Shown here: positions 1-64,000 of the stretch, piece after piece
Layout of the letters: the number at the start of each line of letters is the position of its first letter
Numbering within the stretch: position 1 is the stretch's first letter
IMG/VR virus record: IMGVR_UViG_3300027801_001565
Origin: a virus
Length of the DNA: 64,000 nucleotides
Direction: 5' to 3' (one strand)
Translations under genes and position numbers: made by a program
The notes under the pieces: model-generated
Seen by the model: only the letters and a program-made list of their open reading frames with translations
Database searches by the model: none
What the model was told of the DNA's origin: nothing

Positions 1-152
1 CGAAGTTATGACGCAGTCCGTAAGGTTAGTAATATAAGAGTCCATATGCTATACACCACAGTTCTAACAGTAACATATAGATGCTTTCATAAGCTATAAT
101 ACTCGTTAATAATAGTAAAGGGAATATAACGATACCATATCGCTTAGTTAGA

Positions 153-422
153 TCACGCAACACCGAACATACTCCTTAGAAACGGAATAGGTACCCATTG
201 TTCACTCGGTGTTGACACCGGAGGGCTTTGCATATTCCGAAAGTCTTCCTGCATGAAAGTATCATGTTCTGTTATAGGATAATTATACGCTCCAGTAACA
301 GCTATAGTTATAATGAGAACAAGGAATAGAAACCATCCTGTAATCTTCATAGCTTCGTATGCTTTGTTTTTCGGTATAAGTCCAAGTTGTTTTAAATCTT
401 TCACTATGTTAGGTTTCTTCAT
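153..422 (-). CDS. hypothetical membrane protein
   Basis: 89-aa ORF with one hydrophobic segment; TATAAATA box upstream (444-451). Confidence 0.6.
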   Translation of the reverse strand: MKKPNIVKDLKQLGLIPKNKAYEAMKITGWFLFLVLIITIAVTGAYNYPITEHDTFMQEDFRNMQSPPVSTPSEQWVPIPFLRSMFGVA

Positions 423-599
423 GTATATTTCTCTTTACAATTTTATTTATACACACTATAGCATACACGAGAGCGTAAGTAAAGCATACATAGTACCAAA
501 AGTACAGATGTTTCATTAACTGTACAAAACAACGTATATGTATACTTTATGAAACATAATACACATGTATGTATACTCATGTTTAAATTTACGTCATAA

Positions 600-629
600 T
601 TACACACGATTACATACGATTACACACGA
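600..629 (+). repeat. 3 x 10-bp tandem repeat TTACA(C/T)ACGA
   Basis: ttacacacga ttacatacga ttacacacga read directly in an AT-rich intergenic region. Confidence 0.8.
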
Positions 630-927
630 ACAGAAGTGGTGCTAACATAGTGCTATGGTATCGTTATATCGCCTTTTTCAGAAAGATCTATTTTGGACGG
701 TTTTTTGGCCGTACTTTTTCTGGGAAAGATTTCTCACAAGAAAGATCGATAGGGGCTATATACCTCGGTATGGGCGAGTACCTTGCTGCTTTTCCATAGC
801 TCACCTCACGCATCTTGTCAAGCATTCTTTTTGCTAGCACACACGCACGCACGCGTCAAGCATTTCTTTTGCTTGACATTTCAGATAGCACGAAGCCAGC
901 AATTACGCTGGCCCTCGATGCTTTAGA

Positions 928-1068
928 CTAGCTTGCTTTTAAATCCGCTAACTCAGCTTCTAACTTAGCAATTCGCTTAGCAGCTCCTAGCCCCGCCTCT
1001 TCGCCTAGAATTAAATAATCTTCAGCAATAGACTCATCATCAACGCTACAGTTTTCAATAGCACACAT
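928..1068 (-). CDS. small hypothetical coiled-coil protein (not in ORF track)
   Basis: Hand translation MCAIENCSVDDESIAEDYLILGEEAGLGAAKRIAKLEAELADLKAS*; hairpin gccagc-N6-gctggc just downstream (895-912). Confidence 0.5.
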   Translation of the reverse strand: MCAIENCSVDDESIAEDYLILGEEAGLGAAKRIAKLEAELADLKAS

Positions 1069-1142
1069 TACGCATCGTCGCTCCGAGTACTTCACACATA
1101 TAAAAGGGGCTGTATAAGCCCCCTGTGTGTAACCCCTATATG

Positions 1143-1526
1143 TTAAACAGTTATATTACTGTTTGCTATTACTTCCTTTTTACATAATGCCCAATCACAT
1201 TCAACATCATGTTCCTCAAAGTAATCCTCAAACACTATGTTTGTGCAAAAGTCAATTGCCTCAGTTTTGTTAAAAAACACATTACTCATGCTACTATTAC
1301 TGTATAAGTAATCCCCGTCCTCCTCAATTATGTACAAGTTCACAAAGTCATTAACCCTGTGTGTTTCGCCTTTCTCAGTATTTTGTAAATCCCTCAAAAG
1401 TGCTTCAATTTCCACAGTTACTTGTTCAATTTGTACTCCCTCCTCCTCAATGTATAATGTTATGTGTGTTTCCCCTAACGCCAAAGTGTTGTTAAGTGTT
1501 TGTAAAGCCGTTGTAAAGTTTTTCAT
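1143..1526 (-). CDS. hypothetical acidic early protein
   Basis: 127-aa ORF; AGGAAG RBS; sigma70-like promoter TTTACA-N17-TATAAT upstream on the minus strand. Confidence 0.7.
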   Translation of the reverse strand: MKNFTTALQTLNNTLALGETHITLYIEEEGVQIEQVTVEIEALLRDLQNTEKGETHRVNDFVNLYIIEEDGDYLYSNSSMSNVFFNKTEAIDFCTNIVFEDYFEEHDVECDWALCKKEVIANSNITV

Positions 1527-1664
1527 TTTGTACTTCCTTTTTAGTTTTTCATTTTGTTAATATGTACATATTATACTGTTTTTGGGAGTACATGTAAACC
1601 TTTTTATAGTACTATAACTGAGGTTTATGAGGGGCTATAGGGCGAAATCTTTTAAAAAGAATGC

Positions 1665-1704
1665 TTGACAAATGGTCCTAAAGAGTGCATAATAACGGTA
1701 TAAT
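1665..1704 (+). promoter_or_regulatory. early sigma70-type promoter cassette
   Basis: TTGACA-N17-CATAAT-AACGG-TATAAT. Confidence 0.8.
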
Positions 1705-1723
1705 ACAGTAATGGAGAGAACAT

Positions 1724-1999
1724 ATGAGATTATACTTTAACTTAGATACCAACAGAACAATAAGATTCAGAGATATGGATGCCCCTAAGGGTGCCACTAC
1801 ATATAGCGCCGGACAGGACTGTGGCGAAGGTGAGCAGATACTGGAGCTAGCAGCAGATCTACGTGGTGTAGGTGTTGATGAGACAGGCTATACGTTTTCA
1901 TCAGATTTAGACTTCCCTAAGGAGTACGGTTTTATGGCAGATGATGATGCTCACCGTATAGTAGCGAAGGCATTAACAATCGCGGTTGGTGGTGTTTAA
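1724..1999 (+). CDS. hypothetical early protein
   Basis: GGAGAG RBS, downstream of the early promoter. Confidence 0.7.
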   Translation: MRLYFNLDTNRTIRFRDMDAPKGATTYSAGQDCGEGEQILELAADLRGVGVDETGYTFSSDLDFPKEYGFMADDDAHRIVAKALTIAVGGV

Positions 2000-2000
2000 G

Positions 2001-2252
2001 ATGAGTAACTATTACATAGACGCAACGAGAGACAACTTAGAGATGAAGGCGACACAGATGTCAACTACAGAGCTAGCAGGAGAGCTTGGACTAGAAGTAG
2101 ACGCACTAAGCGAGAAGGCATTCGGTGATACCCCTGGTACACATGATGCCCCGAATGAGATTCTATTCACTGGTTATGATATCTTCACTTTTGATGAGCT
2201 AGTAGATATGTACGTCACGGCCCAATTCGATGGACTGGCGAGGCAATACTAG
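2001..2252 (+). CDS. hypothetical early protein
   Basis: ATG 2 nt after the upstream stop; acidic 83-aa product. Confidence 0.65.
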   Translation: MSNYYIDATRDNLEMKATQMSTTELAGELGLEVDALSEKAFGDTPGTHDAPNEILFTGYDIFTFDELVDMYVTAQFDGLARQY

Positions 2253-2258
2253 AATCCG

Positions 2259-2383
2259 CTTGTAAAGAAGTTATACGGGGTGTGCACCTTCCCCCTTGTA
2301 AAGAAGTATTCTCCCCCATGGTGCCATCCCCCTTGTAAAGAAATATCCGCTACCCTGTACCTAGTCGCTTGTAAAGAAGTATT
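2259..2383 (+). repeat. periodic array, 4 x CTTGTAAAGAA(G/A)T(A/T), period 36-37 bp
   Basis: Copies start at 2259, 2295, 2332 and 2368 with distinct GC-rich spacers. Confidence 0.85.
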
Positions 2384-2733
2384 AGGGTGGGTGGTGGCAA
2401 CTATCCAGAGTACCAAACGCGCCAATCTCCAGGGCTTGACAAAAGCTTCTGAGTGTGTTAAGACCTGGGCTGAGGGTGGTAGAATCTTTTGGGCGAATAG
2501 CTCTGGTACCCTAGCTGCTTGACATTCAAGGCGCGTTAGGTTAGATCTACCCATATACTATACCAGCGCTACCTAGCTATTCAAGTATAGACGGTGGGTG
2601 GTTGGGTGGTGGTTAGATTAAAGTGGTGGGGTGGTGGTGGCAATACAGAAGTATTCTACTACGGCTGGGGGTGGTAACTAACGATTATTGCTAAGGCGTG
2701 TGGCACCACGCTCTAGCCATCAAGTGCTCTTAT

Positions 2734-3117
2734 CTATTCGTTAAAAGGATCGTTATCTTCTGCTGTGTATGTGGGTACTCTACTACTCGTGCCAATAGAT
2801 TCTACTTCTCTCTCTACGTTATCTACTATTAACTGTGCCTCTCTCATCATACTATCTATGTCTCCGAATGTCTCTAACTCAGACGTAATAGGCTCTTTAT
2901 TAATCTCTTCAAACAAATCGGCTTGTATAGGTAATTCGTGAGTATTTACAGCATTGGTGCGAATCTCTGTGTATCCTATATCTCCCATGCGTCCCATCTT
3001 CTCTAAATCTGCCATCACTCTCTCTCGCGTAGGCTCTGGAAATCTCATGTTCTCATATTTTATATTAAATGTTACCAGTACATCTTGTATTCTCTGCTCT
3101 TGTGTCTTATCTGTCAT
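2734..3117 (-). CDS. hypothetical protein
   Basis: 127-aa ORF, AGGAG RBS. Confidence 0.7.
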   Translation of the reverse strand: MTDKTQEQRIQDVLVTFNIKYENMRFPEPTRERVMADLEKMGRMGDIGYTEIRTNAVNTHELPIQADLFEEINKEPITSELETFGDIDSMMREAQLIVDNVEREVESIGTSSRVPTYTAEDNDPFNE

Positions 3118-3373
3118 CGTTATCTCCTGGGTGGAACATGCCGTCTACATAGTTTTCTGCTACGTTCTCAGCATACTGTTCGCTGTGATTATACACTTCT
3201 CTGCGTTCTATTAGTTTATTATTCTCAAACAGATTTACATAGAAGCCTGATTTAGGCTTGTATAGAACTACAGCCATTCGTCCGTTCTCTTCCATTCGGG
3301 AATAGGTGTGCATTGCCTTAGCATCCTGTTCCTTATCATATTCCTCTGCCATTATTGTCATGTACATATCCAA
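3107..3373 (-). CDS. hypothetical protein
   Basis: 88-aa ORF overlapping the next gene. Confidence 0.65.
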   Translation of the reverse strand: MDMYMTIMAEEYDKEQDAKAMHTYSRMEENGRMAVVLYKPKSGFYVNLFENNKLIERREVYNHSEQYAENVAENYVDGMFHPGDNDDR

Positions 3374-3464
3374 CCTCGTTCGTGCTTACTTCGTAAGCTT
3401 TTAAATATACTCTGTGCGTTAGAGTAGTTTGTTTATCGTTACTATATTTATTTATACTATGTTA

Positions 3465-3674
3465 TTAGCTATCGTTTTGTAAACGATTAAGTGCCAAGCG
3501 ATTGATCTCTATACGACGGCAATCATCAGCATTGTAAAACTCTGTTATCTCTGACATCGTTCGTCCACATCCTATGCACATATCTTCTACGCCATTGTCC
3601 TCAATCATACATATGCTGATACATGTAGACTCAACGGTTGGAATACCCAATAGCTTCTTTACTCGGTGTACCAT
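3465..3674 (-). CDS. DUF1289-like Cys-rich (putative Fe-S) protein
   Basis: CISIC...CIGCGRT.SEI pattern. Confidence 0.7.
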   Translation of the reverse strand: MVHRVKKLLGIPTVESTCISICMIEDNGVEDMCIGCGRTMSEITEFYNADDCRRIEINRLALNRLQNDS

Positions 3675-4279
3675 CTATCAAACTCCTTCTTAAACGCATC
3701 GTAATTAGTCATAACAGCAATCTTATCTTGTTTACTGGCTATTTTACGATACAACTGTGGCATATAATTATAATCTTTACTAGGATCTATCCAATCAGCA
3801 AAGTCTGTTCGCCAATCGCCTGTTAAGTCCTCATATCGTATAGTTTTATCAAAATGGTATGTATCTCGTATAGCCATGTCTCTCATGTCGTCACCAATAA
3901 AGCGTTGTATAGGATCGTTGTCTTTGTCCCAAGTGAATGGCTCTAACGCTATATCTGTTGATTGTGAATAATATCTATTAGACGCTTGGGCTAATAGATG
4001 TGATAGAATCCTATCCTCTTTATCATCACGATACAGATATATTGAACACACATCCTTTCTTATTGAAAACTCTCTAAATGCTTTGCTTATGTTTGGGTGT
4101 TGTAAATGTGCGTCATGGATCTTACATGTCCATGGATCTGAGTTTACACCCATATCATTAAACATCATCTGCTCAATCAACCAACGATTCTGTATTATTT
4201 GACTTAGTGTGTGAAATACATAGGTACTACCAGCTCGTGGCTGGCTATATCCTAGTATACTTAGAATGTGTTTTTCCAT
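3659..4279 (-). CDS. sulfotransferase-family protein
   Basis: PRAGST (5'-PSB loop), R...S in LYRDDKEDRILS (3'-PB), RYEDL. Confidence 0.7.
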   Translation of the reverse strand: MEKHILSILGYSQPRAGSTYVFHTLSQIIQNRWLIEQMMFNDMGVNSDPWTCKIHDAHLQHPNISKAFREFSIRKDVCSIYLYRDDKEDRILSHLLAQASNRYYSQSTDIALEPFTWDKDNDPIQRFIGDDMRDMAIRDTYHFDKTIRYEDLTGDWRTDFADWIDPSKDYNYMPQLYRKIASKQDKIAVMTNYDAFKKEFDRWYTE

Positions 4280-4956
4280 GTAGCCTTTCCTGGAACGCCT
4301 TGGATGCGTCTATTATATACTAATCCTGCGCTGTACTGTGGACTTAATCCACCTTTCTCTAAGCCATCGATCCATTGCTCGTGATCGAATATATCTTTTG
4401 TTGGTTCACCGTTGATGATAAGTTCATTTTCTTCAGTCCAAGTCAAATCAAATGCTGGATTGAAACGTGTAAAGATAGGCGAGCCGTAACCAATCAATAC
4501 TGGTGGTGGGTTCTCTGTCATGCCATACCAGACTCTAACTGTTGCTCCTTTCCTTCTTAAAAGGTCACACATATCTTGCGTAACAATATCTGCACCAAGT
4601 ACACAATACTCCACACATGTCATGTCCAAGTCTGTGAACGTTGGTTCTGCCTCAAGTAATGGTAAATGTGCTGGTACTAGGTATATGTGTGTGGGCTGTA
4701 TCCTTATAAAGTTCCTTACATAGGTTTTAGCATCGAACTTCATGCAACTGTAATCACATCCGCTCAATACTGCTGGGTATGCTGATATTGTCCAATGGGC
4801 AATGGTGTTCGAGGGGTAAACATCTAATACTCTGCTGTCTTTGGTTAGCTTCATTTCAGCTATAGTATACTCAGCACATTGCTTGAGATACTCCCATGAG
4901 TGTTCAATTACCTTTGGCTCTTTAGTTGTTCCTGATGTGTATAATGTAATACTCAT
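4261..4956 (-). CDS. compact adenylate-forming (AMP-binding, ANL family) enzyme
   Basis: YTSGTTKEPK P-loop and YGMTE motif; only 231 aa. Confidence 0.8.
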   Translation of the reverse strand: MSITLYTSGTTKEPKVIEHSWEYLKQCAEYTIAEMKLTKDSRVLDVYPSNTIAHWTISAYPAVLSGCDYSCMKFDAKTYVRNFIRIQPTHIYLVPAHLPLLEAEPTFTDLDMTCVEYCVLGADIVTQDMCDLLRRKGATVRVWYGMTENPPPVLIGYGSPIFTRFNPAFDLTWTEENELIINGEPTKDIFDHEQWIDGLEKGGLSPQYSAGLVYNRRIQGVPGKATWKNTF

Positions 4957-6566
4957 GCTAGTTTCATCTCCTTATATTGGTTTATAATATTTATGTGTGT
5001 ATTAATTAATCTAGCTCCTAACGGTTCTATTTCATTAAAACTCTTCTTCATGTCTTCTAGAGTATAATGTCCGCCTGTGAGATATCTGTGATAATAGAAT
5101 ATGCCAGGAGCGAGCTGGTTCATCTCTACAGGATCTGATGCTATATCTGAGAATAGCTTCCAGGCCTCCCAGACGTTCATAGTTTCATGCTCCCAATTTG
5201 CTACACCGCTAGCGTTCATATAGAATTCTACTATCTCTTTATGCTTGTCAGGTATCTCATTAATATCATAGCCTAACTCCTCATGCGTTCTCTTTATAAA
5301 GACTCCTGATGTCCAGGCTGTTCTATCAAACTCTGAAGGATTAGTTGCCATTGCGTTCATCTCGCCATCAGCTACCATTAATGGTGCATAACTATATGAC
5401 TGGCCTTGCATGTTCTCCATTACCCAATTCTTACCGTCGATGAATGTCTCGCGTGTCTCATAAGGCAAGCCCACTATCATTGATATCGTACATCTGTATG
5501 CTCCCTTTGCCTCGAACCAATCCTTAACCTTTAATAGTCCTTCTTTTAGTCGTTCAGGCTTCATGCCTTTGCCTACATACTTCGCTGCTTTGTGATTGAA
5601 ACTCTCAAGACCATAGAACTGACTCCACAATCCCATATCCCAGATGTCCTGCCAAGTATCAGGATTAGCGACTAATAGATCAGCTCGTATATATCCTGCT
5701 AAATGTATTTTAAATGGTAATGATCTAATCACATCAGCAATCTTCTTTAGCTTGGCTGGGCTATCGTTTATTGTCTCATCTGATATCGTATAAGTTCGTA
5801 TTCCCCAGCGTTCGTAATTATCTAATAGCTCTGCTCTTAGGCTCTCTCCACATCGTGAATGATCTCCCTTTACTCCTAGCACTGTAAAGGAACAGAACTT
5901 ACATGAGAATATACACCCACGACCTAATTCAATCGTTGGGATCTCGTCATCTCTCATATAGTCTCGATCTTCATATTTAATACAGGCTTGAGGCATAGGC
6001 CACGCTGGATAGTCTGTTCTACATTGTACTATATTTCTCTCGGCTCCCCAGAATGTTTCTTTGTGTATTTTGATGTCATTAGGCTCCCCTTTGATGTATT
6101 TGAGGAGCTCTAGTATGCCATATTCAGCGAAACCACCTACATAATAGTCTAGGGGATATGCTAGGGTAGCTGAAATATTTTGAGATCCACCAATGAAGGT
6201 TAATTGAGGATATAATGATTTGATGTGTGCTAGGTTTGTAACAATCTCTTTTACTTTCTCCTGGTTCTTCTTGCCTGCTCCTCCTAATGGAAACATAGCG
6301 GAGAGTCCTACAAATATTGTCTCGTCTGTTACTCGTTGTTCAAATAGTTTAACAAGTTCTTCTCTTGTCCACGCAGGCCAGAAGTCTATTACTTCTACAT
6401 CATAGTCGTGTTCTCGTAACCAAGTAGCAATTCTATGTCCACCAGCAGTTCGTTTAATGCTAGGCCAGAAGTCTGGCTTATCCGCTTCATCTTGCGAACT
6501 GATTTGGTTTCGTGTTTCACTGGTGTCCTCTCTTTCGAGTATACCACCAAGTATTATGCCGTGCAT
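4953..6566 (-). CDS. B12-binding-domain radical SAM protein (paralog 1)
   Basis: GGHRIATWLREHDYDVEVIDF N-terminal domain; GRGCIFSCKFC; FYGLESF; IVGLPYET. Confidence 0.85.
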   Translation of the reverse strand: MHGIILGGILEREDTSETRNQISSQDEADKPDFWPSIKRTAGGHRIATWLREHDYDVEVIDFWPAWTREELVKLFEQRVTDETIFVGLSAMFPLGGAGKKNQEKVKEIVTNLAHIKSLYPQLTFIGGSQNISATLAYPLDYYVGGFAEYGILELLKYIKGEPNDIKIHKETFWGAERNIVQCRTDYPAWPMPQACIKYEDRDYMRDDEIPTIELGRGCIFSCKFCSFTVLGVKGDHSRCGESLRAELLDNYERWGIRTYTISDETINDSPAKLKKIADVIRSLPFKIHLAGYIRADLLVANPDTWQDIWDMGLWSQFYGLESFNHKAAKYVGKGMKPERLKEGLLKVKDWFEAKGAYRCTISMIVGLPYETRETFIDGKNWVMENMQGQSYSYAPLMVADGEMNAMATNPSEFDRTAWTSGVFIKRTHEELGYDINEIPDKHKEIVEFYMNASGVANWEHETMNVWEAWKLFSDIASDPVEMNQLAPGIFYYHRYLTGGHYTLEDMKKSFNEIEPLGARLINTHINIINQYKEMKLA

Positions 6567-7139
6567 TTATATCTCTCCGAGTTGACCTGTTATGAGGAGC
6601 TGCCGCCACTGTGTCATGTTTAATTCCATTTTGTTATCTGTAATATACTTATAAGCCATTCGTTCCTCTTCTATATCAAACATGATAGGGCCTTCATATG
6701 CCTCACCAAATAACTCTTTAGTAGTCTTTGGTGTTTCGTATGATAATAGAAACTTAGATAGTTTGTCAAAGGGAATGTAAAAGTCAAAGTCTGCATCTGC
6801 TAATGTGCTGAGATATGGTTGTAAATGTGTCTGATAAAACATGTTCTCACGTTTTGCGTGTACTTCACGCATGCTAGTACCATGGAGATAGGCTGCGTGT
6901 CTGTGTGCTTCCTCAGGATCTCTCAATATGAGGATGTGCGTGTGTTCGATATAATCATTACAAAGCGCTTTCCAATGAAATGGTTTGACATAAGCTAATG
7001 TTGTGCGTGTGCCTAGGTTGTTAAAGAATGGTTCAAATGGTGAAGTACCTATTGGACCATGACAATATATTGTAACGTTCTGTGTCTCAGCATATGTAGA
7101 CAAGACACCATCATCTCTATATCTTTCAGGCCCGTTCAT
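6567..7139 (-). CDS. hypothetical protein, possibly sulfotransferase-like
   Basis: ILILRDP motif; adjacent to the rSAM gene with no gap. Confidence 0.5.
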   Translation of the reverse strand: MNGPERYRDDGVLSTYAETQNVTIYCHGPIGTSPFEPFFNNLGTRTTLAYVKPFHWKALCNDYIEHTHILILRDPEEAHRHAAYLHGTSMREVHAKRENMFYQTHLQPYLSTLADADFDFYIPFDKLSKFLLSYETPKTTKELFGEAYEGPIMFDIEEERMAYKYITDNKMELNMTQWRQLLITGQLGEI

Positions 7140-7380
7140 CTACGTGCGTCACCTTAGCCAACGCATCAAGCACCAGCTTGTTATATTCTAATACATCAAG
7201 AAACTCTATGTTGTCGCCCTCAAACTTCATCAATGTCATGCCATGTTTGTCTCGTTTTGAGGCACAAAACTCTATCATCTTCGTTGTTCCCTCTCGAAAA
7301 CCTAACCTGTATGATGTGTAAGCACACCCAGCTAAGCAAGCAATGTATATAAATGCAAATGTTATTTCTAAATCACTCAT
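7126..7380 (-). CDS. hypothetical membrane protein
   Basis: N-terminal hydrophobic helix. Confidence 0.6.
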   Translation of the reverse strand: MSDLEITFAFIYIACLAGCAYTSYRLGFREGTTKMIEFCASKRDKHGMTLMKFEGDNIEFLDVLEYNKLVLDALAKVTHVDERA

Positions 7381-7579
7381 CTTTATCTCCTAATCCAAAT
7401 TGTTTTTCTGTCTCATCAACGATATACTTAGATAACTTGTATGGCGTAACAGCAAACCACCAAGGGAAGAAGGCATGTATAATGCCTGTTACAAATACTG
7501 CCAATGCAACAAAACTAAAGAATATTGCATAGACAAAATGGTTTAAATAGCTTGATTTAACTTCTTTTAAATGTTTCAT
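7373..7579 (-). CDS. DUF6356-like small membrane protein
   Basis: HL.EV..SY..H...A...IHAFFP pattern. Confidence 0.6.
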   Translation of the reverse strand: MKHLKEVKSSYLNHFVYAIFFSFVALAVFVTGIIHAFFPWWFAVTPYKLSKYIVDETEKQFGLGDKDE

Positions 7580-7593
7580 ACCTGTATTTATAC

Positions 7594-7854
7594 CTATAGC
7601 AAACTGATCTGTTTTAGGTAGTCATCTACCTGCTCATCACTTAGATATCCAAGCACATCGTTTGTGATGTCAGTGGTGTAACATAGTTCGTTATCATCAC
7701 CTTCAGTTACTGCTAGCTCCCATTGGCCTTTATCCCAACCATATGAAAACTTGTGTCGTATAACACTTGCACCATAGCCATTAGTAAATTTGTATTGTTT
7801 TGCCACTCCGCCGTTACATTCCTGCTCGGTAACACATAGTAGTTCTGCTATCAT
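7594..7854 (-). CDS. conserved phage hypothetical protein
   Basis: YKFTNGYGASVI...SYG...WELAV pattern recognised from phage proteins. Confidence 0.7.
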   Translation of the reverse strand: MIAELLCVTEQECNGGVAKQYKFTNGYGASVIRHKFSYGWDKGQWELAVTEGDDNELCYTTDITNDVLGYLSDEQVDDYLKQISLL

Positions 7855-8162
7855 TATATTAACCTCTCTGCTATTGCTCTCATTAAAAATAATAAACCAA
7901 CACCATTAAGTAGTATTAATGCTCGGTCCTTCCATATCAGTGATACAGTTAACCACAAACTAATGCCAACAAATGATAGATACAAGTCGTATACTTGCAT
8001 ACCTTCTACACCACGAATAGACATTGAGGACAATACAAATGCACTGGCTACCCATTTTAGATACCAATCAAGTGTGTACTTGGGTGTTGCTGATTTGTAG
8101 ATCCTAGTGGAGTTCTTTAACTCCTCTGGTTCAAACTTTTGCTTTGTCTCTTGTGTACTCAT
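7854..8162 (-). CDS. hypothetical membrane protein (DUF6552-like)
   Basis: SATPKYTLDWYLKW followed by three hydrophobic segments. Confidence 0.6.
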   Translation of the reverse strand: MSTQETKQKFEPEELKNSTRIYKSATPKYTLDWYLKWVASAFVLSSMSIRGVEGMQVYDLYLSFVGISLWLTVSLIWKDRALILLNGVGLLFLMRAIAERLI

Positions 8163-8736
8163 AAATCTCTTTCCAGTTTTTCATTACTTTGGCATCACCT
8201 ACATAATTTAGAGAGTGGCCGTGTTCCATGAGAATAGCATCGTAACCTATTTCTAAGCCTACCTCAGCATTTACATACTTGTCCTCAACCCACATACTTC
8301 CTTCGAACCTAGTGGATAGTTCAACTAGGATCTCATTCTTATCATCACCACAGCCTAGGTAGTGGTATTCAACAAATGTGTCGTTACCAAATAGTTTCTT
8401 TAAGTTACATGTCCTTAGCTTTTGTGCTGACTCATCAGTTGATAAACTAGTTACAGCAATAAATCTATAACCTAACTCCTCAGCGATTAACTTCATGTAA
8501 TATTGAGCGTCTCTCAAGGGTGGGAGGAATCCCATGGCAGCTGAAGAGTTAAACCTCTCAACATACTCTTTGGACTCTAATTTGGTTATGCCGTAAGTAG
8601 CACCCACATCATACATATGTGGTGTCTTAATCTCCATGCCCATTGTTGACGACATCCAAGTGTGGAAGCCGAACTCCCAATCTAGGCATACGCCATCACA
8701 GTCTGTTAAAATTATCTTATCTTTATTGTACATCAT
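8131..8736 (-). CDS. HAD-family 5'(3')-deoxyribonucleotidase-like phosphatase
   Basis: DCDGV motif I; WVEDK motif. Confidence 0.8.
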   Translation of the reverse strand: MMYNKDKIILTDCDGVCLDWEFGFHTWMSSTMGMEIKTPHMYDVGATYGITKLESKEYVERFNSSAAMGFLPPLRDAQYYMKLIAEELGYRFIAVTSLSTDESAQKLRTCNLKKLFGNDTFVEYHYLGCGDDKNEILVELSTRFEGSMWVEDKYVNAEVGLEIGYDAILMEHGHSLNYVGDAKVMKNWKEIYEYTRDKAKV

Positions 8737-8743
8737 ATATCAG

Positions 8744-9265
8744 TTATTCCTTTATTATACCGTTATTATAGCAGCCTAAGGACCTTTTGTCAAGCATTTT
8801 TATAGCTTTTATCGCCTTTATTGTGTGATTTGTATGATTTTTAATGTAATCATGTGCTAATAGTGTCTCCATATCCCACGCTTCACGTTCCCATGGCTCA
8901 CAACGTCTGTCTGTGTGTTGTTTACCTTTCCACATGTTAACCAAATATGGGGGATATCCGAGGCGTTTATCAGTCAACTCTTTGCGTACATATTGCTTGA
9001 CGTGTACCATTTCGTGGCATGTAGTTCGTATGAGATTGTAATGGTCCTGATGTTTGTCTAGTTTTATTTCACAAATGTTATCGTGTTGGTGCATACAACT
9101 TCCCATTATACCTTCAGTTGTTGTATAATTGCCTATGTGTACGTCTAGATCAAGTGTGCTAAAACGTGGTAGCATTTTGTCTATGCAATATACCATCACA
9201 TCTAATGCTAGTTCTCTTTGATTTTTACGTCCGCCTTCAAGGTGTAACCAGTTACCTGGGTGCAT
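8744..9265 (-). CDS. zinc metallopeptidase-like protein
   Basis: HEMVH (HExxH) plus PWEREA. Confidence 0.75.
   Translation of the reverse strand: MHPGNWLHLEGGRKNQRELALDVMVYCIDKMLPRFSTLDLDVHIGNYTTTEGIMGSCMHQHDNICEIKLDKHQDHYNLIRTTCHEMVHVKQYVRKELTDKRLGYPPYLVNMWKGKQHTDRRCEPWEREAWDMETLLAHDYIKNHTNHTIKAIKAIKMLDKRSLGCYNNGIIKE
8754..8793 (-). promoter_or_regulatory. early promoter cassette
   Basis: TTGACA-N17-TATAAT-AACGG-TATAAT on the minus strand. Confidence 0.8.
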
Positions 9266-9276
9266 AGCGAGTATCC

Positions 9277-9471
9277 TTAACAGTCTATATGTCGTTGCTG
9301 TTCTGGGTTGTGTTTGTCTTGTATTTCACTAGCGATCGCAAACTGTAGCTTATCGCCCATGTTGTCGTTTGTTAGTGCGTCTGCTAATTGACTTATCTCT
9401 ACAGATGTCAGCCGTCTAATAGTCTCTGCTATTTGTACTGGCGACATTAACTTTTCTTTTACATATTTCAT
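9277..9471 (-). CDS. hypothetical protein
   Basis: ATGA overlap with upstream gene. Confidence 0.6.
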   Translation of the reverse strand: MKYVKEKLMSPVQIAETIRRLTSVEISQLADALTNDNMGDKLQFAIASEIQDKHNPEQQRHIDC

Positions 9472-9722
9472 CTGTTGTTCCTCAACATATCTGCTTCTAC
9501 TGCTCCAAATCCGCCTAGAATTTGATCCCTAGACATCCTAGGTTCTAGTACTTCAGTGGTTCCTTCTTTTGGTCCTCTGTGGTATACTCTAGTAACAAGG
9601 CCTGAGTTATATGCTGTTTCAATATAACCATCTTGTCCTAGTAAATAGTTTACCTCACCGGCCCATTTCTCTGCTAGTATTATATTTTTCTGATTCTCGA
9701 CTACATCATTATATTCTGTCAT
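9468..9722 (-). CDS. hypothetical early protein
   Basis: GAGGA RBS before the ATG at 9722; TTGACA-N17-TATAAT upstream. Confidence 0.65.
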   Translation of the reverse strand: MTEYNDVVENQKNIILAEKWAGEVNYLLGQDGYIETAYNSGLVTRVYHRGPKEGTTEVLEPRMSRDQILGGFGAVEADMLRNNR

Positions 9723-9807
9723 GTTATTCCTCAATTTCTATATACATTATAAGTTCTTGTGGAGCTTATGTCAACAGTTATATACATCTTTTGGTCCTAT
9801 CACAGAT

Positions 9808-9841
9808 AAAAAAACGGGTTACAGATGACTGCAACCCGTTT
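9808..9841 (-). terminator. intrinsic terminator
   Basis: AAACGGGTT(A)CAG-atga-CTG(C)AACCCGTTT hairpin with a T7 run on the minus strand. Confidence 0.8.
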
Positions 9842-9856
9842 CTCGTCGGATTGTAA

Positions 9857-10024
9857 CTATCCCTTTTCCGCTGTATAAACGGTCCAGATGCCATAAGCCA
9901 ATGCTGGCCAGGCTAATAGTTTAACAATAGGCGCGGCTACAATAACTAACAATGAGATACATACGATGGTTACACCATCCCATGAGGTTCTCTCAAATAA
10001 TCTATCTTTAATATAGTCTACCAT
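9857..10024 (-). CDS. small membrane protein (not in ORF track)
   Basis: Hand translation MVDYIKDRLFERTSWDGVTIVCISLLVIVAAPIVKLLAWPALAYGIWTVYTAEKG*; AGGAGGAG RBS. Confidence 0.75.
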   Translation of the reverse strand: MVDYIKDRLFERTSWDGVTIVCISLLVIVAAPIVKLLAWPALAYGIWTVYTAEKG

Positions 10025-10040
10025 ATCTCCTCCTAAAGGT

Positions 10041-10226
10041 TTAAAGGCTGTTCTTTTTGTCTTGGATCTCTCCTCGACGGGTTTTAGCTGCTTTGGTTAG
10101 TTCCATAAGAGCTTTACGGGCTCTAGCTGCTGAGGCTTTTACACCTTTTGTTTCAAAGTTTTCAGACTCTGCAATGTAAATAGCAAATGCTTCTACTAAT
10201 ACTTCATGTGTCATATTGTTCTCCAT
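10041..10226 (-). CDS. histone H1-like (Hc1-type) basic protein
   Basis: F..KGVKASAARARKALMEL.K.AK..R.EIQ.KKN. Confidence 0.7.
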   Translation of the reverse strand: MENNMTHEVLVEAFAIYIAESENFETKGVKASAARARKALMELTKAAKTRRGEIQDKKNSL

Positions 10227-10235
10227 AATGATAAT

Positions 10236-10685
10236 TTATTGTGTATCTAGATCGACGTTCGGTGTTGTCTCTTCAGCGCCTTCTTGAAATACATACTCTG
10301 GGTTATTAGCAAGTTCTAGGTATTTAGCCTCGTCCCAACCTGCTCTAGGAGCAAAGTTGTTAGACCAATCAGATACACCAGTGTTAGTCCACCCTTCGCC
10401 AGGTAGCCATTCCATGTTTGTATCAGCATTGTAGAATACATCATGTGTATCTTCATGCGTTGGTGAAAGCCATGTTTGAGTAACAGCACTCCAATACGAA
10501 CTAGTACCTTCAAGTTCTACCGGCATTTCGTGTGTTGGTGTTTCTGGATGCTGGTAGTCGCCCGGTGCAGGTGGTGTAAACCCATCTGTTTCCCCTGCTT
10601 CATATAGTGCAAGTTCCAACTCTAGGATTTGTTCCTTGATATTAAAAAGTATCTCAAATACTTCTTTGTTTGATTCAATAGCCAT
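10236..10685 (-). CDS. hypothetical acidic protein
   Basis: AAGGAG RBS before ATG 10685 (MAIESNK). Confidence 0.65.
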   Translation of the reverse strand: MAIESNKEVFEILFNIKEQILELELALYEAGETDGFTPPAPGDYQHPETPTHEMPVELEGTSSYWSAVTQTWLSPTHEDTHDVFYNADTNMEWLPGEGWTNTGVSDWSNNFAPRAGWDEAKYLELANNPEYVFQEGAEETTPNVDLDTQ

Positions 10686-10698
10686 TTCTATCTCCTTG

Positions 10699-11220
10699 TT
10701 ATTTAGATTTTGGTTGTTGTTTGTCATCTTCTCTAGGAATAACACTCCATCTACCAAATAGTCTTACAGACCAATAGGCGGGATATGCTTTCCAATTAGC
10801 TGTTGGAACATCTGCTTCCAACATAGCCTCTAAGAAGACTTTATCAGCTACAAGCTTTGCTTGCTTTGCTGATTGTTTAGATTCGACTGTTTCATCTTTA
10901 CCATCAGAACCAATGGGGTATCCATTTTTAATTCTGTTTTGTCGTATTGCTGAGTATAAAGCGTCGTGTATAACAGCAGCTCTCGCTACGTCAAACGGTG
11001 CTATTACTACCCAAGCAATTCTAGGTACAGATGCTAAGTCTGTTTTAAATCCTTTTTTAGCTGTGATTTTACCAGCTCTGTTAATGGTGGCGCCAACTGC
11101 TTTTAAGGCAGCTCTGTCATCTTCCGATAACTTATCACTATCAAAAACTAAACTAGAATCTAAAGTCCACGTTTTAGGTGGGGTGAATTTGGCATCTAGT
11201 AGCCTGTTAAATTTAGACAT
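10699..11220 (-). CDS. DUF1353 family protein
   Basis: GFKTDLASVP, AAVIHDALY, ADKVF.EAM, VRLFG. Confidence 0.8.
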   Translation of the reverse strand: MSKFNRLLDAKFTPPKTWTLDSSLVFDSDKLSEDDRAALKAVGATINRAGKITAKKGFKTDLASVPRIAWVVIAPFDVARAAVIHDALYSAIRQNRIKNGYPIGSDGKDETVESKQSAKQAKLVADKVFLEAMLEADVPTANWKAYPAYWSVRLFGRWSVIPREDDKQQPKSK

Positions 11221-11250
11221 AATCTCTCCTTTTATTAACTGTTCTATTCT

Positions 11251-11262
11251 TATTTATAAATA
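11251..11262. promoter_or_regulatory. palindromic divergent T4 late promoter
   Basis: TATTTATAAATA contains TATAAATA on both strands, between divergent genes. Confidence 0.65.
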
Positions 11263-11366
11263 CTAATAGGTACACATTACAATATAGGTACTTTAAACAC
11301 ACATATGTTGACAAATGGTTGTTTAGAGTGTATTGTATTGTTTTAAATAATAAAGAGGTAACAGTT

Positions 11367-12704
11367 ATGAGTCAATTAGATTTTAATGTAAATAGATACG
11401 GCGACATGAGAATTGCTATATTTCAATCCAAGTGTAAGAATGGCGCTCCACATGAACGTGTCAAAGGTGCCACACCGATAGTACTAGAGAAGATACAGAC
11501 AAAAACAGCCACCAGGAACATAGGTCGTATGAGTCTATCTGAATTAACCAAAATTTTAAGCATGTCAGCTAAAGAGTACAAATTCATAGACAAGTCTGGC
11601 GGTGAGCATGGGAAAACAACTTTATTCAAGAGTGATGAGTACAAAGGCGGTGAAGGTGAGGGGAAAAAGACATTCAACAAAGGCAACGTTGCTGAATTAA
11701 TATTTGCCGCTGCCATAGCTTGTAGGTTCAAGAGTAAGGAACAAAACGTTACCGAGAACAACATAAAGAGTATGATAAGATCCTTGGGCGCTAGCAATAC
11801 TGGTAAGAAGTCTTGGGAATCTAAGAATAAGGATGTAACAATACTCGATACTGTGTGTCTTCAATATGGACTTGCTCTTAATAACTACAGGGCTGTTAAG
11901 GATATGTCTCTTTGGTCAGCCTTTTCCAGTGAAATTAGCGGCGCTGTAGACTATGCCAACAGCACTATCGTACAAGAGTGGGCGGATTTGTTTTATGTCA
12001 ATAATGTTAAGAATGAGATAACAGTACTAGCAGACGGTGAAACAGACCAAACAGGTACAAAGGTAGACGTAAGAGTTTTAGCAACAGACCATGAAGGAAA
12101 GACTATACCAGTTAACATTAACGTATCACTTAAGATTGGTGGCGTAGGACAGTTTGGACAGATGGGAGGTGTAACATATGAGGTACAAAAGACACTTTGG
12201 AAAGAGTTCTTTAATGTAAGCTTGCCGTTCTCTAAGTCTATGTTCAACTCTAAGCTTGGTAGTTTAGCACACGAAAAGGATGCTGCTGTTGCGCTTATGT
12301 ACAGTTACAAACAAGTAGCTAATAGTGTGGCAACATCACTGTCTGGTAAGGAAGGAAAGAGAGTGTTGGCTAAATCTATAATAAAACACCTTACATTAAA
12401 TGAGGATTATGTTTCACTCGTAGACTTGAAGGGAGGCGCTGCTATTAACTATAATTTTGATAAAATTCATGACATGATGGAAGGCTTAGACTTTTATTCA
12501 GTTATAGGCGTAAGTAAAGGTAGAGGATCTAGTGAAGACTTACCTCTTATGTCTATATATGTTGATAAGAGGAAACGGCCTGATGATCTATTTATTGATA
12601 TAAGAGTTAAACGTGGTGATTATGGGGCTGACGGATTACCTTACTACAGAAACATATTTGAGAAGAAGAAAGCATTTACAAACCTATTAGGTGTTAAACT
12701 CTGA
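11367..12704 (+). CDS. putative PD-(D/E)xK restriction-like endonuclease
   Basis: GNVAE helix, KVDVRV and NVSLK motifs; GAGG RBS; TTGACA-N17-TATTGT promoter at 11308-11336. Confidence 0.55.
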   Translation: MSQLDFNVNRYGDMRIAIFQSKCKNGAPHERVKGATPIVLEKIQTKTATRNIGRMSLSELTKILSMSAKEYKFIDKSGGEHGKTTLFKSDEYKGGEGEGKKTFNKGNVAELIFAAAIACRFKSKEQNVTENNIKSMIRSLGASNTGKKSWESKNKDVTILDTVCLQYGLALNNYRAVKDMSLWSAFSSEISGAVDYANSTIVQEWADLFYVNNVKNEITVLADGETDQTGTKVDVRVLATDHEGKTIPVNINVSLKIGGVGQFGQMGGVTYEVQKTLWKEFFNVSLPFSKSMFNSKLGSLAHEKDAAVALMYSYKQVANSVATSLSGKEGKRVLAKSIIKHLTLNEDYVSLVDLKGGAAINYNFDKIHDMMEGLDFYSVIGVSKGRGSSEDLPLMSIYVDKRKRPDDLFIDIRVKRGDYGADGLPYYRNIFEKKKAFTNLLGVKL

Positions 12705-12705
12705 T

Positions 12706-13254
12706 ATGAGTAAAGCTTCGTTATTTTTCTTATTCAATCATAAGAATACATTGTATATCGTGGACAACACCCAAGTCCAGGATGTACCAAAGCCTCGTGA
12801 ACTTATTAGAAGGTTCTCTACTATTGAACAAATAAGACAACACGCGCTACACTTAGGATTAGAGATCGCTAACGATACAGCGAGAGAAAGAACAAAACAT
12901 CACACACCTGAAGGTATAGAAAGGATACGCTTGGCTAAACTGGGCGACAATCATCCTGCTCGTAAGAATGGCAGGGATGCTGAGTTTAGAGATAAGGTAT
13001 CAAGAACGATGACGGGTACTAGGAGAGGCAATAACAATCCAATGTATGGTAAGGCTCATAGAAAAGAGACTAGGATTAAAATGTCCCAAGCCTCTTTCTT
13101 TAAGGAGCGTCGTAGATGGTGTGTATCACCTGAGCAAGTAACAACAACAATCCCTGTTAGTGAACCACTACCAGAAGGCTGGCAATGGGGTAGGTTCTAC
13201 GACAAATACAGGCCTGATCCTATTCAGTTGCCAGATCCACAGGAAATATCTTAA
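12706..13254 (+). CDS. NUMOD3-motif DNA-binding protein
   Basis: NNPMYGKAHRKETRIKMS, HTPEGIERIR, C-terminal PEGWQWGR. Confidence 0.7.
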   Translation: MSKASLFFLFNHKNTLYIVDNTQVQDVPKPRELIRRFSTIEQIRQHALHLGLEIANDTARERTKHHTPEGIERIRLAKLGDNHPARKNGRDAEFRDKVSRTMTGTRRGNNNPMYGKAHRKETRIKMSQASFFKERRRWCVSPEQVTTTIPVSEPLPEGWQWGRFYDKYRPDPIQLPDPQEIS

Positions 13255-13900
13255 CAATAGCTTCAGCTATACTCTCAGCTAGTTGAATATGTTCTAGCTG
13301 CGTGCCATTAGCCCTACGGAGCTCAATGTAGTGAACCCAACTACGCAACGTTCCATTAACATACAGTCTACTCATTGTATTTCCTTCGGGTAGTACTGCT
13401 CTTGCTTGTTCTTTAGCAATGCCGTTCTCAATAGCCCAGTCGTAAGCCATCTTTGCAGTCTCTATTACTGCTGATTGCTTGTTAGCCCATTCATCATACA
13501 ATACACCATCATCACATACAATAGAATTTTGCCTGTTCTTTGGATCTTGTAAACGTGGTTCTCTAATCTCAAACTCTAAATCCTTTGTAGGATCTGCATA
13601 CCGCTGGCTGAATTCTTGAAAGCTAAAACTCCTGTGTCGTAGAAGTTGTCTTCCTATGTCTCTAGTTGTCTCCACTTCCATGCACACACTAACCATCTCA
13701 AGTGGCGACCAGTGTTTATGTTTAATTAGATATTTAACCAGCTTCTCGTTGGTTGCTGAATTGTTCTGATTGTCTGGGTTACTAACTCTAGCACAATATG
13801 CTACAAGATCTAGCATTGATATTTCCCCTGGCTTTGAGCCTACTTGAAAATCTGTTGGTCCAGGGCGTGCTTGGGTGTAACTAATTAGTTTAGTCTTCAT
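13220..13900 (-). CDS. thyX: FAD-dependent thymidylate synthase
   Basis: RHRSFSFQEFSQRY signature; HWSPLE; EQARAVLP. Confidence 0.95.
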   Translation of the reverse strand: MKTKLISYTQARPGPTDFQVGSKPGEISMLDLVAYCARVSNPDNQNNSATNEKLVKYLIKHKHWSPLEMVSVCMEVETTRDIGRQLLRHRSFSFQEFSQRYADPTKDLEFEIREPRLQDPKNRQNSIVCDDGVLYDEWANKQSAVIETAKMAYDWAIENGIAKEQARAVLPEGNTMSRLYVNGTLRSWVHYIELRRANGTQLEHIQLAESIAEAIVKIFPVDLATE

Positions 13901-13916
13901 CGTCGATCCTTTAGGA

Positions 13917-14468
13917 TTACTTGGTGGCTGTTTTCTTTTTAGCTGGGGCGCGTTTCTTCTTAGCTTTAACTGGCTTCACATAGTCTGTGATACCAAGCAG
14001 GCTTAGAATGCCTTCTAGTTTAGGATATATTGTTAACAACTGCACATCTTTAATTGCTGTTATTAAATGAGCTTCCTTAAAATGTAGTCCTTCTAACGTG
14101 GACATCCAATTCATTTCCTGTTTCCATGCTGGAAGATTTTTCATGTTAGACTGTTGATCCATGAATGTTTTAATACGTCTATACTCTAAGGCAATAGTTG
14201 TCTCACCCATACCAGGGGGTGTATCATCTTTGATCTTTACACTATCTGGCATACCATGAGGTAAACCCCAGTCTGCTTTATCAGCGCCTACACCTAATCT
14301 GACTAAAGGAACCACTGTCTGGTTTTTAGCTGCAATAGTTTTAAGACGTTCAACTTGATCTTCTTTCTCATCTATTTCAAAGACCCAATCAAGTGCCTCA
14401 TCTAATTGCCTAAACTTCGTACCGAGGTTATTCAAACCAGGGATCTCATTGCTTTTCTTTGTGCTCAT
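13917..14468 (-). CDS. conserved T4-like hypothetical protein (DUF6433-like)
   Basis: LEGLH.KEA.L...KD motif; position next to rnh. Confidence 0.6.
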   Translation of the reverse strand: MSTKKSNEIPGLNNLGTKFRQLDEALDWVFEIDEKEDQVERLKTIAAKNQTVVPLVRLGVGADKADWGLPHGMPDSVKIKDDTPPGMGETTIALEYRRIKTFMDQQSNMKNLPAWKQEMNWMSTLEGLHFKEAHLITAIKDVQLLTIYPKLEGILSLLGITDYVKPVKAKKKRAPAKKKTATK

Positions 14469-14477
14469 ATTGTATTC

Positions 14478-15380
14478 CTAAAATTCGTCGATGACATCAA
14501 TCATATGTTTCATCTTATGCTTAATAAAATAATTCAACAAGTGAGACTTATCTCCACCTTGTTGAGCTGTATAACTATGTATAATACCTTCTTGTATCTC
14601 CTGTGGACATCTGGTTAGATCGACTAGTTCTTTATTACGATTATAGCCATGTGCCATGTCGCCATTAACAAAATGCTCTGGTCTTTGTGTTACCCACTCT
14701 GCTAATAGTTTCTTACGGATAGGAGTTTGTCTAATACCATCTACAAAACAGTTGTCTGGTGATAGCATGTTAGGTACGCCATCTCCCTTGTCACCTATAA
14801 TAATGTGTTCAAGTAGTATCTGCTCTGCTGGTACAGAAATCTTCACCCACTTCTTTTGTGCGGGTGCAAACTGTTTAATGTTGGGCCATTTCTGTAACTG
14901 TTGAAAGTCGTGATCTCCAGATATAATGAGGTAAGGTTCAGACACGTTATCGCCAAAATCTAACATGCCGTTATCCTCTGGTGTGCCACCGCTAGTCTGA
15001 CTATACCTAGCGAGTGTGCCTATAACATCATCAGCCTCAGCACCCTCTACGTTAATCACAGGGTACGGAAACACCTCATCTAACTCGTCTCTTACTAAGT
15101 TAAGAGCATCAAATATAGTACTCCAGTCCATGCCACTGTTATCCCTAGTCTTCTTACGTCCTGCTTTGTACTGAGGGAACACTTCACGTCTCCAGTAATG
15201 TCTGTTATCACAGGCTATTACCATTTCACCAAACTCTTCTCTGTGCTTCTTATTGTAAGCTCGTATGGTATTGAGGATCATGTGTCTAAGTAAAGGTACA
15301 TTAACATCCACATCAGATCTGCCACGGACCTCAGCCATGAAGGCACCAATTGCTACTTGATTATAATCTATAACTATCAT
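14478..15380 (-). CDS. rnh: T4-type RNase H (5'-3' exonuclease)
   Basis: YWRR..FP.YKA.R, EADDVIG, SGDHDF.QL, GDKGDGVPN. Confidence 0.95.
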   Translation of the reverse strand: MIVIDYNQVAIGAFMAEVRGRSDVDVNVPLLRHMILNTIRAYNKKHREEFGEMVIACDNRHYWRREVFPQYKAGRKKTRDNSGMDWSTIFDALNLVRDELDEVFPYPVINVEGAEADDVIGTLARYSQTSGGTPEDNGMLDFGDNVSEPYLIISGDHDFQQLQKWPNIKQFAPAQKKWVKISVPAEQILLEHIIIGDKGDGVPNMLSPDNCFVDGIRQTPIRKKLLAEWVTQRPEHFVNGDMAHGYNRNKELVDLTRCPQEIQEGIIHSYTAQQGGDKSHLLNYFIKHKMKHMIDVIDEF

Positions 15381-16493
15381 TTACTGCACCTTCAATAGTA
15401 GCATGTTAGGATTAATACGAGTCTTAACAGGCATTTGCTTGCCTCGGATCTTACCTACATAATCCTGTATTGCCTTCTTGCTTAGTTTCATAAAGCCTTT
15501 GAGTTGTTCCTCATGCTTCCTTAGAGTCTTTTCATATGAGAGTTTGTCGTCATATCCTTGTATGCTTGTGCCATGTACCGTGAGCCCACCTTTATCTAAA
15601 GACATATACACTCCCAATCTCTTACGCTTAATATCGTAAGTCCATACCTCAGTACTACCTAGTATGTCAACAGGATTTATAGAAGCAATTTTAAGATCCT
15701 TCTCAGCCTTCATGTACCTTAGTCGCGATACTATCTTACGAGGATCCTGAGGCTTCTTACGTCTGACTACTTTCTTAGAAGTCTTAAACGTTTCTAGAGA
15801 TACTAGACCTTCGGCAAACCACTTCAACGTCTTCCTTAGATTGGGTGTATTAATAAAAGCGTATCCTTCTACCAACTGTTCGTCCCAATCACTCCTCGGA
15901 CCTTTAAGTTTACGGACTCTTGCTAACTCATCAAACTCTTGTTTGTTATCAGATAGTTCTTTATGTGCCTCTTCAACTTCCTTAGCATTTAAGCCTATAG
16001 AGTTAAGTAGGGATTCCATCGATTGATACTTTTTGCCAGTCTGTACATTATCCAAACTCTCATCAGTAGCAGTGAGGAACTGTCCAAGGTTAGGCCTTAT
16101 AACAACTACTTTAGGTTTAGATACTGCAACCTCTTTAGATGCTAGTTTCTTATCACCTTGTTCTAGTAAGTATTCAAGCTTCTTTTCAATAAAGTCTCTC
16201 AACTGTTGTGGCATGTATCCTACTTTACTGCTGAACCAAGCATGCTGTCCAATTGAAATGTAAGCATAGTCAGGGGCAGCTAAAACTCTAGTCTGAATGT
16301 CTTTAGTCCAGCCTGAAGTTTTAACCCAATCCCTGAATGCTTTATTAGATTCACGATCAGATATTTCCTGGTGTACAAAGTAGTTCGTACTTCTCCACGC
16401 AGCGTATCGTTCGTCTTCTGTTGTGGCCAGTGAGTGCACTGCCCAATTTGGCTCAGTAGTTAAGTACTGAGATCTGTTTTTAGATTTTGCCAT
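15381..16493 (-). CDS. conserved T4-like hypothetical protein
   Basis: 370-aa ORF with its own sigma70 promoter; SINPVDILGS.EVWTY motif. Confidence 0.75.
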   Translation of the reverse strand: MAKSKNRSQYLTTEPNWAVHSLATTEDERYAAWRSTNYFVHQEISDRESNKAFRDWVKTSGWTKDIQTRVLAAPDYAYISIGQHAWFSSKVGYMPQQLRDFIEKKLEYLLEQGDKKLASKEVAVSKPKVVVIRPNLGQFLTATDESLDNVQTGKKYQSMESLLNSIGLNAKEVEEAHKELSDNKQEFDELARVRKLKGPRSDWDEQLVEGYAFINTPNLRKTLKWFAEGLVSLETFKTSKKVVRRKKPQDPRKIVSRLRYMKAEKDLKIASINPVDILGSTEVWTYDIKRKRLGVYMSLDKGGLTVHGTSIQGYDDKLSYEKTLRKHEEQLKGFMKLSKKAIQDYVGKIRGKQMPVKTRINPNMLLLKVQ

Positions 16494-16574
16494 TTAAGGA
16501 CTCCTTTTGTATTAATAGTAGTAATTATACGACCTATTGAAGTACAAGTCAAGAAATCATTTCATCTTTTGGTC

Positions 16575-16919
16575 CTACTCGGTGTCGCTTAATACAAAAG
16601 TACTAGGATTTTTTGGTTGTTTCCTATTGTCTCCTAGTGACGCAAAGCTTATGACTGAATCATATCTCATTGAGCGCCAGCCATCATTCTCATAGTCGTA
16701 TACCACAAGTATGCCAGGTTTTGCTCTTGACGATAGCTCTTTGTTGTATTCTTCAGGCAATTCTTCCACTCGTAATGTGCAATACATTGTGCGGACATCA
16801 CCGTTAACCTTTTGGAATACAAATCTTCCGTATGTAGTCCTCAGTAGTTCTTCTATATCTCTTCGCCAGTCATCGTTGTTACGTTCTGGGTGGAAATTCA
16901 TTTCTTCTATATTAGCCAT
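16575..16919 (-). CDS. WYL_2/DUF2693-like SH3 beta-barrel protein
   Basis: FQKVNGDVRTM.CTL...YD.END.WRS. Confidence 0.7.
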   Translation of the reverse strand: MANIEEMNFHPERNNDDWRRDIEELLRTTYGRFVFQKVNGDVRTMYCTLRVEELPEEYNKELSSRAKPGILVVYDYENDGWRSMRYDSVISFASLGDNRKQPKNPSTFVLSDTE

Positions 16920-18508
16920 TATTTGTTACCTTTCTTTTTGTCTATTAACCATTGTAAGTCTACTTCCTTCTTAGGATCCATAGCAGACTCTTTTCCATAT
17001 TTGTTTGATACCCATTCATCATCGTCATCGTGAGCTAGAATTATAGGACCTTTTAAATGTTCTGGTCCTAAGGTTCCATCTGCTGGTAACTCAATGAGTA
17101 TATCAACATCTTCACGCACTTTTACTTCATCCTTCAGTTTAAAATATTGTTGCCAAGGATCCTTAGTTGTTATGCTACTACTAGCAGCCCAACTACCTTC
17201 TTCTGGTTTCTCTCCTGCTTCAAGTTCCGGTACACTTTCTTGTACGTCTTCTTGTGCAATTTCTACACTTTCTTGCGGTTCATCCTCAACTGCCTCTATT
17301 TCATCATCCATAACCACTGACGTTGCATTGTCAGGCATTACGGCAACTGCGTATATCCGTTCACCACGTCTTTCCTTTAAACTTAAATTAGCTGCTATAA
17401 CTAATATGATCGCTAAAGGATCGAATACAAATATAAGTAGCATTATAACAAATTGTACAGCTTTGTCAACTGCTGCTGTACCACTTTCGCCATATAATAG
17501 TTGTGCTACATATTTAATCGGTCCTATCTCTTGTTCTAACTCTCTAACAACAGAGTTCTTGGCATATAAGTCTGTGCTATAGTCCTCTATTGAGATATAA
17601 ACTGCGTCTATTTGTCCCTGGAGATCATCGATTTGTATGTCTCTATTAGATTGTGCTGAACCCTCATTATCTCTTAGTCTGTTTATCTCAGCATTGGCAT
17701 TGTCTATTGTTGTTTGTGTGGATGTTCTGTATTCTACTATCTGATTACGATATCCTGATATCTGTTGTTCTGCGTATCCTCTGAGCTCTGTCATCTTATC
17801 ATCAATAACACCTCTCTCAGTTTTTTGTTCTTCCCGTACTTCTAAGCCTGTTGCCACATTATCTCTACGATTAAAGGCTCCGCCTGTAGTACCTTGGCTT
17901 GTATAAGATGCTACTATAGCGTCTAAACCGTCTACCTTTGACTGCTGTAGTGCCAAATCAGTGTCCAAACTAGCTCTAATCTTATCTATTTGCTGTTCTG
18001 AGTAGTCTATGTCACCTTGTATTCTTTCCCAGCTCGTATCTCGTATCTCTTCCTGTTGACGTATAGATTCTGTAACATCTAATACACCACCATCTTCTAT
18101 TCTTTGTATCCTGTCTTCTAATGTGGTTATCTTCTCCTTCTCTCTATCAACCAACGATTGTAATCTAACTACCTCAGCTCCTGCGTCTCCAGAGCTAGCT
18201 GCTTGGTCCATGTGTGCCTTACTTAGGAATCCAAATATACCAACAGAGGTTATGATAGATAACACAATGACTGCAAGTATCATGTATGTCTTCATTAGGA
18301 AGCCTATGCGTTCCCAATACTGATACACCCAAGATGCTGTTACTAGTTTAGCTATCTCTAATACTACACCCATTGCCAGTATGGCCATAGGGAGAGCAGA
18401 AAATATTGCAATAAGGCCTGCAATGGAGAAGTACGCAGCCACTACTGATATAGCAAGTGCTGAGAACAGCGTCATTATGATAAATGATAGGTTGGATTGT
18501 TTAACCAT
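16919..18508 (-). CDS. membrane protein with long coiled coil
   Basis: Three N-terminal TM segments, coiled coil, IFVFDPLAI TM segment, acidic tail; AGGAG-like context favours start MVKQ. Confidence 0.8.
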   Translation of the reverse strand: MVKQSNLSFIIMTLFSALAISVVAAYFSIAGLIAIFSALPMAILAMGVVLEIAKLVTASWVYQYWERIGFLMKTYMILAVIVLSIITSVGIFGFLSKAHMDQAASSGDAGAEVVRLQSLVDREKEKITTLEDRIQRIEDGGVLDVTESIRQQEEIRDTSWERIQGDIDYSEQQIDKIRASLDTDLALQQSKVDGLDAIVASYTSQGTTGGAFNRRDNVATGLEVREEQKTERGVIDDKMTELRGYAEQQISGYRNQIVEYRTSTQTTIDNANAEINRLRDNEGSAQSNRDIQIDDLQGQIDAVYISIEDYSTDLYAKNSVVRELEQEIGPIKYVAQLLYGESGTAAVDKAVQFVIMLLIFVFDPLAIILVIAANLSLKERRGERIYAVAVMPDNATSVVMDDEIEAVEDEPQESVEIAQEDVQESVPELEAGEKPEEGSWAASSSITTKDPWQQYFKLKDEVKVREDVDILIELPADGTLGPEHLKGPIILAHDDDDEWVSNKYGKESAMDPKKEVDLQWLIDKKKGNK

Positions 18509-18875
18509 CTTGAGGACTCCATTGAATTGGTTCAAAGTCTTTTAAAAAGCTAGCTCTTATTCTTACATGTAACATATCGTTGATACATTTCTCGTCGTGT
18601 CGTTGTTGCCATTGTAATAAGAACTCCTGCATCTTTGCTGGTGCTCTAGTAGGGTATTCAATTATTACTTCTTTTGTAAGTAATGCCTCACCCTCATGTG
18701 GTTTACAATCAGCTGTCGCCTCTGCTAGTACTGCTTTGATCTTAGTTGAGCTACCAAAGTATTTCTCGAACTGTTTATCTGTCTTACAAGAGTATCCAAT
18801 GTAGTATCTTCCGTCTGGGAAATAGGTACAATATACTCTGTGTGTTTGTATTGGTTTCTTTTTTCTTTTTGCCAT
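18501..18875 (-). CDS. GIY-YIG (Seg-like) endonuclease domain protein
   Basis: RVYCT...RYYIGYS...YFGSS; late promoter 5 nt before the ATG at 18875. Confidence 0.7.
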   Translation of the reverse strand: MAKRKKKPIQTHRVYCTYFPDGRYYIGYSCKTDKQFEKYFGSSTKIKAVLAEATADCKPHEGEALLTKEVIIEYPTRAPAKMQEFLLQWQQRHDEKCINDMLHVRIRASFLKDFEPIQWSPQDG

Positions 18876-18892
18876 AATAGTATTTATATGTG

Positions 18893-19249
18893 TTAATGTG
18901 ATCTCTTTCCGTCGAACACACATACAAAGTACATAGGATCGTCTGTATCGTTAATAACCTTATGGAACTCCCCATCCTTTATTAACACCACATTACCAGG
19001 TTTGACAACATGAAACACCTCATCTATTTGTAATATGCCTGAGCCACTAACAAATTGATAAACTTCTTCTTGGCCTGGATGTTTGTGTCCACTAGTAGAC
19101 TGGCGTGGATTAAGCAACGTGCTGCTTAATACTAAGTTATTTAATGTAGTGTTATCTTTAACAGTATACACTTCACTCTTTTTTGAGACATAACCACCAA
19201 TTTCATCAATAGTCAGTAATCTCTTCTTCTCCTTCAAACGGCTCGTCAT
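18893..19249 (-). CDS. cupin-domain protein (start uncertain)
   Basis: GHKHPGQEEVY...G.G...GEFHKV. Confidence 0.8.
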   Translation of the reverse strand: MTSRLKEKKRLLTIDEIGGYVSKKSEVYTVKDNTTLNNLVLSSTLLNPRQSTSGHKHPGQEEVYQFVSGSGILQIDEVFHVVKPGNVVLIKDGEFHKVINDTDDPMYFVCVFDGKRSH

Positions 19250-19385
19250 TGACAAACTCCTCTTCCAATTCAAGCTCTTCTCCACAAAATGGACAGAACT
19301 CTACATTATAAAATGTGTGGTCTAAGTCGTGTAAGAATGAACCGACTCCCTCACATGATGAACATTCTACTCTTATCTTCTTCAT
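19206..19385 (-). CDS. small zinc-ribbon protein (not in ORF track)
   Basis: Hand translation MKKIRVECSSCEG...VEFCPFCGEELELEEE...DY*. Confidence 0.7.
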   Translation of the reverse strand: MKKIRVECSSCEGVGSFLHDLDHTFYNVEFCPFCGEELELEEEFVNDEPFEGEEEITDY

Positions 19386-20293
19386 TTAATTACCTGCGAT
19401 AGTTTATCGGCTGCTTCTGTGTGCCACCAATCGCCTGCGTGAAACAAATCTCTTGCGTATTTGTTCACATTGAATAATATGTTTTCTTCCTCATCGTCAG
19501 AGTAGAAAACGCTCTTTAAAAACTGTTGTTTAAATACTTCCATGTCTCTATCGTATGGTCCACTAATATTAAGCCAATCGCAATTTACTTTATCCTTCAT
19601 AGGATCTGGTGAACTAATTTCTAATATAATAAGCTGTATTCCTTTATCCTTACAAATATTTTCAGCAAGTTTAAAATATATATGCTGTTCGAGTTCATCA
19701 ACACCCGTTGCTTCTCTTAAATGTAGTGACTGGATTGCGTTATCAGCCCACTCTTTCCCTCTCGTTCTTTCTATTCCTTCTCGGTACGCCAAAGTCCATG
19801 GTCCTACTGTTACCATCTTATCCTTTTCAGAAGGATCAGGTACTGAAAATAGTTGGGGTAATACTGATTGCATTATAACAGCCTTGGGGGCGTTGTAATT
19901 AGTTACAAGATTAACAAAATTATGCATCTGTTCTAAGTTACTAAACCCTGCCACACCCATATTGTAGACTGGTGTGTTAATAGTTCTTTGTAGTTTTTGT
20001 TGGAAAGTATCCTCATACGCAACACCACCGCCCTCTATGGGGCTGCTACCAAGGGTTACAATGTAGGGTTCGTATTGTATGTCCTGTAATAACTTGTCGT
20101 CTCTGAACCCGTCGCTATTGTATGTATATGTCAACTTGGACTTTGTGTTCGCATAGTTCCAAGCAATACCAAACCTTTCAGTTATTCTATCATACCATGC
20201 CTCATTGTCGGGTTCCATCCAATCATGTGCAACGTTTCTTTCATTATTCTTAACAATGAAACCATTAGGATCTAAGAAACTTTGTTGACTCAT
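19382..20293 (-). CDS. SGNH/GDSL-like protein (paralog 1)
   Basis: YNSDGFR, LGSS, YNMGVAG.SN, C-terminal DLFHAG. Confidence 0.65.
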   Translation of the reverse strand: MSQQSFLDPNGFIVKNNERNVAHDWMEPDNEAWYDRITERFGIAWNYANTKSKLTYTYNSDGFRDDKLLQDIQYEPYIVTLGSSPIEGGGVAYEDTFQQKLQRTINTPVYNMGVAGFSNLEQMHNFVNLVTNYNAPKAVIMQSVLPQLFSVPDPSEKDKMVTVGPWTLAYREGIERTRGKEWADNAIQSLHLREATGVDELEQHIYFKLAENICKDKGIQLIILEISSPDPMKDKVNCDWLNISGPYDRDMEVFKQQFLKSVFYSDDEEENILFNVNKYARDLFHAGDWWHTEAADKLSQVIK

Positions 20294-21276
20294 TTAGCTG
20301 CTCCCCACACCTCACCCCAGTCTCCTGATAAGGCGCCTCTTGCGTAATCTGTAGATCTATTCTCAAAGAAGTTTGTGTGAGTAGGAGCATTAATCATGTC
20401 CTCAACCCACAACAAAGGATTCTTCTTAACTTTAAATATGCCTTTCATCCCCATACTTATAAGTCGTCTATCTGCAATATATCTGATGTATGTCTTTACA
20501 TCTTTAGGTGTTAAGTTTTCCATATCACCCATGCTAAATGCCAAGTCGATAAACTTCTCTTCTAGTTCTACCATCTTCTCGGCTATTGTGTATATAGCAT
20601 TCTTTAGCTCATCATTCCAAAGCTCTTGGTTCTCTTCAATATAAGTTCTAAACAATTTAATCATTGACTCTGAGTGCATTGTCTCATCTACAATACTCCA
20701 TGTAATAATCTGTCCCATGCCTTTCATCTTACCGTGACGTGGGAAGTTTAACAACATAATAAAAGATGAGAACAACTGCATACCTTCTGTAAATGCTGAG
20801 AAGGCTGCAATGTTTGTAGCTACAGAAGCTGGTGTTCCGTTAGCTGCTGACAATTCCATGAAGTAATCATGCTTATCAGCCATTGTCTGATACTCTAGGA
20901 ACTCGCTGTATGTACTATCAGGCATACCCAATGTCTCAATTAAATGTGCGTAAGCAGCTACATGGAGAGCCTCTCTGGCTGCAAACCCTGACAACATCAT
21001 ACGGACTTCTGGTTGTGGGAAGTAGGGTAGGTAGTTGTTTACATACCCGCCTGCTACATCAATATCTCCTTGTACAAAGAATCTAAATATATTTGTAAGG
21101 AAAGACTTCTCAGGATCTGTTAGTCTAGATTTCCAGTCCTTGACATCATCTGCCATAGGTACTTCTGTGTGCAACCAATGTGATTGCTCATGTTTTAACC
21201 ATGCGTCATAAGCCCATGGATAATTGAACGGTTTGAAATAACTACGTTCATCTGTTAATTTTAATTTTGCCACCAT
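20290..21276 (-). CDS. nrdB: class I ribonucleotide reductase beta subunit
   Basis: REALH..AY, EGMQLFSSF, DETMH, NFFE.R.T.Y. Confidence 0.95.
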   Translation of the reverse strand: MVAKLKLTDERSYFKPFNYPWAYDAWLKHEQSHWLHTEVPMADDVKDWKSRLTDPEKSFLTNIFRFFVQGDIDVAGGYVNNYLPYFPQPEVRMMLSGFAAREALHVAAYAHLIETLGMPDSTYSEFLEYQTMADKHDYFMELSAANGTPASVATNIAAFSAFTEGMQLFSSFIMLLNFPRHGKMKGMGQIITWSIVDETMHSESMIKLFRTYIEENQELWNDELKNAIYTIAEKMVELEEKFIDLAFSMGDMENLTPKDVKTYIRYIADRRLISMGMKGIFKVKKNPLLWVEDMINAPTHTNFFENRSTDYARGALSGDWGEVWGAAK

Positions 21277-21287
21277 ATCTTCCTCTA

Positions 21288-21947
21288 CTAATTTATACCA
21301 TTGTCTATATGTCCTGCTACTGCAAAACCCTGTTCCCTTTCTTTACACCAAAAACACTCACCACATCTGCCTCGTATCATCTCTACACAAGAGTGGGATA
21401 CTTCTGATATGCCTTCTAATATACCAAGACTATATGCTAGTGTAACTATCTCATCTTTTGTCATATCTGCAAATGGTTGTCTTATAATATCTTTTATGGG
21501 TGTTCCTTCGTGCACCGCATCACTATCCCTAGATAAATTCCTATCTCCTGGTGTGTGATAACTGCATAATGTTTTGTAATTGTCTGGATAGGCATTGACG
21601 CCGGTGTAAACTATGTCTGCATATCCATCTAAAATAATCTCTCTAATACCACCCATTAACTGAGCAGCTACTTCATCTCCTTGGTAAGGTTCGTCTCTAT
21701 TCCAATCTACAGAGTCTGCATGTACTACTATTGGGTGTAATTGTTTTGTGCCATAATGATTACAACTACCCTCCAACATTTTAGTAGCATATGTTAATGC
21801 ACCGTCTACTTTAGGAACAGTAAAAGGTATACATTTTTGATTCCGTGTTAAACACTCACCGTATATAATGTGCCACATTATTGAACTGTCAAACCCGCCC
21901 GATACTACGACACCTATTGTCTTATTATGGGGAATTTCTATTCGCAT
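21288..21947 (-). CDS. QueC-like PP-loop ATPase
   Basis: SGGFDS PP-loop; HSC...CGECFWC.ER zinc site. Confidence 0.75.
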   Translation of the reverse strand: MRIEIPHNKTIGVVVSGGFDSSIMWHIIYGECLTRNQKCIPFTVPKVDGALTYATKMLEGSCNHYGTKQLHPIVVHADSVDWNRDEPYQGDEVAAQLMGGIREIILDGYADIVYTGVNAYPDNYKTLCSYHTPGDRNLSRDSDAVHEGTPIKDIIRQPFADMTKDEIVTLAYSLGILEGISEVSHSCVEMIRGRCGECFWCKEREQGFAVAGHIDNGIN

Positions 21948-22606
21948 ATTACCTCTGCTAACCTTTTAATTGACTTTGGCCCTGGGTGCATATTATCAAA
22001 GCCTCTGTCTAAGAATTCGAGATGATATAAACCCTTTGCCCAACTATATTTGTACCAACCTATTTCTAATGCAGTTGGATTTAAAACTCCAGGCGCTCGC
22101 ACCACTGGTTTTATATACCATTCAAATATCTCTGTTCTACCTTTACACATTTCTCTTACTGCCATCATATAGTCTGATGTTCTTACTAATAAAGTCTTTG
22201 GACATAGCGAAATCATATCTTTTCCCACACCCATCTCCGGGGTGATATTCGATGTCCAATGTCCTATTGCCTCTACTGATAAAACATCTGCATTTTGCTC
22301 ATTCACAACACACATTCTCCAAGGAGACGTCCATCCTATTACTACTTTCTTTGGATAACCATGTTCTGTTACATGTCGTACAAACTTTTTAAATATGTGT
22401 TCATTAGACTGTGCTGGATAACCAAAGTTATAAACCTTCTTTGCCTGTATATTTTCTAGTTGTACGTGCAGTCTATCTTCTTCATCTATTGCCTCGCCCC
22501 ATGTACAAGAATCACCGTACAAGGCTACAGAATCTGCCCACTCAACGCCTGGTCCATCGTAATGAGGGCGATGTCCTTTTATAGGAGTGTAATATAGCTT
22601 AATAAT
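21938..22606 (-). CDS. SGNH/GDSL-like protein (paralog 2), probable ATT start
   Basis: VALYGDS, YNFGYPA.SN, DNMHPG; frame open 28 codons upstream of the TTG at 22522. Confidence 0.6.
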   Translation of the reverse strand: MIKLYYTPIKGHRPHYDGPGVEWADSVALYGDSCTWGEAIDEEDRLHVQLENIQAKKVYNFGYPAQSNEHIFKKFVRHVTEHGYPKKVVIGWTSPWRMCVVNEQNADVLSVEAIGHWTSNITPEMGVGKDMISLCPKTLLVRTSDYMMAVREMCKGRTEIFEWYIKPVVRAPGVLNPTALEIGWYKYSWAKGLYHLEFLDRGFDNMHPGPKSIKRLAEVICE

Positions 22607-23186
22607 ATGCGTTCTCCTTTATACTATGATCTGTAACATCTCTTACGCCTTTAAGCTCAGGTATTGCAGCCATCAATTGGCTTTCAACCCCATGCTTTAA
22701 TGTTGCGTCTACTCCAGCACATCCTTGACATCCGCCACCAAAACTTAATACTACTATATTGTCTTCAGTTATCTCTACCAGATTACATTCACCACCATGT
22801 TGAGCGACACCAGGATTTATATCGTTATATAGAATATAATTAACTCTATCTACTAGTGTAGCATCTTCTCCTACCTGAGGCGTGCGTGCCTGTGGAGCTT
22901 TGATAGTAAGTTGTGCGTTGGTATTGTGTGTTGCATAATCTACTATTGCGTCCTCTAAGTAAGGTACACTCTTTTTATCTATGTATACCTTAAAGGTTTT
23001 GTATTGCTCAAACAAATCATCATCTAGTTCTTCACCAGGTGCCGAAAAGGCAAGACAAGTCTCTGCCCGTACCTGGCCTGCATTCTCAATAAATATTCTT
23101 ACTGCAACATCTTTAATAGTGTGTTCTGTAAGTATCTTTGTGAGGAACTCTTGTGCCTCAGCTGTTATGGTTACTGGATTTATCAT
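22599..23186 (-). CDS. nfuA: Fe-S biogenesis protein NfuA
   Basis: A-type carrier N-domain plus NifU-C domain FGGGCQGC, TLKHGVE, DVTDH. Confidence 0.9.
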   Translation of the reverse strand: MINPVTITAEAQEFLTKILTEHTIKDVAVRIFIENAGQVRAETCLAFSAPGEELDDDLFEQYKTFKVYIDKKSVPYLEDAIVDYATHNTNAQLTIKAPQARTPQVGEDATLVDRVNYILYNDINPGVAQHGGECNLVEITEDNIVVLSFGGGCQGCAGVDATLKHGVESQLMAAIPELKGVRDVTDHSIKENAYY

Positions 23187-24982
23187 TAGCCTTCACACGC
23201 TAAACATTCGCCATCTGCGATTGCTGCCATATCTAATTCCTGAATAATCTCTCGTTCGATTCGTTTACTTACTCTATCTGCTTTACCTAGTTTCTCAGAA
23301 CGGCAATAGTATAGTGTCTTAACACCTGACTTCCATGCTAGGAAATGTACTGCGTGTAGGTATTGTATATTAACATCTGGCCTGAAGAATAGATTCAAAG
23401 ACTGTGCTTGATCTATAAACTCCTGTCTATCTGCTCCATGTTCTATTAACCAACGTTGATCTATTTCCATAGATGTTTTAAATACTGCTTTCTGTTCGGG
23501 TGTTAGATGTGTTATGTGTTGTACTGATCCATCGTTTCCAATAATAGAGGACCATATTTCGTCATAATTTGTCCTAGGGTTAGCCTCACAATAATCTTTA
23601 ATAATAGCATCTAGATATTTGTTCTTATTAAGGTAAGCGCCTGACAATGTGTCTTGCCTATAGGCATTCGCCCTTAGAGGTTCAATACTAGGTGAAGTGT
23701 TACCCATTATAATACTAGAACTAGCATTAGGGGCAACAGCCATAACATGACTAAACCTTCTACCTGAGCCTTTAACATCAGGAGCCTCTCCTCGTTCTTT
23801 ACCTAGAATCTGATTAGCTTCATCTAGTCTAGTTCTAATGTGTCTGAACATTCTAATGTTAGCGCCCTTTGCTTGAGATGTTTCCCATGCCAGCTTATTC
23901 TTCTGAAGATAGGCATGGAATCCTAATGCCCCAACACCAATACTCCGTTCACGTTTCGCTGAGTATACAGCTCTCCCTACTTCCTTTGGTGCTTTCTTAA
24001 TAAAGAACTCTAATACATTGTCTAACATCTCAGCAACGTCTTTTAAAAATTGTGGTTGTTTACTCCAAGTATCGTAATATTCTAAGTTTACACTGGACAA
24101 GCAACATACTGCTGTTCGTTCCCTGTTTGTAGGTAATATAATCTCTGAACACAAATTACTCTGGTGTATTTTAAGTCCCAATGCCTTTTGCTCTGGGTTC
24201 AATGCTCTATTACTTGTATCAATATAATGGATATAGGGTTCGCCAGTTTCCATTCTTAGTTCTAATATCTTTTGCCATAGATCCTTAGCTGATACGGTGT
24301 CTTTAATCAATCCACTATGAGGATCTGTTAAGTTCCAGCCATCGTCTGCATCAGGATCTACCATACATCTTTCTATTATAGACATGAAAGCATCTGTGAT
24401 GTTTACTCCATGATGAAGGTTAGCGCATCGCATGTTAGGATCGCCTGTTCCCTTCCTCATTTCGAGGAACATCATAATATCCGGATGACTAATATCAAGA
24501 TAAGTAGCATAGCTACCGCGTCTAGTGCGCCCTTGCCTGTACGCCAAGCATGAGGCATCGTAAGTCTTAAGATGAGGCATAACCCCAGTAGACTTATCGT
24601 CGCTTGATCTAATACCAAAGCCGATGCCGACACCACCGCCAAGCATGCTAAGCCAGTTTGTTTCTGATAAATTTTCAACTAATCCCTCCGCTGTATCATC
24701 AATAAAATTTAAAAAACAGGATATCGGCATACCACGTTTAGATCTACCATATGATAAGATAGGTGTGGAGTATGATAACCAATGTTTACTACTGTAATCG
24801 TATAGTCGTTGTGCGTGTGCTTTATCAGAACCGAAAATGCTACTTACATAAGCAAAACGTTCCTGTGGAGATACTTCCTCATCCTTCATATAACTTTCTT
24901 TAAGTCTCTGTATTCCTAATATATCAAAAAGATTGTCTCTATCTAGGTCTACTGTTACTCCATGGTATTCTGCTGTCTTCAT
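23186..24982 (-). CDS. nrdA: class I ribonucleotide reductase alpha subunit
   Basis: PISCF, SNLCSEI, APNASSS, KTLYY, C-terminal CLACEG. Confidence 0.95.
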   Translation of the reverse strand: MKTAEYHGVTVDLDRDNLFDILGIQRLKESYMKDEEVSPQERFAYVSSIFGSDKAHAQRLYDYSSKHWLSYSTPILSYGRSKRGMPISCFLNFIDDTAEGLVENLSETNWLSMLGGGVGIGFGIRSSDDKSTGVMPHLKTYDASCLAYRQGRTRRGSYATYLDISHPDIMMFLEMRKGTGDPNMRCANLHHGVNITDAFMSIIERCMVDPDADDGWNLTDPHSGLIKDTVSAKDLWQKILELRMETGEPYIHYIDTSNRALNPEQKALGLKIHQSNLCSEIILPTNRERTAVCCLSSVNLEYYDTWSKQPQFLKDVAEMLDNVLEFFIKKAPKEVGRAVYSAKRERSIGVGALGFHAYLQKNKLAWETSQAKGANIRMFRHIRTRLDEANQILGKERGEAPDVKGSGRRFSHVMAVAPNASSSIIMGNTSPSIEPLRANAYRQDTLSGAYLNKNKYLDAIIKDYCEANPRTNYDEIWSSIIGNDGSVQHITHLTPEQKAVFKTSMEIDQRWLIEHGADRQEFIDQAQSLNLFFRPDVNIQYLHAVHFLAWKSGVKTLYYCRSEKLGKADRVSKRIEREIIQELDMAAIADGECLACEG

Positions 24983-25170
24983 TTATCTATCTCTTTGTTA
25001 TCTAATTCTGTTTTTAATTCTTTTATTCTAATATACGCACTTTGTAGTTGTCGCTGTAGCTCGTATACTTCATTTCTCAGGGCTCTTTCTATCATGTCTT
25101 TGGCTAGAATTGCCTGTCTATATGTCTCTTGTTCGCCGCCTAAATTTAATTTATTCAACACTTTCTCCAA
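24979..25170 (-). CDS. small coiled-coil hypothetical protein
   Basis: Overlaps both neighbours. Confidence 0.6.
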   Translation of the reverse strand: MEKVLNKLNLGGEQETYRQAILAKDMIERALRNEVYELQRQLQSAYIRIKELKTELDNKEIDK

Positions 25171-26204
25171 GCTGTATATTTTAGTTCTGCCTCTAAATTC
25201 TGGAAGGTATTATTACTTATAACATCTTCAACGTTGACTCCAGCTATAACCATTTCATTAATATCTTTAGCCTCTATACTCTCAGGCCATATAACAACCT
25301 TAATCCCATTGCGTATATGCTTTAGTAAAATATTACATACCTCAACATTATGGGGCTGATTATCTATGATAATAATATCATTATCTCCTGGTGTTATCTT
25401 ACCGAAGGCTGTGCCAGCACATGCAATACTATTTGTTAGAAATAAACTATCTAAAGGACCCTCTACTATTTTTACTGGCGTATCTTTACTTATAACATCT
25501 AAACCGAAGATGGTAGGTGAATCTTCAACTATTTTCACCATTATATATCTCAGGGAGCTGTTGCCGTAATCTCTCAAAGTAAGGCCTGTTAGTTTACCAT
25601 CTTCGCTGAAGAATGGGATAGCCAATCGAGGTTCTGTAGTTTTAATTCTATCTTTGTACTTTGGAGCTAATTGAGATATAGTACTAATATCGTCTATGTG
25701 ATATAGTCTATGCCAAACATCTTCAGGGATTTGCCTCGACTTACAGTACTCTACTGCAATGTGTGTATGTGTAGTACCACATGCCTCAGACAATTTATCT
25801 ACTCTATCCATAATACTGTCTATAAGTTTTTCTTTATTCTGCTTCCTAGCACTGAAGTCAGGAGCTTTAAAGTCAAACTCAAATACTTTCTCTGGATTGT
25901 TGTTGCCTTGTTTGCCTGTGTGGCCTGCATTGCCTTCGGTGTATCTTTCTAAGACATATTGCTTATGTAGTAAAGGATCTATTGTCTTTAAGAGATTACC
26001 AAAAGTTGTCCCTGCATCGCAATTATGGCACTTATAGAACATATCGTTACTCTTCCTATACAAGTAACCACGAGCTTTGTTTTTCTTCTTATCGCTGTCG
26101 CCACACAAGGGACACCGAAAATTAAACAGGTAGTCGTCTTTTCTCGCAAACCGCTGAAAACGGTGGGAAGACATGTTTATATATTTCAAATCTAAGTGTA
26201 ACAT
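25155..26204 (-). CDS. DNA primase (T4 gp61)
   Basis: RCPLCGDS...CHNC zinc finger; VEGPLDSLF; KDINEM. Confidence 0.95.
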   Translation of the reverse strand: MLHLDLKYINMSSHRFQRFARKDDYLFNFRCPLCGDSDKKKNKARGYLYRKSNDMFYKCHNCDAGTTFGNLLKTIDPLLHKQYVLERYTEGNAGHTGKQGNNNPEKVFEFDFKAPDFSARKQNKEKLIDSIMDRVDKLSEACGTTHTHIAVEYCKSRQIPEDVWHRLYHIDDISTISQLAPKYKDRIKTTEPRLAIPFFSEDGKLTGLTLRDYGNSSLRYIMVKIVEDSPTIFGLDVISKDTPVKIVEGPLDSLFLTNSIACAGTAFGKITPGDNDIIIIDNQPHNVEVCNILLKHIRNGIKVVIWPESIEAKDINEMVIAGVNVEDVISNNTFQNLEAELKYTAWRKC

Positions 26205-26351
26205 AAGACATATTATACGACCTTTTAGTGCTTTAGTAAAGCACCTTAGGTACCAAAAGGGTTAATTAGTTTTAAACACTATAGGAAAATGTTTGTACTT
26301 ATATGTATACTAGATTCTGTTATCTTGAATAGATAACGGTTGTATTAGTGG

Positions 26352-26837
26352 TTAGCCTGTGAAGAACTCAGAGACTGTTCCTAGTTGTGGAAAAAATATG
26401 GTAGCAGCTATTAATGCTCCAATGAGAATCCATCTCCACTGCTCCAATTTGTCGATACGTTTTTCAAGGTTTCTTTGATCGCCATTAACTTCCTTTCGTA
26501 ACTCTTGTATGGCAGTTAAGATTTTATCTTCTGTTTTCTTAATGCTGTCGCTCATGTTTCTGTGTTGCTCCAAGTTTTCTCGGGTACTGGTTGATATACG
26601 GCTGTGGAGCTCTTTTACGGCGAATTCGCCAGTCCGTACTCTCTCCCGATTTGTAGTTTCGTTTGATATAAGTCTTTCTTCATGTACTGCTAAGATTGCG
26701 CTATTAGACGTAAGCGCCTTACTAATGCTATCCATAGTCTCATCTAATTTCTGAAACAAATGGCCCATTGCAGCAATATCTGCCTTAATGGTTCCTAATT
26801 CTCTTTCAGTTTTTGCTGTAGTATTATTAGTTGTCAT
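26352..26837 (-). CDS. coiled-coil protein with C-terminal TM segment
   Basis: LAVHEER; LEQWRW followed by a hydrophobic helix. Confidence 0.7.
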   Translation of the reverse strand: MTTNNTTAKTERELGTIKADIAAMGHLFQKLDETMDSISKALTSNSAILAVHEERLISNETTNRERVRTGEFAVKELHSRISTSTRENLEQHRNMSDSIKKTEDKILTAIQELRKEVNGDQRNLEKRIDKLEQWRWILIGALIAATIFFPQLGTVSEFFTG

Positions 26838-27358
26838 GTTTTAAGTCTTTTCTTTTTACGTCTTGTTGCCATTGGCATAAGTCTAGGATCAACACCAGGT
26901 TCCCCTTGAGGACCTATTCCTATACCTGCTATACCACCACCACCAACACTATTCTCGTCTATGAAGCTTCTGAATGAAACAATATTTTGTTCTAATAATT
27001 TAGAATGTAGTATAACATTCTCATCTAGAGAATACAACTCTAACAAAGCACCAATCTCTACCCTATCATCTTCTTCTTTGTATTCCTTTAACAGAGCAAG
27101 AGCTGCTGCAAAAGATAAAAGACGTCTACCTTTAAAGTCTGAAGATTTGGTTAATGCGTATTGTACTTTAAATACAAAACGATTTAGGAATGAGTATGCG
27201 TTTTTTTCGGTTGTAGTAACAGCCTTCTTTAAATTTTTGCCACTGGCGTCGATTATACCGAGCTTATAAGCGGCAGACTGTTCTATTGGTGTAGATAAGA
27301 GTTTAAGTATCTTATATACTACAATAGTATCGAACGCTCTACCTTCCTGCAATGCCAT
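26834..27358 (-). CDS. conserved T4-like hypothetical protein
   Basis: AYKLGIIDASG, SFAAAL.LLKE, SFRSFIDE...GEPGV. Confidence 0.75.
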   Translation of the reverse strand: MALQEGRAFDTIVVYKILKLLSTPIEQSAAYKLGIIDASGKNLKKAVTTTEKNAYSFLNRFVFKVQYALTKSSDFKGRRLLSFAAALALLKEYKEEDDRVEIGALLELYSLDENVILHSKLLEQNIVSFRSFIDENSVGGGGIAGIGIGPQGEPGVDPRLMPMATRRKKKRLKT

Positions 27359-27748
27359 TTAAATTTTCCTTAGTACTGTTATTAAGTCTTCATTAAGATG
27401 CACATCATCTTGAACTCTTTTAATTCTAACACCTGCTGTATAACTCTCTGCCAGTGGTAGTCTATTTAAGAATACTAAAAATGTTTTTAAGTTGGACCAA
27501 TATTTTTCTTCTAACTTAAAAAACAACATTTCTGTTGTTGCGTTACCAAATACATTGTATAATAAAACTAAATGATTGATTACTAGTCTTTCATTAGCCT
27601 CGCCTGTTTTAGTATATCTATTTAACAAGCGTTTGAGGTATTTAAACCTCTTTAAATCATCTTCTAATTCTGCCATCCCTGTACATGAGGGATTTCTATA
27701 GTTCTTAATTGCAAATATCAAAAAATTGTCATCATTTAATTCAGTCAT
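27359..27748 (-). CDS. conserved T4-like hypothetical protein
   Basis: ELNDDNF..FAIKNY.NP.C...DLKRFKY...NHL..LYNVFG. Confidence 0.8.
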   Translation of the reverse strand: MTELNDDNFLIFAIKNYRNPSCTGMAELEDDLKRFKYLKRLLNRYTKTGEANERLVINHLVLLYNVFGNATTEMLFFKLEEKYWSNLKTFLVFLNRLPLAESYTAGVRIKRVQDDVHLNEDLITVLRKI

Positions 27749-27754
27749 TTATTT

Positions 27755-28201
27755 TTAACTCACCGTTGCGCTTCCTCCAATGAAGAACCACTTGCTAAGG
27801 CCTGTATCGTACAACATTGTTGCCGAGTTACCTGCTGCTGAGAAAGCCACATTGTTCTGTACGTTAGCTCCTTGCAATGTCAAAGTATGTGATCCAGTAT
27901 TGGAAGACATTATAATAATTTTAATTTGTCCGTCGAGACCGGTACCTATTGTAAGGTTGCCGGCGCCGTCGGGATTGTGTATGTAGGTGACGTTTGTTGT
28001 CGTTGCCACAATTCCTATCGTTGTAATAGTATCGTGATCGCCAACTTGGATAGAATTTGTAAACTGAACTGGCGTTGATATATTGCCAAACAGATTTTGG
28101 ACAGTAATAGACTTTGAAGTACTACTCTGTACAAGATATGTTAGATCAGCTGCCGCTGCTGTAGTAGCAGCGGTTAATTCTGAGATCTTAGCGTCTGCCA
28201 T
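27755..28201 (-). CDS. putative virion structural protein
   Basis: MADAKISELTAAT start; Thr/Gly/Ala-rich beta-type composition. Confidence 0.7.
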   Translation of the reverse strand: MADAKISELTAATTAAAADLTYLVQSSTSKSITVQNLFGNISTPVQFTNSIQVGDHDTITTIGIVATTTNVTYIHNPDGAGNLTIGTGLDGQIKIIIMSSNTGSHTLTLQGANVQNNVAFSAAGNSATMLYDTGLSKWFFIGGSATVS

Positions 28202-28210
28202 GATTTATCC

Positions 28211-28795
28211 TTACGCTACGACTGTTAATGTACCAGCTGCTGTACCAATACCCGCTACACTTGTGATAGTAGAAACTTGAGCTTTTCCTTTATCTTTAAT
28301 TGTACCTGAGTTTAGTCCAAGAGCATTAGCACCTATGCTTAATACATCGTCTGCGTTTGTAGCTGCGTCTGCTGCTGCTACTACTAGTGAGAATGTAAGT
28401 TCATTTGAACCTGTTCCACTAGCGTATGATAGTAAGTGTGGTCCACGACCTGTGCCTGTACCTTCGTTGCCGTTGGTTACTGATACTTGTGGTGTTCCTG
28501 TTACATCTACTGATTCGTTGAATCTTACTAGAGCTGAAAGCGTAAAGCCTGCTGACTTATCTGCTGCTGTTGTAATCCATTCAATCTGTGTAATATCCGC
28601 TGCGCCTACTTTAGTTGCAAGTGACGACATAGCTACTAAAACCTCAGAGTCGGCAGTTGTTCTACCGTTACCTGTTTGTTTAGAACCTGCTTCCACTTCC
28701 CAACCACGGGCTGTAGCAAATATTTCTTTTTTCTGAGCGGTTGTAAGATACTTAGGCTTACTTTCGTCCGCGTCTGTTGCTCCCCAATTTGACAT
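28211..28795 (-). CDS. putative virion structural protein (Ig-like)
   Basis: WG.TD.DESKPK; F.E.V.VTGTP...Y.SGTGS..LTF. Confidence 0.7.
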   Translation of the reverse strand: MSNWGATDADESKPKYLTTAQKKEIFATARGWEVEAGSKQTGNGRTTADSEVLVAMSSLATKVGAADITQIEWITTAADKSAGFTLSALVRFNESVDVTGTPQVSVTNGNEGTGTGRGPHLLSYASGTGSNELTFSLVVAAADAATNADDVLSIGANALGLNSGTIKDKGKAQVSTITSVAGIGTAAGTLTVVA

Positions 28796-28807
28796 ATTTT
28801 TCTCCTA

Positions 28808-30601
28808 TTAATCTATATGTGTTTTAAAATTATTGTGTGATGCATGTCCATGAGACTGCATATGTTCTTTATCTACTGGCTTCCCACTCATATATTTATT
28901 AAGAAATTTATGTGCATGTTGAGCAGATACTTTATGTGTTTTTCCATCTTGGAATTTTACACCATCATGTTTGTCACCTAAACTAATAGACTTTCTTAAC
29001 TGAGCCACAATGTGCTCTGGACCTTTATCTTTTGATCCGTCATGTTTATTAGCTTTGCCTTCAGTAGGTTTCTTAGGTTTAGATAAGTCCTTGTCTTTGG
29101 CAATATCTCTCATTGCATCTTCTTTAGCGCCTTCTTGTACATCGTTGTACAGTCTGTCTGTTTCTGCTTGAAGAGCCACATTAGGGTCTACTACTAAAGG
29201 TACTTCTGAAACGTTATTTTTGCCTGTTAAGACATCCATTACAGTTTTGTGTACATCTCTAATCTTATCGCCTTGTGTTCTATAAGTTTGTGTTTCTTCT
29301 GGTGTATCTTCGTTCTCTTTGATATCTTTACCCATAGCCTTTTTAATTGCTTTGTCTTTAGAGCCAAAGTATTCATCTTTTTTAGTTTCTAATTTGCCGT
29401 CACCGTCATGGTCTTTCTTAGCAATTTTAGATTCTGTTTTAAATGTCTTTGTACCATCAGCTCTTTTAGTAACTGTTTTTGCCTTAGATCCTACTTTACC
29501 TGATTTGTTAGGTCCTACGCCATGTTTTTTAGCTTTATCATCTAGCCATTTATGTGGGTCTTTAGGTGGGTTATCAAAATCATAGCCATGATCCATGGCA
29601 AAGTTTTTTAATGATCCCTCTTCTAATCCTAACTCTAGTTCTTCATTCGCTCGTCTAAGTGCGTTTGAAACATCTGGGTGATCTGACAATCCTTTCTTAA
29701 TTTTCTCTGCCTTTTTAGCAGCGCCTGAGTAATCTCCACCTTTATGTCTAGGGTCAAATGCTATGCCCTTGGCCATTTTAATTTGTTTGTCTGAGTAAGT
29801 AGCCTCTTCAACATGCTTAAATAGTGATCCCTTAATAGACTCTGGAATATCTCTTACATTGTCTACTTTATTATTAGCTAATGCTCTTTGTAGATTTTCT
29901 TTGTAAAGATTATTAAACTTGATAAAGTCTTCTGCTACGCCTGCTTTCTCTTTCTCTTTTCTGAGTTCTTTAGGCATATCTTTAAGCTTCATTTCTTTAG
30001 ACCTTCTTCCCATACGAGAAGCTAATCTAGTAGCACGCTTTCGCATACCGTCTGAATCTAGATCTGAAATTAAGCCTTCCTTAATATCTGGTTTAGTCAT
30101 TTGCTTAGGTCCATCTGTTATTTCGGGGTTCTTTTTAGAGCCTCCTTGTACAGGTGATTCCGTATCGCCTTCTGTTTTATCGGCTGGACGATGAGCTACT
30201 GCTTCATCGGTTCTTTCCTTGCCGGGTTCTTTTGGTTCGCCTTTCGTAACGAGGGAGGACTTCGATTGTTTTTTCATTTTCTTCTCTTTTTTAACGTCAT
30301 CTTGGTCTTCCGATCCGTCGTGAACAACGATTTCTATATTATTATCTGCCATTCCTTTCTCCTCGGTTTGATATCTATTTCTTTGAGTATGTAGTTTAGC
30401 TCTGTTATAAGTTATATCGTCTCCGAATTGGAACCCCATCATCTTATCCATAAGCTTTGAAATTGCTTCTCTTTCCATAGGTTGTAAATTCTTACCCATT
30501 TTAAGATTGGCTAACGCTCTATGTAAAACCGGTAATTGACTAGCTGGCATCATGCCTTGTCTTATCAATGTGTCCAGTCTCTTGTGATCTACGCCTGCCA
30601 T
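28808..30601 (-). CDS. Lys/Asp/Glu-rich modular putative internal head protein
   Basis: Late promoter 30626-30633; many (I/L/V)xE junctions between short basic modules. Confidence 0.65.
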   Translation of the reverse strand: MAGVDHKRLDTLIRQGMMPASQLPVLHRALANLKMGKNLQPMEREAISKLMDKMMGFQFGDDITYNRAKLHTQRNRYQTEEKGMADNNIEIVVHDGSEDQDDVKKEKKMKKQSKSSLVTKGEPKEPGKERTDEAVAHRPADKTEGDTESPVQGGSKKNPEITDGPKQMTKPDIKEGLISDLDSDGMRKRATRLASRMGRRSKEMKLKDMPKELRKEKEKAGVAEDFIKFNNLYKENLQRALANNKVDNVRDIPESIKGSLFKHVEEATYSDKQIKMAKGIAFDPRHKGGDYSGAAKKAEKIKKGLSDHPDVSNALRRANEELELGLEEGSLKNFAMDHGYDFDNPPKDPHKWLDDKAKKHGVGPNKSGKVGSKAKTVTKRADGTKTFKTESKIAKKDHDGDGKLETKKDEYFGSKDKAIKKAMGKDIKENEDTPEETQTYRTQGDKIRDVHKTVMDVLTGKNNVSEVPLVVDPNVALQAETDRLYNDVQEGAKEDAMRDIAKDKDLSKPKKPTEGKANKHDGSKDKGPEHIVAQLRKSISLGDKHDGVKFQDGKTHKVSAQHAHKFLNKYMSGKPVDKEHMQSHGHASHNNFKTHID

Positions 30602-30637
30602 ATACTCTTCTCTTGTTTACTCTTGTATTTATACAAT

Positions 30638-32212
30638 CTATACAGTTGATCTTAATTTTTTAATTTTATAATCTTCAATGAATTTTTTAGCATACTCTAC
30701 GGGTGGTGGTAGTTCAACCATTCGTTTAGACATATCTTCCCATTTATGCTTAGGGTCTATTAACCAGTTGTGATATGAAAATGGTAATGGGGGTTGATTC
30801 CCACCTGTAAAATCGTTATCATACCACTCATGTTCTAAGTATGATAACACTTTATATAAATCTAATGTATCTGACTTCCAGTTCATAAAAGACATTTCTT
30901 CTTGGAATGTGCTGTCTTCTGTATTGTATACTATCTCATCATTGTTTGATTCACGTTTAACTAACCCCTCATACAATTTTCTAAACTGTCCTCTTGGCCC
31001 GTCTTCCCAAGGTGAGTTGTTATTATTACACTCTGCCATTGTAGTTTTGTGATAGCCATACTTCTGAGGGTCCATTGCAAATCTGCTCTGTTCCTCATAC
31101 TGTCTTGTCTTATCTGGAATCCATAAAGGCATAATCTGAGATGTTTGTCCGTCCCAATTATTAACTATCCATCTTTTTGTTTCTCTTAATGAATCTAAAG
31201 TCTCATGTGGCAGGCCTGCTATCAGACTTAAATGCGCCTGGAAGTGGCCTCTTTCTCTAGCCCACTCTTTATATGCTAGTAAACCATCTTGTAGTCTACC
31301 AGAGTGCATACCCTTACCTACAGCTTTTGCGGAAGGTGTGTGAAATGATTCTATACCGTAAAACTGAGAGTTTAACCCTATGTCATGTATCATTTGCCAG
31401 TCTTTAGGTTTACATACTAACAAGTCGCCACGAATATAACCTGCACAATTAGGTTTGAACGGGAGTCTCTTTATAGCTCCTGCAAACCTTTCTAATTTTT
31501 CTGTGTAATCGTTAACCGTCTCATCTGATATAGAGTAATTAGTTGTGCCCCATTTCTCATAGTTCTCTAACATCTCTGTATATAAATTGTCCTCAGACCT
31601 GCTGTGATCTTCCTTAATGTTCCTATATGTGAGGGTACAAAAGTGGCAGTTAAATATACAACCACGCCCAAACTCTACTGTAAGGACCTCCTGTGGCTGT
31701 ATATGATCTCTATCTTCGTAATGCGTGGACAAGTTCTTCATCCTAGCAGCCATGTAGTCATGGGTAGCGTCTACGCGCCTAAAAGAGTTTCCGTTTAGCC
31801 ATTTATGTTCTGTATATTTAACATTACCACTAAGAATAGCACTCATAGCTAACTCTCCATAACCATGTACCATGTAGTCTAATGGAAAACCTTCACAATT
31901 ATGGAATGCTTGAGAGCCACCTATGATTAGAATGTCTGGATATTCTTCTTTAAACCAATAGGTAAATTCATATAATGTTTTAAATCGTATTGAGAATGTA
32001 GCACTAAGTCCTAGGAACTTTGTATCCTTAGATACTCTTTGTCTAGTAAATTCTTTAAGCTCTTCTACTGTCCATGATTGAACAAAGTCGAGAACTTCAA
32101 CGTCCCACCCTTCTCTCCGTAGATGTGTTGCTATCTTATGTGCGCCGGGTGCTCGTTTGATTGAATCATAATAATAATCAACCACACCACCTAATATAAT
32201 TCCGTGGTTCAT
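30638..32212 (-). CDS. B12-binding-domain radical SAM protein (paralog 2)
   Basis: GAHKIATHLRREGWDVEVLDF; GRGCIFNCHFC; FYGIESF; IAGLPHET; TATAAATA 5 nt upstream. Confidence 0.85.
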   Translation of the reverse strand: MNHGIILGGVVDYYYDSIKRAPGAHKIATHLRREGWDVEVLDFVQSWTVEELKEFTRQRVSKDTKFLGLSATFSIRFKTLYEFTYWFKEEYPDILIIGGSQAFHNCEGFPLDYMVHGYGELAMSAILSGNVKYTEHKWLNGNSFRRVDATHDYMAARMKNLSTHYEDRDHIQPQEVLTVEFGRGCIFNCHFCTLTYRNIKEDHSRSEDNLYTEMLENYEKWGTTNYSISDETVNDYTEKLERFAGAIKRLPFKPNCAGYIRGDLLVCKPKDWQMIHDIGLNSQFYGIESFHTPSAKAVGKGMHSGRLQDGLLAYKEWARERGHFQAHLSLIAGLPHETLDSLRETKRWIVNNWDGQTSQIMPLWIPDKTRQYEEQSRFAMDPQKYGYHKTTMAECNNNNSPWEDGPRGQFRKLYEGLVKRESNNDEIVYNTEDSTFQEEMSFMNWKSDTLDLYKVLSYLEHEWYDNDFTGGNQPPLPFSYHNWLIDPKHKWEDMSKRMVELPPPVEYAKKFIEDYKIKKLRSTV

Positions 32213-32227
32213 AATGTTATTTATATG

Positions 32228-33124
32228 TTATAAGGTAGGGTTTATCCTTTTAAGGCATTCTTCAGCCCACTCTAAGTGAGTGTTTACGCCTGGGTGATGC
32301 CCGGTATTTCCATCATCATAGGCGTAATCACTCCATTCCCATCTTTTAAGTGTGAACTCTGGGTATGCTTGTGATACATGAAAATATACGTCTGAGTCCC
32401 ACCCACCCATTATAAGATTAATATTCCTTTCATTACATATTTTAACAATAGCATCAATATAAAACATTAGAGCTTGTTTAAGATTTATAGGTTCCTTACC
32501 TTGTCTAACGTCCTCTCTTAATTCCTTGTAGTCGTCGGTGGCTAAGTTTTCCAACAATGTTATCCACTCTATTGAGTTAGGTTTGATACCTGATAGTGCT
32601 GATAGTGAACGAAACATGTTATCTCGGAAACATAGTAGTTGTAGGTGAGGGAATGTAAATATAACCGTGTCTAGATTAGTTACATGTAGAGTAGCAATAA
32701 ACTTCTTGTACATATGAATAATATGATTTGATGGTGTCCCTAAATTAAACACACCCCAATCATCTCCCAATCTGTTTTGTAATATCTGAGAATAGGAGTT
32801 CTCTACACCAACACCCATTGTTGCACTACAACCAAATACAGCAACGTTCTTCTTTCTACCTAGAGGAAACTGATCGCGGAAGTTATACTTATTTATTGTG
32901 TAGTCCCAATCTGGGTGGGTCTCCCATTCAGGCCATATTGAGTTTATTTGGAACTCTTCTTTTAGGCCTAGTAATAAATCTAACTGTTCGGGAGTTAATA
33001 CACCGAGACTACGCATGTCCCAGAATGTTTTTGTGTATCGAGGATCGAATAATTCCAGAGTTTTCATAGAAGCTATCTGGATTCTTGCTACCTGGGGTAG
33101 CCCCCAATTGCCTTTGGGCCTCAT
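32228..33124 (-). CDS. SGNH/GDSL-like protein (paralog 3)
   Basis: INKYNFR, FGCS.T.G.G, FNLG.P, HHPG...H. Confidence 0.65.
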   Translation of the reverse strand: MRPKGNWGLPQVARIQIASMKTLELFDPRYTKTFWDMRSLGVLTPEQLDLLLGLKEEFQINSIWPEWETHPDWDYTINKYNFRDQFPLGRKKNVAVFGCSATMGVGVENSYSQILQNRLGDDWGVFNLGTPSNHIIHMYKKFIATLHVTNLDTVIFTFPHLQLLCFRDNMFRSLSALSGIKPNSIEWITLLENLATDDYKELREDVRQGKEPINLKQALMFYIDAIVKICNERNINLIMGGWDSDVYFHVSQAYPEFTLKRWEWSDYAYDDGNTGHHPGVNTHLEWAEECLKRINPTL

Positions 33125-33129
33125 AATAT

Positions 33130-34524
33130 TTAACCTACTGAATAACTAAATGCTTTATAAGCCTTGGAAGCCTTTTTAATTGTTGGACCACCAGATTTAA
33201 TTCGTGACTTGAATGCTTTTGCCTTAGGTGCTTTAAACTTGCCAGGCTTCTTAATTTTATATCTCTTAGCCTTCTGACTAGCTGCTCCACGTATTGCTTT
33301 AGCTGCTTTGTACTTCTTACTAGTAGTAGCCCCTGCCTTACCTCTACTTCCTAAACGTTTAATTTCGTTCTTTCTCATCTGAGGTAATAGTTTAATTGAT
33401 ATACGATTAACTAATGGTTGGAATCTAGTAATCATTTTCTCTACCCTTGCCTTCTCAGCAGGTGGTAAAGATCCTCTATCTCTTCCTCTGAGCAATCGTT
33501 TGTATACCATAAGTCTCGCACCACGAGTAGCTCTTCTTTTCAATCTGTCTGGAGTTGAACCACGTCTTAGAGCAATACGTCTTGCTACTTTTAATTTTTG
33601 TTTGTTACGTCTCGCATTAAAACGTCTTTTCATACGTCCTTGTACAGATAGTACTTCGTGTATAGCTACATCATTGTTTGGATCGCCATCGAAGTCTTCA
33701 TCTTCTAGTTCTTCTTCGTCATAAAGACCTAGATTAAGAGCATCTTTGAATGTGAAGTTGTCTGCTGCTTTATCTAACTCGTCGACATCTATTTGTTCTA
33801 TATACCACTCGCCGTCTTTACCTGTTAACCAATGGCCTTCATCACCTGTATCATGTGTCTCTTTCTCATTGTTAACAGGGTACTCGTGTTTACTGTGGTT
33901 TGCTTGATTAGGTTCAATGTGATCGTAACCTACAAAGTTTTCAGGATCTGCATATCGCATCAAGTCAAATGTTTCATTGTATCCTTTAACAACAGGGGCG
34001 TCCTGGTGAAGAGGATCCATGTCCCCCATATGAGGTGATATCAACTTCTTCTTTTTGTTTAACAGTTTTTCTGTTATCTTTGTACCAATCTCATCTTGAG
34101 GCCTTCTAGCCTTAATAGGCAATGTTTTTAGAGGTTTAGATACTTTCCCTTCGCCTGGTGTTAGAGATTTAAAATATGCTGTGCCTTGAGGTGTTCCCCA
34201 TTCCATACCGCCTGGAGTTGGATCGTAACGTTCGTCTTCTTTAATAGGCACCGGGGAGGGATTCTTTTTAACAGACTTCTTTGCTGAGTCTATCATTCGT
34301 TTTTCGTGTTTTGCTAACGTTTCTTTTTGTTTGGCATTGCGATCGTCCCAGTAGCCTTCTTTCTGAGTAGTTAACGAATCGTAGCTTATCTTTTTATTGA
34401 AGGAAGCTTTGTAATCCTTAATAGATTTGAATTTACTTCTGTCTACTTTTATCCCAGCTTTCAATCTATCTTGTGGTTTAGGAACGTTGCCTGCCGACAT
34501 TGCAGCTACATTTTCTTTCTGCAT
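33130..34524 (-). CDS. basic putative internal head/core protein; probably the C-terminal part of a frameshift fusion
   Basis: Arg/Lys-rich C-terminus; frame is open upstream to the A9 run; no SD before the ATG. Confidence 0.7.
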   Translation of the reverse strand: MQKENVAAMSAGNVPKPQDRLKAGIKVDRSKFKSIKDYKASFNKKISYDSLTTQKEGYWDDRNAKQKETLAKHEKRMIDSAKKSVKKNPSPVPIKEDERYDPTPGGMEWGTPQGTAYFKSLTPGEGKVSKPLKTLPIKARRPQDEIGTKITEKLLNKKKKLISPHMGDMDPLHQDAPVVKGYNETFDLMRYADPENFVGYDHIEPNQANHSKHEYPVNNEKETHDTGDEGHWLTGKDGEWYIEQIDVDELDKAADNFTFKDALNLGLYDEEELEDEDFDGDPNNDVAIHEVLSVQGRMKRRFNARRNKQKLKVARRIALRRGSTPDRLKRRATRGARLMVYKRLLRGRDRGSLPPAEKARVEKMITRFQPLVNRISIKLLPQMRKNEIKRLGSRGKAGATTSKKYKAAKAIRGAASQKAKRYKIKKPGKFKAPKAKAFKSRIKSGGPTIKKASKAYKAFSYSVG

Positions 34525-34607
34525 CGAAGCGTCTTGGTGTTTCCACCAATTATGATCGTCTTTTTTGGAGAGTGCTTTTAAGTCCTTATGAGCGGACTTA
34601 GGTATTA

Positions 34608-35660
34608 CTACCTTTTTTTTTGAGAGTCCACACGTTTTTTAATATTTTCGCCTGAGACTGGATTGTAAAGCTTCTTCTTACTAGGTGAAACTGGTTGTTT
34701 CTCGTTGGCTGAATCAACTGCTTTGACAACCTTATCAACTCCGCGCCTTACTAGATTGGCTAAACTTTCTTCCATATTATTTAAATCGAATACAATATGG
34801 TTTGCTTCATTTACCTTAGGTGATTCCTTCGGTAGGCCTGCTTTCTTAAGTTTCTCTTTAGTTCTTAAATCTGAAACAACTGGATCGTAATTATCATTAG
34901 AAGACTCTGTTTTTAAATTCTTCATTATTCCTACTTGTCTTGCACGGATGTCTTCGCCAATTCGTTTATCTTTTGGATCTTTGAACTGAGATGCAATTTT
35001 ATTTTGTAAATGCTTAGGTATAGGCTTATTACTAGGTTTATATTTAGGTTTTAAGTCCGCTGCCATATCTTTAATATTGTAGCCTTCACTCCAATCTTTT
35101 CTGACGGTTTCTTTTCCACCAGGGCCGATGTCTGTTACTTTTGTTTTAATAGGTGGACCGTTGTATTTAATCTTAACTGTTTTAAGACTGTCTGGCTTTG
35201 TGCTGTGTACTACAGCTTTCTTCCTACCTGCTAGTGCTTTTGCTCGCCTTTTTTCGTTATCATTAAAATCTTCATTTTGAGTGGCTCTTTTTGCTAATTT
35301 CTTAGTTGCTCTAATAACACCCTTTGCTCTCTGGACACTTTTCATGTCTTCTTTCTCGCCTGCGTCAAAATCATCTGAGTGTGCTAATTTGTGAGCTCCT
35401 TTAGAAGCCAAATTACCTACTGATTTTTTACTTAGAGGTGATACTGCTTTTCTTACATAATTGGATAGTGTCTTAGTTTCTAGCTCTGTGATGTTTTCTT
35501 CTTTCATCTTAAGGGATTTTAGTGGCTTTACTGAAAAGTTTTTTGAATTGTCGTTATGTGTGTCGCCCATTGGTTTCACCAAAGCTTTTTTAGCTGGCCT
35601 ACCAGAAGCTAAGTCCTCACTCATAAGTTTTATTGATTTTTCGATGTCTGTTACTGGCAC
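34608..35660 (-). CDS. Lys-rich modular putative internal head protein
   Basis: GTG start, GGGAGA RBS, late promoter 35682-35689; repeated xxE junctions. Confidence 0.7.
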   Translation of the reverse strand: MPVTDIEKSIKLMSEDLASGRPAKKALVKPMGDTHNDNSKNFSVKPLKSLKMKEENITELETKTLSNYVRKAVSPLSKKSVGNLASKGAHKLAHSDDFDAGEKEDMKSVQRAKGVIRATKKLAKRATQNEDFNDNEKRRAKALAGRKKAVVHSTKPDSLKTVKIKYNGPPIKTKVTDIGPGGKETVRKDWSEGYNIKDMAADLKPKYKPSNKPIPKHLQNKIASQFKDPKDKRIGEDIRARQVGIMKNLKTESSNDNYDPVVSDLRTKEKLKKAGLPKESPKVNEANHIVFDLNNMEESLANLVRRGVDKVVKAVDSANEKQPVSPSKKKLYNPVSGENIKKRVDSQKKR

Positions 35661-35694
35661 TTTTAATCTCTCCCTTACTCTTATTTATACACGG

Positions 35695-36093
35695 TTAATC
35701 TTTTACTTCCGGATCTACTGGTTCTTTAGGTTTATTAGCAATAGCATCTTCGTAATATACGATAACTGTCTTTTGCTGTTCTATATAACGGACTAACTCT
35801 GCCATGTTTAATGACAGGTTCTCATAGTCTGGGATGCTAAGTGCAAAGAATACCATGTCTGCGTGAGTAGTTGTAAATTTTTCTTTAAACTCTTCAAAGT
35901 TAGCTTCTGTTACCGCCCAGTATTTCGTAGGGTATAACGAAACTCCTCGTGGCCTAGGTTGTATAGGAATTGCTCTTTCTATAAATTTGGTTTGTACTTC
36001 AATCTGTGGTGGAGTTTGAAGTAAGCTACAACCACTACTGACTATCAGTAGAAGTAATAGACTCGAGCTCTGTAGTAAGCTTTTGTACGGCAT
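35695..36093 (-). CDS. putative outer-membrane spanin (Rz1-like lipoprotein)
   Basis: Lipobox-like LIVSSG-C; overlaps the i-spanin 3' end. Confidence 0.7.
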   Translation of the reverse strand: MPYKSLLQSSSLLLLLIVSSGCSLLQTPPQIEVQTKFIERAIPIQPRPRGVSLYPTKYWAVTEANFEEFKEKFTTTHADMVFFALSIPDYENLSLNMAELVRYIEQQKTVIVYYEDAIANKPKEPVDPEVKD

Positions 36094-36406
36094 TGTTTAC
36101 CCTCGTTTCAATTAACCCTGGCTTTCTTAGGGTTAGTGCTGTTAAATTGTGTTCTCTTAGTTTTTTCGACAGTTCACTACCATAAGCCTCTGAAGCCTGT
36201 AATTTTACATTTAGCTCATTTGATAACGATTGAAAACGTTCTCTGTCGTCGGATAACGTATCTATCGTATCCTGATTAGTTTGTGCAACGATTGATAACG
36301 CTGCGTTGTTCTCGGTTAGTCGTGTTATCTTCTTTTCAGTAAAATAATAATAAGTGCCAAATGCTAACGTCATCATCAGGAACATTCCAAAGAATACTTT
36401 ACTCAT
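36035..36406 (-). CDS. putative inner-membrane spanin (Rz-like)
   Basis: N-terminal TM segment, coiled coil, KPGLIE.RVN. Confidence 0.7.
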   Translation of the reverse strand: MSKVFFGMFLMMTLAFGTYYYFTEKKITRLTENNAALSIVAQTNQDTIDTLSDDRERFQSLSNELNVKLQASEAYGSELSKKLREHNLTALTLRKPGLIETRVNNAVQKLTTELESITSTDSQ

Positions 36407-36719
36407 TTTTATACCTTTTCTTTTCTAGTTTACTTATCCTCTCCGCCAACTCTGTAGCATTACCCTTCTCTATGGCAGGGTGTGCTTGTGCCTCTAACTT
36501 GTCTATTCTTGTGGCAAGTAATGGATAATCTTGTCTCCACTTTGCCTCTTTTTTGCCTATTTCTATGTCGTATTTTTCGCTTAGGTAAAACATAAAGTTA
36601 TCCAAATGTACCTGGAACCATACTCCTGCCTTTGTACTTAGGAACCACTTACTAAAAGCGTTTCCAAAAACTGCTGTTATACAAGCGATACTTAATTTTA
36701 TTAATATTAACATCTCCAC
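36399..36719 (-). CDS. hypothetical membrane protein
   Basis: N-terminal hydrophobic segment; upstream of the spanins. Confidence 0.55.
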   Translation of the reverse strand: MEMLILIKLSIACITAVFGNAFSKWFLSTKAGVWFQVHLDNFMFYLSEKYDIEIGKKEAKWRQDYPLLATRIDKLEAQAHPAIEKGNATELAERISKLEKKRYKNE

Positions 36720-37483
36720 CTCTTTAATGATTGGGCCTTTCTAGTCGGCCGCCCTTTATCGTCTTCCTTAACACAATTATCTACAGTTCTCTTACCTTTC
36801 TTCTTAGAGCCTTGTAACTTGTATCCGTCCCAACATGCTTTACCGTCTAATCCTTTTGCCTTTTCCTCAGTAAGAAAATTTGAGAAGTCCATCATTCCTC
36901 TCTCCTCTTTCTGTAGATTCATTCCTTCACGAGTCGCCTTGAATAATTTCTGTCCATGTTCGTCTGAATGGTTAGGGTGTAGTCCAGATTTAAAAGATTT
37001 GTAATCGTTATTAGTGGCATGAGCTCTCATCTTTGTTCCACTTATACCCGACACACCTTCAGCATCAGGATCTCTATGTCCTGCTGAGAGAATATGTATT
37101 TTCTTATAGTCGTATTCTTTTCCGTTGTACTTATGAGCCAACGCTTTAAATTGTTTTACTCTGTCAGAACCCACAACCATTGTTGCGTGTGTATGTCCTT
37201 CCTGATTGAATTTTTTAAGTTGGTGTAAAAATGAAGGGTGTTCTTTAGTAGAGTTTGAGAAGTTTACATCAGGGTGCACATGTTTTAAATAATCTGTCTT
37301 ATGATTGTGATGTAAAGGATCTGTTTTAGGTTTTTGTGAATGACTAACAACCACTGAATGGTTAGCACCAATCTTATCTGCATGTGATTTAACCTTGTCA
37401 ACTACCTTAGAATGTCCAGCAGTTGGTGGGTTCATCCTACCATATGAAAATACTATGTGTTTATCTTTATTTTCTGTTGTCAT
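36707..37483 (-). CDS. HxGH-class (cytidylyl/adenylyl) nucleotidyltransferase-like protein
   Basis: GRMNPPTAGH, VVGSDR, SAG.RDPD, SGTKMR; C-terminal FSNFLTE and CWDGY...NCV module. Confidence 0.8.
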   Translation of the reverse strand: MTTENKDKHIVFSYGRMNPPTAGHSKVVDKVKSHADKIGANHSVVVSHSQKPKTDPLHHNHKTDYLKHVHPDVNFSNSTKEHPSFLHQLKKFNQEGHTHATMVVGSDRVKQFKALAHKYNGKEYDYKKIHILSAGHRDPDAEGVSGISGTKMRAHATNNDYKSFKSGLHPNHSDEHGQKLFKATREGMNLQKEERGMMDFSNFLTEEKAKGLDGKACWDGYKLQGSKKKGKRTVDNCVKEDDKGRPTRKAQSLKRWRC

Positions 37484-38642
37484 TTTTGTTAAAGTTTAGT
37501 GCGCTAAACTCCTTCCTGTCTACGAATTTGGATGGTCTTCCACCTCTAATGGCTACAAAGCCTTCTGGTTTTACTTTCTGTCCATCTACCTCATGTCCCC
37601 ATTCTGATTTCTGGGACATTGTTTTTGTAATAACATCTTTAGCTGCTTGTAAATGTTTGTGCATACCCATTGGACCTTCAAAGTGTTTCTTATTCTTATT
37701 TATATGTCCCATAGTATTGTCCATGGTAGTTTGGTGCCTTGCTTTAGCTGCATCTGTCTTAACACCATCTATCTTCTTCTGATGGCTCTTACTGTGATGT
37801 GCTACAAACCCCTCATGCGAGTGTTCTTCACCTGTCCGTACTGTATGATTAATGTAAGTCTTCATTGCCACAGCGTGTTTCTGGACTGTCTCGTGGTGTT
37901 CTTTTGGGGTATTTTTGAAGTGAGCCACAGCCTGTTCCAAGTGATGGTCTACTTGCTTACGATCTTCCTGTGTGTAGTGATGACTGCTAACATCGTGGTT
38001 GGCACTCATAAGGTGCACATCTTTGTGCTTTGTGAACTCCTTAGCGTCAATAGCACCGTGTTTAGCCTTCATATCCGCTATAGTCTTACCCTCGTACTCC
38101 GTGTGTATCGCTAACCCTAGCTTAGCTCTCTTAGCTGCTTTACCGTGGTCTGAGTCTGCGGGTGCGTGATATGTTATTAACTGTGGTGTAAAGTCTACCC
38201 TGTTGTTCTTCTTATCGTGCTTCACATCGCCTGCGTGCATTATGTCCGCTTGGTATACACCGTTTGGCTTTATCTTGTGAGCGTGATCTAAGGCACCTTT
38301 GAGCTTACTTACTAACCCTGGTGCGTGTCCATGATTCTTTTCTATATCCTCATGGGTGTGATTAATCTTTGGTGTTTTGTTGAATGCTGATTTGGATGCT
38401 ACGAAAAACTTACCGTTCTCGGGGTGTTTACCAAATACAACAGCAGGGCTACCATCATATTTAATCGTTGTCGCTGTATCAGATTTCCCTTTGCCTTGTA
38501 AGTCGTTATGCACATCATTAATAGTATGGAATGCGTGTCCAAAACCTTTGTGTCCAGCATGGATGACGTGATCCTCAACATGTTCTAAATGCTTGAGTTT
38601 ATCTTCTTCTGCGTCTTCTTTTAAAAATTCTACAAATCTCAT
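37467..38642 (-). CDS. DUF6267-like His-rich protein with ligase/capping-type nucleotidyltransferase motifs
   Basis: TIKYDG, YQAD, PEGFV, KFVDR; N-terminal MRFVEFLKE; late promoter 38648-38655. Confidence 0.75.
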   Translation of the reverse strand: MRFVEFLKEDAEEDKLKHLEHVEDHVIHAGHKGFGHAFHTINDVHNDLQGKGKSDTATTIKYDGSPAVVFGKHPENGKFFVASKSAFNKTPKINHTHEDIEKNHGHAPGLVSKLKGALDHAHKIKPNGVYQADIMHAGDVKHDKKNNRVDFTPQLITYHAPADSDHGKAAKRAKLGLAIHTEYEGKTIADMKAKHGAIDAKEFTKHKDVHLMSANHDVSSHHYTQEDRKQVDHHLEQAVAHFKNTPKEHHETVQKHAVAMKTYINHTVRTGEEHSHEGFVAHHSKSHQKKIDGVKTDAAKARHQTTMDNTMGHINKNKKHFEGPMGMHKHLQAAKDVITKTMSQKSEWGHEVDGQKVKPEGFVAIRGGRPSKFVDRKEFSALNFNKNDNRK

Positions 38643-38650
38643 ATCAGTAT

Positions 38651-39439
38651 TTATAACTCCTGAACATACGGAAAGTCCAGCCGAGCTGTTTTTGTTCCTC
38701 GTAATTTCTCTACTTCTGGTGGTGCTAGTGGTGCGTAAAAATGATCTTCACTAGTATATACTGTCTTATCTACTGCGTTGTTTACGCTACCATGCTTTCC
38801 AGCACGGACATGGTCTATAATAATAGGCGTGTCTCTGAAAGAAACATCTAATTTTGCTACTCTATTCATAAACTCTCTGTCCCCGTGGTGGTGTCCTGTG
38901 AAGGACTCGTCATACCCACCAGCTTCCCAGAATATTGTCTTAGACATCAAAAAACAATTCAAATGGCCTGAATATCTAGTGTCACTCGTTAGTCTAAATA
39001 GCTTTTGTTGCCACCTAGCATAACTCATATGATGATAAACACTATTAGGAGTAGGACGTATTTGTCTGAACCTAGCAACTTCCCCTGGGGGGATAATCAT
39101 ATCTATATCTGCAAATTGTATCCATTCTGTTGGGGCAACTGTAGCTATTAAATTTCTACAGCCATGACTATTAAACCCTAGGTTCTCTGTAACTCTCCAA
39201 ACTTGTAGCGTTGGACCCCACTCTGGAGGCCGCCAATCGCCAATAACTTCCATTGCAGAAGTTTGTTCGGAGCCATCGTCTACGAGGACTATATCACATC
39301 CTTGACTGTAATGTTCCCATTGCGCTATCTGTTCGCGCAGTCTGTCGGGCTCGTCAAAGTATGTGAAACCGAAAGTTAATCTACTCGGTTCCCTCGAAGT
39401 CTTTGACATCTGTTGCTGGGAAGTCAATAGTGTCTCCAT
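38651..39439 (-). CDS. GT-A fold glycosyltransferase (GT2/GT7-like; start uncertain)
   Basis: VDDGS, RNL, ADID (DxD), GGYDE.F.G...GD. Confidence 0.85.
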   Translation of the reverse strand: METLLTSQQQMSKTSREPSRLTFGFTYFDEPDRLREQIAQWEHYSQGCDIVLVDDGSEQTSAMEVIGDWRPPEWGPTLQVWRVTENLGFNSHGCRNLIATVAPTEWIQFADIDMIIPPGEVARFRQIRPTPNSVYHHMSYARWQQKLFRLTSDTRYSGHLNCFLMSKTIFWEAGGYDESFTGHHHGDREFMNRVAKLDVSFRDTPIIIDHVRAGKHGSVNNAVDKTVYTSEDHFYAPLAPPEVEKLRGTKTARLDFPYVQEL

Positions 39440-39707
39440 GTTGTAGTTGAAAGTGTTCGTTGTGTGTCAAGGATTCAGTTAGATATAATTCATAGCCTGA
39501 ATATACCTCTGCAAAAGAGTCTGACATTTTTCCTTCCAACATATGCTGGAACTCCTGAACCATTCTACCTATTTCAGATATAGTTGGCTCACCATCAAAA
39601 TTACCTAGAATGTATTCGTTGCTACCAGTTGGTGCCCACATGGGGAAGTCTTTCTCTCCCTTTGCTGTCCATAGCCTAGTGGATGCTACTAGTTTCAACT
39701 TCTGCAT
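39381..39707 (-). CDS. hypothetical protein
   Basis: 108-aa ORF, GGAG RBS. Confidence 0.6.
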   Translation of the reverse strand: MQKLKLVASTRLWTAKGEKDFPMWAPTGSNEYILGNFDGEPTISEIGRMVQEFQHMLEGKMSDSFAEVYSGYELYLTESLTHNEHFQLQHGDTIDFPATDVKDFEGTE

Positions 39708-39873
39708 TATACAACTCCAAATTTTTAGTTATTTCTTTTAAATCGATACTGTTTTTTGTAGCTAATTTCTTAGCTGTGTCTTTCCAATAAGCTCTAAAGC
39801 TAGGGTCTAGTGTTCTACGGCTTGCGTTCAAGCAGTTAACTACTCTGCGCGTGTTCTGATCTAGTTTTTTCAT
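39676..39873 (-). CDS. hypothetical protein
   Basis: ATGA-type overlap with upstream gene. Confidence 0.6.
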   Translation of the reverse strand: MKKLDQNTRRVVNCLNASRRTLDPSFRAYWKDTAKKLATKNSIDLKEITKNLELYNAEVETSSIH

Positions 39874-40367
39874 AATCTTTCCTCTGTGTAAGGCAGTTCG
39901 CCTTGTATTAATAATTCGGCTGACAATTTAGGGCCTGCCTCCACGATTCTATTTCTTAGAGATGTACTACTAAAAGTATGATCTCGTTTGTTATAGAATA
40001 ATTCAATGTTGCGATCTAAACAAATCTGCTTGGCGGTGAATTCTTTATTTCTATATTCCTCACCTAGTATTCTCATGTTCAATGGGAGTGTTAGAAATAA
40101 ATCTTCCAATTCGTCTTCAGTAGAGTACATAACGATCTCATCAACATACTTTACAGCAGCTAATTGTATTTGTCGTTCTACTATACTTTGTATGGGTCTG
40201 TTCTTAACATCACCACGATCAATAGTAGGATCAACCTGTAGCGCTGCTATGAGATAATCACAATGACGTTTAGCTTCTTCTAACATTACAACATGTCCTG
40301 CATGTAACAAGTCAAATGTGCTACAGGTAATTCCTATAGAGCCACAATCTTTATAATCTAATCTCAT
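39870..40367 (-). CDS. TagD-like cytidylyltransferase
   Basis: TFDLLHAGH, YVDE, R.H.FSSTSLR. Confidence 0.9.
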   Translation of the reverse strand: MRLDYKDCGSIGITCSTFDLLHAGHVVMLEEAKRHCDYLIAALQVDPTIDRGDVKNRPIQSIVERQIQLAAVKYVDEIVMYSTEDELEDLFLTLPLNMRILGEEYRNKEFTAKQICLDRNIELFYNKRDHTFSSTSLRNRIVEAGPKLSAELLIQGELPYTEERL

Positions 40368-40537
40368 TGTATCCATCCTATAATTATATTTAGCATTATT
40401 AAATACACACAAGCAAGGTTAGACATTACTATAAAGGTTCGGATATATGAAATTCGGTTTTCATTATTAACATCATATCCATCCTCTTCGTCAAAAGATC
40501 CTAGTGCGTGTTTCCATATTGTCCACAACTTATTCAT
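40364..40537 (-). CDS. small membrane protein (W..W..ALG family)
   Basis: MNKLWTIWKHALGSF...IRTFIV; resembles 57118..57306. Confidence 0.65.
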   Translation of the reverse strand: MNKLWTIWKHALGSFDEEDGYDVNNENRISYIRTFIVMSNLACVYLIMLNIIIGWIQ

Positions 40538-41174
40538 CCTGTGGCCACACCGAACCGAATGTCCTATCATATGTTCCATTAAACCCTGTGGCTGGTATGA
40601 TATCTGTTAAATCTCGTCTCCAGGCATTAACTGTGTCTGTTACATAGTCCTGGTATTCGCCTGGATCTACGCCATCAACATCTAGTTGTTCTCGGAACCA
40701 TCCACCAGACTCTTCTCTTTGGCATACAAGGTTATCTTCGTAATTGGGGGGTTGTTTATATCCCGCATATCCATATGTATCATCGCATCCTGGATTGTCT
40801 GTTACCCAAACACCAGCAAACATATAGAACTCGTCTTCGTATACCATACTTAGAACACAATACGGATCTACTTGAATCATATGTTCAACCAACTCCTCGA
40901 AGAATACATCAGGGGCAATCCATGCTGATGTTATTTCAACAGCAGTACCCATGAACTCTGTAATCCTAGCTTCCCTAGGACCTACAAACATATCCATAAA
41001 CGCCTGGCGCTCTTCTCCCTCGTCTGGGGTGTATGGTCCAAAAGTATATATATCCGAATACTCTAATCCACGCTCATCTTTATTCTCAATCTCTGAAAAT
41101 ACTCTTAAGAACTCGTGTTCCGATTCAATACTACCAGATTCAAATCTGATTGTTGAGTATACGTTATTTGCCAT
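40530..41174 (-). CDS. hypothetical acidic protein
   Basis: 214-aa ORF, GGGAG RBS. Confidence 0.7.
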   Translation of the reverse strand: MANNVYSTIRFESGSIESEHEFLRVFSEIENKDERGLEYSDIYTFGPYTPDEGEERQAFMDMFVGPREARITEFMGTAVEITSAWIAPDVFFEELVEHMIQVDPYCVLSMVYEDEFYMFAGVWVTDNPGCDDTYGYAGYKQPPNYEDNLVCQREESGGWFREQLDVDGVDPGEYQDYVTDTVNAWRRDLTDIIPATGFNGTYDRTFGSVWPQDE

Positions 41175-41355
41175 GCAGTTTCTCCCTTTGTTTAACGAAT
41201 GTTTGTGCTGTTTCTATTGCTAAAATTTCATCACCTAATATTTCTGTAAAAATCAAATTATCTTTACTAAAAAACTCTACTTGGAACAGTTCGCTGTCGC
41301 TCTTAACTGGCGCCACCACTGCTCTAAAAAATTCGTTTCCAAAGGAAGTATTCAT
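41164..41355 (-). CDS. hypothetical protein
   Basis: GGAG RBS, directly downstream of the tRNA. Confidence 0.6.
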   Translation of the reverse strand: MNTSFGNEFFRAVVAPVKSDSELFQVEFFSKDNLIFTEILGDEILAIETAQTFVKQREKLHGK

Positions 41356-41373
41356 CTTATCTCCAATGATATA

Positions 41374-41449
41374 TGGAGCTTGAGATAGGAGTCGAACCTA
41401 CGACCTGAGGTTTACAAAACCCCTGCTCTACCAACTGAGCTACTCAAGC
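41374..41449 (-). tRNA. tRNA-Thr(TGT)
   Basis: 76-nt cloverleaf GCTTGAG...TAGCTCAGTTGGTAGAGC...TT-TGT-AA...GTTCGACTCC...CTCAAGC-T-CCA with encoded CCA; TATAAATA at 41467-41474. Confidence 0.95.
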
Positions 41450-41529
41450 ATTTTACTAATGCTATTTATTTATACATGGCTCTTAAACCCTATTAGGGTA
41501 GGTCAACCAATAACCTGGAATAAGTATGA

Positions 41530-41554
41530 GGGGCTGGGTATTACCCAACCCCCC
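41530..41554 (-). terminator. GC-rich hairpin, possible terminator
   Basis: ggggctgggta-t-tacccaacccc after ORF 41564; no long U tract. Confidence 0.45.
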
Positions 41555-41563
41555 AAGCACGGT

Positions 41564-41821
41564 TTAACTAAAAACCGATGCGCCTTCAGATGAAAACGCT
41601 GCTGCTACCATAGCCCTTGTAGGGGTTCCAAGTCTATAAGTAGGGTTACCTATAGAATTAGTGTTAGTATATACAGCATAGCCTTTAGATCTAAGATCAA
41701 AGATCCTAGCAGGTAGTCTATTTACCTTTAACTTGTGCGTTGCTACTGCATTGCTCAAGCTTTTGCCTTGCTGCAAAAAGTTTAACACTTTCTGAGCATC
41801 GCTCACTTTACGATTAGCCAT
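41564..41821 (-). CDS. winged-helix DNA-binding-like protein
   Basis: VL.FLQ.G.SL....A...ARI.DLR.KGY.VYTN; GGAGG RBS before MANRK. Confidence 0.65.
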   Translation of the reverse strand: MANRKVSDAQKVLNFLQQGKSLSNAVATHKLKVNRLPARIFDLRSKGYAVYTNTNSIGNPTYRLGTPTRAMVAAAFSSEGASVFS

Positions 41822-42185
41822 TGTTGGCCTCCATGTTGATGTTGGCAGAATTGCCTGCACCCTCGTTAACAATTACAGTTGAGCTTACGCTTACTGTTCT
41901 TGTAGTCTTAGGTACATTCCTATACATGACTCTTTGGAGTGCGTCTCTTGCGTCAAAGTTAGACTTAATGTCTTCCCTCTCCAACAAGTATTCTGACGCA
42001 GCCTTCTTAGTCATGGCTTCCGGCAGCTCAGCGAACCACGTATCGTTGTTCCCCTTTGCCGTAAGTTTCTTGATGCGAGACACCATATCATTTCCGAACC
42101 GTGCTTTACACACGCCTTTCTCTGACATTGAATATCCTGCATATTTAAATAATTGATTACTCATAACAACTTTCCTTTTTTTCAT
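41814..42185 (-). CDS. conserved phage hypothetical protein (start uncertain)
   Basis: AGYS...K.RF.ND..SRIK.L...ELP.AMTK; own sigma70 promoter. Confidence 0.7.
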   Translation of the reverse strand: MKKRKVVMSNQLFKYAGYSMSEKGVCKARFGNDMVSRIKKLTAKGNNDTWFAELPEAMTKKAASEYLLEREDIKSNFDARDALQRVMYRNVPKTTRTVSVSSTVIVNEGAGNSANINMEANNG

Positions 42186-42252
42186 TTAATGTTAACACTA
42201 TTATAAACTCTTACTAAGTAAAAGTCAACCTTTATTGTACCAAAAGCATCAA

Positions 42253-42759
42253 TTAAGCTGCCTTTAAGATACGCTTCACCAAACGCTCTTCTGAGTATTT
42301 TAAGCCCTTGTGGTAGCAGTAGTAACCTAAGTCACCTTCTACGTCCTCAGCAGCCATGTCCCATTTAAGAGCGGTTCTGATGTCCTTTGCACCCATATCA
42401 ACTAAGTTGCGTAAATGTGCCTTCCAGGCTGTCTTAGCCTCTTTTGCCATTTCATTTTCACGCTCCCAAGTCTCATCGGCTGCTTTCGAGTAGTACTCGA
42501 TATCTTTTTGTAATTCGTCAATGGAGCAAGCCTTCCAGTCGAAACGAGCTCTAAACCCGTTAGCTTCCTTCGAGATGTCGGATATAGTACCGTACATCTC
42601 CCACTTGATGGCGTCCTCAAGAGTGAAGACTCCAGCCTCATTGTAATACTCCACAGTATCAAACTCTGAGACCCTACCATATTCCGCCAAATTCTGAGCC
42701 TGCTTAGCCTCACAAAATGCTTCTAATGTAGTGTAGTCTGTTAGTTTGATGTATGTCAT
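42253..42759 (-). CDS. hypothetical early protein
   Basis: Downstream of early promoter cassette 42781-42820. Confidence 0.7.
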   Translation of the reverse strand: MTYIKLTDYTTLEAFCEAKQAQNLAEYGRVSEFDTVEYYNEAGVFTLEDAIKWEMYGTISDISKEANGFRARFDWKACSIDELQKDIEYYSKAADETWERENEMAKEAKTAWKAHLRNLVDMGAKDIRTALKWDMAAEDVEGDLGYYCYHKGLKYSEERLVKRILKAA

Positions 42760-42773
42760 ATCTTTAATCCCTT

Positions 42774-43310
42774 TTACTTAATTATACCGTTATTATGCAC
42801 TCTATTGAACCACATGTCAACCTTTTTCTGTGCTTTTTTCAAAAGAGTTTTGTCAGCCTTAACAAGGAGTTGTACCAATTGGTCCTTTTCCTTCATGTAA
42901 ACCTTAGCAAAATCCTCATCATGTTCGGTGATTGACTTGGTGTTATCAAGCAAATCTGCAATTTTTATAGTCTGTCCCTGTGAAGATGCTTGGGCAGAAT
43001 GCTCTCTGTCCATAGTCTTTCTAAATGCTCTGTTACCATCTTCTGGCTTGGATATATCAGTCAATTCTTCAACCAAATCTGCTACACAATGTCCAAAATG
43101 GAAGGCAATCTGATCTAGTGTTACATCACAGTCCTCAACGGTGTCATGCAATACAGCTGCCATAAGCATTTCGTCCGTATGTTCTACAGTTTTAACTGTC
43201 TCCATAACTGCCAAAGGGTGTACTATGTAGGGCTCTCCCGTGTATTTACGGGTCTGTCCTTCGTGTGCCTTTGTGGCAAATGTTATGGCTTTTTCTATTT
43301 GTTTCTTCAT
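42774..43310 (-). CDS. HD-domain (RelA/SpoT small alarmone hydrolase-like) protein
   Basis: AH.GQ.RK..GEPYIVHP, AAVLHDTVED, IK.AD...N. Confidence 0.85.
   Translation of the reverse strand: MKKQIEKAITFATKAHEGQTRKYTGEPYIVHPLAVMETVKTVEHTDEMLMAAVLHDTVEDCDVTLDQIAFHFGHCVADLVEELTDISKPEDGNRAFRKTMDREHSAQASSQGQTIKIADLLDNTKSITEHDEDFAKVYMKEKDQLVQLLVKADKTLLKKAQKKVDMWFNRVHNNGIIK
42781..42820 (-). promoter_or_regulatory. early promoter cassette
   Basis: TTGACA-N17-CATAAT-AACGG-TATAAT. Confidence 0.8.
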
Positions 43311-43348
43311 TATACCGTTATTATAGCAAGCGGCGGACCATATGTCAA
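43309..43348 (-). promoter_or_regulatory. early promoter cassette
   Basis: TTGACA-N17-TATAAT-AACGG-TATAAT(G); the second box overlaps the ATG. Confidence 0.8.
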
Positions 43349-43427
43349 GCATTATCTATGTTTTGGTGCAAATCTTTTTATCTATGGAAATCAATTACTT
43401 AGGTAATCCCTGTAGGGGGCTGTACAA

Positions 43428-43499
43428 AGGGGCTATTTTAGGGTAGCCTAGGGTACTACTTGGAGTAATAAATCCCTTACAGGGTGTCTGTTAGAGCCG
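43428..43499. repeat. dispersed ~72-bp structured element, copy 1
   Basis: AGGGGCTATT.TAGGGTA...CTTGG.GTA.TAAA.CCCTTA.AGGG..TG...TAGAGCCG shared with 61968-62040. Confidence 0.75.
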
Positions 43500-43731
43500 A
43501 TATTAGCTCATATGTACGTTTCTTAGGGTCTAGCACGTCTGTAGTGTACTTTACTTCAATGCCACGCCTAGTGAACTCATTTATTATCTTAGTCCTTTGC
43601 TTGGGTCTCCCCTTGTTTAGGACATCAATTAATGTCTGAGGTGTTGCTTGTTTCACATAGTAATGATTAATTTTAATCTTACCTGTTTGTCTGTCTTTTA
43701 TCTTTTCACTTGATCTGTATTTAGCGGGCAT
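43477..43731 (-). CDS. hypothetical basic protein
   Basis: AGGAGA RBS. Confidence 0.65.
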   Translation of the reverse strand: MPAKYRSSEKIKDRQTGKIKINHYYVKQATPQTLIDVLNKGRPKQRTKIINEFTRRGIEVKYTTDVLDPKKRTYELISALTDTL

Positions 43732-43751
43732 TATGTCTCCTGTATATTATA

Positions 43752-44099
43752 TTATTTTCCTTTGGTGTATGCTTGGGCGCCAAAGAAGGCCGCCACTATT
43801 CCTGCTACTGCAACAAAATATGTTGGTGCCATATCTCCTAGGGTTGCCTGTGCTTGATCTAATCCTGCTAATGATGCACACACCACAGCAAATGGGTATA
43901 ACAACAAGCCTGCTAATGCAAACCATGTCATTTTTCTCTGTGCATCTCGCATTGCATCAGCATCTTCTAGTTCTTTTCTTTTGAACTCTAAGAACATTTT
44001 CTCTTCAGCTTTGCTTACTTTACCGTCGCCGTTTGTATCGGCTGGGTGGGCTATTTTAGCTGCCTCTTCTTCAGTCCAATCGTTTTTTGAATCTACCAT
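43752..44099 (-). CDS. EF-hand-like membrane protein (holin-like topology)
   Basis: DTNGDGKVS..E followed by two TM segments. Confidence 0.65.
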   Translation of the reverse strand: MVDSKNDWTEEEAAKIAHPADTNGDGKVSKAEEKMFLEFKRKELEDADAMRDAQRKMTWFALAGLLLYPFAVVCASLAGLDQAQATLGDMAPTYFVAVAGIVAAFFGAQAYTKGK

Positions 44100-44101
44100 A
44101 T

Positions 44102-44860
44102 TTACTCCTGTGGAAATAATTCCGTGTAATTATTATTCTTTCCTTTACATTGTAAAAGTTTGTTGGAAAGTTCATTTATATTTATATTAGTTTTTAACTT
44201 AGCAAATGGGATATACCCCAACCTTAATGCTTCCATGTCATCAGGTAGATTTAATCTTGTTTTAAGATTGGCGTGCATTACTTTAGCCCTTGCTTTAAAT
44301 CCTTGTGATGTATGCGAATTGATCTCTGGTCCTAACCAACAATGGAAACTTGGACGGCAAAGGCTTTGTGGATGATATTGATCCTTTTTAATACCAATGT
44401 CCTCAGAGAATACGATCTCTGCAAAATGTTTACCAACATGAGCATAATTTACATACAAATGTCCAGGGACTCTCTCCACGGTGAAATGTTTGTAGTCTTC
44501 TTCCCGTACATTAATTTCTGCATTAGTGTTGTTTTCATTACCCCGTACACTATGTCCCCACCTAGGAGGAAACCCAGATGATTGTAATTCATGGTAATGG
44601 ATCAAGTCGTTAAGTCTGCTAGCGTCTGGATGATCTGGATGATCTGCAAACATCTCATGCAATTTATTCATGTCTGAGTCTGCTGGCCAACCAGCCATAT
44701 AAGCTATCTTTTCAATCTCAGATTTAATCTCTCTTAAAGTCTCTCCCATGAAAAAGAATTCGTTTGTTTCGTGTACGTTTGCTACTAGGAACTTAGCAAA
44801 TCTTTCAGCAATAGGAGTATCAAGTACTTCCCATTCTACGTCGTTAAAATTTAAAATCAT
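44102..44860 (-). CDS. hypothetical protein
   Basis: Likely start MILNF; LYVNYAHVGK and L.LGYIP.A motifs. Confidence 0.65.
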   Translation of the reverse strand: MILNFNDVEWEVLDTPIAERFAKFLVANVHETNEFFFMGETLREIKSEIEKIAYMAGWPADSDMNKLHEMFADHPDHPDASRLNDLIHYHELQSSGFPPRWGHSVRGNENNTNAEINVREEDYKHFTVERVPGHLYVNYAHVGKHFAEIVFSEDIGIKKDQYHPQSLCRPSFHCWLGPEINSHTSQGFKARAKVMHANLKTRLNLPDDMEALRLGYIPFAKLKTNININELSNKLLQCKGKNNNYTELFPQE

Positions 44861-46220
44861 TGTAATTTCCTTCTGTTTTCCCACGATCGAATACTGGCAT
44901 TTCAATATTCGCATCAGTTAACTGCTGTTGTGCAGATTCGTCTAAGTCAAACAATTTCATCCTAGGCCTATCTACCCCTATCATAAATCTTTTGTTAGTT
45001 GTAGGATCTGCATATCTATTCTTCAACTGTTTAATCATTAGCTGTCCCATATTCTCTAACTCCTCATTACTTATAATAGCAAACATTAAGTCTGCTGTAG
45101 CAGGGAGTCCAAAACTCTCAGAAGTATCTGTTAGTGAGACATCGCTGTTATCGTAACCACCCCTTGTTGTCTGTGTAGCACTTACAATAGGAACGTCTTG
45201 CTCTACTGCCAAACCTCTAAGCTCTTCCGCGATGCTCTTAATAATAGTATAAGAGTTAGCGCTACTGCCAGGTTTAAATCGGCTACTAGAACAAATATTC
45301 AAGTAGTCAATAAAAATAATATCTGCAGAGAAGTTTCTCTTTAGTTTTAATTCATTTATTAATGCCTTAAAGTGTCCACTATGTGCTGATGCTGTAGGAT
45401 ATTCCTTAACAATAAGTCTACCTTGTATCTTATCATTAATTTTTTTAATCCTATCATCAAACATCTGCTTAGATAAATCCTTCAAATCACCAATAGGTAT
45501 ATTCATCATGTTAGCGTCTATACGTTCTGCGATCCTTTCCTCTGACATCTCTAGTGTAATATAGAGTACATTCTTACCCTTTGAGATTGCCGCTGATGCC
45601 ATATGACACATAAACAGGGACTTACCTACTCCCGTGCCTGCTAGTGCTATGTTTAATGTTTTGTTAGACAATCCACCGTCTGTTATCCTATTAAACATAT
45701 CTAAGTCAAACTCTACCTTCTCTTCTAGCCTGTGATAATATTCATACCTACCTTCTGCATCTTCAATAAAGTCATGTCCGATGTTAGTATCAAATCCTAC
45801 AGACAATGCCTCTGATAAAATCTGAGGTAAAGCATCTGCTGTGTGAGTAGTACTCTTACCGTCTATGATCTGTATGCTTTCCATAATACTATTGTACAAT
45901 GCTTTATCCTTACAAAACTTCTCAGTCTCATCAATAAGCCATTCCAAGTTAACCACAGTACCATTCAAATCATTAACCACATCCATACAATGTTTGTAGC
46001 TTTCATCGTTAAGAGATTTATCCTCACCTAGGGCAAGTATAATAGCCTGCTTGCTAGGTGGGTTGTTATATTTTGTAACAAAATCTGAGATTATATTAAA
46101 TACTTTTCTATCCTCATGGGCTGAAAAATATTCTTCCTTAAGGAAAGGGATTACCTTTCTGATATAGGTGTCGTCTTTAACCAGATTTTCTAATATAACT
46201 TGTTCTATTCTATTCTTCAT
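44844..46220 (-). CDS. replicative DNA helicase (T4 gp41)
   Basis: AGTGVGKS, YITLEM, IDYLNI, SATQTTR, SESFGLPATAD. Confidence 0.95.
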   Translation of the reverse strand: MKNRIEQVILENLVKDDTYIRKVIPFLKEEYFSAHEDRKVFNIISDFVTKYNNPPSKQAIILALGEDKSLNDESYKHCMDVVNDLNGTVVNLEWLIDETEKFCKDKALYNSIMESIQIIDGKSTTHTADALPQILSEALSVGFDTNIGHDFIEDAEGRYEYYHRLEEKVEFDLDMFNRITDGGLSNKTLNIALAGTGVGKSLFMCHMASAAISKGKNVLYITLEMSEERIAERIDANMMNIPIGDLKDLSKQMFDDRIKKINDKIQGRLIVKEYPTASAHSGHFKALINELKLKRNFSADIIFIDYLNICSSSRFKPGSSANSYTIIKSIAEELRGLAVEQDVPIVSATQTTRGGYDNSDVSLTDTSESFGLPATADLMFAIISNEELENMGQLMIKQLKNRYADPTTNKRFMIGVDRPRMKLFDLDESAQQQLTDANIEMPVFDRGKTEGNYNDFKF

Positions 46221-46377
46221 ACGGTGGCAAATCCTTAATATGCTGGTTATAAACTATAGCTACACACGGTCCACAAATATACATCTCTCCTTCAGGAGTA
46301 TGAAAGCAATATGCTTTGTCTGCCTTCAGATCTATTTTTGTCTCGCAACGATCACACTTCGGAATATGCTTTGTCAA
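46210..46377 (-). CDS. small zinc-finger protein (not in ORF track)
   Basis: TTG start after GAGGA; MTKHIPKCDRCETKIDLKADKAYCF...YICGPCVAIVYNQHIKDLPPYEE*. Confidence 0.65.
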   Translation of the reverse strand: MTKHIPKCDRCETKIDLKADKAYCFHTPEGEMYICGPCVAIVYNQHIKDLPPYEE

Positions 46378-47422
46378 TGTCTTCCTCATTTATTTCTTTA
46401 GCAATCATATCAACTGAACCAATAGTGTACCTAGCTTTAACCCATTCTGAAAACGAAGGGTCTTGTAATATAGGTAGCCAAAACTCTTTCTGCAAATCTT
46501 TAGCTCTTACTTTAGGTTCTACAACTTCGCCTGTATCCATATTAACTCTCTGATACCAACCATTGCTAGGTTTAATTACATGTCCAGATTCTATTCCCAT
46601 ATCCAATAGCCCAGACCATTTACTAATGCCTTTCTCCCAGGATACTTCTACAGGGATTTTAGATTTCTCTCTAACAAACCTAGACTTCTCAACATTAATT
46701 ACAAAGGAATATCCTGTAATTTCTGTGCCTGTTTTCTCTTGTCGTCTACCGATAATAAAAATGTTATCTGCTGAGTAGTAAACACCTGTGCCACCACTAA
46801 CAACATCTTTAGGAAACAAACCAATCTCTTTATATGTATGATTAATTACAATAGCTGGGATGTCTTTAATAGTTAAGTGAGGAGTAACCATTCTGAATAA
46901 GGACTTCATTTGTTTAGCCCTTGTCATGTCTGCTACACTCTTACCTTCTAAAGCATCTTCTACTTCTTTCTTACTTGCTAAGTTACCAATAGAGTCTACA
47001 ATAATCATAACGTGGTCTTCACGTTCGATACCTGCCAACTGTTGCATAATGTCATGCTTTAGTTGTTCAATATCTGCGATAGGTGTATGTACTACTCTAT
47101 CTGTATCAATCTCAAATGTCTCAAAATAAGACTTAGGTGCACCAAATTCTGAATCGTAGAATAAGATTACTCCGTCCTCATATTTGTTTAAAAAACTTTT
47201 AGCTAACAACATACCGAATGCTGTTTTAAAATGTTTACTAGGACCTGCGAATACTGTTAAGCCAGGTGTCAACCCGCCATCTAGTTTTCCACTTAATGCA
47301 ACGTTAACCGCCGGGACGGATGTTTGTATTAAGTCTTGATCGTTAAAGAACTTAGATCCTGTAAGGATATCAGTCTGTTTAATTGTTGAATTCTTCTGAA
47401 TTCGTTCTATGAGATTACTCAT
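46352..47422 (-). CDS. uvsX: RecA-like recombinase
   Basis: AGPSKHFKT, YDSEFG, DSIGNLASKKE, DMTRAK. Confidence 0.95.
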   Translation of the reverse strand: MSNLIERIQKNSTIKQTDILTGSKFFNDQDLIQTSVPAVNVALSGKLDGGLTPGLTVFAGPSKHFKTAFGMLLAKSFLNKYEDGVILFYDSEFGAPKSYFETFEIDTDRVVHTPIADIEQLKHDIMQQLAGIEREDHVMIIVDSIGNLASKKEVEDALEGKSVADMTRAKQMKSLFRMVTPHLTIKDIPAIVINHTYKEIGLFPKDVVSGGTGVYYSADNIFIIGRRQEKTGTEITGYSFVINVEKSRFVREKSKIPVEVSWEKGISKWSGLLDMGIESGHVIKPSNGWYQRVNMDTGEVVEPKVRAKDLQKEFWLPILQDPSFSEWVKARYTIGSVDMIAKEINEEDIDKAYSEV

Positions 47423-48182
47423 TATTTCTCCTGCTTGTGTTAGCTTCGATTGCTATTTTCATTATATTAAGTGTATTATAGCATAGTGTAGATGCATGAG
47501 TCAAGTCCTTAGGGAGACATGTACCACCAAAACCGATGAGTCCATCAGGACCGGGTACGTCCCAATGTGTACCACCTAAATTTTTATCTTCCTGCATAAA
47601 CTTTTTAATAACACTATAATCCATATTAAGGCTGTCGCAAATTTCATTGAAATCATTTGCCAAGCCCACCTTTACTGCTAACGCTGCGTTTCTAGCCATT
47701 TTAATCATCGACGCCTCTAGAGGAGAACAAACTACAACTTTCTTTTTATTACCATACCAGGCATGTTTAGTCCTAGTAATCCATTGTAAAATATTATCAC
47801 AATTATTACACCCTATAACAATAGGAATATCTGAGTCATCGACATCTTCTTTCCAATGTCTTTCTCTCAAAAACTCTGGCATTATTACATGTCCTTTGTT
47901 AGCATATTTTATACATTGATCAGGCCCAATAGTACTTCTAATTATGGCTTGTTCGATGGGTAAAGTTTCTAGTATATTATCTATAATAGAAGTGTCTAAC
48001 TTTCCATCAATAAGGTTAGTTGGAACACAAATAAAAGAATATTCAATATTATCCCAATCAGTTACATTGTAACCTTTAACAGGATCATGTATCTCTATTT
48101 CTAGTTTTTCAACCAACCAAGATTTCAGAAAGTATTCTGTTGCTTGTCCTACAAATCCATACCCAACGATAGCTACTTTCAT
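47415..48182 (-). CDS. UDP-glucose/GDP-mannose dehydrogenase-like protein
   Basis: GYGFVG, ICVPT, RST, PEFLRE, GFGGTCLPKD. Confidence 0.85.
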   Translation of the reverse strand: MKVAIVGYGFVGQATEYFLKSWLVEKLEIEIHDPVKGYNVTDWDNIEYSFICVPTNLIDGKLDTSIIDNILETLPIEQAIIRSTIGPDQCIKYANKGHVIMPEFLRERHWKEDVDDSDIPIVIGCNNCDNILQWITRTKHAWYGNKKKVVVCSPLEASMIKMARNAALAVKVGLANDFNEICDSLNMDYSVIKKFMQEDKNLGGTHWDVPGPDGLIGFGGTCLPKDLTHASTLCYNTLNIMKIAIEANTSRRNNE

Positions 48183-48188
48183 TTACGG

Positions 48189-48563
48189 TTACCCTATCCC
48201 ACCTGGTGATGTGTAGTCTTCTTTTTGTAAATTCTTAATCCAAGCAGAAGTGTCTTCCTTTATAAAGACGCCGTCTATCATTGTGCCTTTTCGATCTTTA
48301 ATATCATTATACGCAACTGCCAAACAGTCTCGGAGTGATAGATCGTTTCTTTTAGCAATATTGATAAGAACAACAATAATGTCTCCAATATCATCTGCTA
48401 CGTCCTGTTTCTTACAGACATTATCTGATAACTCACCTACTTCTTGGATTAGTTTACATACTTGATCCTTGTCTGTAGCACCATCAATTAAATTCCTGTC
48501 CACATGCCACTTCTCAATATTATTGATTAATGATTGTAGACTGTCTCTCCATTGTTCACTCAT
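48189..48563 (-). CDS. mazG: MazG-like nucleotide pyrophosphohydrolase
   Basis: KL.QEVGEL, DDIGD..V, AY.DIKDRKG..IDGVF.KE. Confidence 0.85.
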   Translation of the reverse strand: MSEQWRDSLQSLINNIEKWHVDRNLIDGATDKDQVCKLIQEVGELSDNVCKKQDVADDIGDIIVVLINIAKRNDLSLRDCLAVAYNDIKDRKGTMIDGVFIKEDTSAWIKNLQKEDYTSPGGIG

Positions 48564-48709
48564 ACCATCTCCTCAACGACACCTAGTGTCTCTGCTGCTA
48601 TTAATAATCCACCTGCCATAAAAGTGTCTCCTGCCATTAGGAAACCACAAGCGACTCCTCGTATTAAACTCTTAATCATACTTACTACAAAATGTCCATC
48701 TATAATCAT
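48560..48709 (-). CDS. small membrane protein
   Basis: HF.VS..KS.IR...L..AE.LG..EE; ATGA overlap with the polymerase stop. Confidence 0.6.
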   Translation of the reverse strand: MIIDGHFVVSMIKSLIRGVACGFLMAGDTFMAGGLLIAAETLGVVEEMV

Positions 48710-51201
48710 GAAAATAAATCCTCTAATGTTGCCTGGGGTTCTGTGTTCCATCCAAGCGGTGATAAAATGTTAATTAACGGATCTAGGAATGCTTTCTGGA
48801 ATATTAAATCATAGTCCACATACCTGGAAACGTTAAACTCTTTAGGGAGAGTAGATATAAAGGCAATAGTGTTCTCATGTAGACTATTAGGTTCCTTTAG
48901 GTAAAGGAATTTAATCTTGTCACCTTCTTGTATCTTCTCATACCTCTTGCCTAACTTCTGCTCCTTAAGAAGGTTGTTGTACAACAACGCCCCTCGAACA
49001 TGTATAGGAGTTCCTTTAGCATATATGTCTGCTTGGCTCGTATACTTCGTTAGGTTATTACACCCTCTTGGAAATGCTATCTCCTCAGGGGTAAACTTTT
49101 TAAAATCCGTCTGTGTCTGTAAAATGTAATCTTGTAAAGTATCCTCATCACTAGTAAGAATAAGACGAACCGCCTCCTTTAAACTATCTCTAATAGGAGC
49201 AGGTGTCGAGGACCTTACAATCTCCAACCCCATAACCTTTAGCTTGGGTTCTTTAAGTCTCAGGCCTTCGTCATCTAGAACATTAAGTGCATAACGTTTC
49301 TTAGCAACAAATATGCCTTTGTCTGCTATAACCTCACGCTTAAAGTCTATCTTGTGTTCAAAGGCGTTAGTATAGTTGCCTAACTTTCTCATAGCATTAG
49401 CTATCGCAGGTTCTATCTTATCAGTACCTATCTGATCCAACAAGCCAACTACTTTTTCTGTAGATTTATCCGGAAAGAAATTATCAACAAGAGTCTTACA
49501 TGTAATATAACAAGAGTCAGTATCACTATAAAAGGAATACATTTCTTTCTCAGTACCACAAACCTTGTTCATGTATTCATCAAGAGCTTTAGCTGTGTCT
49601 CTGATAATCAACTGTCCTGACATTGTAATACCCTCTGCAATCCTATCATCATAGAATCTAAAGTACTGGTTAGCCATGGCGCCATATAAACTGTTTAACT
49701 GAATCTTACGAGCCATCTGGAAGTTGTTGTATTTAGCTATCTCATTCTGATAAACTTTAGCGCCTGTTTCCTGGAACTTCTTCTGTGCCTCCTGCATCAA
49801 CCTTTTATATTTCAAACGATCATTAAAGAAGGTTTGTACTAGCTCAGGCATAAAACCTTTCTTGTCTCGGGTGTAACAGGAACCGTTGCCTGCCATTGCC
49901 AAGTTCTTTTCCTTAAGTTTGTCTAACTTATACCTGTCCAACTGATCGTCCACTGTAACATCATAGCTAAACTCATGGGATATAGTCTCAGGACTCATAT
50001 TGTACTGCATAATAATTGAAGGATATAGACTTGTAGCATCAAAGCTAGCCACCCATTCATAACTCCCAGGCTTAGGCTCCTGTACATAAGCTCCCTCTAT
50101 CTGGGACTCCTTCCTACCACCACCCTGTCCAATTACAACTTTCTGTTTCCACAAATAATTATATATCAACGAGTCCCACAACCTAACAGGTGAAAATACA
50201 TCTCCAAAGTTACACTTGGCATCGTATGCCATAGTAAGAGCTAACTGAATAAGTCTCATCTTATCTTCTAACTCATCAACAAGGACTGTATCAATAATAT
50301 TGTATTCTACAAACCTATTCCAATCACCATCATAAAACTCTTTAAACGTGTCAAAGCCAGACTCTAGTTTTTTGTGTCCTAGTTCTGTTTGTGCAATAAA
50401 GTCTAGTTTGTAGGATTCACGGGTAACATAAGTAAACTTCTTATATAAGTCCAGATAATCTAACTGTGCAACACCTGTAATTTCATATGCTGTCATCTCA
50501 CGATTAGCAAATTTAATAGGACGTCTATTAACTAGTCCAAAAGGAGAATAACGTTTATGTTCGTTCTCACCTAATACACGTTCTGTCCTTGCAATAATAT
50601 AGGGTAAGTCAAACAAATTAGAGTTCCAACCTGTAATAACATCGGGACAATTATTCTCCCACCAAATAAGGAACTCTTGTATGAGATTCTTTTCGTCCTG
50701 GCAATTAATGTAGGTTACATCGAGATGTTTTGTAGCATCGCCTGGGACAAAATCCCCACAACCAAACGTTGTTATTTTCTTCGTGTTGTTATCTTGTAAT
50801 GTAATAAGTAACAAACGTTCGTCGGGCATATCTACGTTAGGGAATCCACCTTCTGATGATGTCTCAATATCAATCGAATAGATCAACATATCTTTAGCAT
50901 CCCACTCAATAGTGGCGGGGAACTTCTCCGTAATATATTGGTATGCGTAATAGTTTTGTCCAAATATAGGGAAGTTAGAAACTTCCTTGTATCTGTTAAA
51001 AAACTCTGTAGCTTCTTTGTTAGTCTCGAATTTAACAGGTGATACTAACTCACCATATATAGATTTATATTCTGAAGGTTTGTCAGATTTAACAAAAAGG
51101 GTAGGCCTAAAATCATGGCGTTCTGTGTAACGTTCACCGTTACGGATTCCTCGAGTTAGGACCTTATCCCCATAATGTCTGGCATATGTGTAAAAATTCA
51201 T
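48706..51201 (-). CDS. family B DNA polymerase (T4 gp43)
   Basis: DIET exonuclease motif, DATSLYPS, KIQLNSLYG, YSDTDS, KKRY. Confidence 0.97.
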   Translation of the reverse strand: MNFYTYARHYGDKVLTRGIRNGERYTERHDFRPTLFVKSDKPSEYKSIYGELVSPVKFETNKEATEFFNRYKEVSNFPIFGQNYYAYQYITEKFPATIEWDAKDMLIYSIDIETSSEGGFPNVDMPDERLLLITLQDNNTKKITTFGCGDFVPGDATKHLDVTYINCQDEKNLIQEFLIWWENNCPDVITGWNSNLFDLPYIIARTERVLGENEHKRYSPFGLVNRRPIKFANREMTAYEITGVAQLDYLDLYKKFTYVTRESYKLDFIAQTELGHKKLESGFDTFKEFYDGDWNRFVEYNIIDTVLVDELEDKMRLIQLALTMAYDAKCNFGDVFSPVRLWDSLIYNYLWKQKVVIGQGGGRKESQIEGAYVQEPKPGSYEWVASFDATSLYPSIIMQYNMSPETISHEFSYDVTVDDQLDRYKLDKLKEKNLAMAGNGSCYTRDKKGFMPELVQTFFNDRLKYKRLMQEAQKKFQETGAKVYQNEIAKYNNFQMARKIQLNSLYGAMANQYFRFYDDRIAEGITMSGQLIIRDTAKALDEYMNKVCGTEKEMYSFYSDTDSCYITCKTLVDNFFPDKSTEKVVGLLDQIGTDKIEPAIANAMRKLGNYTNAFEHKIDFKREVIADKGIFVAKKRYALNVLDDEGLRLKEPKLKVMGLEIVRSSTPAPIRDSLKEAVRLILTSDEDTLQDYILQTQTDFKKFTPEEIAFPRGCNNLTKYTSQADIYAKGTPIHVRGALLYNNLLKEQKLGKRYEKIQEGDKIKFLYLKEPNSLHENTIAFISTLPKEFNVSRYVDYDLIFQKAFLDPLINILSPLGWNTEPQATLEDLFS

Positions 51202-51284
51202 AATAAAAGTCTCATCTCAAATAATATAAAGTAAGTATAAGCTCTTACGAAGCTAAAGTCTACCTAAAGTAGACTTGTTTGGTA

Positions 51285-51767
51285 CTATGCCATTTTAGCA
51301 ACAGCAGCATCATAGTCTTCTTGACTTACGACACCTTCTGCCAACAACCTTGCTCTATTTACTTCATGTGCTGCTTGAGTCTCTTCTTTTGAACCACCAA
51401 AGTAAGGAACACAATGTCCTTCTTCTGTAAGAATCTCAGTTACTTTTTTCATTTCGCCGTTGTACTCTACTTTAAAGTCTCCTAAGATCCTTCCAAACTT
51501 GCCTTTCATATCTTCGCCATGTTTGTCTTCAGTAGTAATAAGTCTGCCACCATTCTTCATTAGCTCTTTTAAACGTGCTTTGGCTGCTTCGCCAAATACG
51601 TCTTCTACTCTATCACTTGTGCGTGACTCTGGAGTATCAATACCCATGATGCGAACACGTTCATCGTTTAAACTGACGCCAAAGCCTAAATCAATATCAA
51701 CGTCAACGGTATCACCATCAACTACTTTAATTACTACTACGTCATATTCGTTATTTTTCATACTCAT
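51285..51767 (-). CDS. thermonuclease (SNase-like)
   Basis: VVDGDTVD, RIMGIDTPE, KFGRILG. Confidence 0.9.
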   Translation of the reverse strand: MSMKNNEYDVVVIKVVDGDTVDVDIDLGFGVSLNDERVRIMGIDTPESRTSDRVEDVFGEAAKARLKELMKNGGRLITTEDKHGEDMKGKFGRILGDFKVEYNGEMKKVTEILTEEGHCVPYFGGSKEETQAAHEVNRARLLAEGVVSQEDYDAAVAKMA

Positions 51768-52102
51768 ATTTTTGTCGAGGCCTCGTTTAGAATTTTTTTG
51801 TTAATAAATTCGGGTTGGATTATTTTACTGAATTGCTGGTTGTATGACTTAAGCATTTCACTGCCTGGATCGTAAATTGATACGACATGATTTGGGAATA
51901 CAGGAACTTTATGATCCTTTGCAAACGGTGCGTAAGGAGCGAGCCCTACACCAAAGTCTGTTTCGCTACCTGGCTTAGGCATCATCATAATAATAGCGGG
52001 TTTGTTTATAATCAAAAACGCTCTTCCTTCTACTTCAAGTTCCTCGACATCGCCAATGATGTCTTCGCCTGTGGTTAGTTTAACAATTTGTATATTTGGC
52101 AT
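51764..52102 (-). CDS. conserved T4-like hypothetical protein
   Basis: KLTTGEDII motif, next to hsp20. Confidence 0.75.
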   Translation of the reverse strand: MPNIQIVKLTTGEDIIGDVEELEVEGRAFLIINKPAIIMMMPKPGSETDFGVGLAPYAPFAKDHKVPVFPNHVVSIYDPGSEMLKSYNQQFSKIIQPEFINKKILNEASTKI

Positions 52103-52120
52103 AGGGTTCTCCTTATTTAA

Positions 52121-52567
52121 TTATGTAATTTTGATCTCTTGAGGTTTCTTTTCCTCAGGGATCTCTCTTTTTAGTGCAATTAGCAACATGCCATCTGTGA
52201 ACTCACCGCCAAGTACTTTGACTTCTTCAGCCAATGCAAATGTACGAGTGAAGTTTCTAGCTCCGATGCCTTTGTGATAATACTCTGGTTCATCTTCTTC
52301 TCGGTTTTGTACACCTTGAACTACCAGTTTGTTACCTTCAGGAACAAGATGAATATTGAACTCGTCTTTTCTGAAACCAGCTGCTGCTATTTCAATAGAA
52401 AAATGATCTTTGTCTTGTTTGATAATATTATAGGGAGGATAATTATGAGCGATATCTGAAACTGTGTTTAGATTTGCTAGTACCTTATCGAACCCTATTG
52501 CGAATGGACTAATTCTGTTAAAAATATCGTCCACATGTGATGTGTTGAATTTATGTTCTGCTACCAT
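52121..52567 (-). CDS. small heat-shock protein Hsp20
   Basis: YPPYNI, IEIA.AGF, KGI..R.F.R.F.L, DGML.I, IPEEKKP. Confidence 0.95.
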   Translation of the reverse strand: MVAEHKFNTSHVDDIFNRISPFAIGFDKVLANLNTVSDIAHNYPPYNIIKQDKDHFSIEIAAAGFRKDEFNIHLVPEGNKLVVQGVQNREEDEPEYYHKGIGARNFTRTFALAEEVKVLGGEFTDGMLLIALKREIPEEKKPQEIKIT

Positions 52568-52675
52568 GTTGTTTCTCCTTTAATAAGCAAGTTAATAAAT
52601 TATATACCCTTACGGCGTATACAGTTTTATTTATACAACATAACCGCCTTACATATAGTCTTTGGGTGAATTATT

Positions 52676-52780
52676 TTAATTAAAAGCTTCGTGTCCTTCA
52701 AAATACATCTGTATTATTACATATACGGCTGTATTAGCAAAGATAAGAATTCCGTACATTATGTACCCTTGCATAATCAT
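52676..52780 (-). CDS. 34-aa membrane peptide (not in ORF track)
   Basis: MIMQGYIMYGILIFANTAVYVIIQMYFEGHEAFN*; ATGA overlap with upstream stop. Confidence 0.5.
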   Translation of the reverse strand: MIMQGYIMYGILIFANTAVYVIIQMYFEGHEAFN

Positions 52781-52781
52781 C
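52742..52781 (+). repeat. 40-bp direct repeat, copy 1
   Basis: gataagaattccgtacattatgtacccttgcataatcatc; 38/40 identical to 54180-54219. Confidence 0.9.
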
Positions 52782-54030
52782 GTTGAGCTTGAAGATTATT
52801 ATAACCTTCATCATCTAAATGTGTAATAGCAAGCCAGGCATGAGTCATTTCATCTCCTGTCCTACTACCGCCCATTACCCACATATCTGGATCTGGATTG
52901 TTTGGATTGTTTTCTGTGTTGTCGTACCACTGCTTCAATACAATAACTGCTCCAGCCGGTATAAGTGGTGCTACGTCTGGATCGTACAAATGACTGTGGT
53001 GCCATGTTGCACTCCAATTACTTACTTGGCTAATCTGTTCTGTTTGTCCTGTCTCAGGATAGAATATTTCCAAACTTGCTGCGTTCATACGCAAGTGTCC
53101 GTGTGGTTGAAAACTATCTAGTCTAACTGGATGATCAAAACTGTGGAAGCCTTGTGTCATGTAATAGCCGTTGGGTGGAATAGTAATATCGTCCTGGTCT
53201 CCTAGGCGATATAAACTCAAGTCTTGTTTGTATTTCAGTTCTTGGCTTTCCTCTTCGGTGTATAACCAAAGACCAATCTCCACTACGTTGTCTCGAATAA
53301 CTGATCCTGGTGCCATTGCTCCAAGTCCACCGGGGAACATATGAATGTCCCATGCTACTTCTGCGTTTGCTGGTATAGTACGACATACTCCTTGTGGTAC
53401 TATTTCTCCCCACTTTCCCATAGCATACTCAGTTAGCATTCCTTGTCTGCCTCCCTCAGTAATAATACTTGAGTTAGCATGATGTACTACTGATTTTGCA
53501 TCGCCACGTGGTTTAACTTGTACTGCTTTAATGCAACGGTCTTCACTTAGTCCTGTTGGAACATTGTGCTTGTGCCACAAGTCGTTACCGCTTGCTGGAA
53601 TGTCAATTGCAACACTGGCAATAATTGCGTCCGGTGCTCCAAAGTCTTCTTCAAAACTCCATGCTTCTGGATCACGCAAATTTACTGGCTGTACTACCTT
53701 GTCTGGATCTCCATAACTTGCTCCGTTATCCACCCACTCAACCACTGTGTCTATGTCTTTTTGTGATAAGCGCCAATCACCTTGTAGGTCTTGAATTCCA
53801 ATACCGTGGTCATACGCATATGGCGGCATTTCTCTTTTCATTACTTTAAGTGATATTAATGGTGCCCAAGGGCGTACTTGCTCGTATGTTTCAAAGCTCA
53901 TTGGCCCGATGCCGCCGGTGCGATGACACACTACACAGTTATCGTTGATGATAGCTGCTACTTCGTTAGTATATGTTTGTGCTGATAGTGTTATAGGTAA
54001 TAATGATAATATTAAGAATAGTTTGTTCAT
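52777..54030 (-). CDS. secreted heme-c / copper type II monooxygenase-like protein
   Basis: Signal peptide; CVVCH; MPP; VVHH; PHGH.R; DEM. Confidence 0.8.
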   Translation of the reverse strand: MNKLFLILSLLPITLSAQTYTNEVAAIINDNCVVCHRTGGIGPMSFETYEQVRPWAPLISLKVMKREMPPYAYDHGIGIQDLQGDWRLSQKDIDTVVEWVDNGASYGDPDKVVQPVNLRDPEAWSFEEDFGAPDAIIASVAIDIPASGNDLWHKHNVPTGLSEDRCIKAVQVKPRGDAKSVVHHANSSIITEGGRQGMLTEYAMGKWGEIVPQGVCRTIPANAEVAWDIHMFPGGLGAMAPGSVIRDNVVEIGLWLYTEEESQELKYKQDLSLYRLGDQDDITIPPNGYYMTQGFHSFDHPVRLDSFQPHGHLRMNAASLEIFYPETGQTEQISQVSNWSATWHHSHLYDPDVAPLIPAGAVIVLKQWYDNTENNPNNPDPDMWVMGGSRTGDEMTHAWLAITHLDDEGYNNLQAQR

Positions 54031-54179
54031 ATTAGAACCCTCTTGTTTAACTATTATAAATATTTATAGTACTGAGTGGCACAAATTGAGGGGTTTAGAG
54101 CTAATGTTACAATTAATTACATTTGAACTTAGGTAGTAGTTTCTGTGAATTCAACTACTAGTGTTGAGCTGTGTCCTTT

Positions 54180-54219
54180 GATAAGAATTCCATACATTAT
54201 GTAACCTTGCATAATCATC
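54180..54219 (+). repeat. 40-bp direct repeat, copy 2
   Basis: gataagaattccatacattatgtaaccttgcataatcatc. Confidence 0.9.
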
Positions 54220-54952
54220 TCTCAGATATCTCCTGCTTTGGTAAATATTTTTGCCATTGTAGTGGGACATTGCCTGTATTATACCATGCACCAAGATGCT
54301 GCTTGAACATATCAAGATCATATGGGCCGGCTCTAAACCAAATATTGGCTGCTATTTTTTCGCCTGATGTTACTACGTCTGCTGAATGTAACGAGTGAGG
54401 ATTTGGAAATGCCTGACTAGGATTGGTGTTTTCAAAGAATATTGCTGTTCCTTGCTTTGGTTTTATAGACTTTCCTACATGTTTAAATGTTGTATTTCCT
54501 CCTTCGAAGTCATCATTCAAATATAACAATCCTGTAAGTATTCTATTACCTGCCTGTTTAAAGAATGGATCATTACTCTCAGGATTAAACGCATCCATGT
54601 GGCCGTCGTAGAACTCTCCCTCGTTGTATTTAACTAATTGTAAACCTTCTGCTTGGAATTTTTCCATTCTTGTAACTGCACAAGCTCTAGCCCTGAATGT
54701 ATCGGCCCATCCATGATATCCATATCCTGATATATGGTTTGTTCTTCCAGGGTGTGCCTCCTCGGAGCCTTTCTCAAGTACAGCACCTTTTCGCCAAGCT
54801 GCGTTATCTTCTATCTCTATAAGTGCCCGTTCACATTCCTCTGGACTAAACAAGTTTGACACCATGAATATGGTAGGATTAAAATAGTTTATAGTGCTAA
54901 ATTCATAAGTATTGCCGTTAGAAACGGTCTTCATCATTAAGTCTTCATTCAT
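54215..54952 (-). CDS. 2OG-Fe(II) oxygenase, prolyl 4-hydroxylase-like
   Basis: LQ.VKY..GEFY..HMD, YLND..EGG.T.F, LH....V..GEK. Confidence 0.9.
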   Translation of the reverse strand: MNEDLMMKTVSNGNTYEFSTINYFNPTIFMVSNLFSPEECERALIEIEDNAAWRKGAVLEKGSEEAHPGRTNHISGYGYHGWADTFRARACAVTRMEKFQAEGLQLVKYNEGEFYDGHMDAFNPESNDPFFKQAGNRILTGLLYLNDDFEGGNTTFKHVGKSIKPKQGTAIFFENTNPSQAFPNPHSLHSADVVTSGEKIAANIWFRAGPYDLDMFKQHLGAWYNTGNVPLQWQKYLPKQEISER

Positions 54953-56214
54953 AATATATTTCCAAATGTTTCAAAGAAGTTTGTTCCTCTTCGCCTATCG
55001 TGTTCTGTAGTAAATGTCCAAAAGTCTTTTCTGTGTTTAACTAGTTCTTCACCTTTGAATCTGTTAGATGTTATCCATCCAACTGTTTTCTCAAATTTTT
55101 CAATCTCCGATGTATTAAATACATCATGATCCTTCATCTGCGTTATACAATTCTCCATAATACTTATATGAGCATCGTCTGCAATTTGTGCTGAAAGGTG
55201 AGATGGTTCTACCATAAATGGCATGTCTACGGTAATTAGATCACCATAATTATTTTTAAGCTCTGCCATTTTGTCAATAAAAAGATGCGTCTTGGGTATT
55301 GATAGGAAGTTGTATGTATTCATTATCCCTACAGATACTCCTGAGTCCAATACAGCGTGTAAGTTATCCTCAAAGTGTTTAATATCCAATCCGTTTCTAA
55401 TATACTCTGCCTGCTTACCCCACGAATCTATACTGACATATAATTTTGCATCAGGGATGTCTTTGACTAAATCTATATATCTTAGTACTCTCTTTTTAGA
55501 CACCATAAGATTAGAGTTACAATGAAATGTTAATCCTTCTTTAGGGTGTTCTTTCACATACTGGAGTAACCTATATGTGTTCTTATCTAATAAAGGCTCA
55601 CCTCCTGTAACTCTAAGAACAAATAAATGCTCATATGCCTTTGGAAACCACTCCCAGAACTTTTTGACATAGGGAGAGTTTTCTATTTGAGGTGTATGAA
55701 TCAAATTGTAATCTGATGCTAGTAGCTTATATGGACCATGCTCTTGTATTTCCTTTTCCCATGTAGTGCTAAATACAGGACCACAGTAACTACATGCCAT
55801 TTGACATTTATTAGTGAATGATATTTCTAAATATTTAGGGTAAACATAAGACGTTCCAGCAGCTACAGCTTTTAGGTCTATGAGGTTATCGTGTGTAAAA
55901 AACTGTCCTGCTAAAGTCATCCTATCTGATCTTAGGCCTAGATCCTCTACGTCCCAACAATAAGAGCAGTTTTTAGGGCGTTCACCTGCAAGCATTTGTC
56001 TCCTCTCTTCTATCTTTTGAGGAGTGTTGTGTAAGTCGGAATCTAAAGGTATCAGATGCGTTGGGTTATGGTAACAGGAGTGTGCCCTGCCATTGCCTAA
56101 GTGCATTTCTTGATGATACCACTTTAAGACGCAAAAGCCTTTTCCGACGGTATCTAGTTTCGATTGTATTAAGTCGAGGACTTCTATCTGGTTTTTATTT
56201 AACTTTTTTTCCAA
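54949..56214 (-). CDS. radical SAM protein with N-terminal Cys-rich (twitch/SPASM-like) region
   Basis: CQMACSYC, TGGEPL, YIR.G; N-terminal FC...SCYH...CSYCW. Confidence 0.85.
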   Translation of the reverse strand: MEKKLNKNQIEVLDLIQSKLDTVGKGFCVLKWYHQEMHLGNGRAHSCYHNPTHLIPLDSDLHNTPQKIEERRQMLAGERPKNCSYCWDVEDLGLRSDRMTLAGQFFTHDNLIDLKAVAAGTSYVYPKYLEISFTNKCQMACSYCGPVFSTTWEKEIQEHGPYKLLASDYNLIHTPQIENSPYVKKFWEWFPKAYEHLFVLRVTGGEPLLDKNTYRLLQYVKEHPKEGLTFHCNSNLMVSKKRVLRYIDLVKDIPDAKLYVSIDSWGKQAEYIRNGLDIKHFEDNLHAVLDSGVSVGIMNTYNFLSIPKTHLFIDKMAELKNNYGDLITVDMPFMVEPSHLSAQIADDAHISIMENCITQMKDHDVFNTSEIEKFEKTVGWITSNRFKGEELVKHRKDFWTFTTEHDRRRGTNFFETFGNIL

Positions 56215-56614
56215 TATTGTACTTTGGAACTAAGTTCCATTCCCCTTTTTCTTTAAACGCTATTATTTTAATCTGAGATAGTGGAGCGTAGTCCTCTACC
56301 TGTGTGATTAAATTAACGAGCCCCCAATCGCCAAGCAATTTGGCAATGGTGTTTCGTCTGTGAATATCGTTCTCTTGGAAATCAGCTGCCTTACCATCCA
56401 ATGCAAAAAGTTCTTTAAAGTGTGTTATAAAGTATCTTCCTTTCTTGTGTAGTATATGACACGACTGATATAGCACCTGTTCTTTTTTCGATGCTACTCC
56501 AATACGAGATAAAGTTTCCCTAACCTTCAGAAAATCTTCTGGGTCTTTTAAGGAAACTTCTAAAGGTTCGTACCCTGGAAAGTCAATGTTAAAGTAATTC
56601 TCTTGATCACTCAT
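56195..56614 (-). CDS. regA: translational repressor RegA
   Basis: DFLKVRETLSRIG, LYQSCHILHK.G.Y.I.HFKELF. Confidence 0.95.
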   Translation of the reverse strand: MSDQENYFNIDFPGYEPLEVSLKDPEDFLKVRETLSRIGVASKKEQVLYQSCHILHKKGRYFITHFKELFALDGKAADFQENDIHRRNTIAKLLGDWGLVNLITQVEDYAPLSQIKIIAFKEKGEWNLVPKYNIGKKVK

Positions 56615-56662
56615 TCAATTCGCCTATATGTTTAATTATATAATTTACTTATATAGACTTAT

Positions 56663-57124
56663 TTATATCTTTCCGCCTTTTGATGTATTCACATATAATC
56701 TAATCTGTTCTAAATCAGTTTCTGATAAAAGTCTTAGCGCTTCCTTAGCTTTCATAAAACTATACCCAAAAAACTTCTGTACTACTTCTATATTCTCTTC
56801 TTCAGTTTTTAACCATTTACTGTATCGTTTAGACTTTCGTATAACTGAGGATAAGAAGTCAAACTGTAATTTATTGTCCAGGTGAGGCCTAGCGTTCATC
56901 TCGTTACCAGCTATAACCGTATCTTTACCAAACCCCATAGAGCGATTAACAATAAAGGGATTATATTCCTTCTCTGTAGTTTCGTCTACTATGAGGTTTT
57001 CTTTAGTGTAGTTAATTGCATTAGCAAAGTCGAATGGAGAGATCTTTTTACGTTTTGTAACGAAGTCTTCTTCATTAACGTCTACGACAGGATCTCCAAA
57101 ACCTTCTAAAATTGAATCTACCAT
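56663..57124 (-). CDS. clamp loader small subunit (T4 gp62)
   Basis: Y.PFIVNR, NEMN, RK.KRYSKW.K, YS..KA.EAL. Confidence 0.9.
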   Translation of the reverse strand: MVDSILEGFGDPVVDVNEEDFVTKRKKISPFDFANAINYTKENLIVDETTEKEYNPFIVNRSMGFGKDTVIAGNEMNARPHLDNKLQFDFLSSVIRKSKRYSKWLKTEEENIEVVQKFFGYSFMKAKEALRLLSETDLEQIRLYVNTSKGGKI

Positions 57125-57306
57125 TGGTGTAATACTCCTGCACATATAAAGAAGCATGTAATAAAGTTAACCATAACGACTATTGTTCTCATTACAGCTA
57201 CTGCATCTGCGTCTTTAGTATTATCTGATGCTTTGTCGCCTAACGACTTCGCCCACAATTTCCATAGTCTAGTTAAAGCCAAAATCATTATCCTTCGAGT
57301 CCTCAT
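57118..57306 (-). CDS. small membrane protein (W..W..ALG family)
   Basis: LWKLWAKSLG.KA...AD.VA..RT. Confidence 0.6.
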   Translation of the reverse strand: MRTRRIMILALTRLWKLWAKSLGDKASDNTKDADAVAVMRTIVVMVNFITCFFICAGVLHQW

Positions 57307-57442
57307 AACACTTCATAAGCATCTGCGAAAGTGTTAAATTTAATCCTTTAGCTCTTTCCTGCATTTCTTTCTTTTTTGTAGGAGTTGCCCTTACATGTAT
57401 CTGTAATGTCTTTGCTTCGGAGGGTGTTTTCTGTTTTGTCAT
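57269..57442 (-). CDS. ribbon-helix-helix-like small protein
   Basis: IHVRAT...K..MQERAK..NLTLSQM; ATGA overlap with gp44 stop. Confidence 0.55.
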   Translation of the reverse strand: MTKQKTPSEAKTLQIHVRATPTKKKEMQERAKGLNLTLSQMLMKCYEDSKDNDFGFN

Positions 57443-58380
57443 TTCGTGAACTCCACGTTTGCCATAATTTCTGTTAAACAAGCAGTAAGGTTAATTTCCT
57501 GATCTGCTACAAATGCTGCCTTGTACTGATAATCTGCAATTAAAAGAACCAACTGAGGTATTGACTTAACCTGAGGAAGTAGGATGTCGTATATCTGACG
57601 AAATATTCCTTGAGGGTCTGTGTCCACATTGTTCACTACCCATTGTCTCATCTTCTTCCAGTCTTTAGCCTTGAGGCTCTCAGCAAGTGCCTTAGCATTT
57701 ACTTCCTGGAAGTTACTAAGTATACCCTCATCTATAGAACCGCCACTAGAGTATCGTTGTAGCTCATTTAGCACCCTTCTATAGTCCGGAAAGTACTTCA
57801 TTAGGAGCTCAGCAACCACTTTCTCATTGTACTCGATCCCTTCACTATCTAGTATATACTTCATCCTAACCATAAACTTAGATGCTAGTTCAGGGCGATC
57901 TGAGGGATTAATCTTAAAGTCTACAACCGTTGTTCTGCTATGTAAGGGAGCAATTAGTTTGTTAGCATAGTTACATGTAAAGATAAACCTACAGTTCTCA
58001 GAGAACGTCTCTATAAACGCCCTGAGAGCAGGTTGTACACTTTCCCTGTTCATGTAGTCTGCCTCATCGAGGATTACTACCTTAGTCTTACCTTCAAAGG
58101 AAACTGCTGATGCGAATTGTTTAATTTTTGTTCTTAGTGTATCAATCTGCCTGCCTTCATCACTACCATTAATGATAATGTAATCGCAACCCAGATCCTC
58201 ACATAACGCACGAGCAAGAGTTGTTTTCCCTGTACCTGCTGTGCCACTTAATAATAAGTTAGGAATCTCACCTTTTTTAATAAACGTTCTAAACGTGTCT
58301 TTAACACTATCAGGAAGGATACAATCCTCTATAGTGCGTGGACGATATTTTTCTACCCACAAAAATTGTCCTACTTCCAT
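57439..58380 (-). CDS. clamp loader large subunit (T4 gp44)
   Basis: LWVEKYRP, GTAGTGKTT, DEAD, PLHSR. Confidence 0.95.
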   Translation of the reverse strand: MEVGQFLWVEKYRPRTIEDCILPDSVKDTFRTFIKKGEIPNLLLSGTAGTGKTTLARALCEDLGCDYIIINGSDEGRQIDTLRTKIKQFASAVSFEGKTKVVILDEADYMNRESVQPALRAFIETFSENCRFIFTCNYANKLIAPLHSRTTVVDFKINPSDRPELASKFMVRMKYILDSEGIEYNEKVVAELLMKYFPDYRRVLNELQRYSSGGSIDEGILSNFQEVNAKALAESLKAKDWKKMRQWVVNNVDTDPQGIFRQIYDILLPQVKSIPQLVLLIADYQYKAAFVADQEINLTACLTEIMANVEFTK

Positions 58381-58455
58381 CTCAACTCCTAATCATAATT
58401 ATAAAAACTTTTTTTGGCCTAAAATCGTGGCCACATTTTCCGAGGGTAAAAAGGT

Positions 58456-59040
58456 CTACTGAAAAGTCTCCTTAACATCAGTCGTATCTGAAAATGCTAA
58501 GTCTATGTGCTTACCTACGGGAGGTTGCTTTACATATGCTAATACATTCTCTGGTGTAGATGCCTCGTAAGGATCTCCATCTAAATTATCACTGAAGCCT
58601 TCTTCTACAAATGCTTTCTCTAATACACCATTGTCATAAACTGCTGCGTATCTCCAAGATCTAATTCCGAAACCGATGTTATCTTTTCTAACATCCATGC
58701 CCATTTTAATTGTAAACTCTGCAGAGCCATCAGGAATAACTTTAACATTAATAAGGCCTAGATCTTCTGCCCACTTTGTACATACAAAGGTGTCATTAAC
58801 AGTAAAGCAATAGATGTCATCTATGCCCCACTCTCTGAACTCCAAGTACAACTCCTCAAACCCAGGCAACTGTTGCTCCGAACATGTAGGAGTAAACGCT
58901 CCTGGTAGTCCAAAGATTACAACTTTCTTGTCTGTAAACAGAGTGTCGTTAACAATGTCAACGAACTTAGATGTACCTGAGGTTGTTGTAACCTTTTTAG
59001 TTAGCTTAAAGGGAGGGATCTCATTTGGAAGACTACTCAT
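58456..59040 (-). CDS. peroxiredoxin (Prx5-like)
   Basis: PGAFTPTCS, VND.FV, RSWRY. Confidence 0.9.
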   Translation of the reverse strand: MSSLPNEIPPFKLTKKVTTTSGTSKFVDIVNDTLFTDKKVVIFGLPGAFTPTCSEQQLPGFEELYLEFREWGIDDIYCFTVNDTFVCTKWAEDLGLINVKVIPDGSAEFTIKMGMDVRKDNIGFGIRSWRYAAVYDNGVLEKAFVEEGFSDNLDGDPYEASTPENVLAYVKQPPVGKHIDLAFSDTTDVKETFQ

Positions 59041-59215
59041 CTACATCTCCATCATCAAAAGGATTCAATTCACCCTTCATCACTTTTCTAACTAAGTTAA
59101 TGGCAGGGTTTGGTCTTGTAAAGATATACTCAACCGTCTCACCATCTCTATTAAGTTCTACGATCCAGCCATTTGAGGCTTCTCTAATAGTAACTTCTAA
59201 TTTTCCTTCGTCCAT
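59033..59215 (-). CDS. hypothetical protein
   Basis: AGGAG RBS; IREASNGWIV. Confidence 0.65.
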   Translation of the reverse strand: MDEGKLEVTIREASNGWIVELNRDGETVEYIFTRPNPAINLVRKVMKGELNPFDDGDVDE

Positions 59216-59224
59216 AATCTACTC

Positions 59225-59881
59225 CTAGATATCTGATGAGCGTTCAAGCGCCAACCAGTATTTAACATCACCTTTGCTACTCTCTAAGAACATGAACTTC
59301 TTTTGTGAGAGAATAACACTATACCCACCTGGAACTACCTTAAAGTTTTCAACTGCTAGACGAGCGTCAAACGTTTTGTCTGTTTGTGCAATAACCTGTT
59401 TAAAGGAATTAGACTTAGGTGTACTAGGGTCGCCAACTGTAATTGTAACTTCTCCATCTTTACCAATGATGCTTAACATAGGTGCTGCTGTAATAGCTGC
59501 TGCCTTCATTATCATATCAATATCGTCTTTTGTTAAGTCGAATTGGAAGAAGTTATCTACTTCGATATTCTTATCAGGGGCACTAACAATAATGTTAGGG
59601 TCTGCATAATAGTATTCAAAGACTGACGTACCTTTACTAACTTTAAGACTCTCGTCTCCAAAGTCAACATCGGTGTCGTCCATAACGGTTAGTAGTGATA
59701 GCAAACTATTTAAATCATAGATTGCAAATTCTTTAGGGAAGCTTTCTGATATCTCAGCTCTGGCAAAAATGTTTTTACCTGTGCTAATTGTCGAAAGTGT
59801 ATTCCCTTCACGAACTAGAATGTTCGTGTTAATTGTGGCAAAGTTCTTGAGTATGTCAAGAGTCTGTTTGCTTAGTTTCAT
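59225..59881 (-). CDS. sliding clamp (T4 gp45)
   Basis: MKLS..T..ILKNFA.IN, FAIYDL..L, Y.LALE..S. Confidence 0.93.
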   Translation of the reverse strand: MKLSKQTLDILKNFATINTNILVREGNTLSTISTGKNIFARAEISESFPKEFAIYDLNSLLSLLTVMDDTDVDFGDESLKVSKGTSVFEYYYADPNIIVSAPDKNIEVDNFFQFDLTKDDIDMIMKAAAITAAPMLSIIGKDGEVTITVGDPSTPKSNSFKQVIAQTDKTFDARLAVENFKVVPGGYSVILSQKKFMFLESSKGDVKYWLALERSSDI

Positions 59882-59969
59882 AATATATCTCCAATATTTA
59901 ATTATCTATAAGTGTATTATAGACTCTTACATAGTATAAGTCAAGGCCCCGAAGGACCAGTTTTACAAA

Positions 59970-60320
59970 TTAGCTAAAGTCAGTTGTAGCTAATAGGGTT
60001 GAACTAACACCAGCCTCGTTGACTGCTATTACTTCCATTGTTACTGCACGTTCAGCACACGCTGCTTGAACTTGTGATCTAGGCTCATTACCTTCTGTAT
60101 CTCTTGCTGCTTTAAAAGCATTCCATACAGCCTCAGTTCCAAACTCGATTTCTGTTACAAGAGTCAACTCATCTTCTGATTGTGCAAACGTAATACCAAT
60201 ACTATTATCAGTAAAATATTCTCGTCTCCATGTGTCATGTTCTGAATTATAGTCAGAGAATTTAGGGATTGCAACACCTGTACTAGGTCTTACGAACGTT
60301 GTTGTTAAAGTATAAGCCAT
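59970..60320 (-). CDS. hypothetical late protein
   Basis: TATAAATA at 60358-60365; AAGGA RBS. Confidence 0.65.
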   Translation of the reverse strand: MAYTLTTTFVRPSTGVAIPKFSDYNSEHDTWRREYFTDNSIGITFAQSEDELTLVTEIEFGTEAVWNAFKAARDTEGNEPRSQVQAACAERAVTMEVIAVNEAGVSSTLLATTDFS

Positions 60321-60370
60321 TTGTTTTGTCCTTAGTTTCTTGTAGTTCTAATGTTATTATTTATAAGAGT

Positions 60371-60691
60371 TTAGTCTGCTAAATAATGTTTTGTGGTATT
60401 ATTATCATGCTCTGAGAGCGCTATAATAGCATAGTGTAAAACTTTCATTAAGTCTTTTCTATGATCGTCGGTAGAACCTTTTTTACCATATCGCTGTGCA
60501 TACTTTAGAATATTTCCTATAGTAAACCCAACACCGTGTCCACAATCACTAATGAATTCCGTGGACTGGAATTTATTCCTACTGTAATGTCCAGAGTAGG
60601 TGCCATCAATATAAGTTTGGAGCTCTTCTATTAGAGCTCCCTCGTTAAACTTATAATCAATGTCATATTGTTTCATTAATTTATTCGCCAT
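60371..60691 (-). CDS. DUF3310-like protein
   Basis: TY..HY, GF.IGNILKYAQRYGKK, DLMKVLHY. Confidence 0.75.
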   Translation of the reverse strand: MANKLMKQYDIDYKFNEGALIEELQTYIDGTYSGHYSRNKFQSTEFISDCGHGVGFTIGNILKYAQRYGKKGSTDDHRKDLMKVLHYAIIALSEHDNNTTKHYLAD

Positions 60692-61859
60692 CTGTATGGA
60701 TCTCCTGTTCAGTTGTTTCATCAACTCCTTCAGCTAATTCTACTGAAGGATCTACCTTGGCGTATAAATCTATAAACGCCTCTTTGGTGTCATCGTCAAA
60801 CCTGTTAACACAAAGTTGGACTGCTTTAGTCTTGTCTTTGAAAACTGCGTATGCGTTAACAATATGCTCGAGTCTACGTGTTGAAATCAACTCGTCTATG
60901 GCACCTTCGTAATATGTCTTACGAATAACATCACTCCAAGTTACAAGATGAGTAGCAAAGTCTTCGTCTAGGTTGTTCACCCTTTCCATTTTCTTCATTA
61001 CAATCTTTTTCTCGGTAGCCATTGTAGGGTACTCCTGCTCCACGGTAATAGCAAACCTTTCTAGGAATGCCTCATCGAGGATGTTGGCGGAAATAAATTT
61101 GCCGTCATCTGAACCTCGACCCTTAGTATTGGCCGTAGCCACTAAGTTAAACCCTGGAGCAGGAGTTATAGTATCGCCTGTCTTCTTGTTGAAATAAGGC
61201 TTCCCCTCAAGGATGGCTTGTAAGCACATCAACTTGTTTGAACCCCTATCTACTTCATCAAGAATGAGAACAGCGCCCCGCTTCATAGCGGTGAGGACGG
61301 GCCCTTCTCTATACACGACGTTACCATCAACTAGAGTATTTCCACCTATCAAATCGTCCTCATCGGTTTCAATACTTATATTAACTCGTATGGCTTCACG
61401 TTTAAGATTAGCACATACTTGTTCAACCATTGTCGTCTTACCATTACCTGATAATCCGCTAATGAAAATTGGGTAGAACATACTTGTAGAAAGAACTGTC
61501 TTTAAGTCCTTGTAGAAACCAAACGGGACGAATGTCTCATCTTTATTTGGGATCAAGTTATCTACAGTTACATTCAAAATTGCCTGAGTCAAAATCGCTG
61601 GAGCCGGAGCTACCGTTGCTTGATTTGTTTGGACTACTGCCAAGGGCACAGCCTGTGCAACTTGTCCACCAAACATTGTAGTAAGATTATAAATCCCACG
61701 CTCAACCTTGACTTCAGGTTTGCCGTTTATCAACCACGCTGGGAAGCCAAGTCCAATGGACGCTGCTGCCTCGATGATTGCCTTACGGGTAAATACACCA
61801 GTACCGTTGTCTTGTGACTGCAGTGTCTGGATTAAGTTTTCTCTGTCTATCATTTTCAT
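60681..61859 (-). CDS. CobS-like MoxR-family AAA+ ATPase
   Basis: GLSGNGKT, LDEVD, ATANTKG.G, EAFLERF, ISTRRL. Confidence 0.9.
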   Translation of the reverse strand: MKMIDRENLIQTLQSQDNGTGVFTRKAIIEAAASIGLGFPAWLINGKPEVKVERGIYNLTTMFGGQVAQAVPLAVVQTNQATVAPAPAILTQAILNVTVDNLIPNKDETFVPFGFYKDLKTVLSTSMFYPIFISGLSGNGKTTMVEQVCANLKREAIRVNISIETDEDDLIGGNTLVDGNVVYREGPVLTAMKRGAVLILDEVDRGSNKLMCLQAILEGKPYFNKKTGDTITPAPGFNLVATANTKGRGSDDGKFISANILDEAFLERFAITVEQEYPTMATEKKIVMKKMERVNNLDEDFATHLVTWSDVIRKTYYEGAIDELISTRRLEHIVNAYAVFKDKTKAVQLCVNRFDDDTKEAFIDLYAKVDPSVELAEGVDETTEQEIHTDGE

Positions 61860-61905
61860 ATTGTAGTCCTCACTAATTTATGTTGTTTCTTCATTTTATA
61901 CATGT

Positions 61906-61934
61906 ATTATGCACTCTTTAGAAGCTTTTGTCAA
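61906..61934 (-). promoter_or_regulatory. early promoter
   Basis: TTGACA-N17-CATAAT. Confidence 0.75.
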
Positions 61935-61967
61935 GCATTCTTTTGAATTCTTTTTAGGGTCTATGAG

Positions 61968-62040
61968 AGGGGCTATTATAGGGTATGCCTTAGTATACCC
62001 TTGGGTACTAAAACCCCTTAGAGGGGTGCTAGTAGAGCCG
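61968..62040. repeat. dispersed ~72-bp structured element, copy 2
   Basis: Aligns with 43428-43499; internal hairpins gggtat/ataccc and cccct/agggg. Confidence 0.75.
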
Positions 62041-62060
62041 TTTTTGGTGCTTTTTATCAT

Positions 62061-64000
62061 CTAAGCTACTAACTCTATGATCTTATTGAGGAAAGTCCTT
62101 GAACTCTTCTTGGTCTTATTGAAGTTTCTAAAGCCCCTCAGTAAGTCTCCCTTCTTGGCTGACTTCACTATAAGTTCCTCATTCCCTACGTCTAAATCCT
62201 TGTTACCTTTAATAAGGAACCGAGCATTGTAACCGAAAGTAGGTGTTACTAAGGTAAACTTGTCTTTAAGAATCTCTTTCCAAGTTGTCTGCTCCCAGTC
62301 TCTTGTTACCCATCTAGGAGAGTTCTCACCATCCATCCATGCTGCTGAAAAACATTCTCTGTGGAATGCGTCTTTCTTGCCGTCTACAATGTGGAAGTTT
62401 ATTACTGTTGAACCTGTAATTCTTTTGTAATGTTCTAGCATCGTATGGATTGAGACACCATCGTATCTGCTGAATGATTCTTTGGATGGGAGCTTAGTTA
62501 CAACCGGTCCGTCTTTAATTGCTATTTGATCGTTGTATACATAACTGCTACCGTTTTTACCTGTCTCTTCTGAATCTCTGGAGTGATCTCTGTAAACTAT
62601 TTGGTCTGTAGCGCCGCCGTCTGTTAGGAATATTGTAGTAAGAACTTCAACATTATATTTCTTTTGGAATCTTTCTGCCATTGAGAATGATGACAACACA
62701 CAATTAGTAAGTGGAGTACCGCCTAGACTTAAATATCTATTTCTGATCTGTCCAAAATAAGTACTCTGATCTTTGCCACCCCATTGTCTGGAATAGTTAT
62801 TGTAGCCTACTTTCATTAGTAGTAGGTAGCTAACTGCATTTATAAACTCTGACTTCTTACAAGTAGAGCTAAGTAAATGTACTAGCCTAAAACCATCGTT
62901 TGTTAAAATCATCTCACCATTAGGTGTGTCTGCTAGAATCTTTTTCTCAACTTCTTTGTTCTGAGAGAATGGACCTGAAGTATCTTCTACCCACTCACCT
63001 GAGTCATTGTAAAATCCATCTGAATGTCTATCTGAAAATCCATACACATCAAATGGTATGTTTATTTTTCTGCAGAACAATGCCATGTTAAGCATCTGTT
63101 CTATTGTTCCTGCCATTGATCGTTGCATACTACCTGAAAGGTCTACATACATTATTATACCGTGGTTCTTACCATTAGGAACCATTGTAGTTGAGTGGAA
63201 TAAATCCTCTGTCAACTTGTATGCCCAGAGCTTGTCCTCATTCAACTTACCTGTTTTAGAAGTTTGATTCTTCTTAGAAGATGCTGCTGCCTTCTTCATC
63301 TCAAATTGCTGAGCCATTGAAGCTATAATTGGATTGGAGTTTCTTATGAACTCTTGGTACATGCCATTAGCAATAGCCTTGTACTCTGATTTTGGAACGT
63401 CTTGTGTGTCCCAGTAGTCTGTACCAGTAACCTTCTGTAGGTCTATGGACTTGTCCCAGTCATATAGGTTGTCCATTGAGATGACTAGTTCATCACCTTT
63501 AAATCTTTTTGGGAGGGTCAAGTAAACTATTGGCTGAGCATCAAGTTGAACCAATGTTTCTTCATTAAGTCTAAACTCATCATCTGTAATTGACTTCTGT
63601 CCACCTTGGCTTAGGAAGTCATGCATCTTTTTAGTTTCTTTTATTTCTTCTTCTATCTTTGCCTGCTTCTTCTCAGCCTCTTCTCTCGCTTCGAGGTATT
63701 CGTTGTTAGCTTTTTGCTCAGCTTCTTGCTTTGCTCTTTGCTTTTCGTATTCTGCTTGACGTTTAGCTCTTTCTTCTTTATACTCCTCATTTTTACGATC
63801 CCAATACTCATCGTCTGTCTCGTCTTCGCCTTGCTCACCGCCTGGTGTGCCTGGTTTTGGGTTTCCGTCTTCATCTGTATCTTCAGATGAGCTGTTACCT
63901 TCACCTGCTTCGTCGGACTCTTCTTCTTCACCTTCTTCGTCTGAAGATTGATCGCCAAAGTCACTACGCTGAGGTTCACCTTGTTGTTCCTCGCTTAATT
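62061..64000 (-). CDS. CobT-like vWA-domain protein, 5' end beyond the window
   Basis: DLSGSM MIDAS motif, GGTPL, FLTDG; frame stays open through an acidic linker to the window edge. Confidence 0.85.
   Translation of the reverse strand, partial: LSEEQQGEPQRSDFGDQSSDEEGEEEESDEAGEGNSSSEDTDEDGNPKPGTPGGEQGEDETDDEYWDRKNEEYKEERAKRQAEYEKQRAKQEAEQKANNEYLEAREEAEKKQAKIEEEIKETKKMHDFLSQGGQKSITDDEFRLNEETLVQLDAQPIVYLTLPKRFKGDELVISMDNLYDWDKSIDLQKVTGTDYWDTQDVPKSEYKAIANGMYQEFIRNSNPIIASMAQQFEMKKAAASSKKNQTSKTGKLNEDKLWAYKLTEDLFHSTTMVPNGKNHGIIMYVDLSGSMQRSMAGTIEQMLNMALFCRKINIPFDVYGFSDRHSDGFYNDSGEWVEDTSGPFSQNKEVEKKILADTPNGEMILTNDGFRLVHLLSSTCKKSEFINAVSYLLLMKVGYNNYSRQWGGKDQSTYFGQIRNRYLSLGGTPLTNCVLSSFSMAERFQKKYNVEVLTTIFLTDGGATDQIVYRDHSRDSEETGKNGSSYVYNDQIAIKDGPVVTKLPSKESFSRYDGVSIHTMLEHYKRITGSTVINFHIVDGKKDAFHRECFSAAWMDGENSPRWVTRDWEQTTWKEILKDKFTLVTPTFGYNARFLIKGNKDLDVGNEELIVKSAKKGDLLRGFRNFNKTKKSSRTFLNKIIELVA

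Follow-up and report, generated by a model that had tools for sequence, protein, structure and literature searches.

A conserved run of nine A's at a frame break as the candidate recoding site of a late gene in marine T4-like phages

Evaluating a 64,000-nucleotide stretch of viral DNA (hereafter the window, meaning the whole stretch analysed), we found two long open reading frames that meet on the minus strand, where the upstream one (ORF A) ends in TCT CAA AAA AAA AGG TAG and thereby carries a run of nine A's (A9) directly before its stop. The features of the locus are listed here in their minus-strand order.

35682-35689, minus strand: T4-type late promoter motif TATAAATA, lying 5' of ORF A
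35668-35676, minus strand: Shine-Dalgarno-like AAGGGAGAG, 7 nt 5' of the ORF A GTG
34608-35660, minus strand: ORF A, in the zero frame, 350 aa from a GTG start, Lys-rich and modular, equal to the short product
34639-34641, minus strand: TAA closing the -1 frame, six codons 5' of the run and the 5' limit of the shift window
34613-34621, minus strand: A9 run, the putative shift site, with the zero-frame heptamer A_AAA_AAA inside it; A9 or A10 is kept in 39 distinct junctions
34608-34610, minus strand: zero-frame stop TAG, one codon past the run and the 3' limit of the shift window
34600-34613, minus strand: hairpin 1, AGGTA-GTAA-TACCT, whose first base is the run's final A
34579-34600, minus strand: hairpin 2, TAAGTCC-N8-GGACTTA, inside the PKSAHKDL codons
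34525-34614, minus strand: start-less linker of 30 codons in the -1 frame, leading from the run to the B frame's first ATG
33130-34524, minus strand: ORF B, 464 aa from its ATG (as an ORF caller would list it), which with the linker makes up the C-terminal 494 aa of the fusion
33235-33807, minus strand: helical Arg/Lys-rich C-terminal domain (residues ~240-430 of ORF B), followed by a basic tail and a conserved C-terminal end

The two long ORFs overlap in a shift window of 28 nt (34638 to 34611), and the run lies inside it. Past the linker the B frame has its ATG at 34524 and is open as far as 33130, the first ATG, GTG or TTG in the -1 frame of the window comes no earlier than codon 38, and the linker is coding only if the frame shifts at the run. 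The predicted fusion has 349 + 494 = 843 aa and a mass of ~95 kDa, with the junction ..SQKKKVVIPKS.., and no Shine-Dalgarno sequence was found for the ATG at 34524. This layout agrees with a preliminary description made from the letters alone, which had reported the ORF A ending, the TAA six codons before the run, a -1 frame that reads straight into an ATG lacking a Shine-Dalgarno sequence, and a -1 product of about 843 aa.

A run of nine A's or T's is not by itself improbable by chance, with one observed in the window against a mean of 2.55 in dinucleotide shuffles, and the A9 run is the sole homopolymer of at least 8 in the 64 kb. The window has 12 other KKK tripeptides, and for none of them does the DNA use nine A's (2.4 expected), an avoidance that amounts to a trend only. 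Far beyond chance is the position of the run in the 28-nt overlap of two long ORFs, together with its conservation in relatives.

Co-transcription signals accompany this layout. The late-promoter motif occurs 18 times in the window (8.25 expected), with 16 of the 18 copies on the coding strand and several directly 5' of ORF starts, and the copy upstream of ORF A is the sole one up to the end of ORF B (none between 35682 and 33130). An internal promoter for ORF B was also considered and rejected, as sigma-70-like matches were no better than chance and the late motif was absent. Neighboring genes in the window include spanin-like genes, a cytidylyltransferase, DUF6267, a radical-SAM gene and replication genes. 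In the reading that we favor, ORF A and ORF B form one late gene of an uncultured marine T4-like myovirus, maintained one base out of frame at the A9 run, and we hold this reading, taken as a whole, to be somewhat better supported than not.

Comparison with relatives revealed 39 distinct junctions, drawn from metagenomes and viromes that were assembled independently, all with a -1 break exactly at A9 or, rarely, A10 (two lineages, L014/L086), and none restored to frame by A10 or A7. Both ORFs are intact in these relatives, and where a value is reported their ORF B is 48-86% identical to that of the window. The zero-frame stop lies 1-3 codons past the run (~10-15 in a second phase group) and the -1 frame is closed 1-25 codons 5' of it, with the run of at least 9 occurring in two codon phases, CAA AAA AAA AGR and GTA AAA AAA AAG. 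In a 170-kb relative that is 99% complete, the junction holds the sole A9/T9 run of the genome. Most close relatives keep both the run and the frame break, which the preliminary description had left to be checked together with the chance of a homopolymer error; the independent assemblies are consistently A9. It had also named uninterrupted homologues as grounds for doubt, and such single-ORF forms turned out to be a minority (L007/L008 and L026, of 865 and 743 aa, and L102/L103). L102/L103 is the sole in-frame variant at the site studied, where A9 is kept and the sequence differs downstream; L103 has the same upstream module with its A9 in frame. Because this minority encodes the two parts as a single ORF, we take the fusion to be a real protein. 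As for other starts, the ATG at 34524 is conserved within the sub-group of the window, five lineages gain just a 51-64-aa module by the shift and have an ORF B with its own ATG, and in one lineage (L004) the B frame has no ATG until 263 codons past the run.

The junctions carry signatures of selection on both the run and the -1 frame. Across 21 distinct sites the run codons are Gln = CAA in 20 of 20, Lys = AAA in 42 of 42 and Arg = AGR in 21 of 21, whereas the Ser codon next to the run has A in six, T in six, G in five and C in one at its third position. The run is therefore invariant at synonymous sites while its neighboring codon varies freely, a pattern that in these alignments marks selection at the nucleotide level. 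Fifteen sequences share the commonest downstream module, in which 8, 6 and 26 columns vary at -1-frame codon positions 1, 2 and 3, and the linker peptide (34525-34614) is conserved in relatives with substitutions favoring the third position of the -1 frame; as judged from these substitution patterns, the -1 frame evolves in the manner of a coding sequence right from the codon that follows the run. At 36 of 36 sites the B frame lacks any ATG, GTG or TTG from its upstream stop to where the run ends, and the first possible B-frame start lies 4-230 codons past the run. The proposal that a short and a long product are made, the long one with a basic C-terminal part, is supported by the frame conservation, the coding -1 frame and the natural fused forms, and the comparative evidence strongly supports the earlier suggestion of a programmed -1 frameshift or transcriptional slippage at A9.

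Constraints on the encoded amino acids can account for part of the conserved length of nine, through Gln or Glu codons that end in AA and through Lys in the -1 frame. Relatives also contain in-frame A9-A11 runs, and long A tracts may partly be a by-product of Lys-rich coding.

We favor, with a confidence only a little above even, programmed recoding at A9 that yields a 350-aa protein and an 843-aa fusion mainly by slippage of RNA polymerase. Under this proposal, standard decoding would give the 350-aa ORF A protein, with its stop one codon past the run; on the T9 template tract RNA polymerase would slip and add one A in a fraction of late transcripts, and these, translated normally, would give the 843-aa fusion. 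Such events would be in the minority. An identical protein would come from a -1 slip of the ribosome on A_AAA_AAA, which may contribute. The fusion would carry the widely conserved basic C-terminal domain, and would probably bring the ORF B modules, which have no start of their own, into the head led by the ORF A N-terminus. In one study, bacterial RNA polymerase is reported to slip only on runs of more than seven A's (PMC6260861). The run length that goes with such slippage (more than 7, typically 9 or more) is present in the window and in all 39 junctions, and the layout of a slippage site, with frames that overlap only at the run, is seen in the window and again in its relatives.

The same two products could instead arise by -1 ribosomal frameshifting on A_AAA_AAA or A_AAA_AAG, perhaps aided by RNA structure and the close stop, an alternative that we regard as possible yet the less likely route. 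It draws support from a slippery heptamer in the zero frame of both phase groups, from a zero-frame stop within 1-3 codons in most lineages, and from RNA folding, as the 55 nt downstream of the run are on average more stably folded than their shuffles (mean z of -1.9, against -1.3 for the 55 nt upstream) and reach z = -3.3 in the window. The preliminary description had pointed to two hairpins right after the run, and both are indeed part of the predicted minimum-energy fold; neither held up as a conserved stimulator. Hairpin 1 is confined to the sub-group that shares the downstream module of the window, and neither hairpin is present in lineages that carry other downstream modules. Hairpin 2 occurs in every copy of the PKSAxKDL module, in those that lie 7-82 nt from a run as well as in those with no run nearby, and is therefore intrinsic to that module; two run-adjacent lineages are without it. 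One compensatory change, from G-C to A-T, is seen in L012/L014 within hairpin 2 and is a point in favor of a role for structure, and so is codon choice in run-adjacent copies of the APPSAK module, which yields a 12-bp hairpin. In the commonest downstream module, predicted hairpins average -11.7 kcal/mol next to the run versus -6.5 kcal/mol elsewhere, and such stronger run-adjacent hairpins hint at a ribosomal stimulator in some (APPSAK-module) lineages. Speaking against ribosomal frameshifting as the general route, no structure common to all lineages or downstream modules was found, downstream z is near 0 or positive in several lineages, and the spacing past the heptamer is poor (1 nt for hairpin 1, 14 nt for hairpin 2, ~17 nt for the APPSAK hairpin). 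Likewise, no consistent Shine-Dalgarno-like element was seen by eye in the aligned upstream sequences, an Rfam search of the junction gave no match, and the run is never shorter than 9 though 7 would suffice. We rejected the hairpins as a general conserved frameshift stimulator, as they are module-intrinsic or absent in other lineages. The A-run remains a good ribosomal slippery heptamer in both phases, which counts against a reading by slippage alone; between the two machines, RNA-polymerase slippage is the more likely route.

Two further explanations would dispense with recoding during expression. Phase variation at the DNA level, in which replication slippage alters the run length so that some genomes are in frame and A9 is the majority genotype, appears improbable. 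Pointing towards it are in-frame A10/A11 runs in relatives and, at a second A-run site, a pair 94% identical over 1.5 kb in which one member has a broken A10 (L117) and the other an in-frame A11 (L118), so that length change in DNA does also occur. At the site studied, however, 39 of 39 junctions are out of frame with none restored by A10 or A7, the one in-frame variant keeps A9 and differs downstream, and frequent neutral switching should leave in-frame consensus sequences. That no recoding takes place at all, with two separate genes, a homopolymer sequencing error or a pseudogene in its stead, we consider very hard to credit. Homopolymers are error-prone in some sequencing chemistries, and the sub-group's conserved ATG and the five lineages with a clear ORF B start of their own are what separate genes would lead one to see. 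Yet independent assemblies show the same A9 and break dozens of times over, neither ORF is disrupted at 48-86% identity, the 30 codons before the ATG are conserved as protein with no start codon, the first B-frame ATG can lie as far as 263 codons past the run, and ORF B has neither promoter nor Shine-Dalgarno sequence.

The gene belongs to a large, modular and Lys-rich family, matched mostly through its C-terminal part. The modules recombine, and a tree of one domain would not follow the junction. At E<=0.001, ORF B is matched by 1175 proteins (50% clustering), most with their best stretch in the C-terminal domain and near their own C-terminus, and with variable N-termini. An AlphaFold model of this domain shows long helices (pLDDT 75.6); its structural matches in BFVD are uncharacterised phage proteins, including one of phiM12, and a sequence-profile search of the PDB gave no match, with Foldseek returning nothing below E = 1. 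Pfam and PHROGs hold no family for ORF A, and their sole match to ORF B is a PHROG of unknown function. Among cultured phages, blastn of the locus and tblastn of ORF A gave no match, and ORF B matched a 123-aa hypothetical protein of Pelagibacter phage HTVC008M and, with its C-terminal part, a hypothetical protein of Phage C48C1. Within the family, the C-terminal domain is also fused to kinases and nucleotidyltransferases.

A possible role in the phage head is suggested by several of these relatives. Four of them (L003, L005, L014 and L021) have an ORF A that begins with a decapeptide resembling the T4 capsid-targeting sequence (CTS), as compared with ipII and ipIII of NC_000866, the 170-kb relative that holds L009 encodes a Peptidase_S77 (gp21-type protease), and the late-promoter motif precedes ORF A and its relatives. 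ORF A of the window begins differently (a GTG and 12 other residues before ..LMSED), and there is no head module within the 64 kb of the window. From sequence features of this kind, ORF A and the fusion are probably internal proteins packaged in the capsid, and the preliminary label of head proteins for ORF A and ORF B is plausible. The DNA-binding character that the preliminary description saw in the Arg/Lys-rich tail is putative. A wider scheme, which we offer as speculative and rather doubtful, is that a large group of uncultured marine T4-like phages would make capsid-targeted 'polyproteins' of shuffled short basic modules, in which slippage-prone A9-A11 tracts at module boundaries, out of frame or in frame, would set the dose of each module entering the prohead behind one N-terminal targeting peptide. 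The prohead protease would cut at hydrophobic-x-Glu after many junctions (KKK-I-x-E), and the tract would serve as a recombination joint for downstream modules. On such a scheme an out-of-frame tract would leave the short product dominant, and an in-frame tract the long one.

Known recoding systems offer partial likenesses. In Thermus thermophilus dnaX, tau and gamma are made by transcriptional slippage on nine A's (PMC5009743). There as here, the coding strand has nine A's and the second protein shares its N-terminus with the first, and both dnaX isoforms are used; in Thermus, however, the slip gives the shorter product, while here it would give the long one and standard decoding the short, and slippage is known there and predicted here, in an unrelated phage late gene. 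Programmed transcriptional slippage also operates in Shigella flexneri spa13 and mxiE (PMC5009743). Those genes share with our locus an A/T homopolymer at the frame junction, and part of their product, 25-30% in spa13, acquires a C-terminal extension that is needed for function; they are bacterial type III secretion genes, whereas this is a phage gene whose 494-aa extension is longer than the upstream part. Escherichia coli dnaX and IS3/IS911 use -1 ribosomal frameshifting on A_AAA_AAG, likewise with a slippery heptamer made of A's, a -1 shift and a trans-frame product. At those sites a defined stem-loop or pseudoknot lies 5-9 nt downstream, to which dnaX adds a Shine-Dalgarno-like sequence 5' of the slip; we found no conserved counterpart of either at this locus, where the run never falls below 9. 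Phage lambda gpG/gpGT is a conserved phage -1 frameshift that, like the one proposed here, yields a short and a long protein, in its case at a set ratio. Its slippery site is G_GGA_AAG rather than a homopolymer, and it lies between the tail tube and tape measure genes, unlike this locus with its spanin-like, nucleotidyltransferase and radical-SAM neighbors; a tail-chaperone analogy was rejected on this gene context.

For the proteins themselves, the closest likeness is to the phage T4 internal proteins IPII and IPIII, which carry an N-terminal capsid-targeting sequence (PMC9026906). Both sets are Lys-rich and late, ORF A relatives begin MKTF..F.ED where T4 has MKTYQEFIAE, one relative's genome has the gp21-type protease, and module boundaries follow hydrophobic-x-Glu. 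They differ in that no homology extends past the N-terminal decapeptide, the N-terminus of ORF A in the window is of another kind, and the proteins here are much larger and modular. We know of no T4 internal protein that needs a frameshift and, to our knowledge, no frameshift-dependent late gene of such a kind is known in T4-like phages.

Searching the literature, we found no description of this site or family, and we interpret it as a new, well-supported example of a known recoding trick in a late gene of T4-like phages. In public metagenome and virome data the gene is cut in two by gene callers, which start ORF B at an internal ATG and so lose up to a few hundred conserved codons; the family is therefore systematically mis-annotated. 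The variants with out-of-frame A9, in-frame A9 and in-frame A10/A11 provide a ready comparative series for relating run length and frame to isoform ratio. Given its fusions to kinases and nucleotidyltransferases, the C-terminal domain may serve injected phage effectors as a handle for delivery or packaging, and if it is such a handle, the frameshift would control the dose packaged.

The upstream zero-frame ORF (ORF A) and the downstream -1-frame ORF (ORF B) meet at a run of nine adenines, in the following arrangement:

35695-36406, minus strand: putative spanin pair formed by two small ORFs that overlap, 5' of ORF A, one matching an Rz-like spanin PHROG
35682-35689, minus strand: T4 late-promoter motif TATAAATA, upstream of ORF A
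35660-34608, minus strand: ORF A, 350 aa with a GTG start, 3' end TCT CAA AAA AAA AGG TAG
34641-34639, minus strand: TAA closing the -1 frame upstream of the run
34613-34621, minus strand: A9 run
34524, minus strand: ATG of ORF B, the -1 frame then being open to 33130
33235-33807, minus strand: basic helical C-terminal domain, at or close to the C-terminal end of each protein bearing it

In the -1 frame, the run and 30 more codons hold no ATG, GTG or TTG up to the ATG at 34524, and a one-base shift within the 28-nt shift window joins 349 to 494 residues, in agreement with the 843-residue fusion calculated in the preliminary description. The two hairpins that it had placed after the run, AGGTA-GTAA-TACCT (hairpin 1) and TAAGTCC-N8-GGACTTA (hairpin 2), are both present in the minimum-energy fold, and the junction run is the only homopolymer of at least 8 nt in the 64-kb window.

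With ORF A, ORF B and an alignment of ORF B as queries against IMG/VR and JGI/ENA metagenome contigs, we recovered 163 related loci (L-handles below), for which a script listed each A-run of at least 8 with the open frames on either side. After removal of duplicates there were 39 distinct junctions with A9 (A10 in two lineages) and a -1 break exactly at the run, in relatives whose ORF B is, where reported, 48-86% identical to that of the window. The zero-frame stop falls 1-3 codons 3' of the run; in a second group, whose run sits in another codon phase (GTA AAA AAA AAG), this distance is about 10-15 codons. The -1 frame of the relatives is closed 1-25 codons before the run. Because many different samples and assemblies contributed these contigs, homopolymer error is ruled out.

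Codon patterns indicate translation of the -1 frame beginning at the run. Across 15 distinct sequences of the downstream module seen most often, variation in this frame affects 26 of 29 third positions as against 8 first and 6 second positions, a bias that begins at the first codon after the run. The module in the window is biased likewise (15 versus 11 and 8), over fewer sequences. At all 36 sites the B frame lacks a start codon (ATG, GTG or TTG) from its upstream stop to the last base of the run, the first possible start lying 4 to 230 codons past the run; in L004 the first ATG comes 263 codons past it, beyond much of the conserved sequence. Fused forms also occur naturally: in L102/L103 the upstream module and A9 are the same, yet reading continues in frame, single ORFs encode 865 aa in L007/L008 and 743 aa in L026, and more distant relatives carry single ORFs of ~640-1060 aa at the equivalent position behind the spanin pair. 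From the coding bias, the missing starts and the fused forms, we infer that the fusion protein is real and that the split is kept by selection within a clade.

The run itself is under selection. At 21 distinct sites with a common upstream peptide motif, Gln is CAA (20/20), the two Lys are AAA (42/42) and Arg is AGR (21/21), while the third base of the Ser codon just before the run is A6/T6/G5/C1, so that the adjoining synonymous sites are saturated. Across all window genes Lys is AAA 843 times and AAG 606 times, and none of the 12 KKK tripeptides elsewhere in the window is encoded by nine A's. In a 170-kb, 99%-complete relative, the single A9/T9 run on both strands is the junction (G001:C1:142492-142500), and long A/T homopolymers appear purged elsewhere in that genome.

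The window comes from a marine T4-like myovirus that is uncultured, with a DNA polymerase <50% identical to those of cyanomyoviruses and with ribonucleotide reductase, primase, helicase and exonuclease genes near the gene pair. Just 5' of ORF A are the spanin-like pair, a cytidylyltransferase and a DUF6267 protein; 3' of the pair follow a 298-aa ORF and a B12-radical-SAM gene. Nearly all related loci have the spanin-like pair in this position ahead of the long gene. Of its two homologues in relatives, the one next to ORF A carries a lipobox-like signal (..SGCSL), and the other, farther upstream, starts with a hydrophobic, membrane-anchor-like stretch. The window holds 18 copies of the motif TATAAATA (e.g., 30626-30633, 32218-32225, 35682-35689, 38648-38655), as compared with 8.25 expected. 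Of these 18, 16 lie on the coding strand and several stand directly before ORF starts, an enrichment and placement that fit T4-type late promoters. Because the interval from the start of ORF A to the end of ORF B in the window contains no late-promoter motif and only chance-level sigma-70-like matches, ORF B is, judging from these motifs, co-transcribed with ORF A, without visible start signals of its own.

At the junction, a conserved upstream module (..NPVSGxNIAKRL..QKK) is joined to at least 6 unrelated downstream modules, and each whole protein is a mosaic of short basic modules, whose order varies. In five lineages the shift adds just one 51-64-aa module and then a stop, with ORF B's own ATG overlapping the module end. 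This layout, with the module APPSAK..AYATAWK and the ATG in the original frame, is seen at L017:3460-3660 and L021:3462-3600 (also L114-L116, L139, L143); set against the single-ORF relatives, it resembles a second frame change or a splitting of the gene. A-runs are conserved at a second site as well (peptide ..HKPIQKKK..; L007:3273-3282, L020:2439-2449, L117:1267-1276, L118:1543-1553), where the run is A10 or A11 and in frame in most fused relatives, with a stop within 1-3 codons in both alternative frames. At this site L117 (A10) is out of frame and the 94%-identical L118 (A11) in frame; module boundaries thus repeatedly carry long A tracts, in either arrangement.

The preliminary description had proposed either a programmed -1 frameshift or transcriptional slippage, and the slipped product (..QKKK, then the -1 frame) is identical by either route, so that the evidence on the route is indirect. 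We moderately favor RNA-polymerase slippage as the main route and hold -1 ribosomal frameshifting to be a possible but less probable one, DNA-level switching or no recoding jointly taking the remainder. For the ribosome speak the A_AAA_AAA and A_AAA_AAG at the run, which are good bacterial shift heptamers, and the stop close behind it; however, the run is never shorter than 9 and occurs in two codon phases, whereas 7 would do for a heptamer, and runs of this length are missing from the rest of the genome, which we count for slippage. Bacterial RNA polymerase slips only on runs of >7 A's (PMC6260861), a further point for slippage. Two negative results are counted for slippage too: the junction had no Rfam match, and no downstream structure common to lineages with different downstream modules was found.

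Among individual structures, hairpin 1 begins 1 nt past the heptamer, too near for the usual geometry of ribosomal frameshifting. Hairpin 2 occurs in every copy of the PKSAxKDL peptide module, at distances of 7, 26 or 82 nt from a run and also where no run is near, and is missing in two run-adjacent lineages; we therefore rejected it as a site-specific stimulator and assign it to the module's codons. More favorable to the ribosome are the APPSAK copies abutting the run, whose Ser and Arg codon choices build a 12-bp hairpin, although it begins about 17 nt from the heptamer. Its mean is -11.7 kcal/mol in 18 run-adjacent copies versus -6.5 in 7 copies elsewhere, the copies not being independent. 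Run-abutting PPSAKAERM codons (L094:410-460, L108, L129, L135) reach about -15 kcal/mol in this 12-bp hairpin via TCT/ACT and AGG, and copies elsewhere (L002:4316, L102:545, L026:2864) use AGT and AGA and fold weakly; exceptions are L101, strong though not adjacent, and L021, L139 and L143, adjacent though weak. Should polymerase slippage operate, in-frame and out-of-frame tracts alike would give short and long forms.

ORF B matches 1175 proteins of a 50%-clustered library, mostly via conserved residues ~240-430 and near the matched proteins' own C-termini. The N-terminal parts joined to the C-terminal domain include Zeta-toxin/AAA_33-type kinases and cytidylyltransferase/FAD-synthetase-like domains, and fusions to DUF5824 and DUF5872 also occur (e.g., library proteins P0026, P0029, P0039, P0088, P0144), which suggests a common handle for differing enzymatic cargoes. 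The AlphaFold model of the C-terminal domain is helical (pLDDT 75.6), with no PDB counterpart and with viral structural matches that are all uncharacterised.

The pair had also been proposed to encode head proteins. T4 ipII and ipIII begin MKTYQEFIAE (NC_000866), and ORF A relatives start MKTF..F.ED or similar directly 3' of a late-promoter motif; similar propeptides with a Glu end are present in distant relatives that bear kinases. In the T4 targeting sequence, residues 4 and 7 matter for targeting and 8 and 10 for processing, and gp21 cleaves after Glu (PMC9026906). The 170-kb relative encodes a gp21-type protease (PF03420), I-x-E directly follows many junctions, and hydrophobic-x-E precedes the APPSAK module wherever found. 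The window's ORF A differs at its N-terminus and is preceded by a strong Shine-Dalgarno-like sequence. In L002-L015 (e.g., L003:2424), the first codons of the ORF A homologues encode a T4 CTS-like decapeptide and TATAAATA ends 5 nt before the ATG, leaving no room for a Shine-Dalgarno sequence; in the window, by contrast, a Shine-Dalgarno sequence is inserted, the start is GTG and the N-terminus differs. The features of the relatives would fit capsid-targeted, protease-processed internal proteins, in line with the preliminary description, and suggest that the shift may bring start-less downstream modules into the prohead behind the ORF A targeting peptide.

The mechanism class is well known (Thermus dnaX, Shigella spa13/mxiE, IS elements, E. 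coli dnaX; PMC5009743). Our literature searches found no description of this junction site or its protein family. The added interest of the site lies in its many lineages, in the natural series of in-frame and out-of-frame forms, and in the tie to a large family, so far unannotated, of proteins that are probably packaged.

Follow-up and report, generated by a model that had tools for sequence, protein, structure and literature searches.

A predicted late, head-packaged enzyme pair of a T4-like marine myovirus: an RNA-ligase-like DUF6267 protein and a HIGH-type adenylyltransferase

In the record of bacteriophage T4, the head proteins IPII and IPIII share the N-terminus MKTYQEFIAE. Experiments on the T4 capsid-targeting sequence (CTS) demonstrated that residues 4 and 7 are needed for targeting, and residues 8 and 10 for processing (PMC9026906). 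T4 and KVP40 use TATAAATA as their late promoter (PMC2984593). We found comparable elements at a two-gene locus in the 64-kb window, i.e. the whole stretch of viral DNA analysed here. The two ORFs, which lie on the minus strand where the original prediction had placed them and overlap by 17 nt (Table 1), encode a DUF6267 protein and a nucleotidyltransferase (NTase). The explanation we favour, and consider reasonably probable, is that they constitute a late two-enzyme head cargo of a T4-like marine myovirus, which is packaged, injected and active early in repair or cofactor metabolism.

Table 1. Features of the DUF6267/NTase locus, in window coordinates.
Feature	Position	Strand	Basis or remark
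DUF6267 protein, 391 aa	37467..38642	minus	Pfam PF19782; 11.3% His
NTase ORF, 258 aa	36707..37483	minus	predicted HIGH-type adenylyltransferase with fused basic-protein remnant
HIGH-type adenylyltransferase domain (predicted), residues 1-196	36896..37483	minus	TAGH and SGTKMR motifs
Junction tag MMDFSNFLTE, residues 197-206	36866..36895	minus	former N-terminus of fused gene; predicted targeting/cleavage site
Basic tail: CWDGY...NC module and truncated DUF6321 remnant ending KRWRC	36707..36865	minus	alignment with relatives
TATAAATA, T4-type late promoter element	38648..38655	minus	5 nt ahead of DUF6267 ATG
Tag MRFVEFLKE, residues 1-9 of DUF6267 ORF	38616..38642	minus	CTS-like; predicted gp21-type cleavage after E9
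K61 codon, motif I KYDG, predicted AMP-accepting lysine	38460..38462	minus	near-invariant column; NgrRnl correspondence

Ocean viromes contain thousands of DUF6267 proteins, and our literature search found no paper naming the family. The protein of the window matches the family profile over its full length (residues 17-386; E 3.9e-93, 313 bits against a cut-off of 27 bits). Its AF2 model (pLDDT 95, pTM 0.92) contains an NTase domain made of residues ~14-224 and ~345-386, and the only extra domain is a helical insert of ~120 aa between them (residues ~225-342). An OB-fold domain after motif V is absent in the model, where the chain ends with a single helix (376-390). The ligase/capping-enzyme motifs named in the original prediction are all present, in the order KYDG (K61), YQAD (Q131/D133), PEGFV (E360/G361) and KFVDR (K372/R376), and occupy near-invariant family columns: in an 84-sequence family alignment, K61, D63 and G64 of motif I are near-invariant, and Q131/D133, E360/G361/V363 and K372/R376 are conserved. 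The same order with similar spacing is found in NgrRnl (K170/D172...E227...E312...K326, from PDB titles), and K61 is the predicted nucleophile for a covalent NMP adduct.

VIA-align superimposed the DUF6267 model on NgrRnl with a Z-score of 9.1 (r.m.s.d. 3.5, 184 aa aligned), followed by REL1 (8.4), Trl1 (8.2), T4 Rnl1 (8.0) and Rnl2 (7.4), compared with 6.4 or less for DNA ligases. Polynucleotide ligases accounted for 48 of the best 50 second-look structural matches, with RNA ligases ranking first; a separate wide structural search agreed with this result, and the neighbours outside the family in the viral library were RNA ligases. The comparison by structure prediction and Foldseek proposed with the original prediction had a divided outcome, as Foldseek against the PDB returned no significant match for DUF6267, the ligase fold being revealed by VIA-align only, and worked well for the NTase (see below). 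Sequence comparisons were less informative. No meaningful match came from searching PDB sequences with both proteins and the family profile, and hhalign of the family profile against the single sequences of T4 Rnl2, Rnl1 and gp30 gave no significant match, only local ones (motifs IV/V of Rnl1, motif III of gp30) with non-significant E-values. A few family members weakly match RNA-ligase Pfams, and the protein atlas holds a weak RNA_ligase lead. Because the structural Z-scores are middling (7-9), the fold assignment rests on the consistency of the matches together with the motifs. As modelled, DUF6267 has the fold of the covalent nucleotidyltransferases, with RNA ligases as its nearest structural matches, in agreement with the ligase fold originally predicted.

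A ligase fold could also suggest a cytoplasmic replication/repair ligase acting on phage DNA or primers, in which case the N-terminal tag might be a replisome docking motif, e.g. for the sliding clamp. The DUF6267 gene lies near gp43, UvsX and gp41 in the window, S-PM2 and S-SZBM1, and terminal clamp-binding peptides are frequent on ligases. Nevertheless, we regard such a role as quite improbable. We read whole-genome content from G001, a 170-kb IMG/VR relative with 90% identity, and it already encodes a gp30-type DNA ligase homologue; DUF6267 was therefore rejected as the missing replicative DNA ligase of this lineage. Further arguments against this role are the structural ranking of RNA ligases above DNA ligases, the missing OB domain, the late-type promoter, and the occurrence of the tag on a SAM hydrolase, kinases and small basic proteins without a replisome role.

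The second ORF bears the PPTAGH and SGTKMR motifs of the HxGH-class NTase claimed in the original prediction. It matches Pfam PF01467 (CTP_transf_like) with 23.4 bits, slightly above the cut-off of 21 bits, as well as phrog_3041/395. Its AF2 model (pLDDT >95 for residues 9-190) retrieved PPAT/CoaD and NadD/NMNAT structures by Foldseek (E ~1e-5, probability 1.0), with PPAT and NadD scoring equally, and the NCBIfam NadD equivalog models gave 13-14 bits against cut-offs of >160. The model thus describes a HIGH-type adenylyltransferase, PPAT/NadD-like, on a Rossmann-type fold. The FSNFLTE motif noticed previously is indeed present at residues 200-206; its description as internal needs correction, since the alignments place it where two genes have been fused: it was once the N-terminus of a small basic DUF6321-type protein. 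A Shine-Dalgarno-like run, AAAGAGGAGAGAGGA, precedes the junction tag. Relatives have the complete DUF6321 (PF19846); G003 and G004 encode the DUF6321 protein separately from the His-rich NTase, and both proteins have an N-terminal tag there. Two proteins detected in virions, S-SZBM1_139 and S-CREM2 gp160, likewise contain the CWxGY module. DUF6267 and the NTase are themselves naturally fused in ~35 of 150 representatives (e.g. S-PM2d138), in both domain orders, and in about a third of distant relatives. Because such fusions are frequent, we propose that the two enzymes work together.

The pair might instead belong to a small-molecule pathway, synthesizing a cofactor or nucleotide sugar with the adjacent genes, with DUF6267 adenylating a metabolite or a protein. 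Directly upstream are a GT2 glycosyltransferase gene and a heptose-1-P adenylyltransferase-like (RfaE-like) gene, and small phosphorylated metabolites are the substrates of HIGH enzymes. This context is, however, not kept with the pair in S-PM2, S-SZBM1, DLP6 or G003/G004, and the structural neighbours of DUF6267 are all polynucleotide ligases, which makes the pathway very improbable in our view.

The late promoter claimed in the original prediction is present exactly at the assigned position, where it shares nucleotides with the stop codon of the glycosyltransferase gene upstream. We counted 18 copies of the octamer in the window against 8.25 expected, 16 of the 18 on the coding strand, and 4 instances of the arrangement TATAAATA-N5-ATG where 0.2 were expected. 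The spacing to the ATG is kept in relatives down to 55-58% identity, and a gp55 homologue is encoded in G001. Late expression of the enzyme pair is thus well supported, albeit indirectly. With the promoter only 5 nt from the ATG, a leaderless or near-leaderless late mRNA is predicted.

The N-terminal tag of DUF6267 falls outside the Pfam domain and has low model confidence (pLDDT <50 for residues 1-10). With the motif defined as F-x-x-F-[LI]-x-E, the tag is kept in 120 of 120 close DUF6267 homologues and is found at the N-terminus of 70 of 130 diverse family representatives (54%), against 0.6% expected, corresponding to ~90-fold enrichment. The conserved tag positions of the family are exactly the four functional positions of the T4 CTS, and some homologue tags, for example MTSFRNFLAE, reproduce the T4 spacing exactly. 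Among cultured phages, a tagged DUF6267 is encoded by Stenotrophomonas phage DLP6 and Methylophilales phage Melnitz. Three or four neighbouring genes without mutual homology are tagged in each of G003 and G004; the reversed control gave 0 matches. The possibility that many proteins of this phage bear the tag was rejected for the closest complete relative, in which the strict tag is on the DUF6267/NTase pair only, and holds for G002-G005 and S-CREM2. One tagged protein of G002 has a sub-threshold match to HAD phosphatases. We detected no gp21-type protease or gp22-type scaffold in the 64-kb window itself; both are present in G001, G002-G005, G010 and G011, and G001 also contains gp20 and gp23.

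[quoted passage not shown] In S-CREM2, nearly every non-structural virion protein is tagged, including the enzymes gp6, gp13 and gp14, with gp12 having the motif at residues 18-25. The untagged DUF6267 homologue S-SZBM1_141 was not found in the S-SZBM1 virion proteome. The capsid targeting put forward in the original prediction gains support from the virion-detected tagged homologues, the N-terminal enrichment and the match to the T4 CTS determinants, and packaging of the pair is well supported by this indirect, comparative evidence.

These observations have to be weighed against an ordinary cytoplasmic pair of late or auxiliary enzymes that is never packaged, the cyanophage detections representing carry-over of abundant proteins. 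The cyanophage authors themselves cautioned that co-purification with virions may occur for abundant late enzymes, S-SZBM1_140 was identified by 2 peptides only, the tagged small proteins S-SZBM1_191/192 and S-SCSM1 gp030 are not reported in virions, and T4 gene 61.1 has the same motif although its product is not a known head protein. We consider an unpackaged pair unlikely, given a tagged NTase in three independent virion proteomes and the tagging of almost all non-structural S-CREM2 virion proteins. The tag would then have to be a conserved amphipathic helix for partner docking, stability or the translation efficiency of a leaderless mRNA, which we judge similarly unlikely: it matches the four functional CTS positions and is modular, being present on non-homologous neighbours.

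The histidine content lends no weight to packaging. The counts of the original prediction were exact on recount (44/391, 11.3%, in the DUF6267 ORF and 21/258, 8.1%, in the NTase ORF), compared with 2.7% for the minus-strand ORFs of the window. The proposed link of His with packaging or ejection found no support: tagged and untagged family members both have 6.4% His, the residues are spaced randomly along the family sequences, and the tagged cyanophage NTases contain 0.7-6.4%. The His-richness is genuine and unrelated to the tag, and we rejected it as a mark of packaged proteins.

Returning to the head-cargo explanation, virions probably contain the pair and deliver it together with the DNA. 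The gp55-type late promoter at the start codon would drive both genes. Their products would be, first, DUF6267, a lysine adenylyltransferase resembling RNA ligases and using K61 as the nucleophile, and, second, an adenylyltransferase of the HIGH-motif type with NadD/NMNAT and CoaD as relatives. MRFVEFLKE and MMDFSNFLTE would act as T4-like capsid-targeting sequences that dock both proteins on the gp22 core that scaffolds the prohead, and a gp21-type protease would then cleave after the tag Glu. The mature enzymes would stay inside the head until the DNA is injected and would reach the cell along with it, where they may jointly perform adenylate-pyrophosphate chemistry. Most likely, they would seal or mend broken ends of RNA (or DNA) and/or regenerate an adenylylated cofactor, for instance NAD+, ahead of all phage gene expression, and this might serve anti-defence.

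If true, this explanation would account for the recurrent NMNAT-like 'cytidylyltransferases' in purified cyanophage virions, a puzzle in several papers, and for the SAM hydrolase and kinases in S-CREM2 virions, and a simple sequence rule would predict which proteins T4-like phages inject. The pair may be active within seconds of the start of infection, at the stage where its outcome is decided by host defences such as RNA cleavage or NAD+ depletion. DUF6267, a family without literature, gains a fold and a predicted catalytic lysine. As a more tentative and rather doubtful generalization, aromatic-x-x-aromatic-[LI]-x-Glu might be a portable capsid-targeting code shared by T4, cyanophages, and marine heterotroph and soil T4-like phages, and the DUF6267/HIGH pair a widespread injected repair or NAD-linked counter-defence. 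If there were such a code, the sequence of any of these phages would suffice to list the proteins it injects.

Compared with the RNA ligases NgrRnl (Rnl5, Naegleria), T4 Rnl1, T4 Rnl2/trypanosome REL1 and fungal Trl1, DUF6267 has in its model the same NTase fold and the same succession of motifs, namely KxDG, an acidic motif III, EGxV (motif IV) and KxV (motif V); the superposition covers ~180-209 residues (Z 7.4-9.1), with non-significant sequence-level matches. It departs from these ligases in its helical domain, which lies within the fold, between motifs IIIa and IV, instead of being added at an end, and in a conserved N-terminal HLEHxED; it has neither an OB nor an Rnl1/Rnl2-type C-terminal domain. 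The NTase shares the Rossmann-type fold and the (T/H)xGH and SxTxxR-like motifs with NadD/NMNAT, CoaD (PPAT) and the NMNAT-like cyanophage virion proteins. It differs from them in being His-rich and in having its tag at a C-terminal fusion junction instead of the N-terminus, and, unlike NadD and CoaD, it fits no single class among NMN, NaMN and phosphopantetheine specificities. The T4 head cargo (IPI, IPII, IPIII and Alt) differs in sequence and function from the DUF6267/NTase cargo, for which packaging and cleavage are predictions; moreover, the DUF6267 tag of the window is one residue shorter than T4's, the propeptides of T4-type head cargo being 10-19 aa long, and the NTase tag is internal because of the gene fusion. 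Common to both are a short N-terminal peptide whose two targeting positions are aromatic and whose gp21 cleavage site reads aliphatic-x-Glu, late expression, and a T4-type portal, protease and scaffold. The closest parallel is Alt, a packaged ADP-ribosyltransferase, which like the DUF6267/NTase pair would be an enzyme cargo presumably used right after injection, and whose C-terminal cut at LTE-619 parallels the ...FLTE junction of the NTase ORF.

The two ORFs lie on the minus strand at the positions given by the original prediction (see the table) and share a 17-nt overlap. Judging by its genes for gp43 polymerase, UvsX, gp41 helicase, primase and NrdA, the window is the replication and late region of a T4-like myovirus; no close relative was found among the deposited phages searched. 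The first protein is a full-length member of the Pfam family DUF6267 (E 3.9e-93), for which we found no literature. The family is very large, with 2,591 clusters by word-indexed search and, at 50% identity, 1,953 representatives; marine viromes and T4-like cyanophages are its main sources. Near-invariant residues in an 84-sequence alignment are K61/D63/G64, Q131/D133, H180/T181/Y183, E360/G361/V363, K372/R376, H18 and H21. A related IMG/VR contig, G001 (170,236 bp, 99% complete), has a DUF6267 copy 90% identical to that of the window and encodes T4-type gp20, gp21, gp22, gp23, gp2 and gp4. It also has genes for a gp55 late sigma factor and for a gp30-like DNA ligase of its own; homologues of Rnl1, Rnl2 and Pnkp were not found in it.

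The predicted ligase fold was supported by an AlphaFold2 model (pLDDT 95, pTM 0.92; residues 1-10 disordered) and by VIA-align, whereas Foldseek gave no significant match in the PDB, its weak rows being ligases. RNA ligases topped the wide VIA-align search of 48,161 chains (NgrRnl Z 8.8, Trl1 8.5, REL1 8.4), with T4 Rnl1 at 7.5 and Rnl2 at 7.4. In a second look, polynucleotide ligases filled 48 of 50 rows, NgrRnl reaching Z 9.1 over 184 aligned residues (rmsd 3.5) and DNA ligases at most 6.4. Viral structural neighbours beyond the family itself were likewise RNA ligases. Profile alignment placed PEGFVA..SKF on IEGYVA..HFKI of T4 Rnl1 and GVYQADIM on GVLIDGELV of gp30, which we take to be motifs IV/V and motif III, respectively, both without statistical significance, and weak RNA-ligase Pfam matches occurred in 4/84 members. 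A helical insertion of ~120 residues sits between motifs IIIa and IV, and the model has no OB domain. We conclude that the modelled protein has a covalent nucleotidyltransferase fold of the RNA-ligase type, catalysis being only predicted.

Residues 9-190 of the second protein, the nucleotidyltransferase (NTase), fold confidently and match PPAT/CoaD and NadD/NMNAT equally (Foldseek prob 1.0, E ~1e-5), and no curated equivalog model fitted. The model thus agrees with the anticipated HxGH class and places the protein among HIGH-motif adenylyltransferases at large. The C-terminal third is a composite: the NTase of relatives is followed by M-x-D-F-x-x-F-L-x-E, an optional CWDGY...NC module and DUF6321 ending in RRRWNC. 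Some copies end directly after the tag. Most of DUF6321 is missing from the window copy. In the complete genomes G003 and G004, DUF6267, the DUF6321 protein and a His-rich NTase (MLSFLSFLKE...) are separate genes, each starting with a tag, and G003 has a second tagged NTase as well. Therefore, the FSNFLTE of the window NTase, although present, is a gene-fusion junction rather than an internal motif; a Shine-Dalgarno-like AAAGAGGAGAGAGGA still precedes it. A two-cysteine module, CWxGYK...K.G...V.[ND]C, also ends many phage proteins without known function (phrog_4359, 27523, 727 and others), and occurs in two MS-detected virion proteins. Of the 150 best representatives, ~35 are DUF6267-NTase fusions, with either enzyme first, one being S-PM2d138, from the same gp43-UvsX-gp41 neighbourhood. 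By this sequence evidence, the two enzymes belong together.

The predicted late promoter, TATAAATA, was confirmed 5 nt ahead of the DUF6267 ATG. The window contains 18 copies of the octamer (8.25 expected), of which 16 lie on the coding strand, and TATAAATA-N5-ATG occurs four times at ORF starts (0.2 expected). By analogy with T4 late-promoter geometry, transcripts would start at or beside the A of the ATG, giving leaderless late mRNAs. Relatives with as little as 55-58% protein identity preserve this spacing, though the flanks differ; in other sub-clades an ordinary Shine-Dalgarno leader takes its place. No terminator was found on the coding strand from 41500 to 32000.

Directly 5' of the pair lie genes for a family-2 glycosyltransferase and an RfaE-domain-II-like (heptose-1-phosphate adenylyltransferase-like) protein, a neighbourhood not kept in other phages. 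On the 3' side, very Lys-rich ORFs accompany genes for a holin-like protein and Rz/Rz1-type spanins. Part of this stretch looks like a lysis cassette: the holin-like ORF (106 aa) has a hydrophobic N-terminal segment, the i-spanin is Rz-like (phrog_739), and the o-spanin is encoded by an overlapping ORF with a lipobox-like LIVSSGC. Neither of two Lys-rich ORFs had a family match. The more distal one shares homology (E 5e-12) with the C-terminal extension of the 722-aa 'cytitidyltransferase' of Stenotrophomonas phage DLP6, and may therefore, on this similarity, belong to the same cargo module.

Coordinates of the gene pair and associated features, with virion-detected NTase homologues
Feature	Genome	Position	Strand	Details
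DUF6267 ORF	window	37467-38642	minus	391 aa
NTase ORF	window	36707-37483	minus	258 aa
TATAAATA late promoter octamer	window	38648-38655	minus	overlaps upstream gene's stop codon; then CTGAT, ATG
TATAAATA-N5-ATG	window	7577-7592, 18873-18888, 32210-32225, 38640-38655	minus	
CWxGYK two-cysteine module	window	36707-36865		
CWxGYK two-cysteine module	S-SZBM1	6989-8362 of locus L109		S-SZBM1_139
CWxGYK two-cysteine module	S-CREM2	9343-10236 of locus L111		gp160
Glycosyltransferase and RfaE-like genes	window	38651-40412		
Lysis-like cassette	window	35695-36719		directly downstream of pair
Lys-rich ORF (distal)	window	33130-34524		14.7% K
Lys-rich ORF (proximal)	window	34608-35660		17.8% K
ORF with internal tag	window	26834-27358	minus	174 aa; SFRSFIDE
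Primase gene	window	25155-26204		
Tagged basic protein	G002	73451-73732		93 aa; MKKFLDYLNE
S-SZBM1_140	S-SZBM1			40% identity to window NTase, E 3e-39; N-terminus MRFRQFIIE/A (PMC9146016)
S-SCSM1 NMNAT	S-SCSM1			37%, E 2e-40; MKSFLQFLKE/A (PMC9602691)
gp154	S-CREM2			32%, E 3e-26; MKNFSSFLTE/A (PMC10665884)

The DUF6267 protein begins with a tag, MRFVEFLKE, that falls outside the Pfam domain and resembles the T4 capsid-targeting sequence (CTS). In the T4 record, IPII and IPIII start with MKTYQEFIAE and IPI with MKTFKEFTS. According to mutational work summarised in PMC9026906, residues 4 and 7 of the T4 CTS govern targeting, and residues 8 and 10 govern processing. These are exactly the positions where the tag has its conserved residues, in order an aromatic, a second aromatic, an aliphatic and Glu. 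In T4, gp21 removes propeptides of 10-20 residues from head cargo, Alt included, and Alt undergoes a further, C-terminal cut at LTE-619 (PMC5694885). The tag is present in all 120 close DUF6267 homologues and in 70 of 130 diverse representatives (0.6% expected); it is found in the soil phage DLP6 and missing from cyanophage copies such as that of S-PM2. A DNA pattern for the tag retrieved IPII, IPIII and gene 61.1 in T4 with zero control matches, and the strict tag in G001 occurs only on the pair. Our literature search found no paper linking the CTS to cyanophages. Elsewhere in the window, an ORF beside the primase gene ends in an internal tag followed by Gly-rich and basic segments. This tail resembles T4 gp61.1 (MKTFKEFIKE, Gly-rich, KKKK), whose gene likewise neighbours that of the primase, as well as a tagged ORF of 63 aa in the relative G005. 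In G002, a tagged basic protein is encoded just upstream of the gp21 protease gene, the position of the gp67/gp68 prohead-core genes in T4, and a tagged 200-aa protein with a weak HAD-phosphatase match lies 3 kb downstream.

NTase homologues were detected by LC-MS in CsCl-purified virions of three cyanophages; the papers remark on the recurrent detection, not on the tag, and warn of co-purification (PMC9146016, PMC9602691, PMC10665884). Tagged virion-associated enzymes of S-CREM2 are the SAM hydrolase gp6, gp13, the kinase gp14 and the cytidylyltransferase gp154, and in the virion-associated 'Cas9-like' gp12 the motif spans residues 18-25. Three of four strict pattern matches in this phage are virion proteins (P = 0.04). 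Over the regions examined (3500-14200 and locus L111), nearly all of its MS-detected non-structural virion proteins start with a tag. Some tagged small ORFs are absent among MS-detected virion proteins, and the untagged DUF6267 homologue gp141 of S-SZBM1, adjoining gp140, is absent from the 30 virion proteins.

The histidine counts were exact, 44/391 (11.3%) in the DUF6267 protein and 21/258 (8.1%) in the NTase, against 2.7% in window minus-strand ORFs; both proteins are Lys-rich as well. The proposed link of this enrichment to packaging or ejection found no support, with a DUF6267 mean of 6.4% in tagged and untagged members alike and random spacing. Histidine makes up 9-13% in the marine clade of the window versus ~1% in cyanophage copies, and His-richness is, by these comparisons, a family and lineage trait.

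We conclude that the pair is a late, CTS-tagged module of an RNA-ligase-like protein and an adenylyltransferase that is probably packaged and injected, a fresh variation on the internal-protein and Alt strategy of T4.
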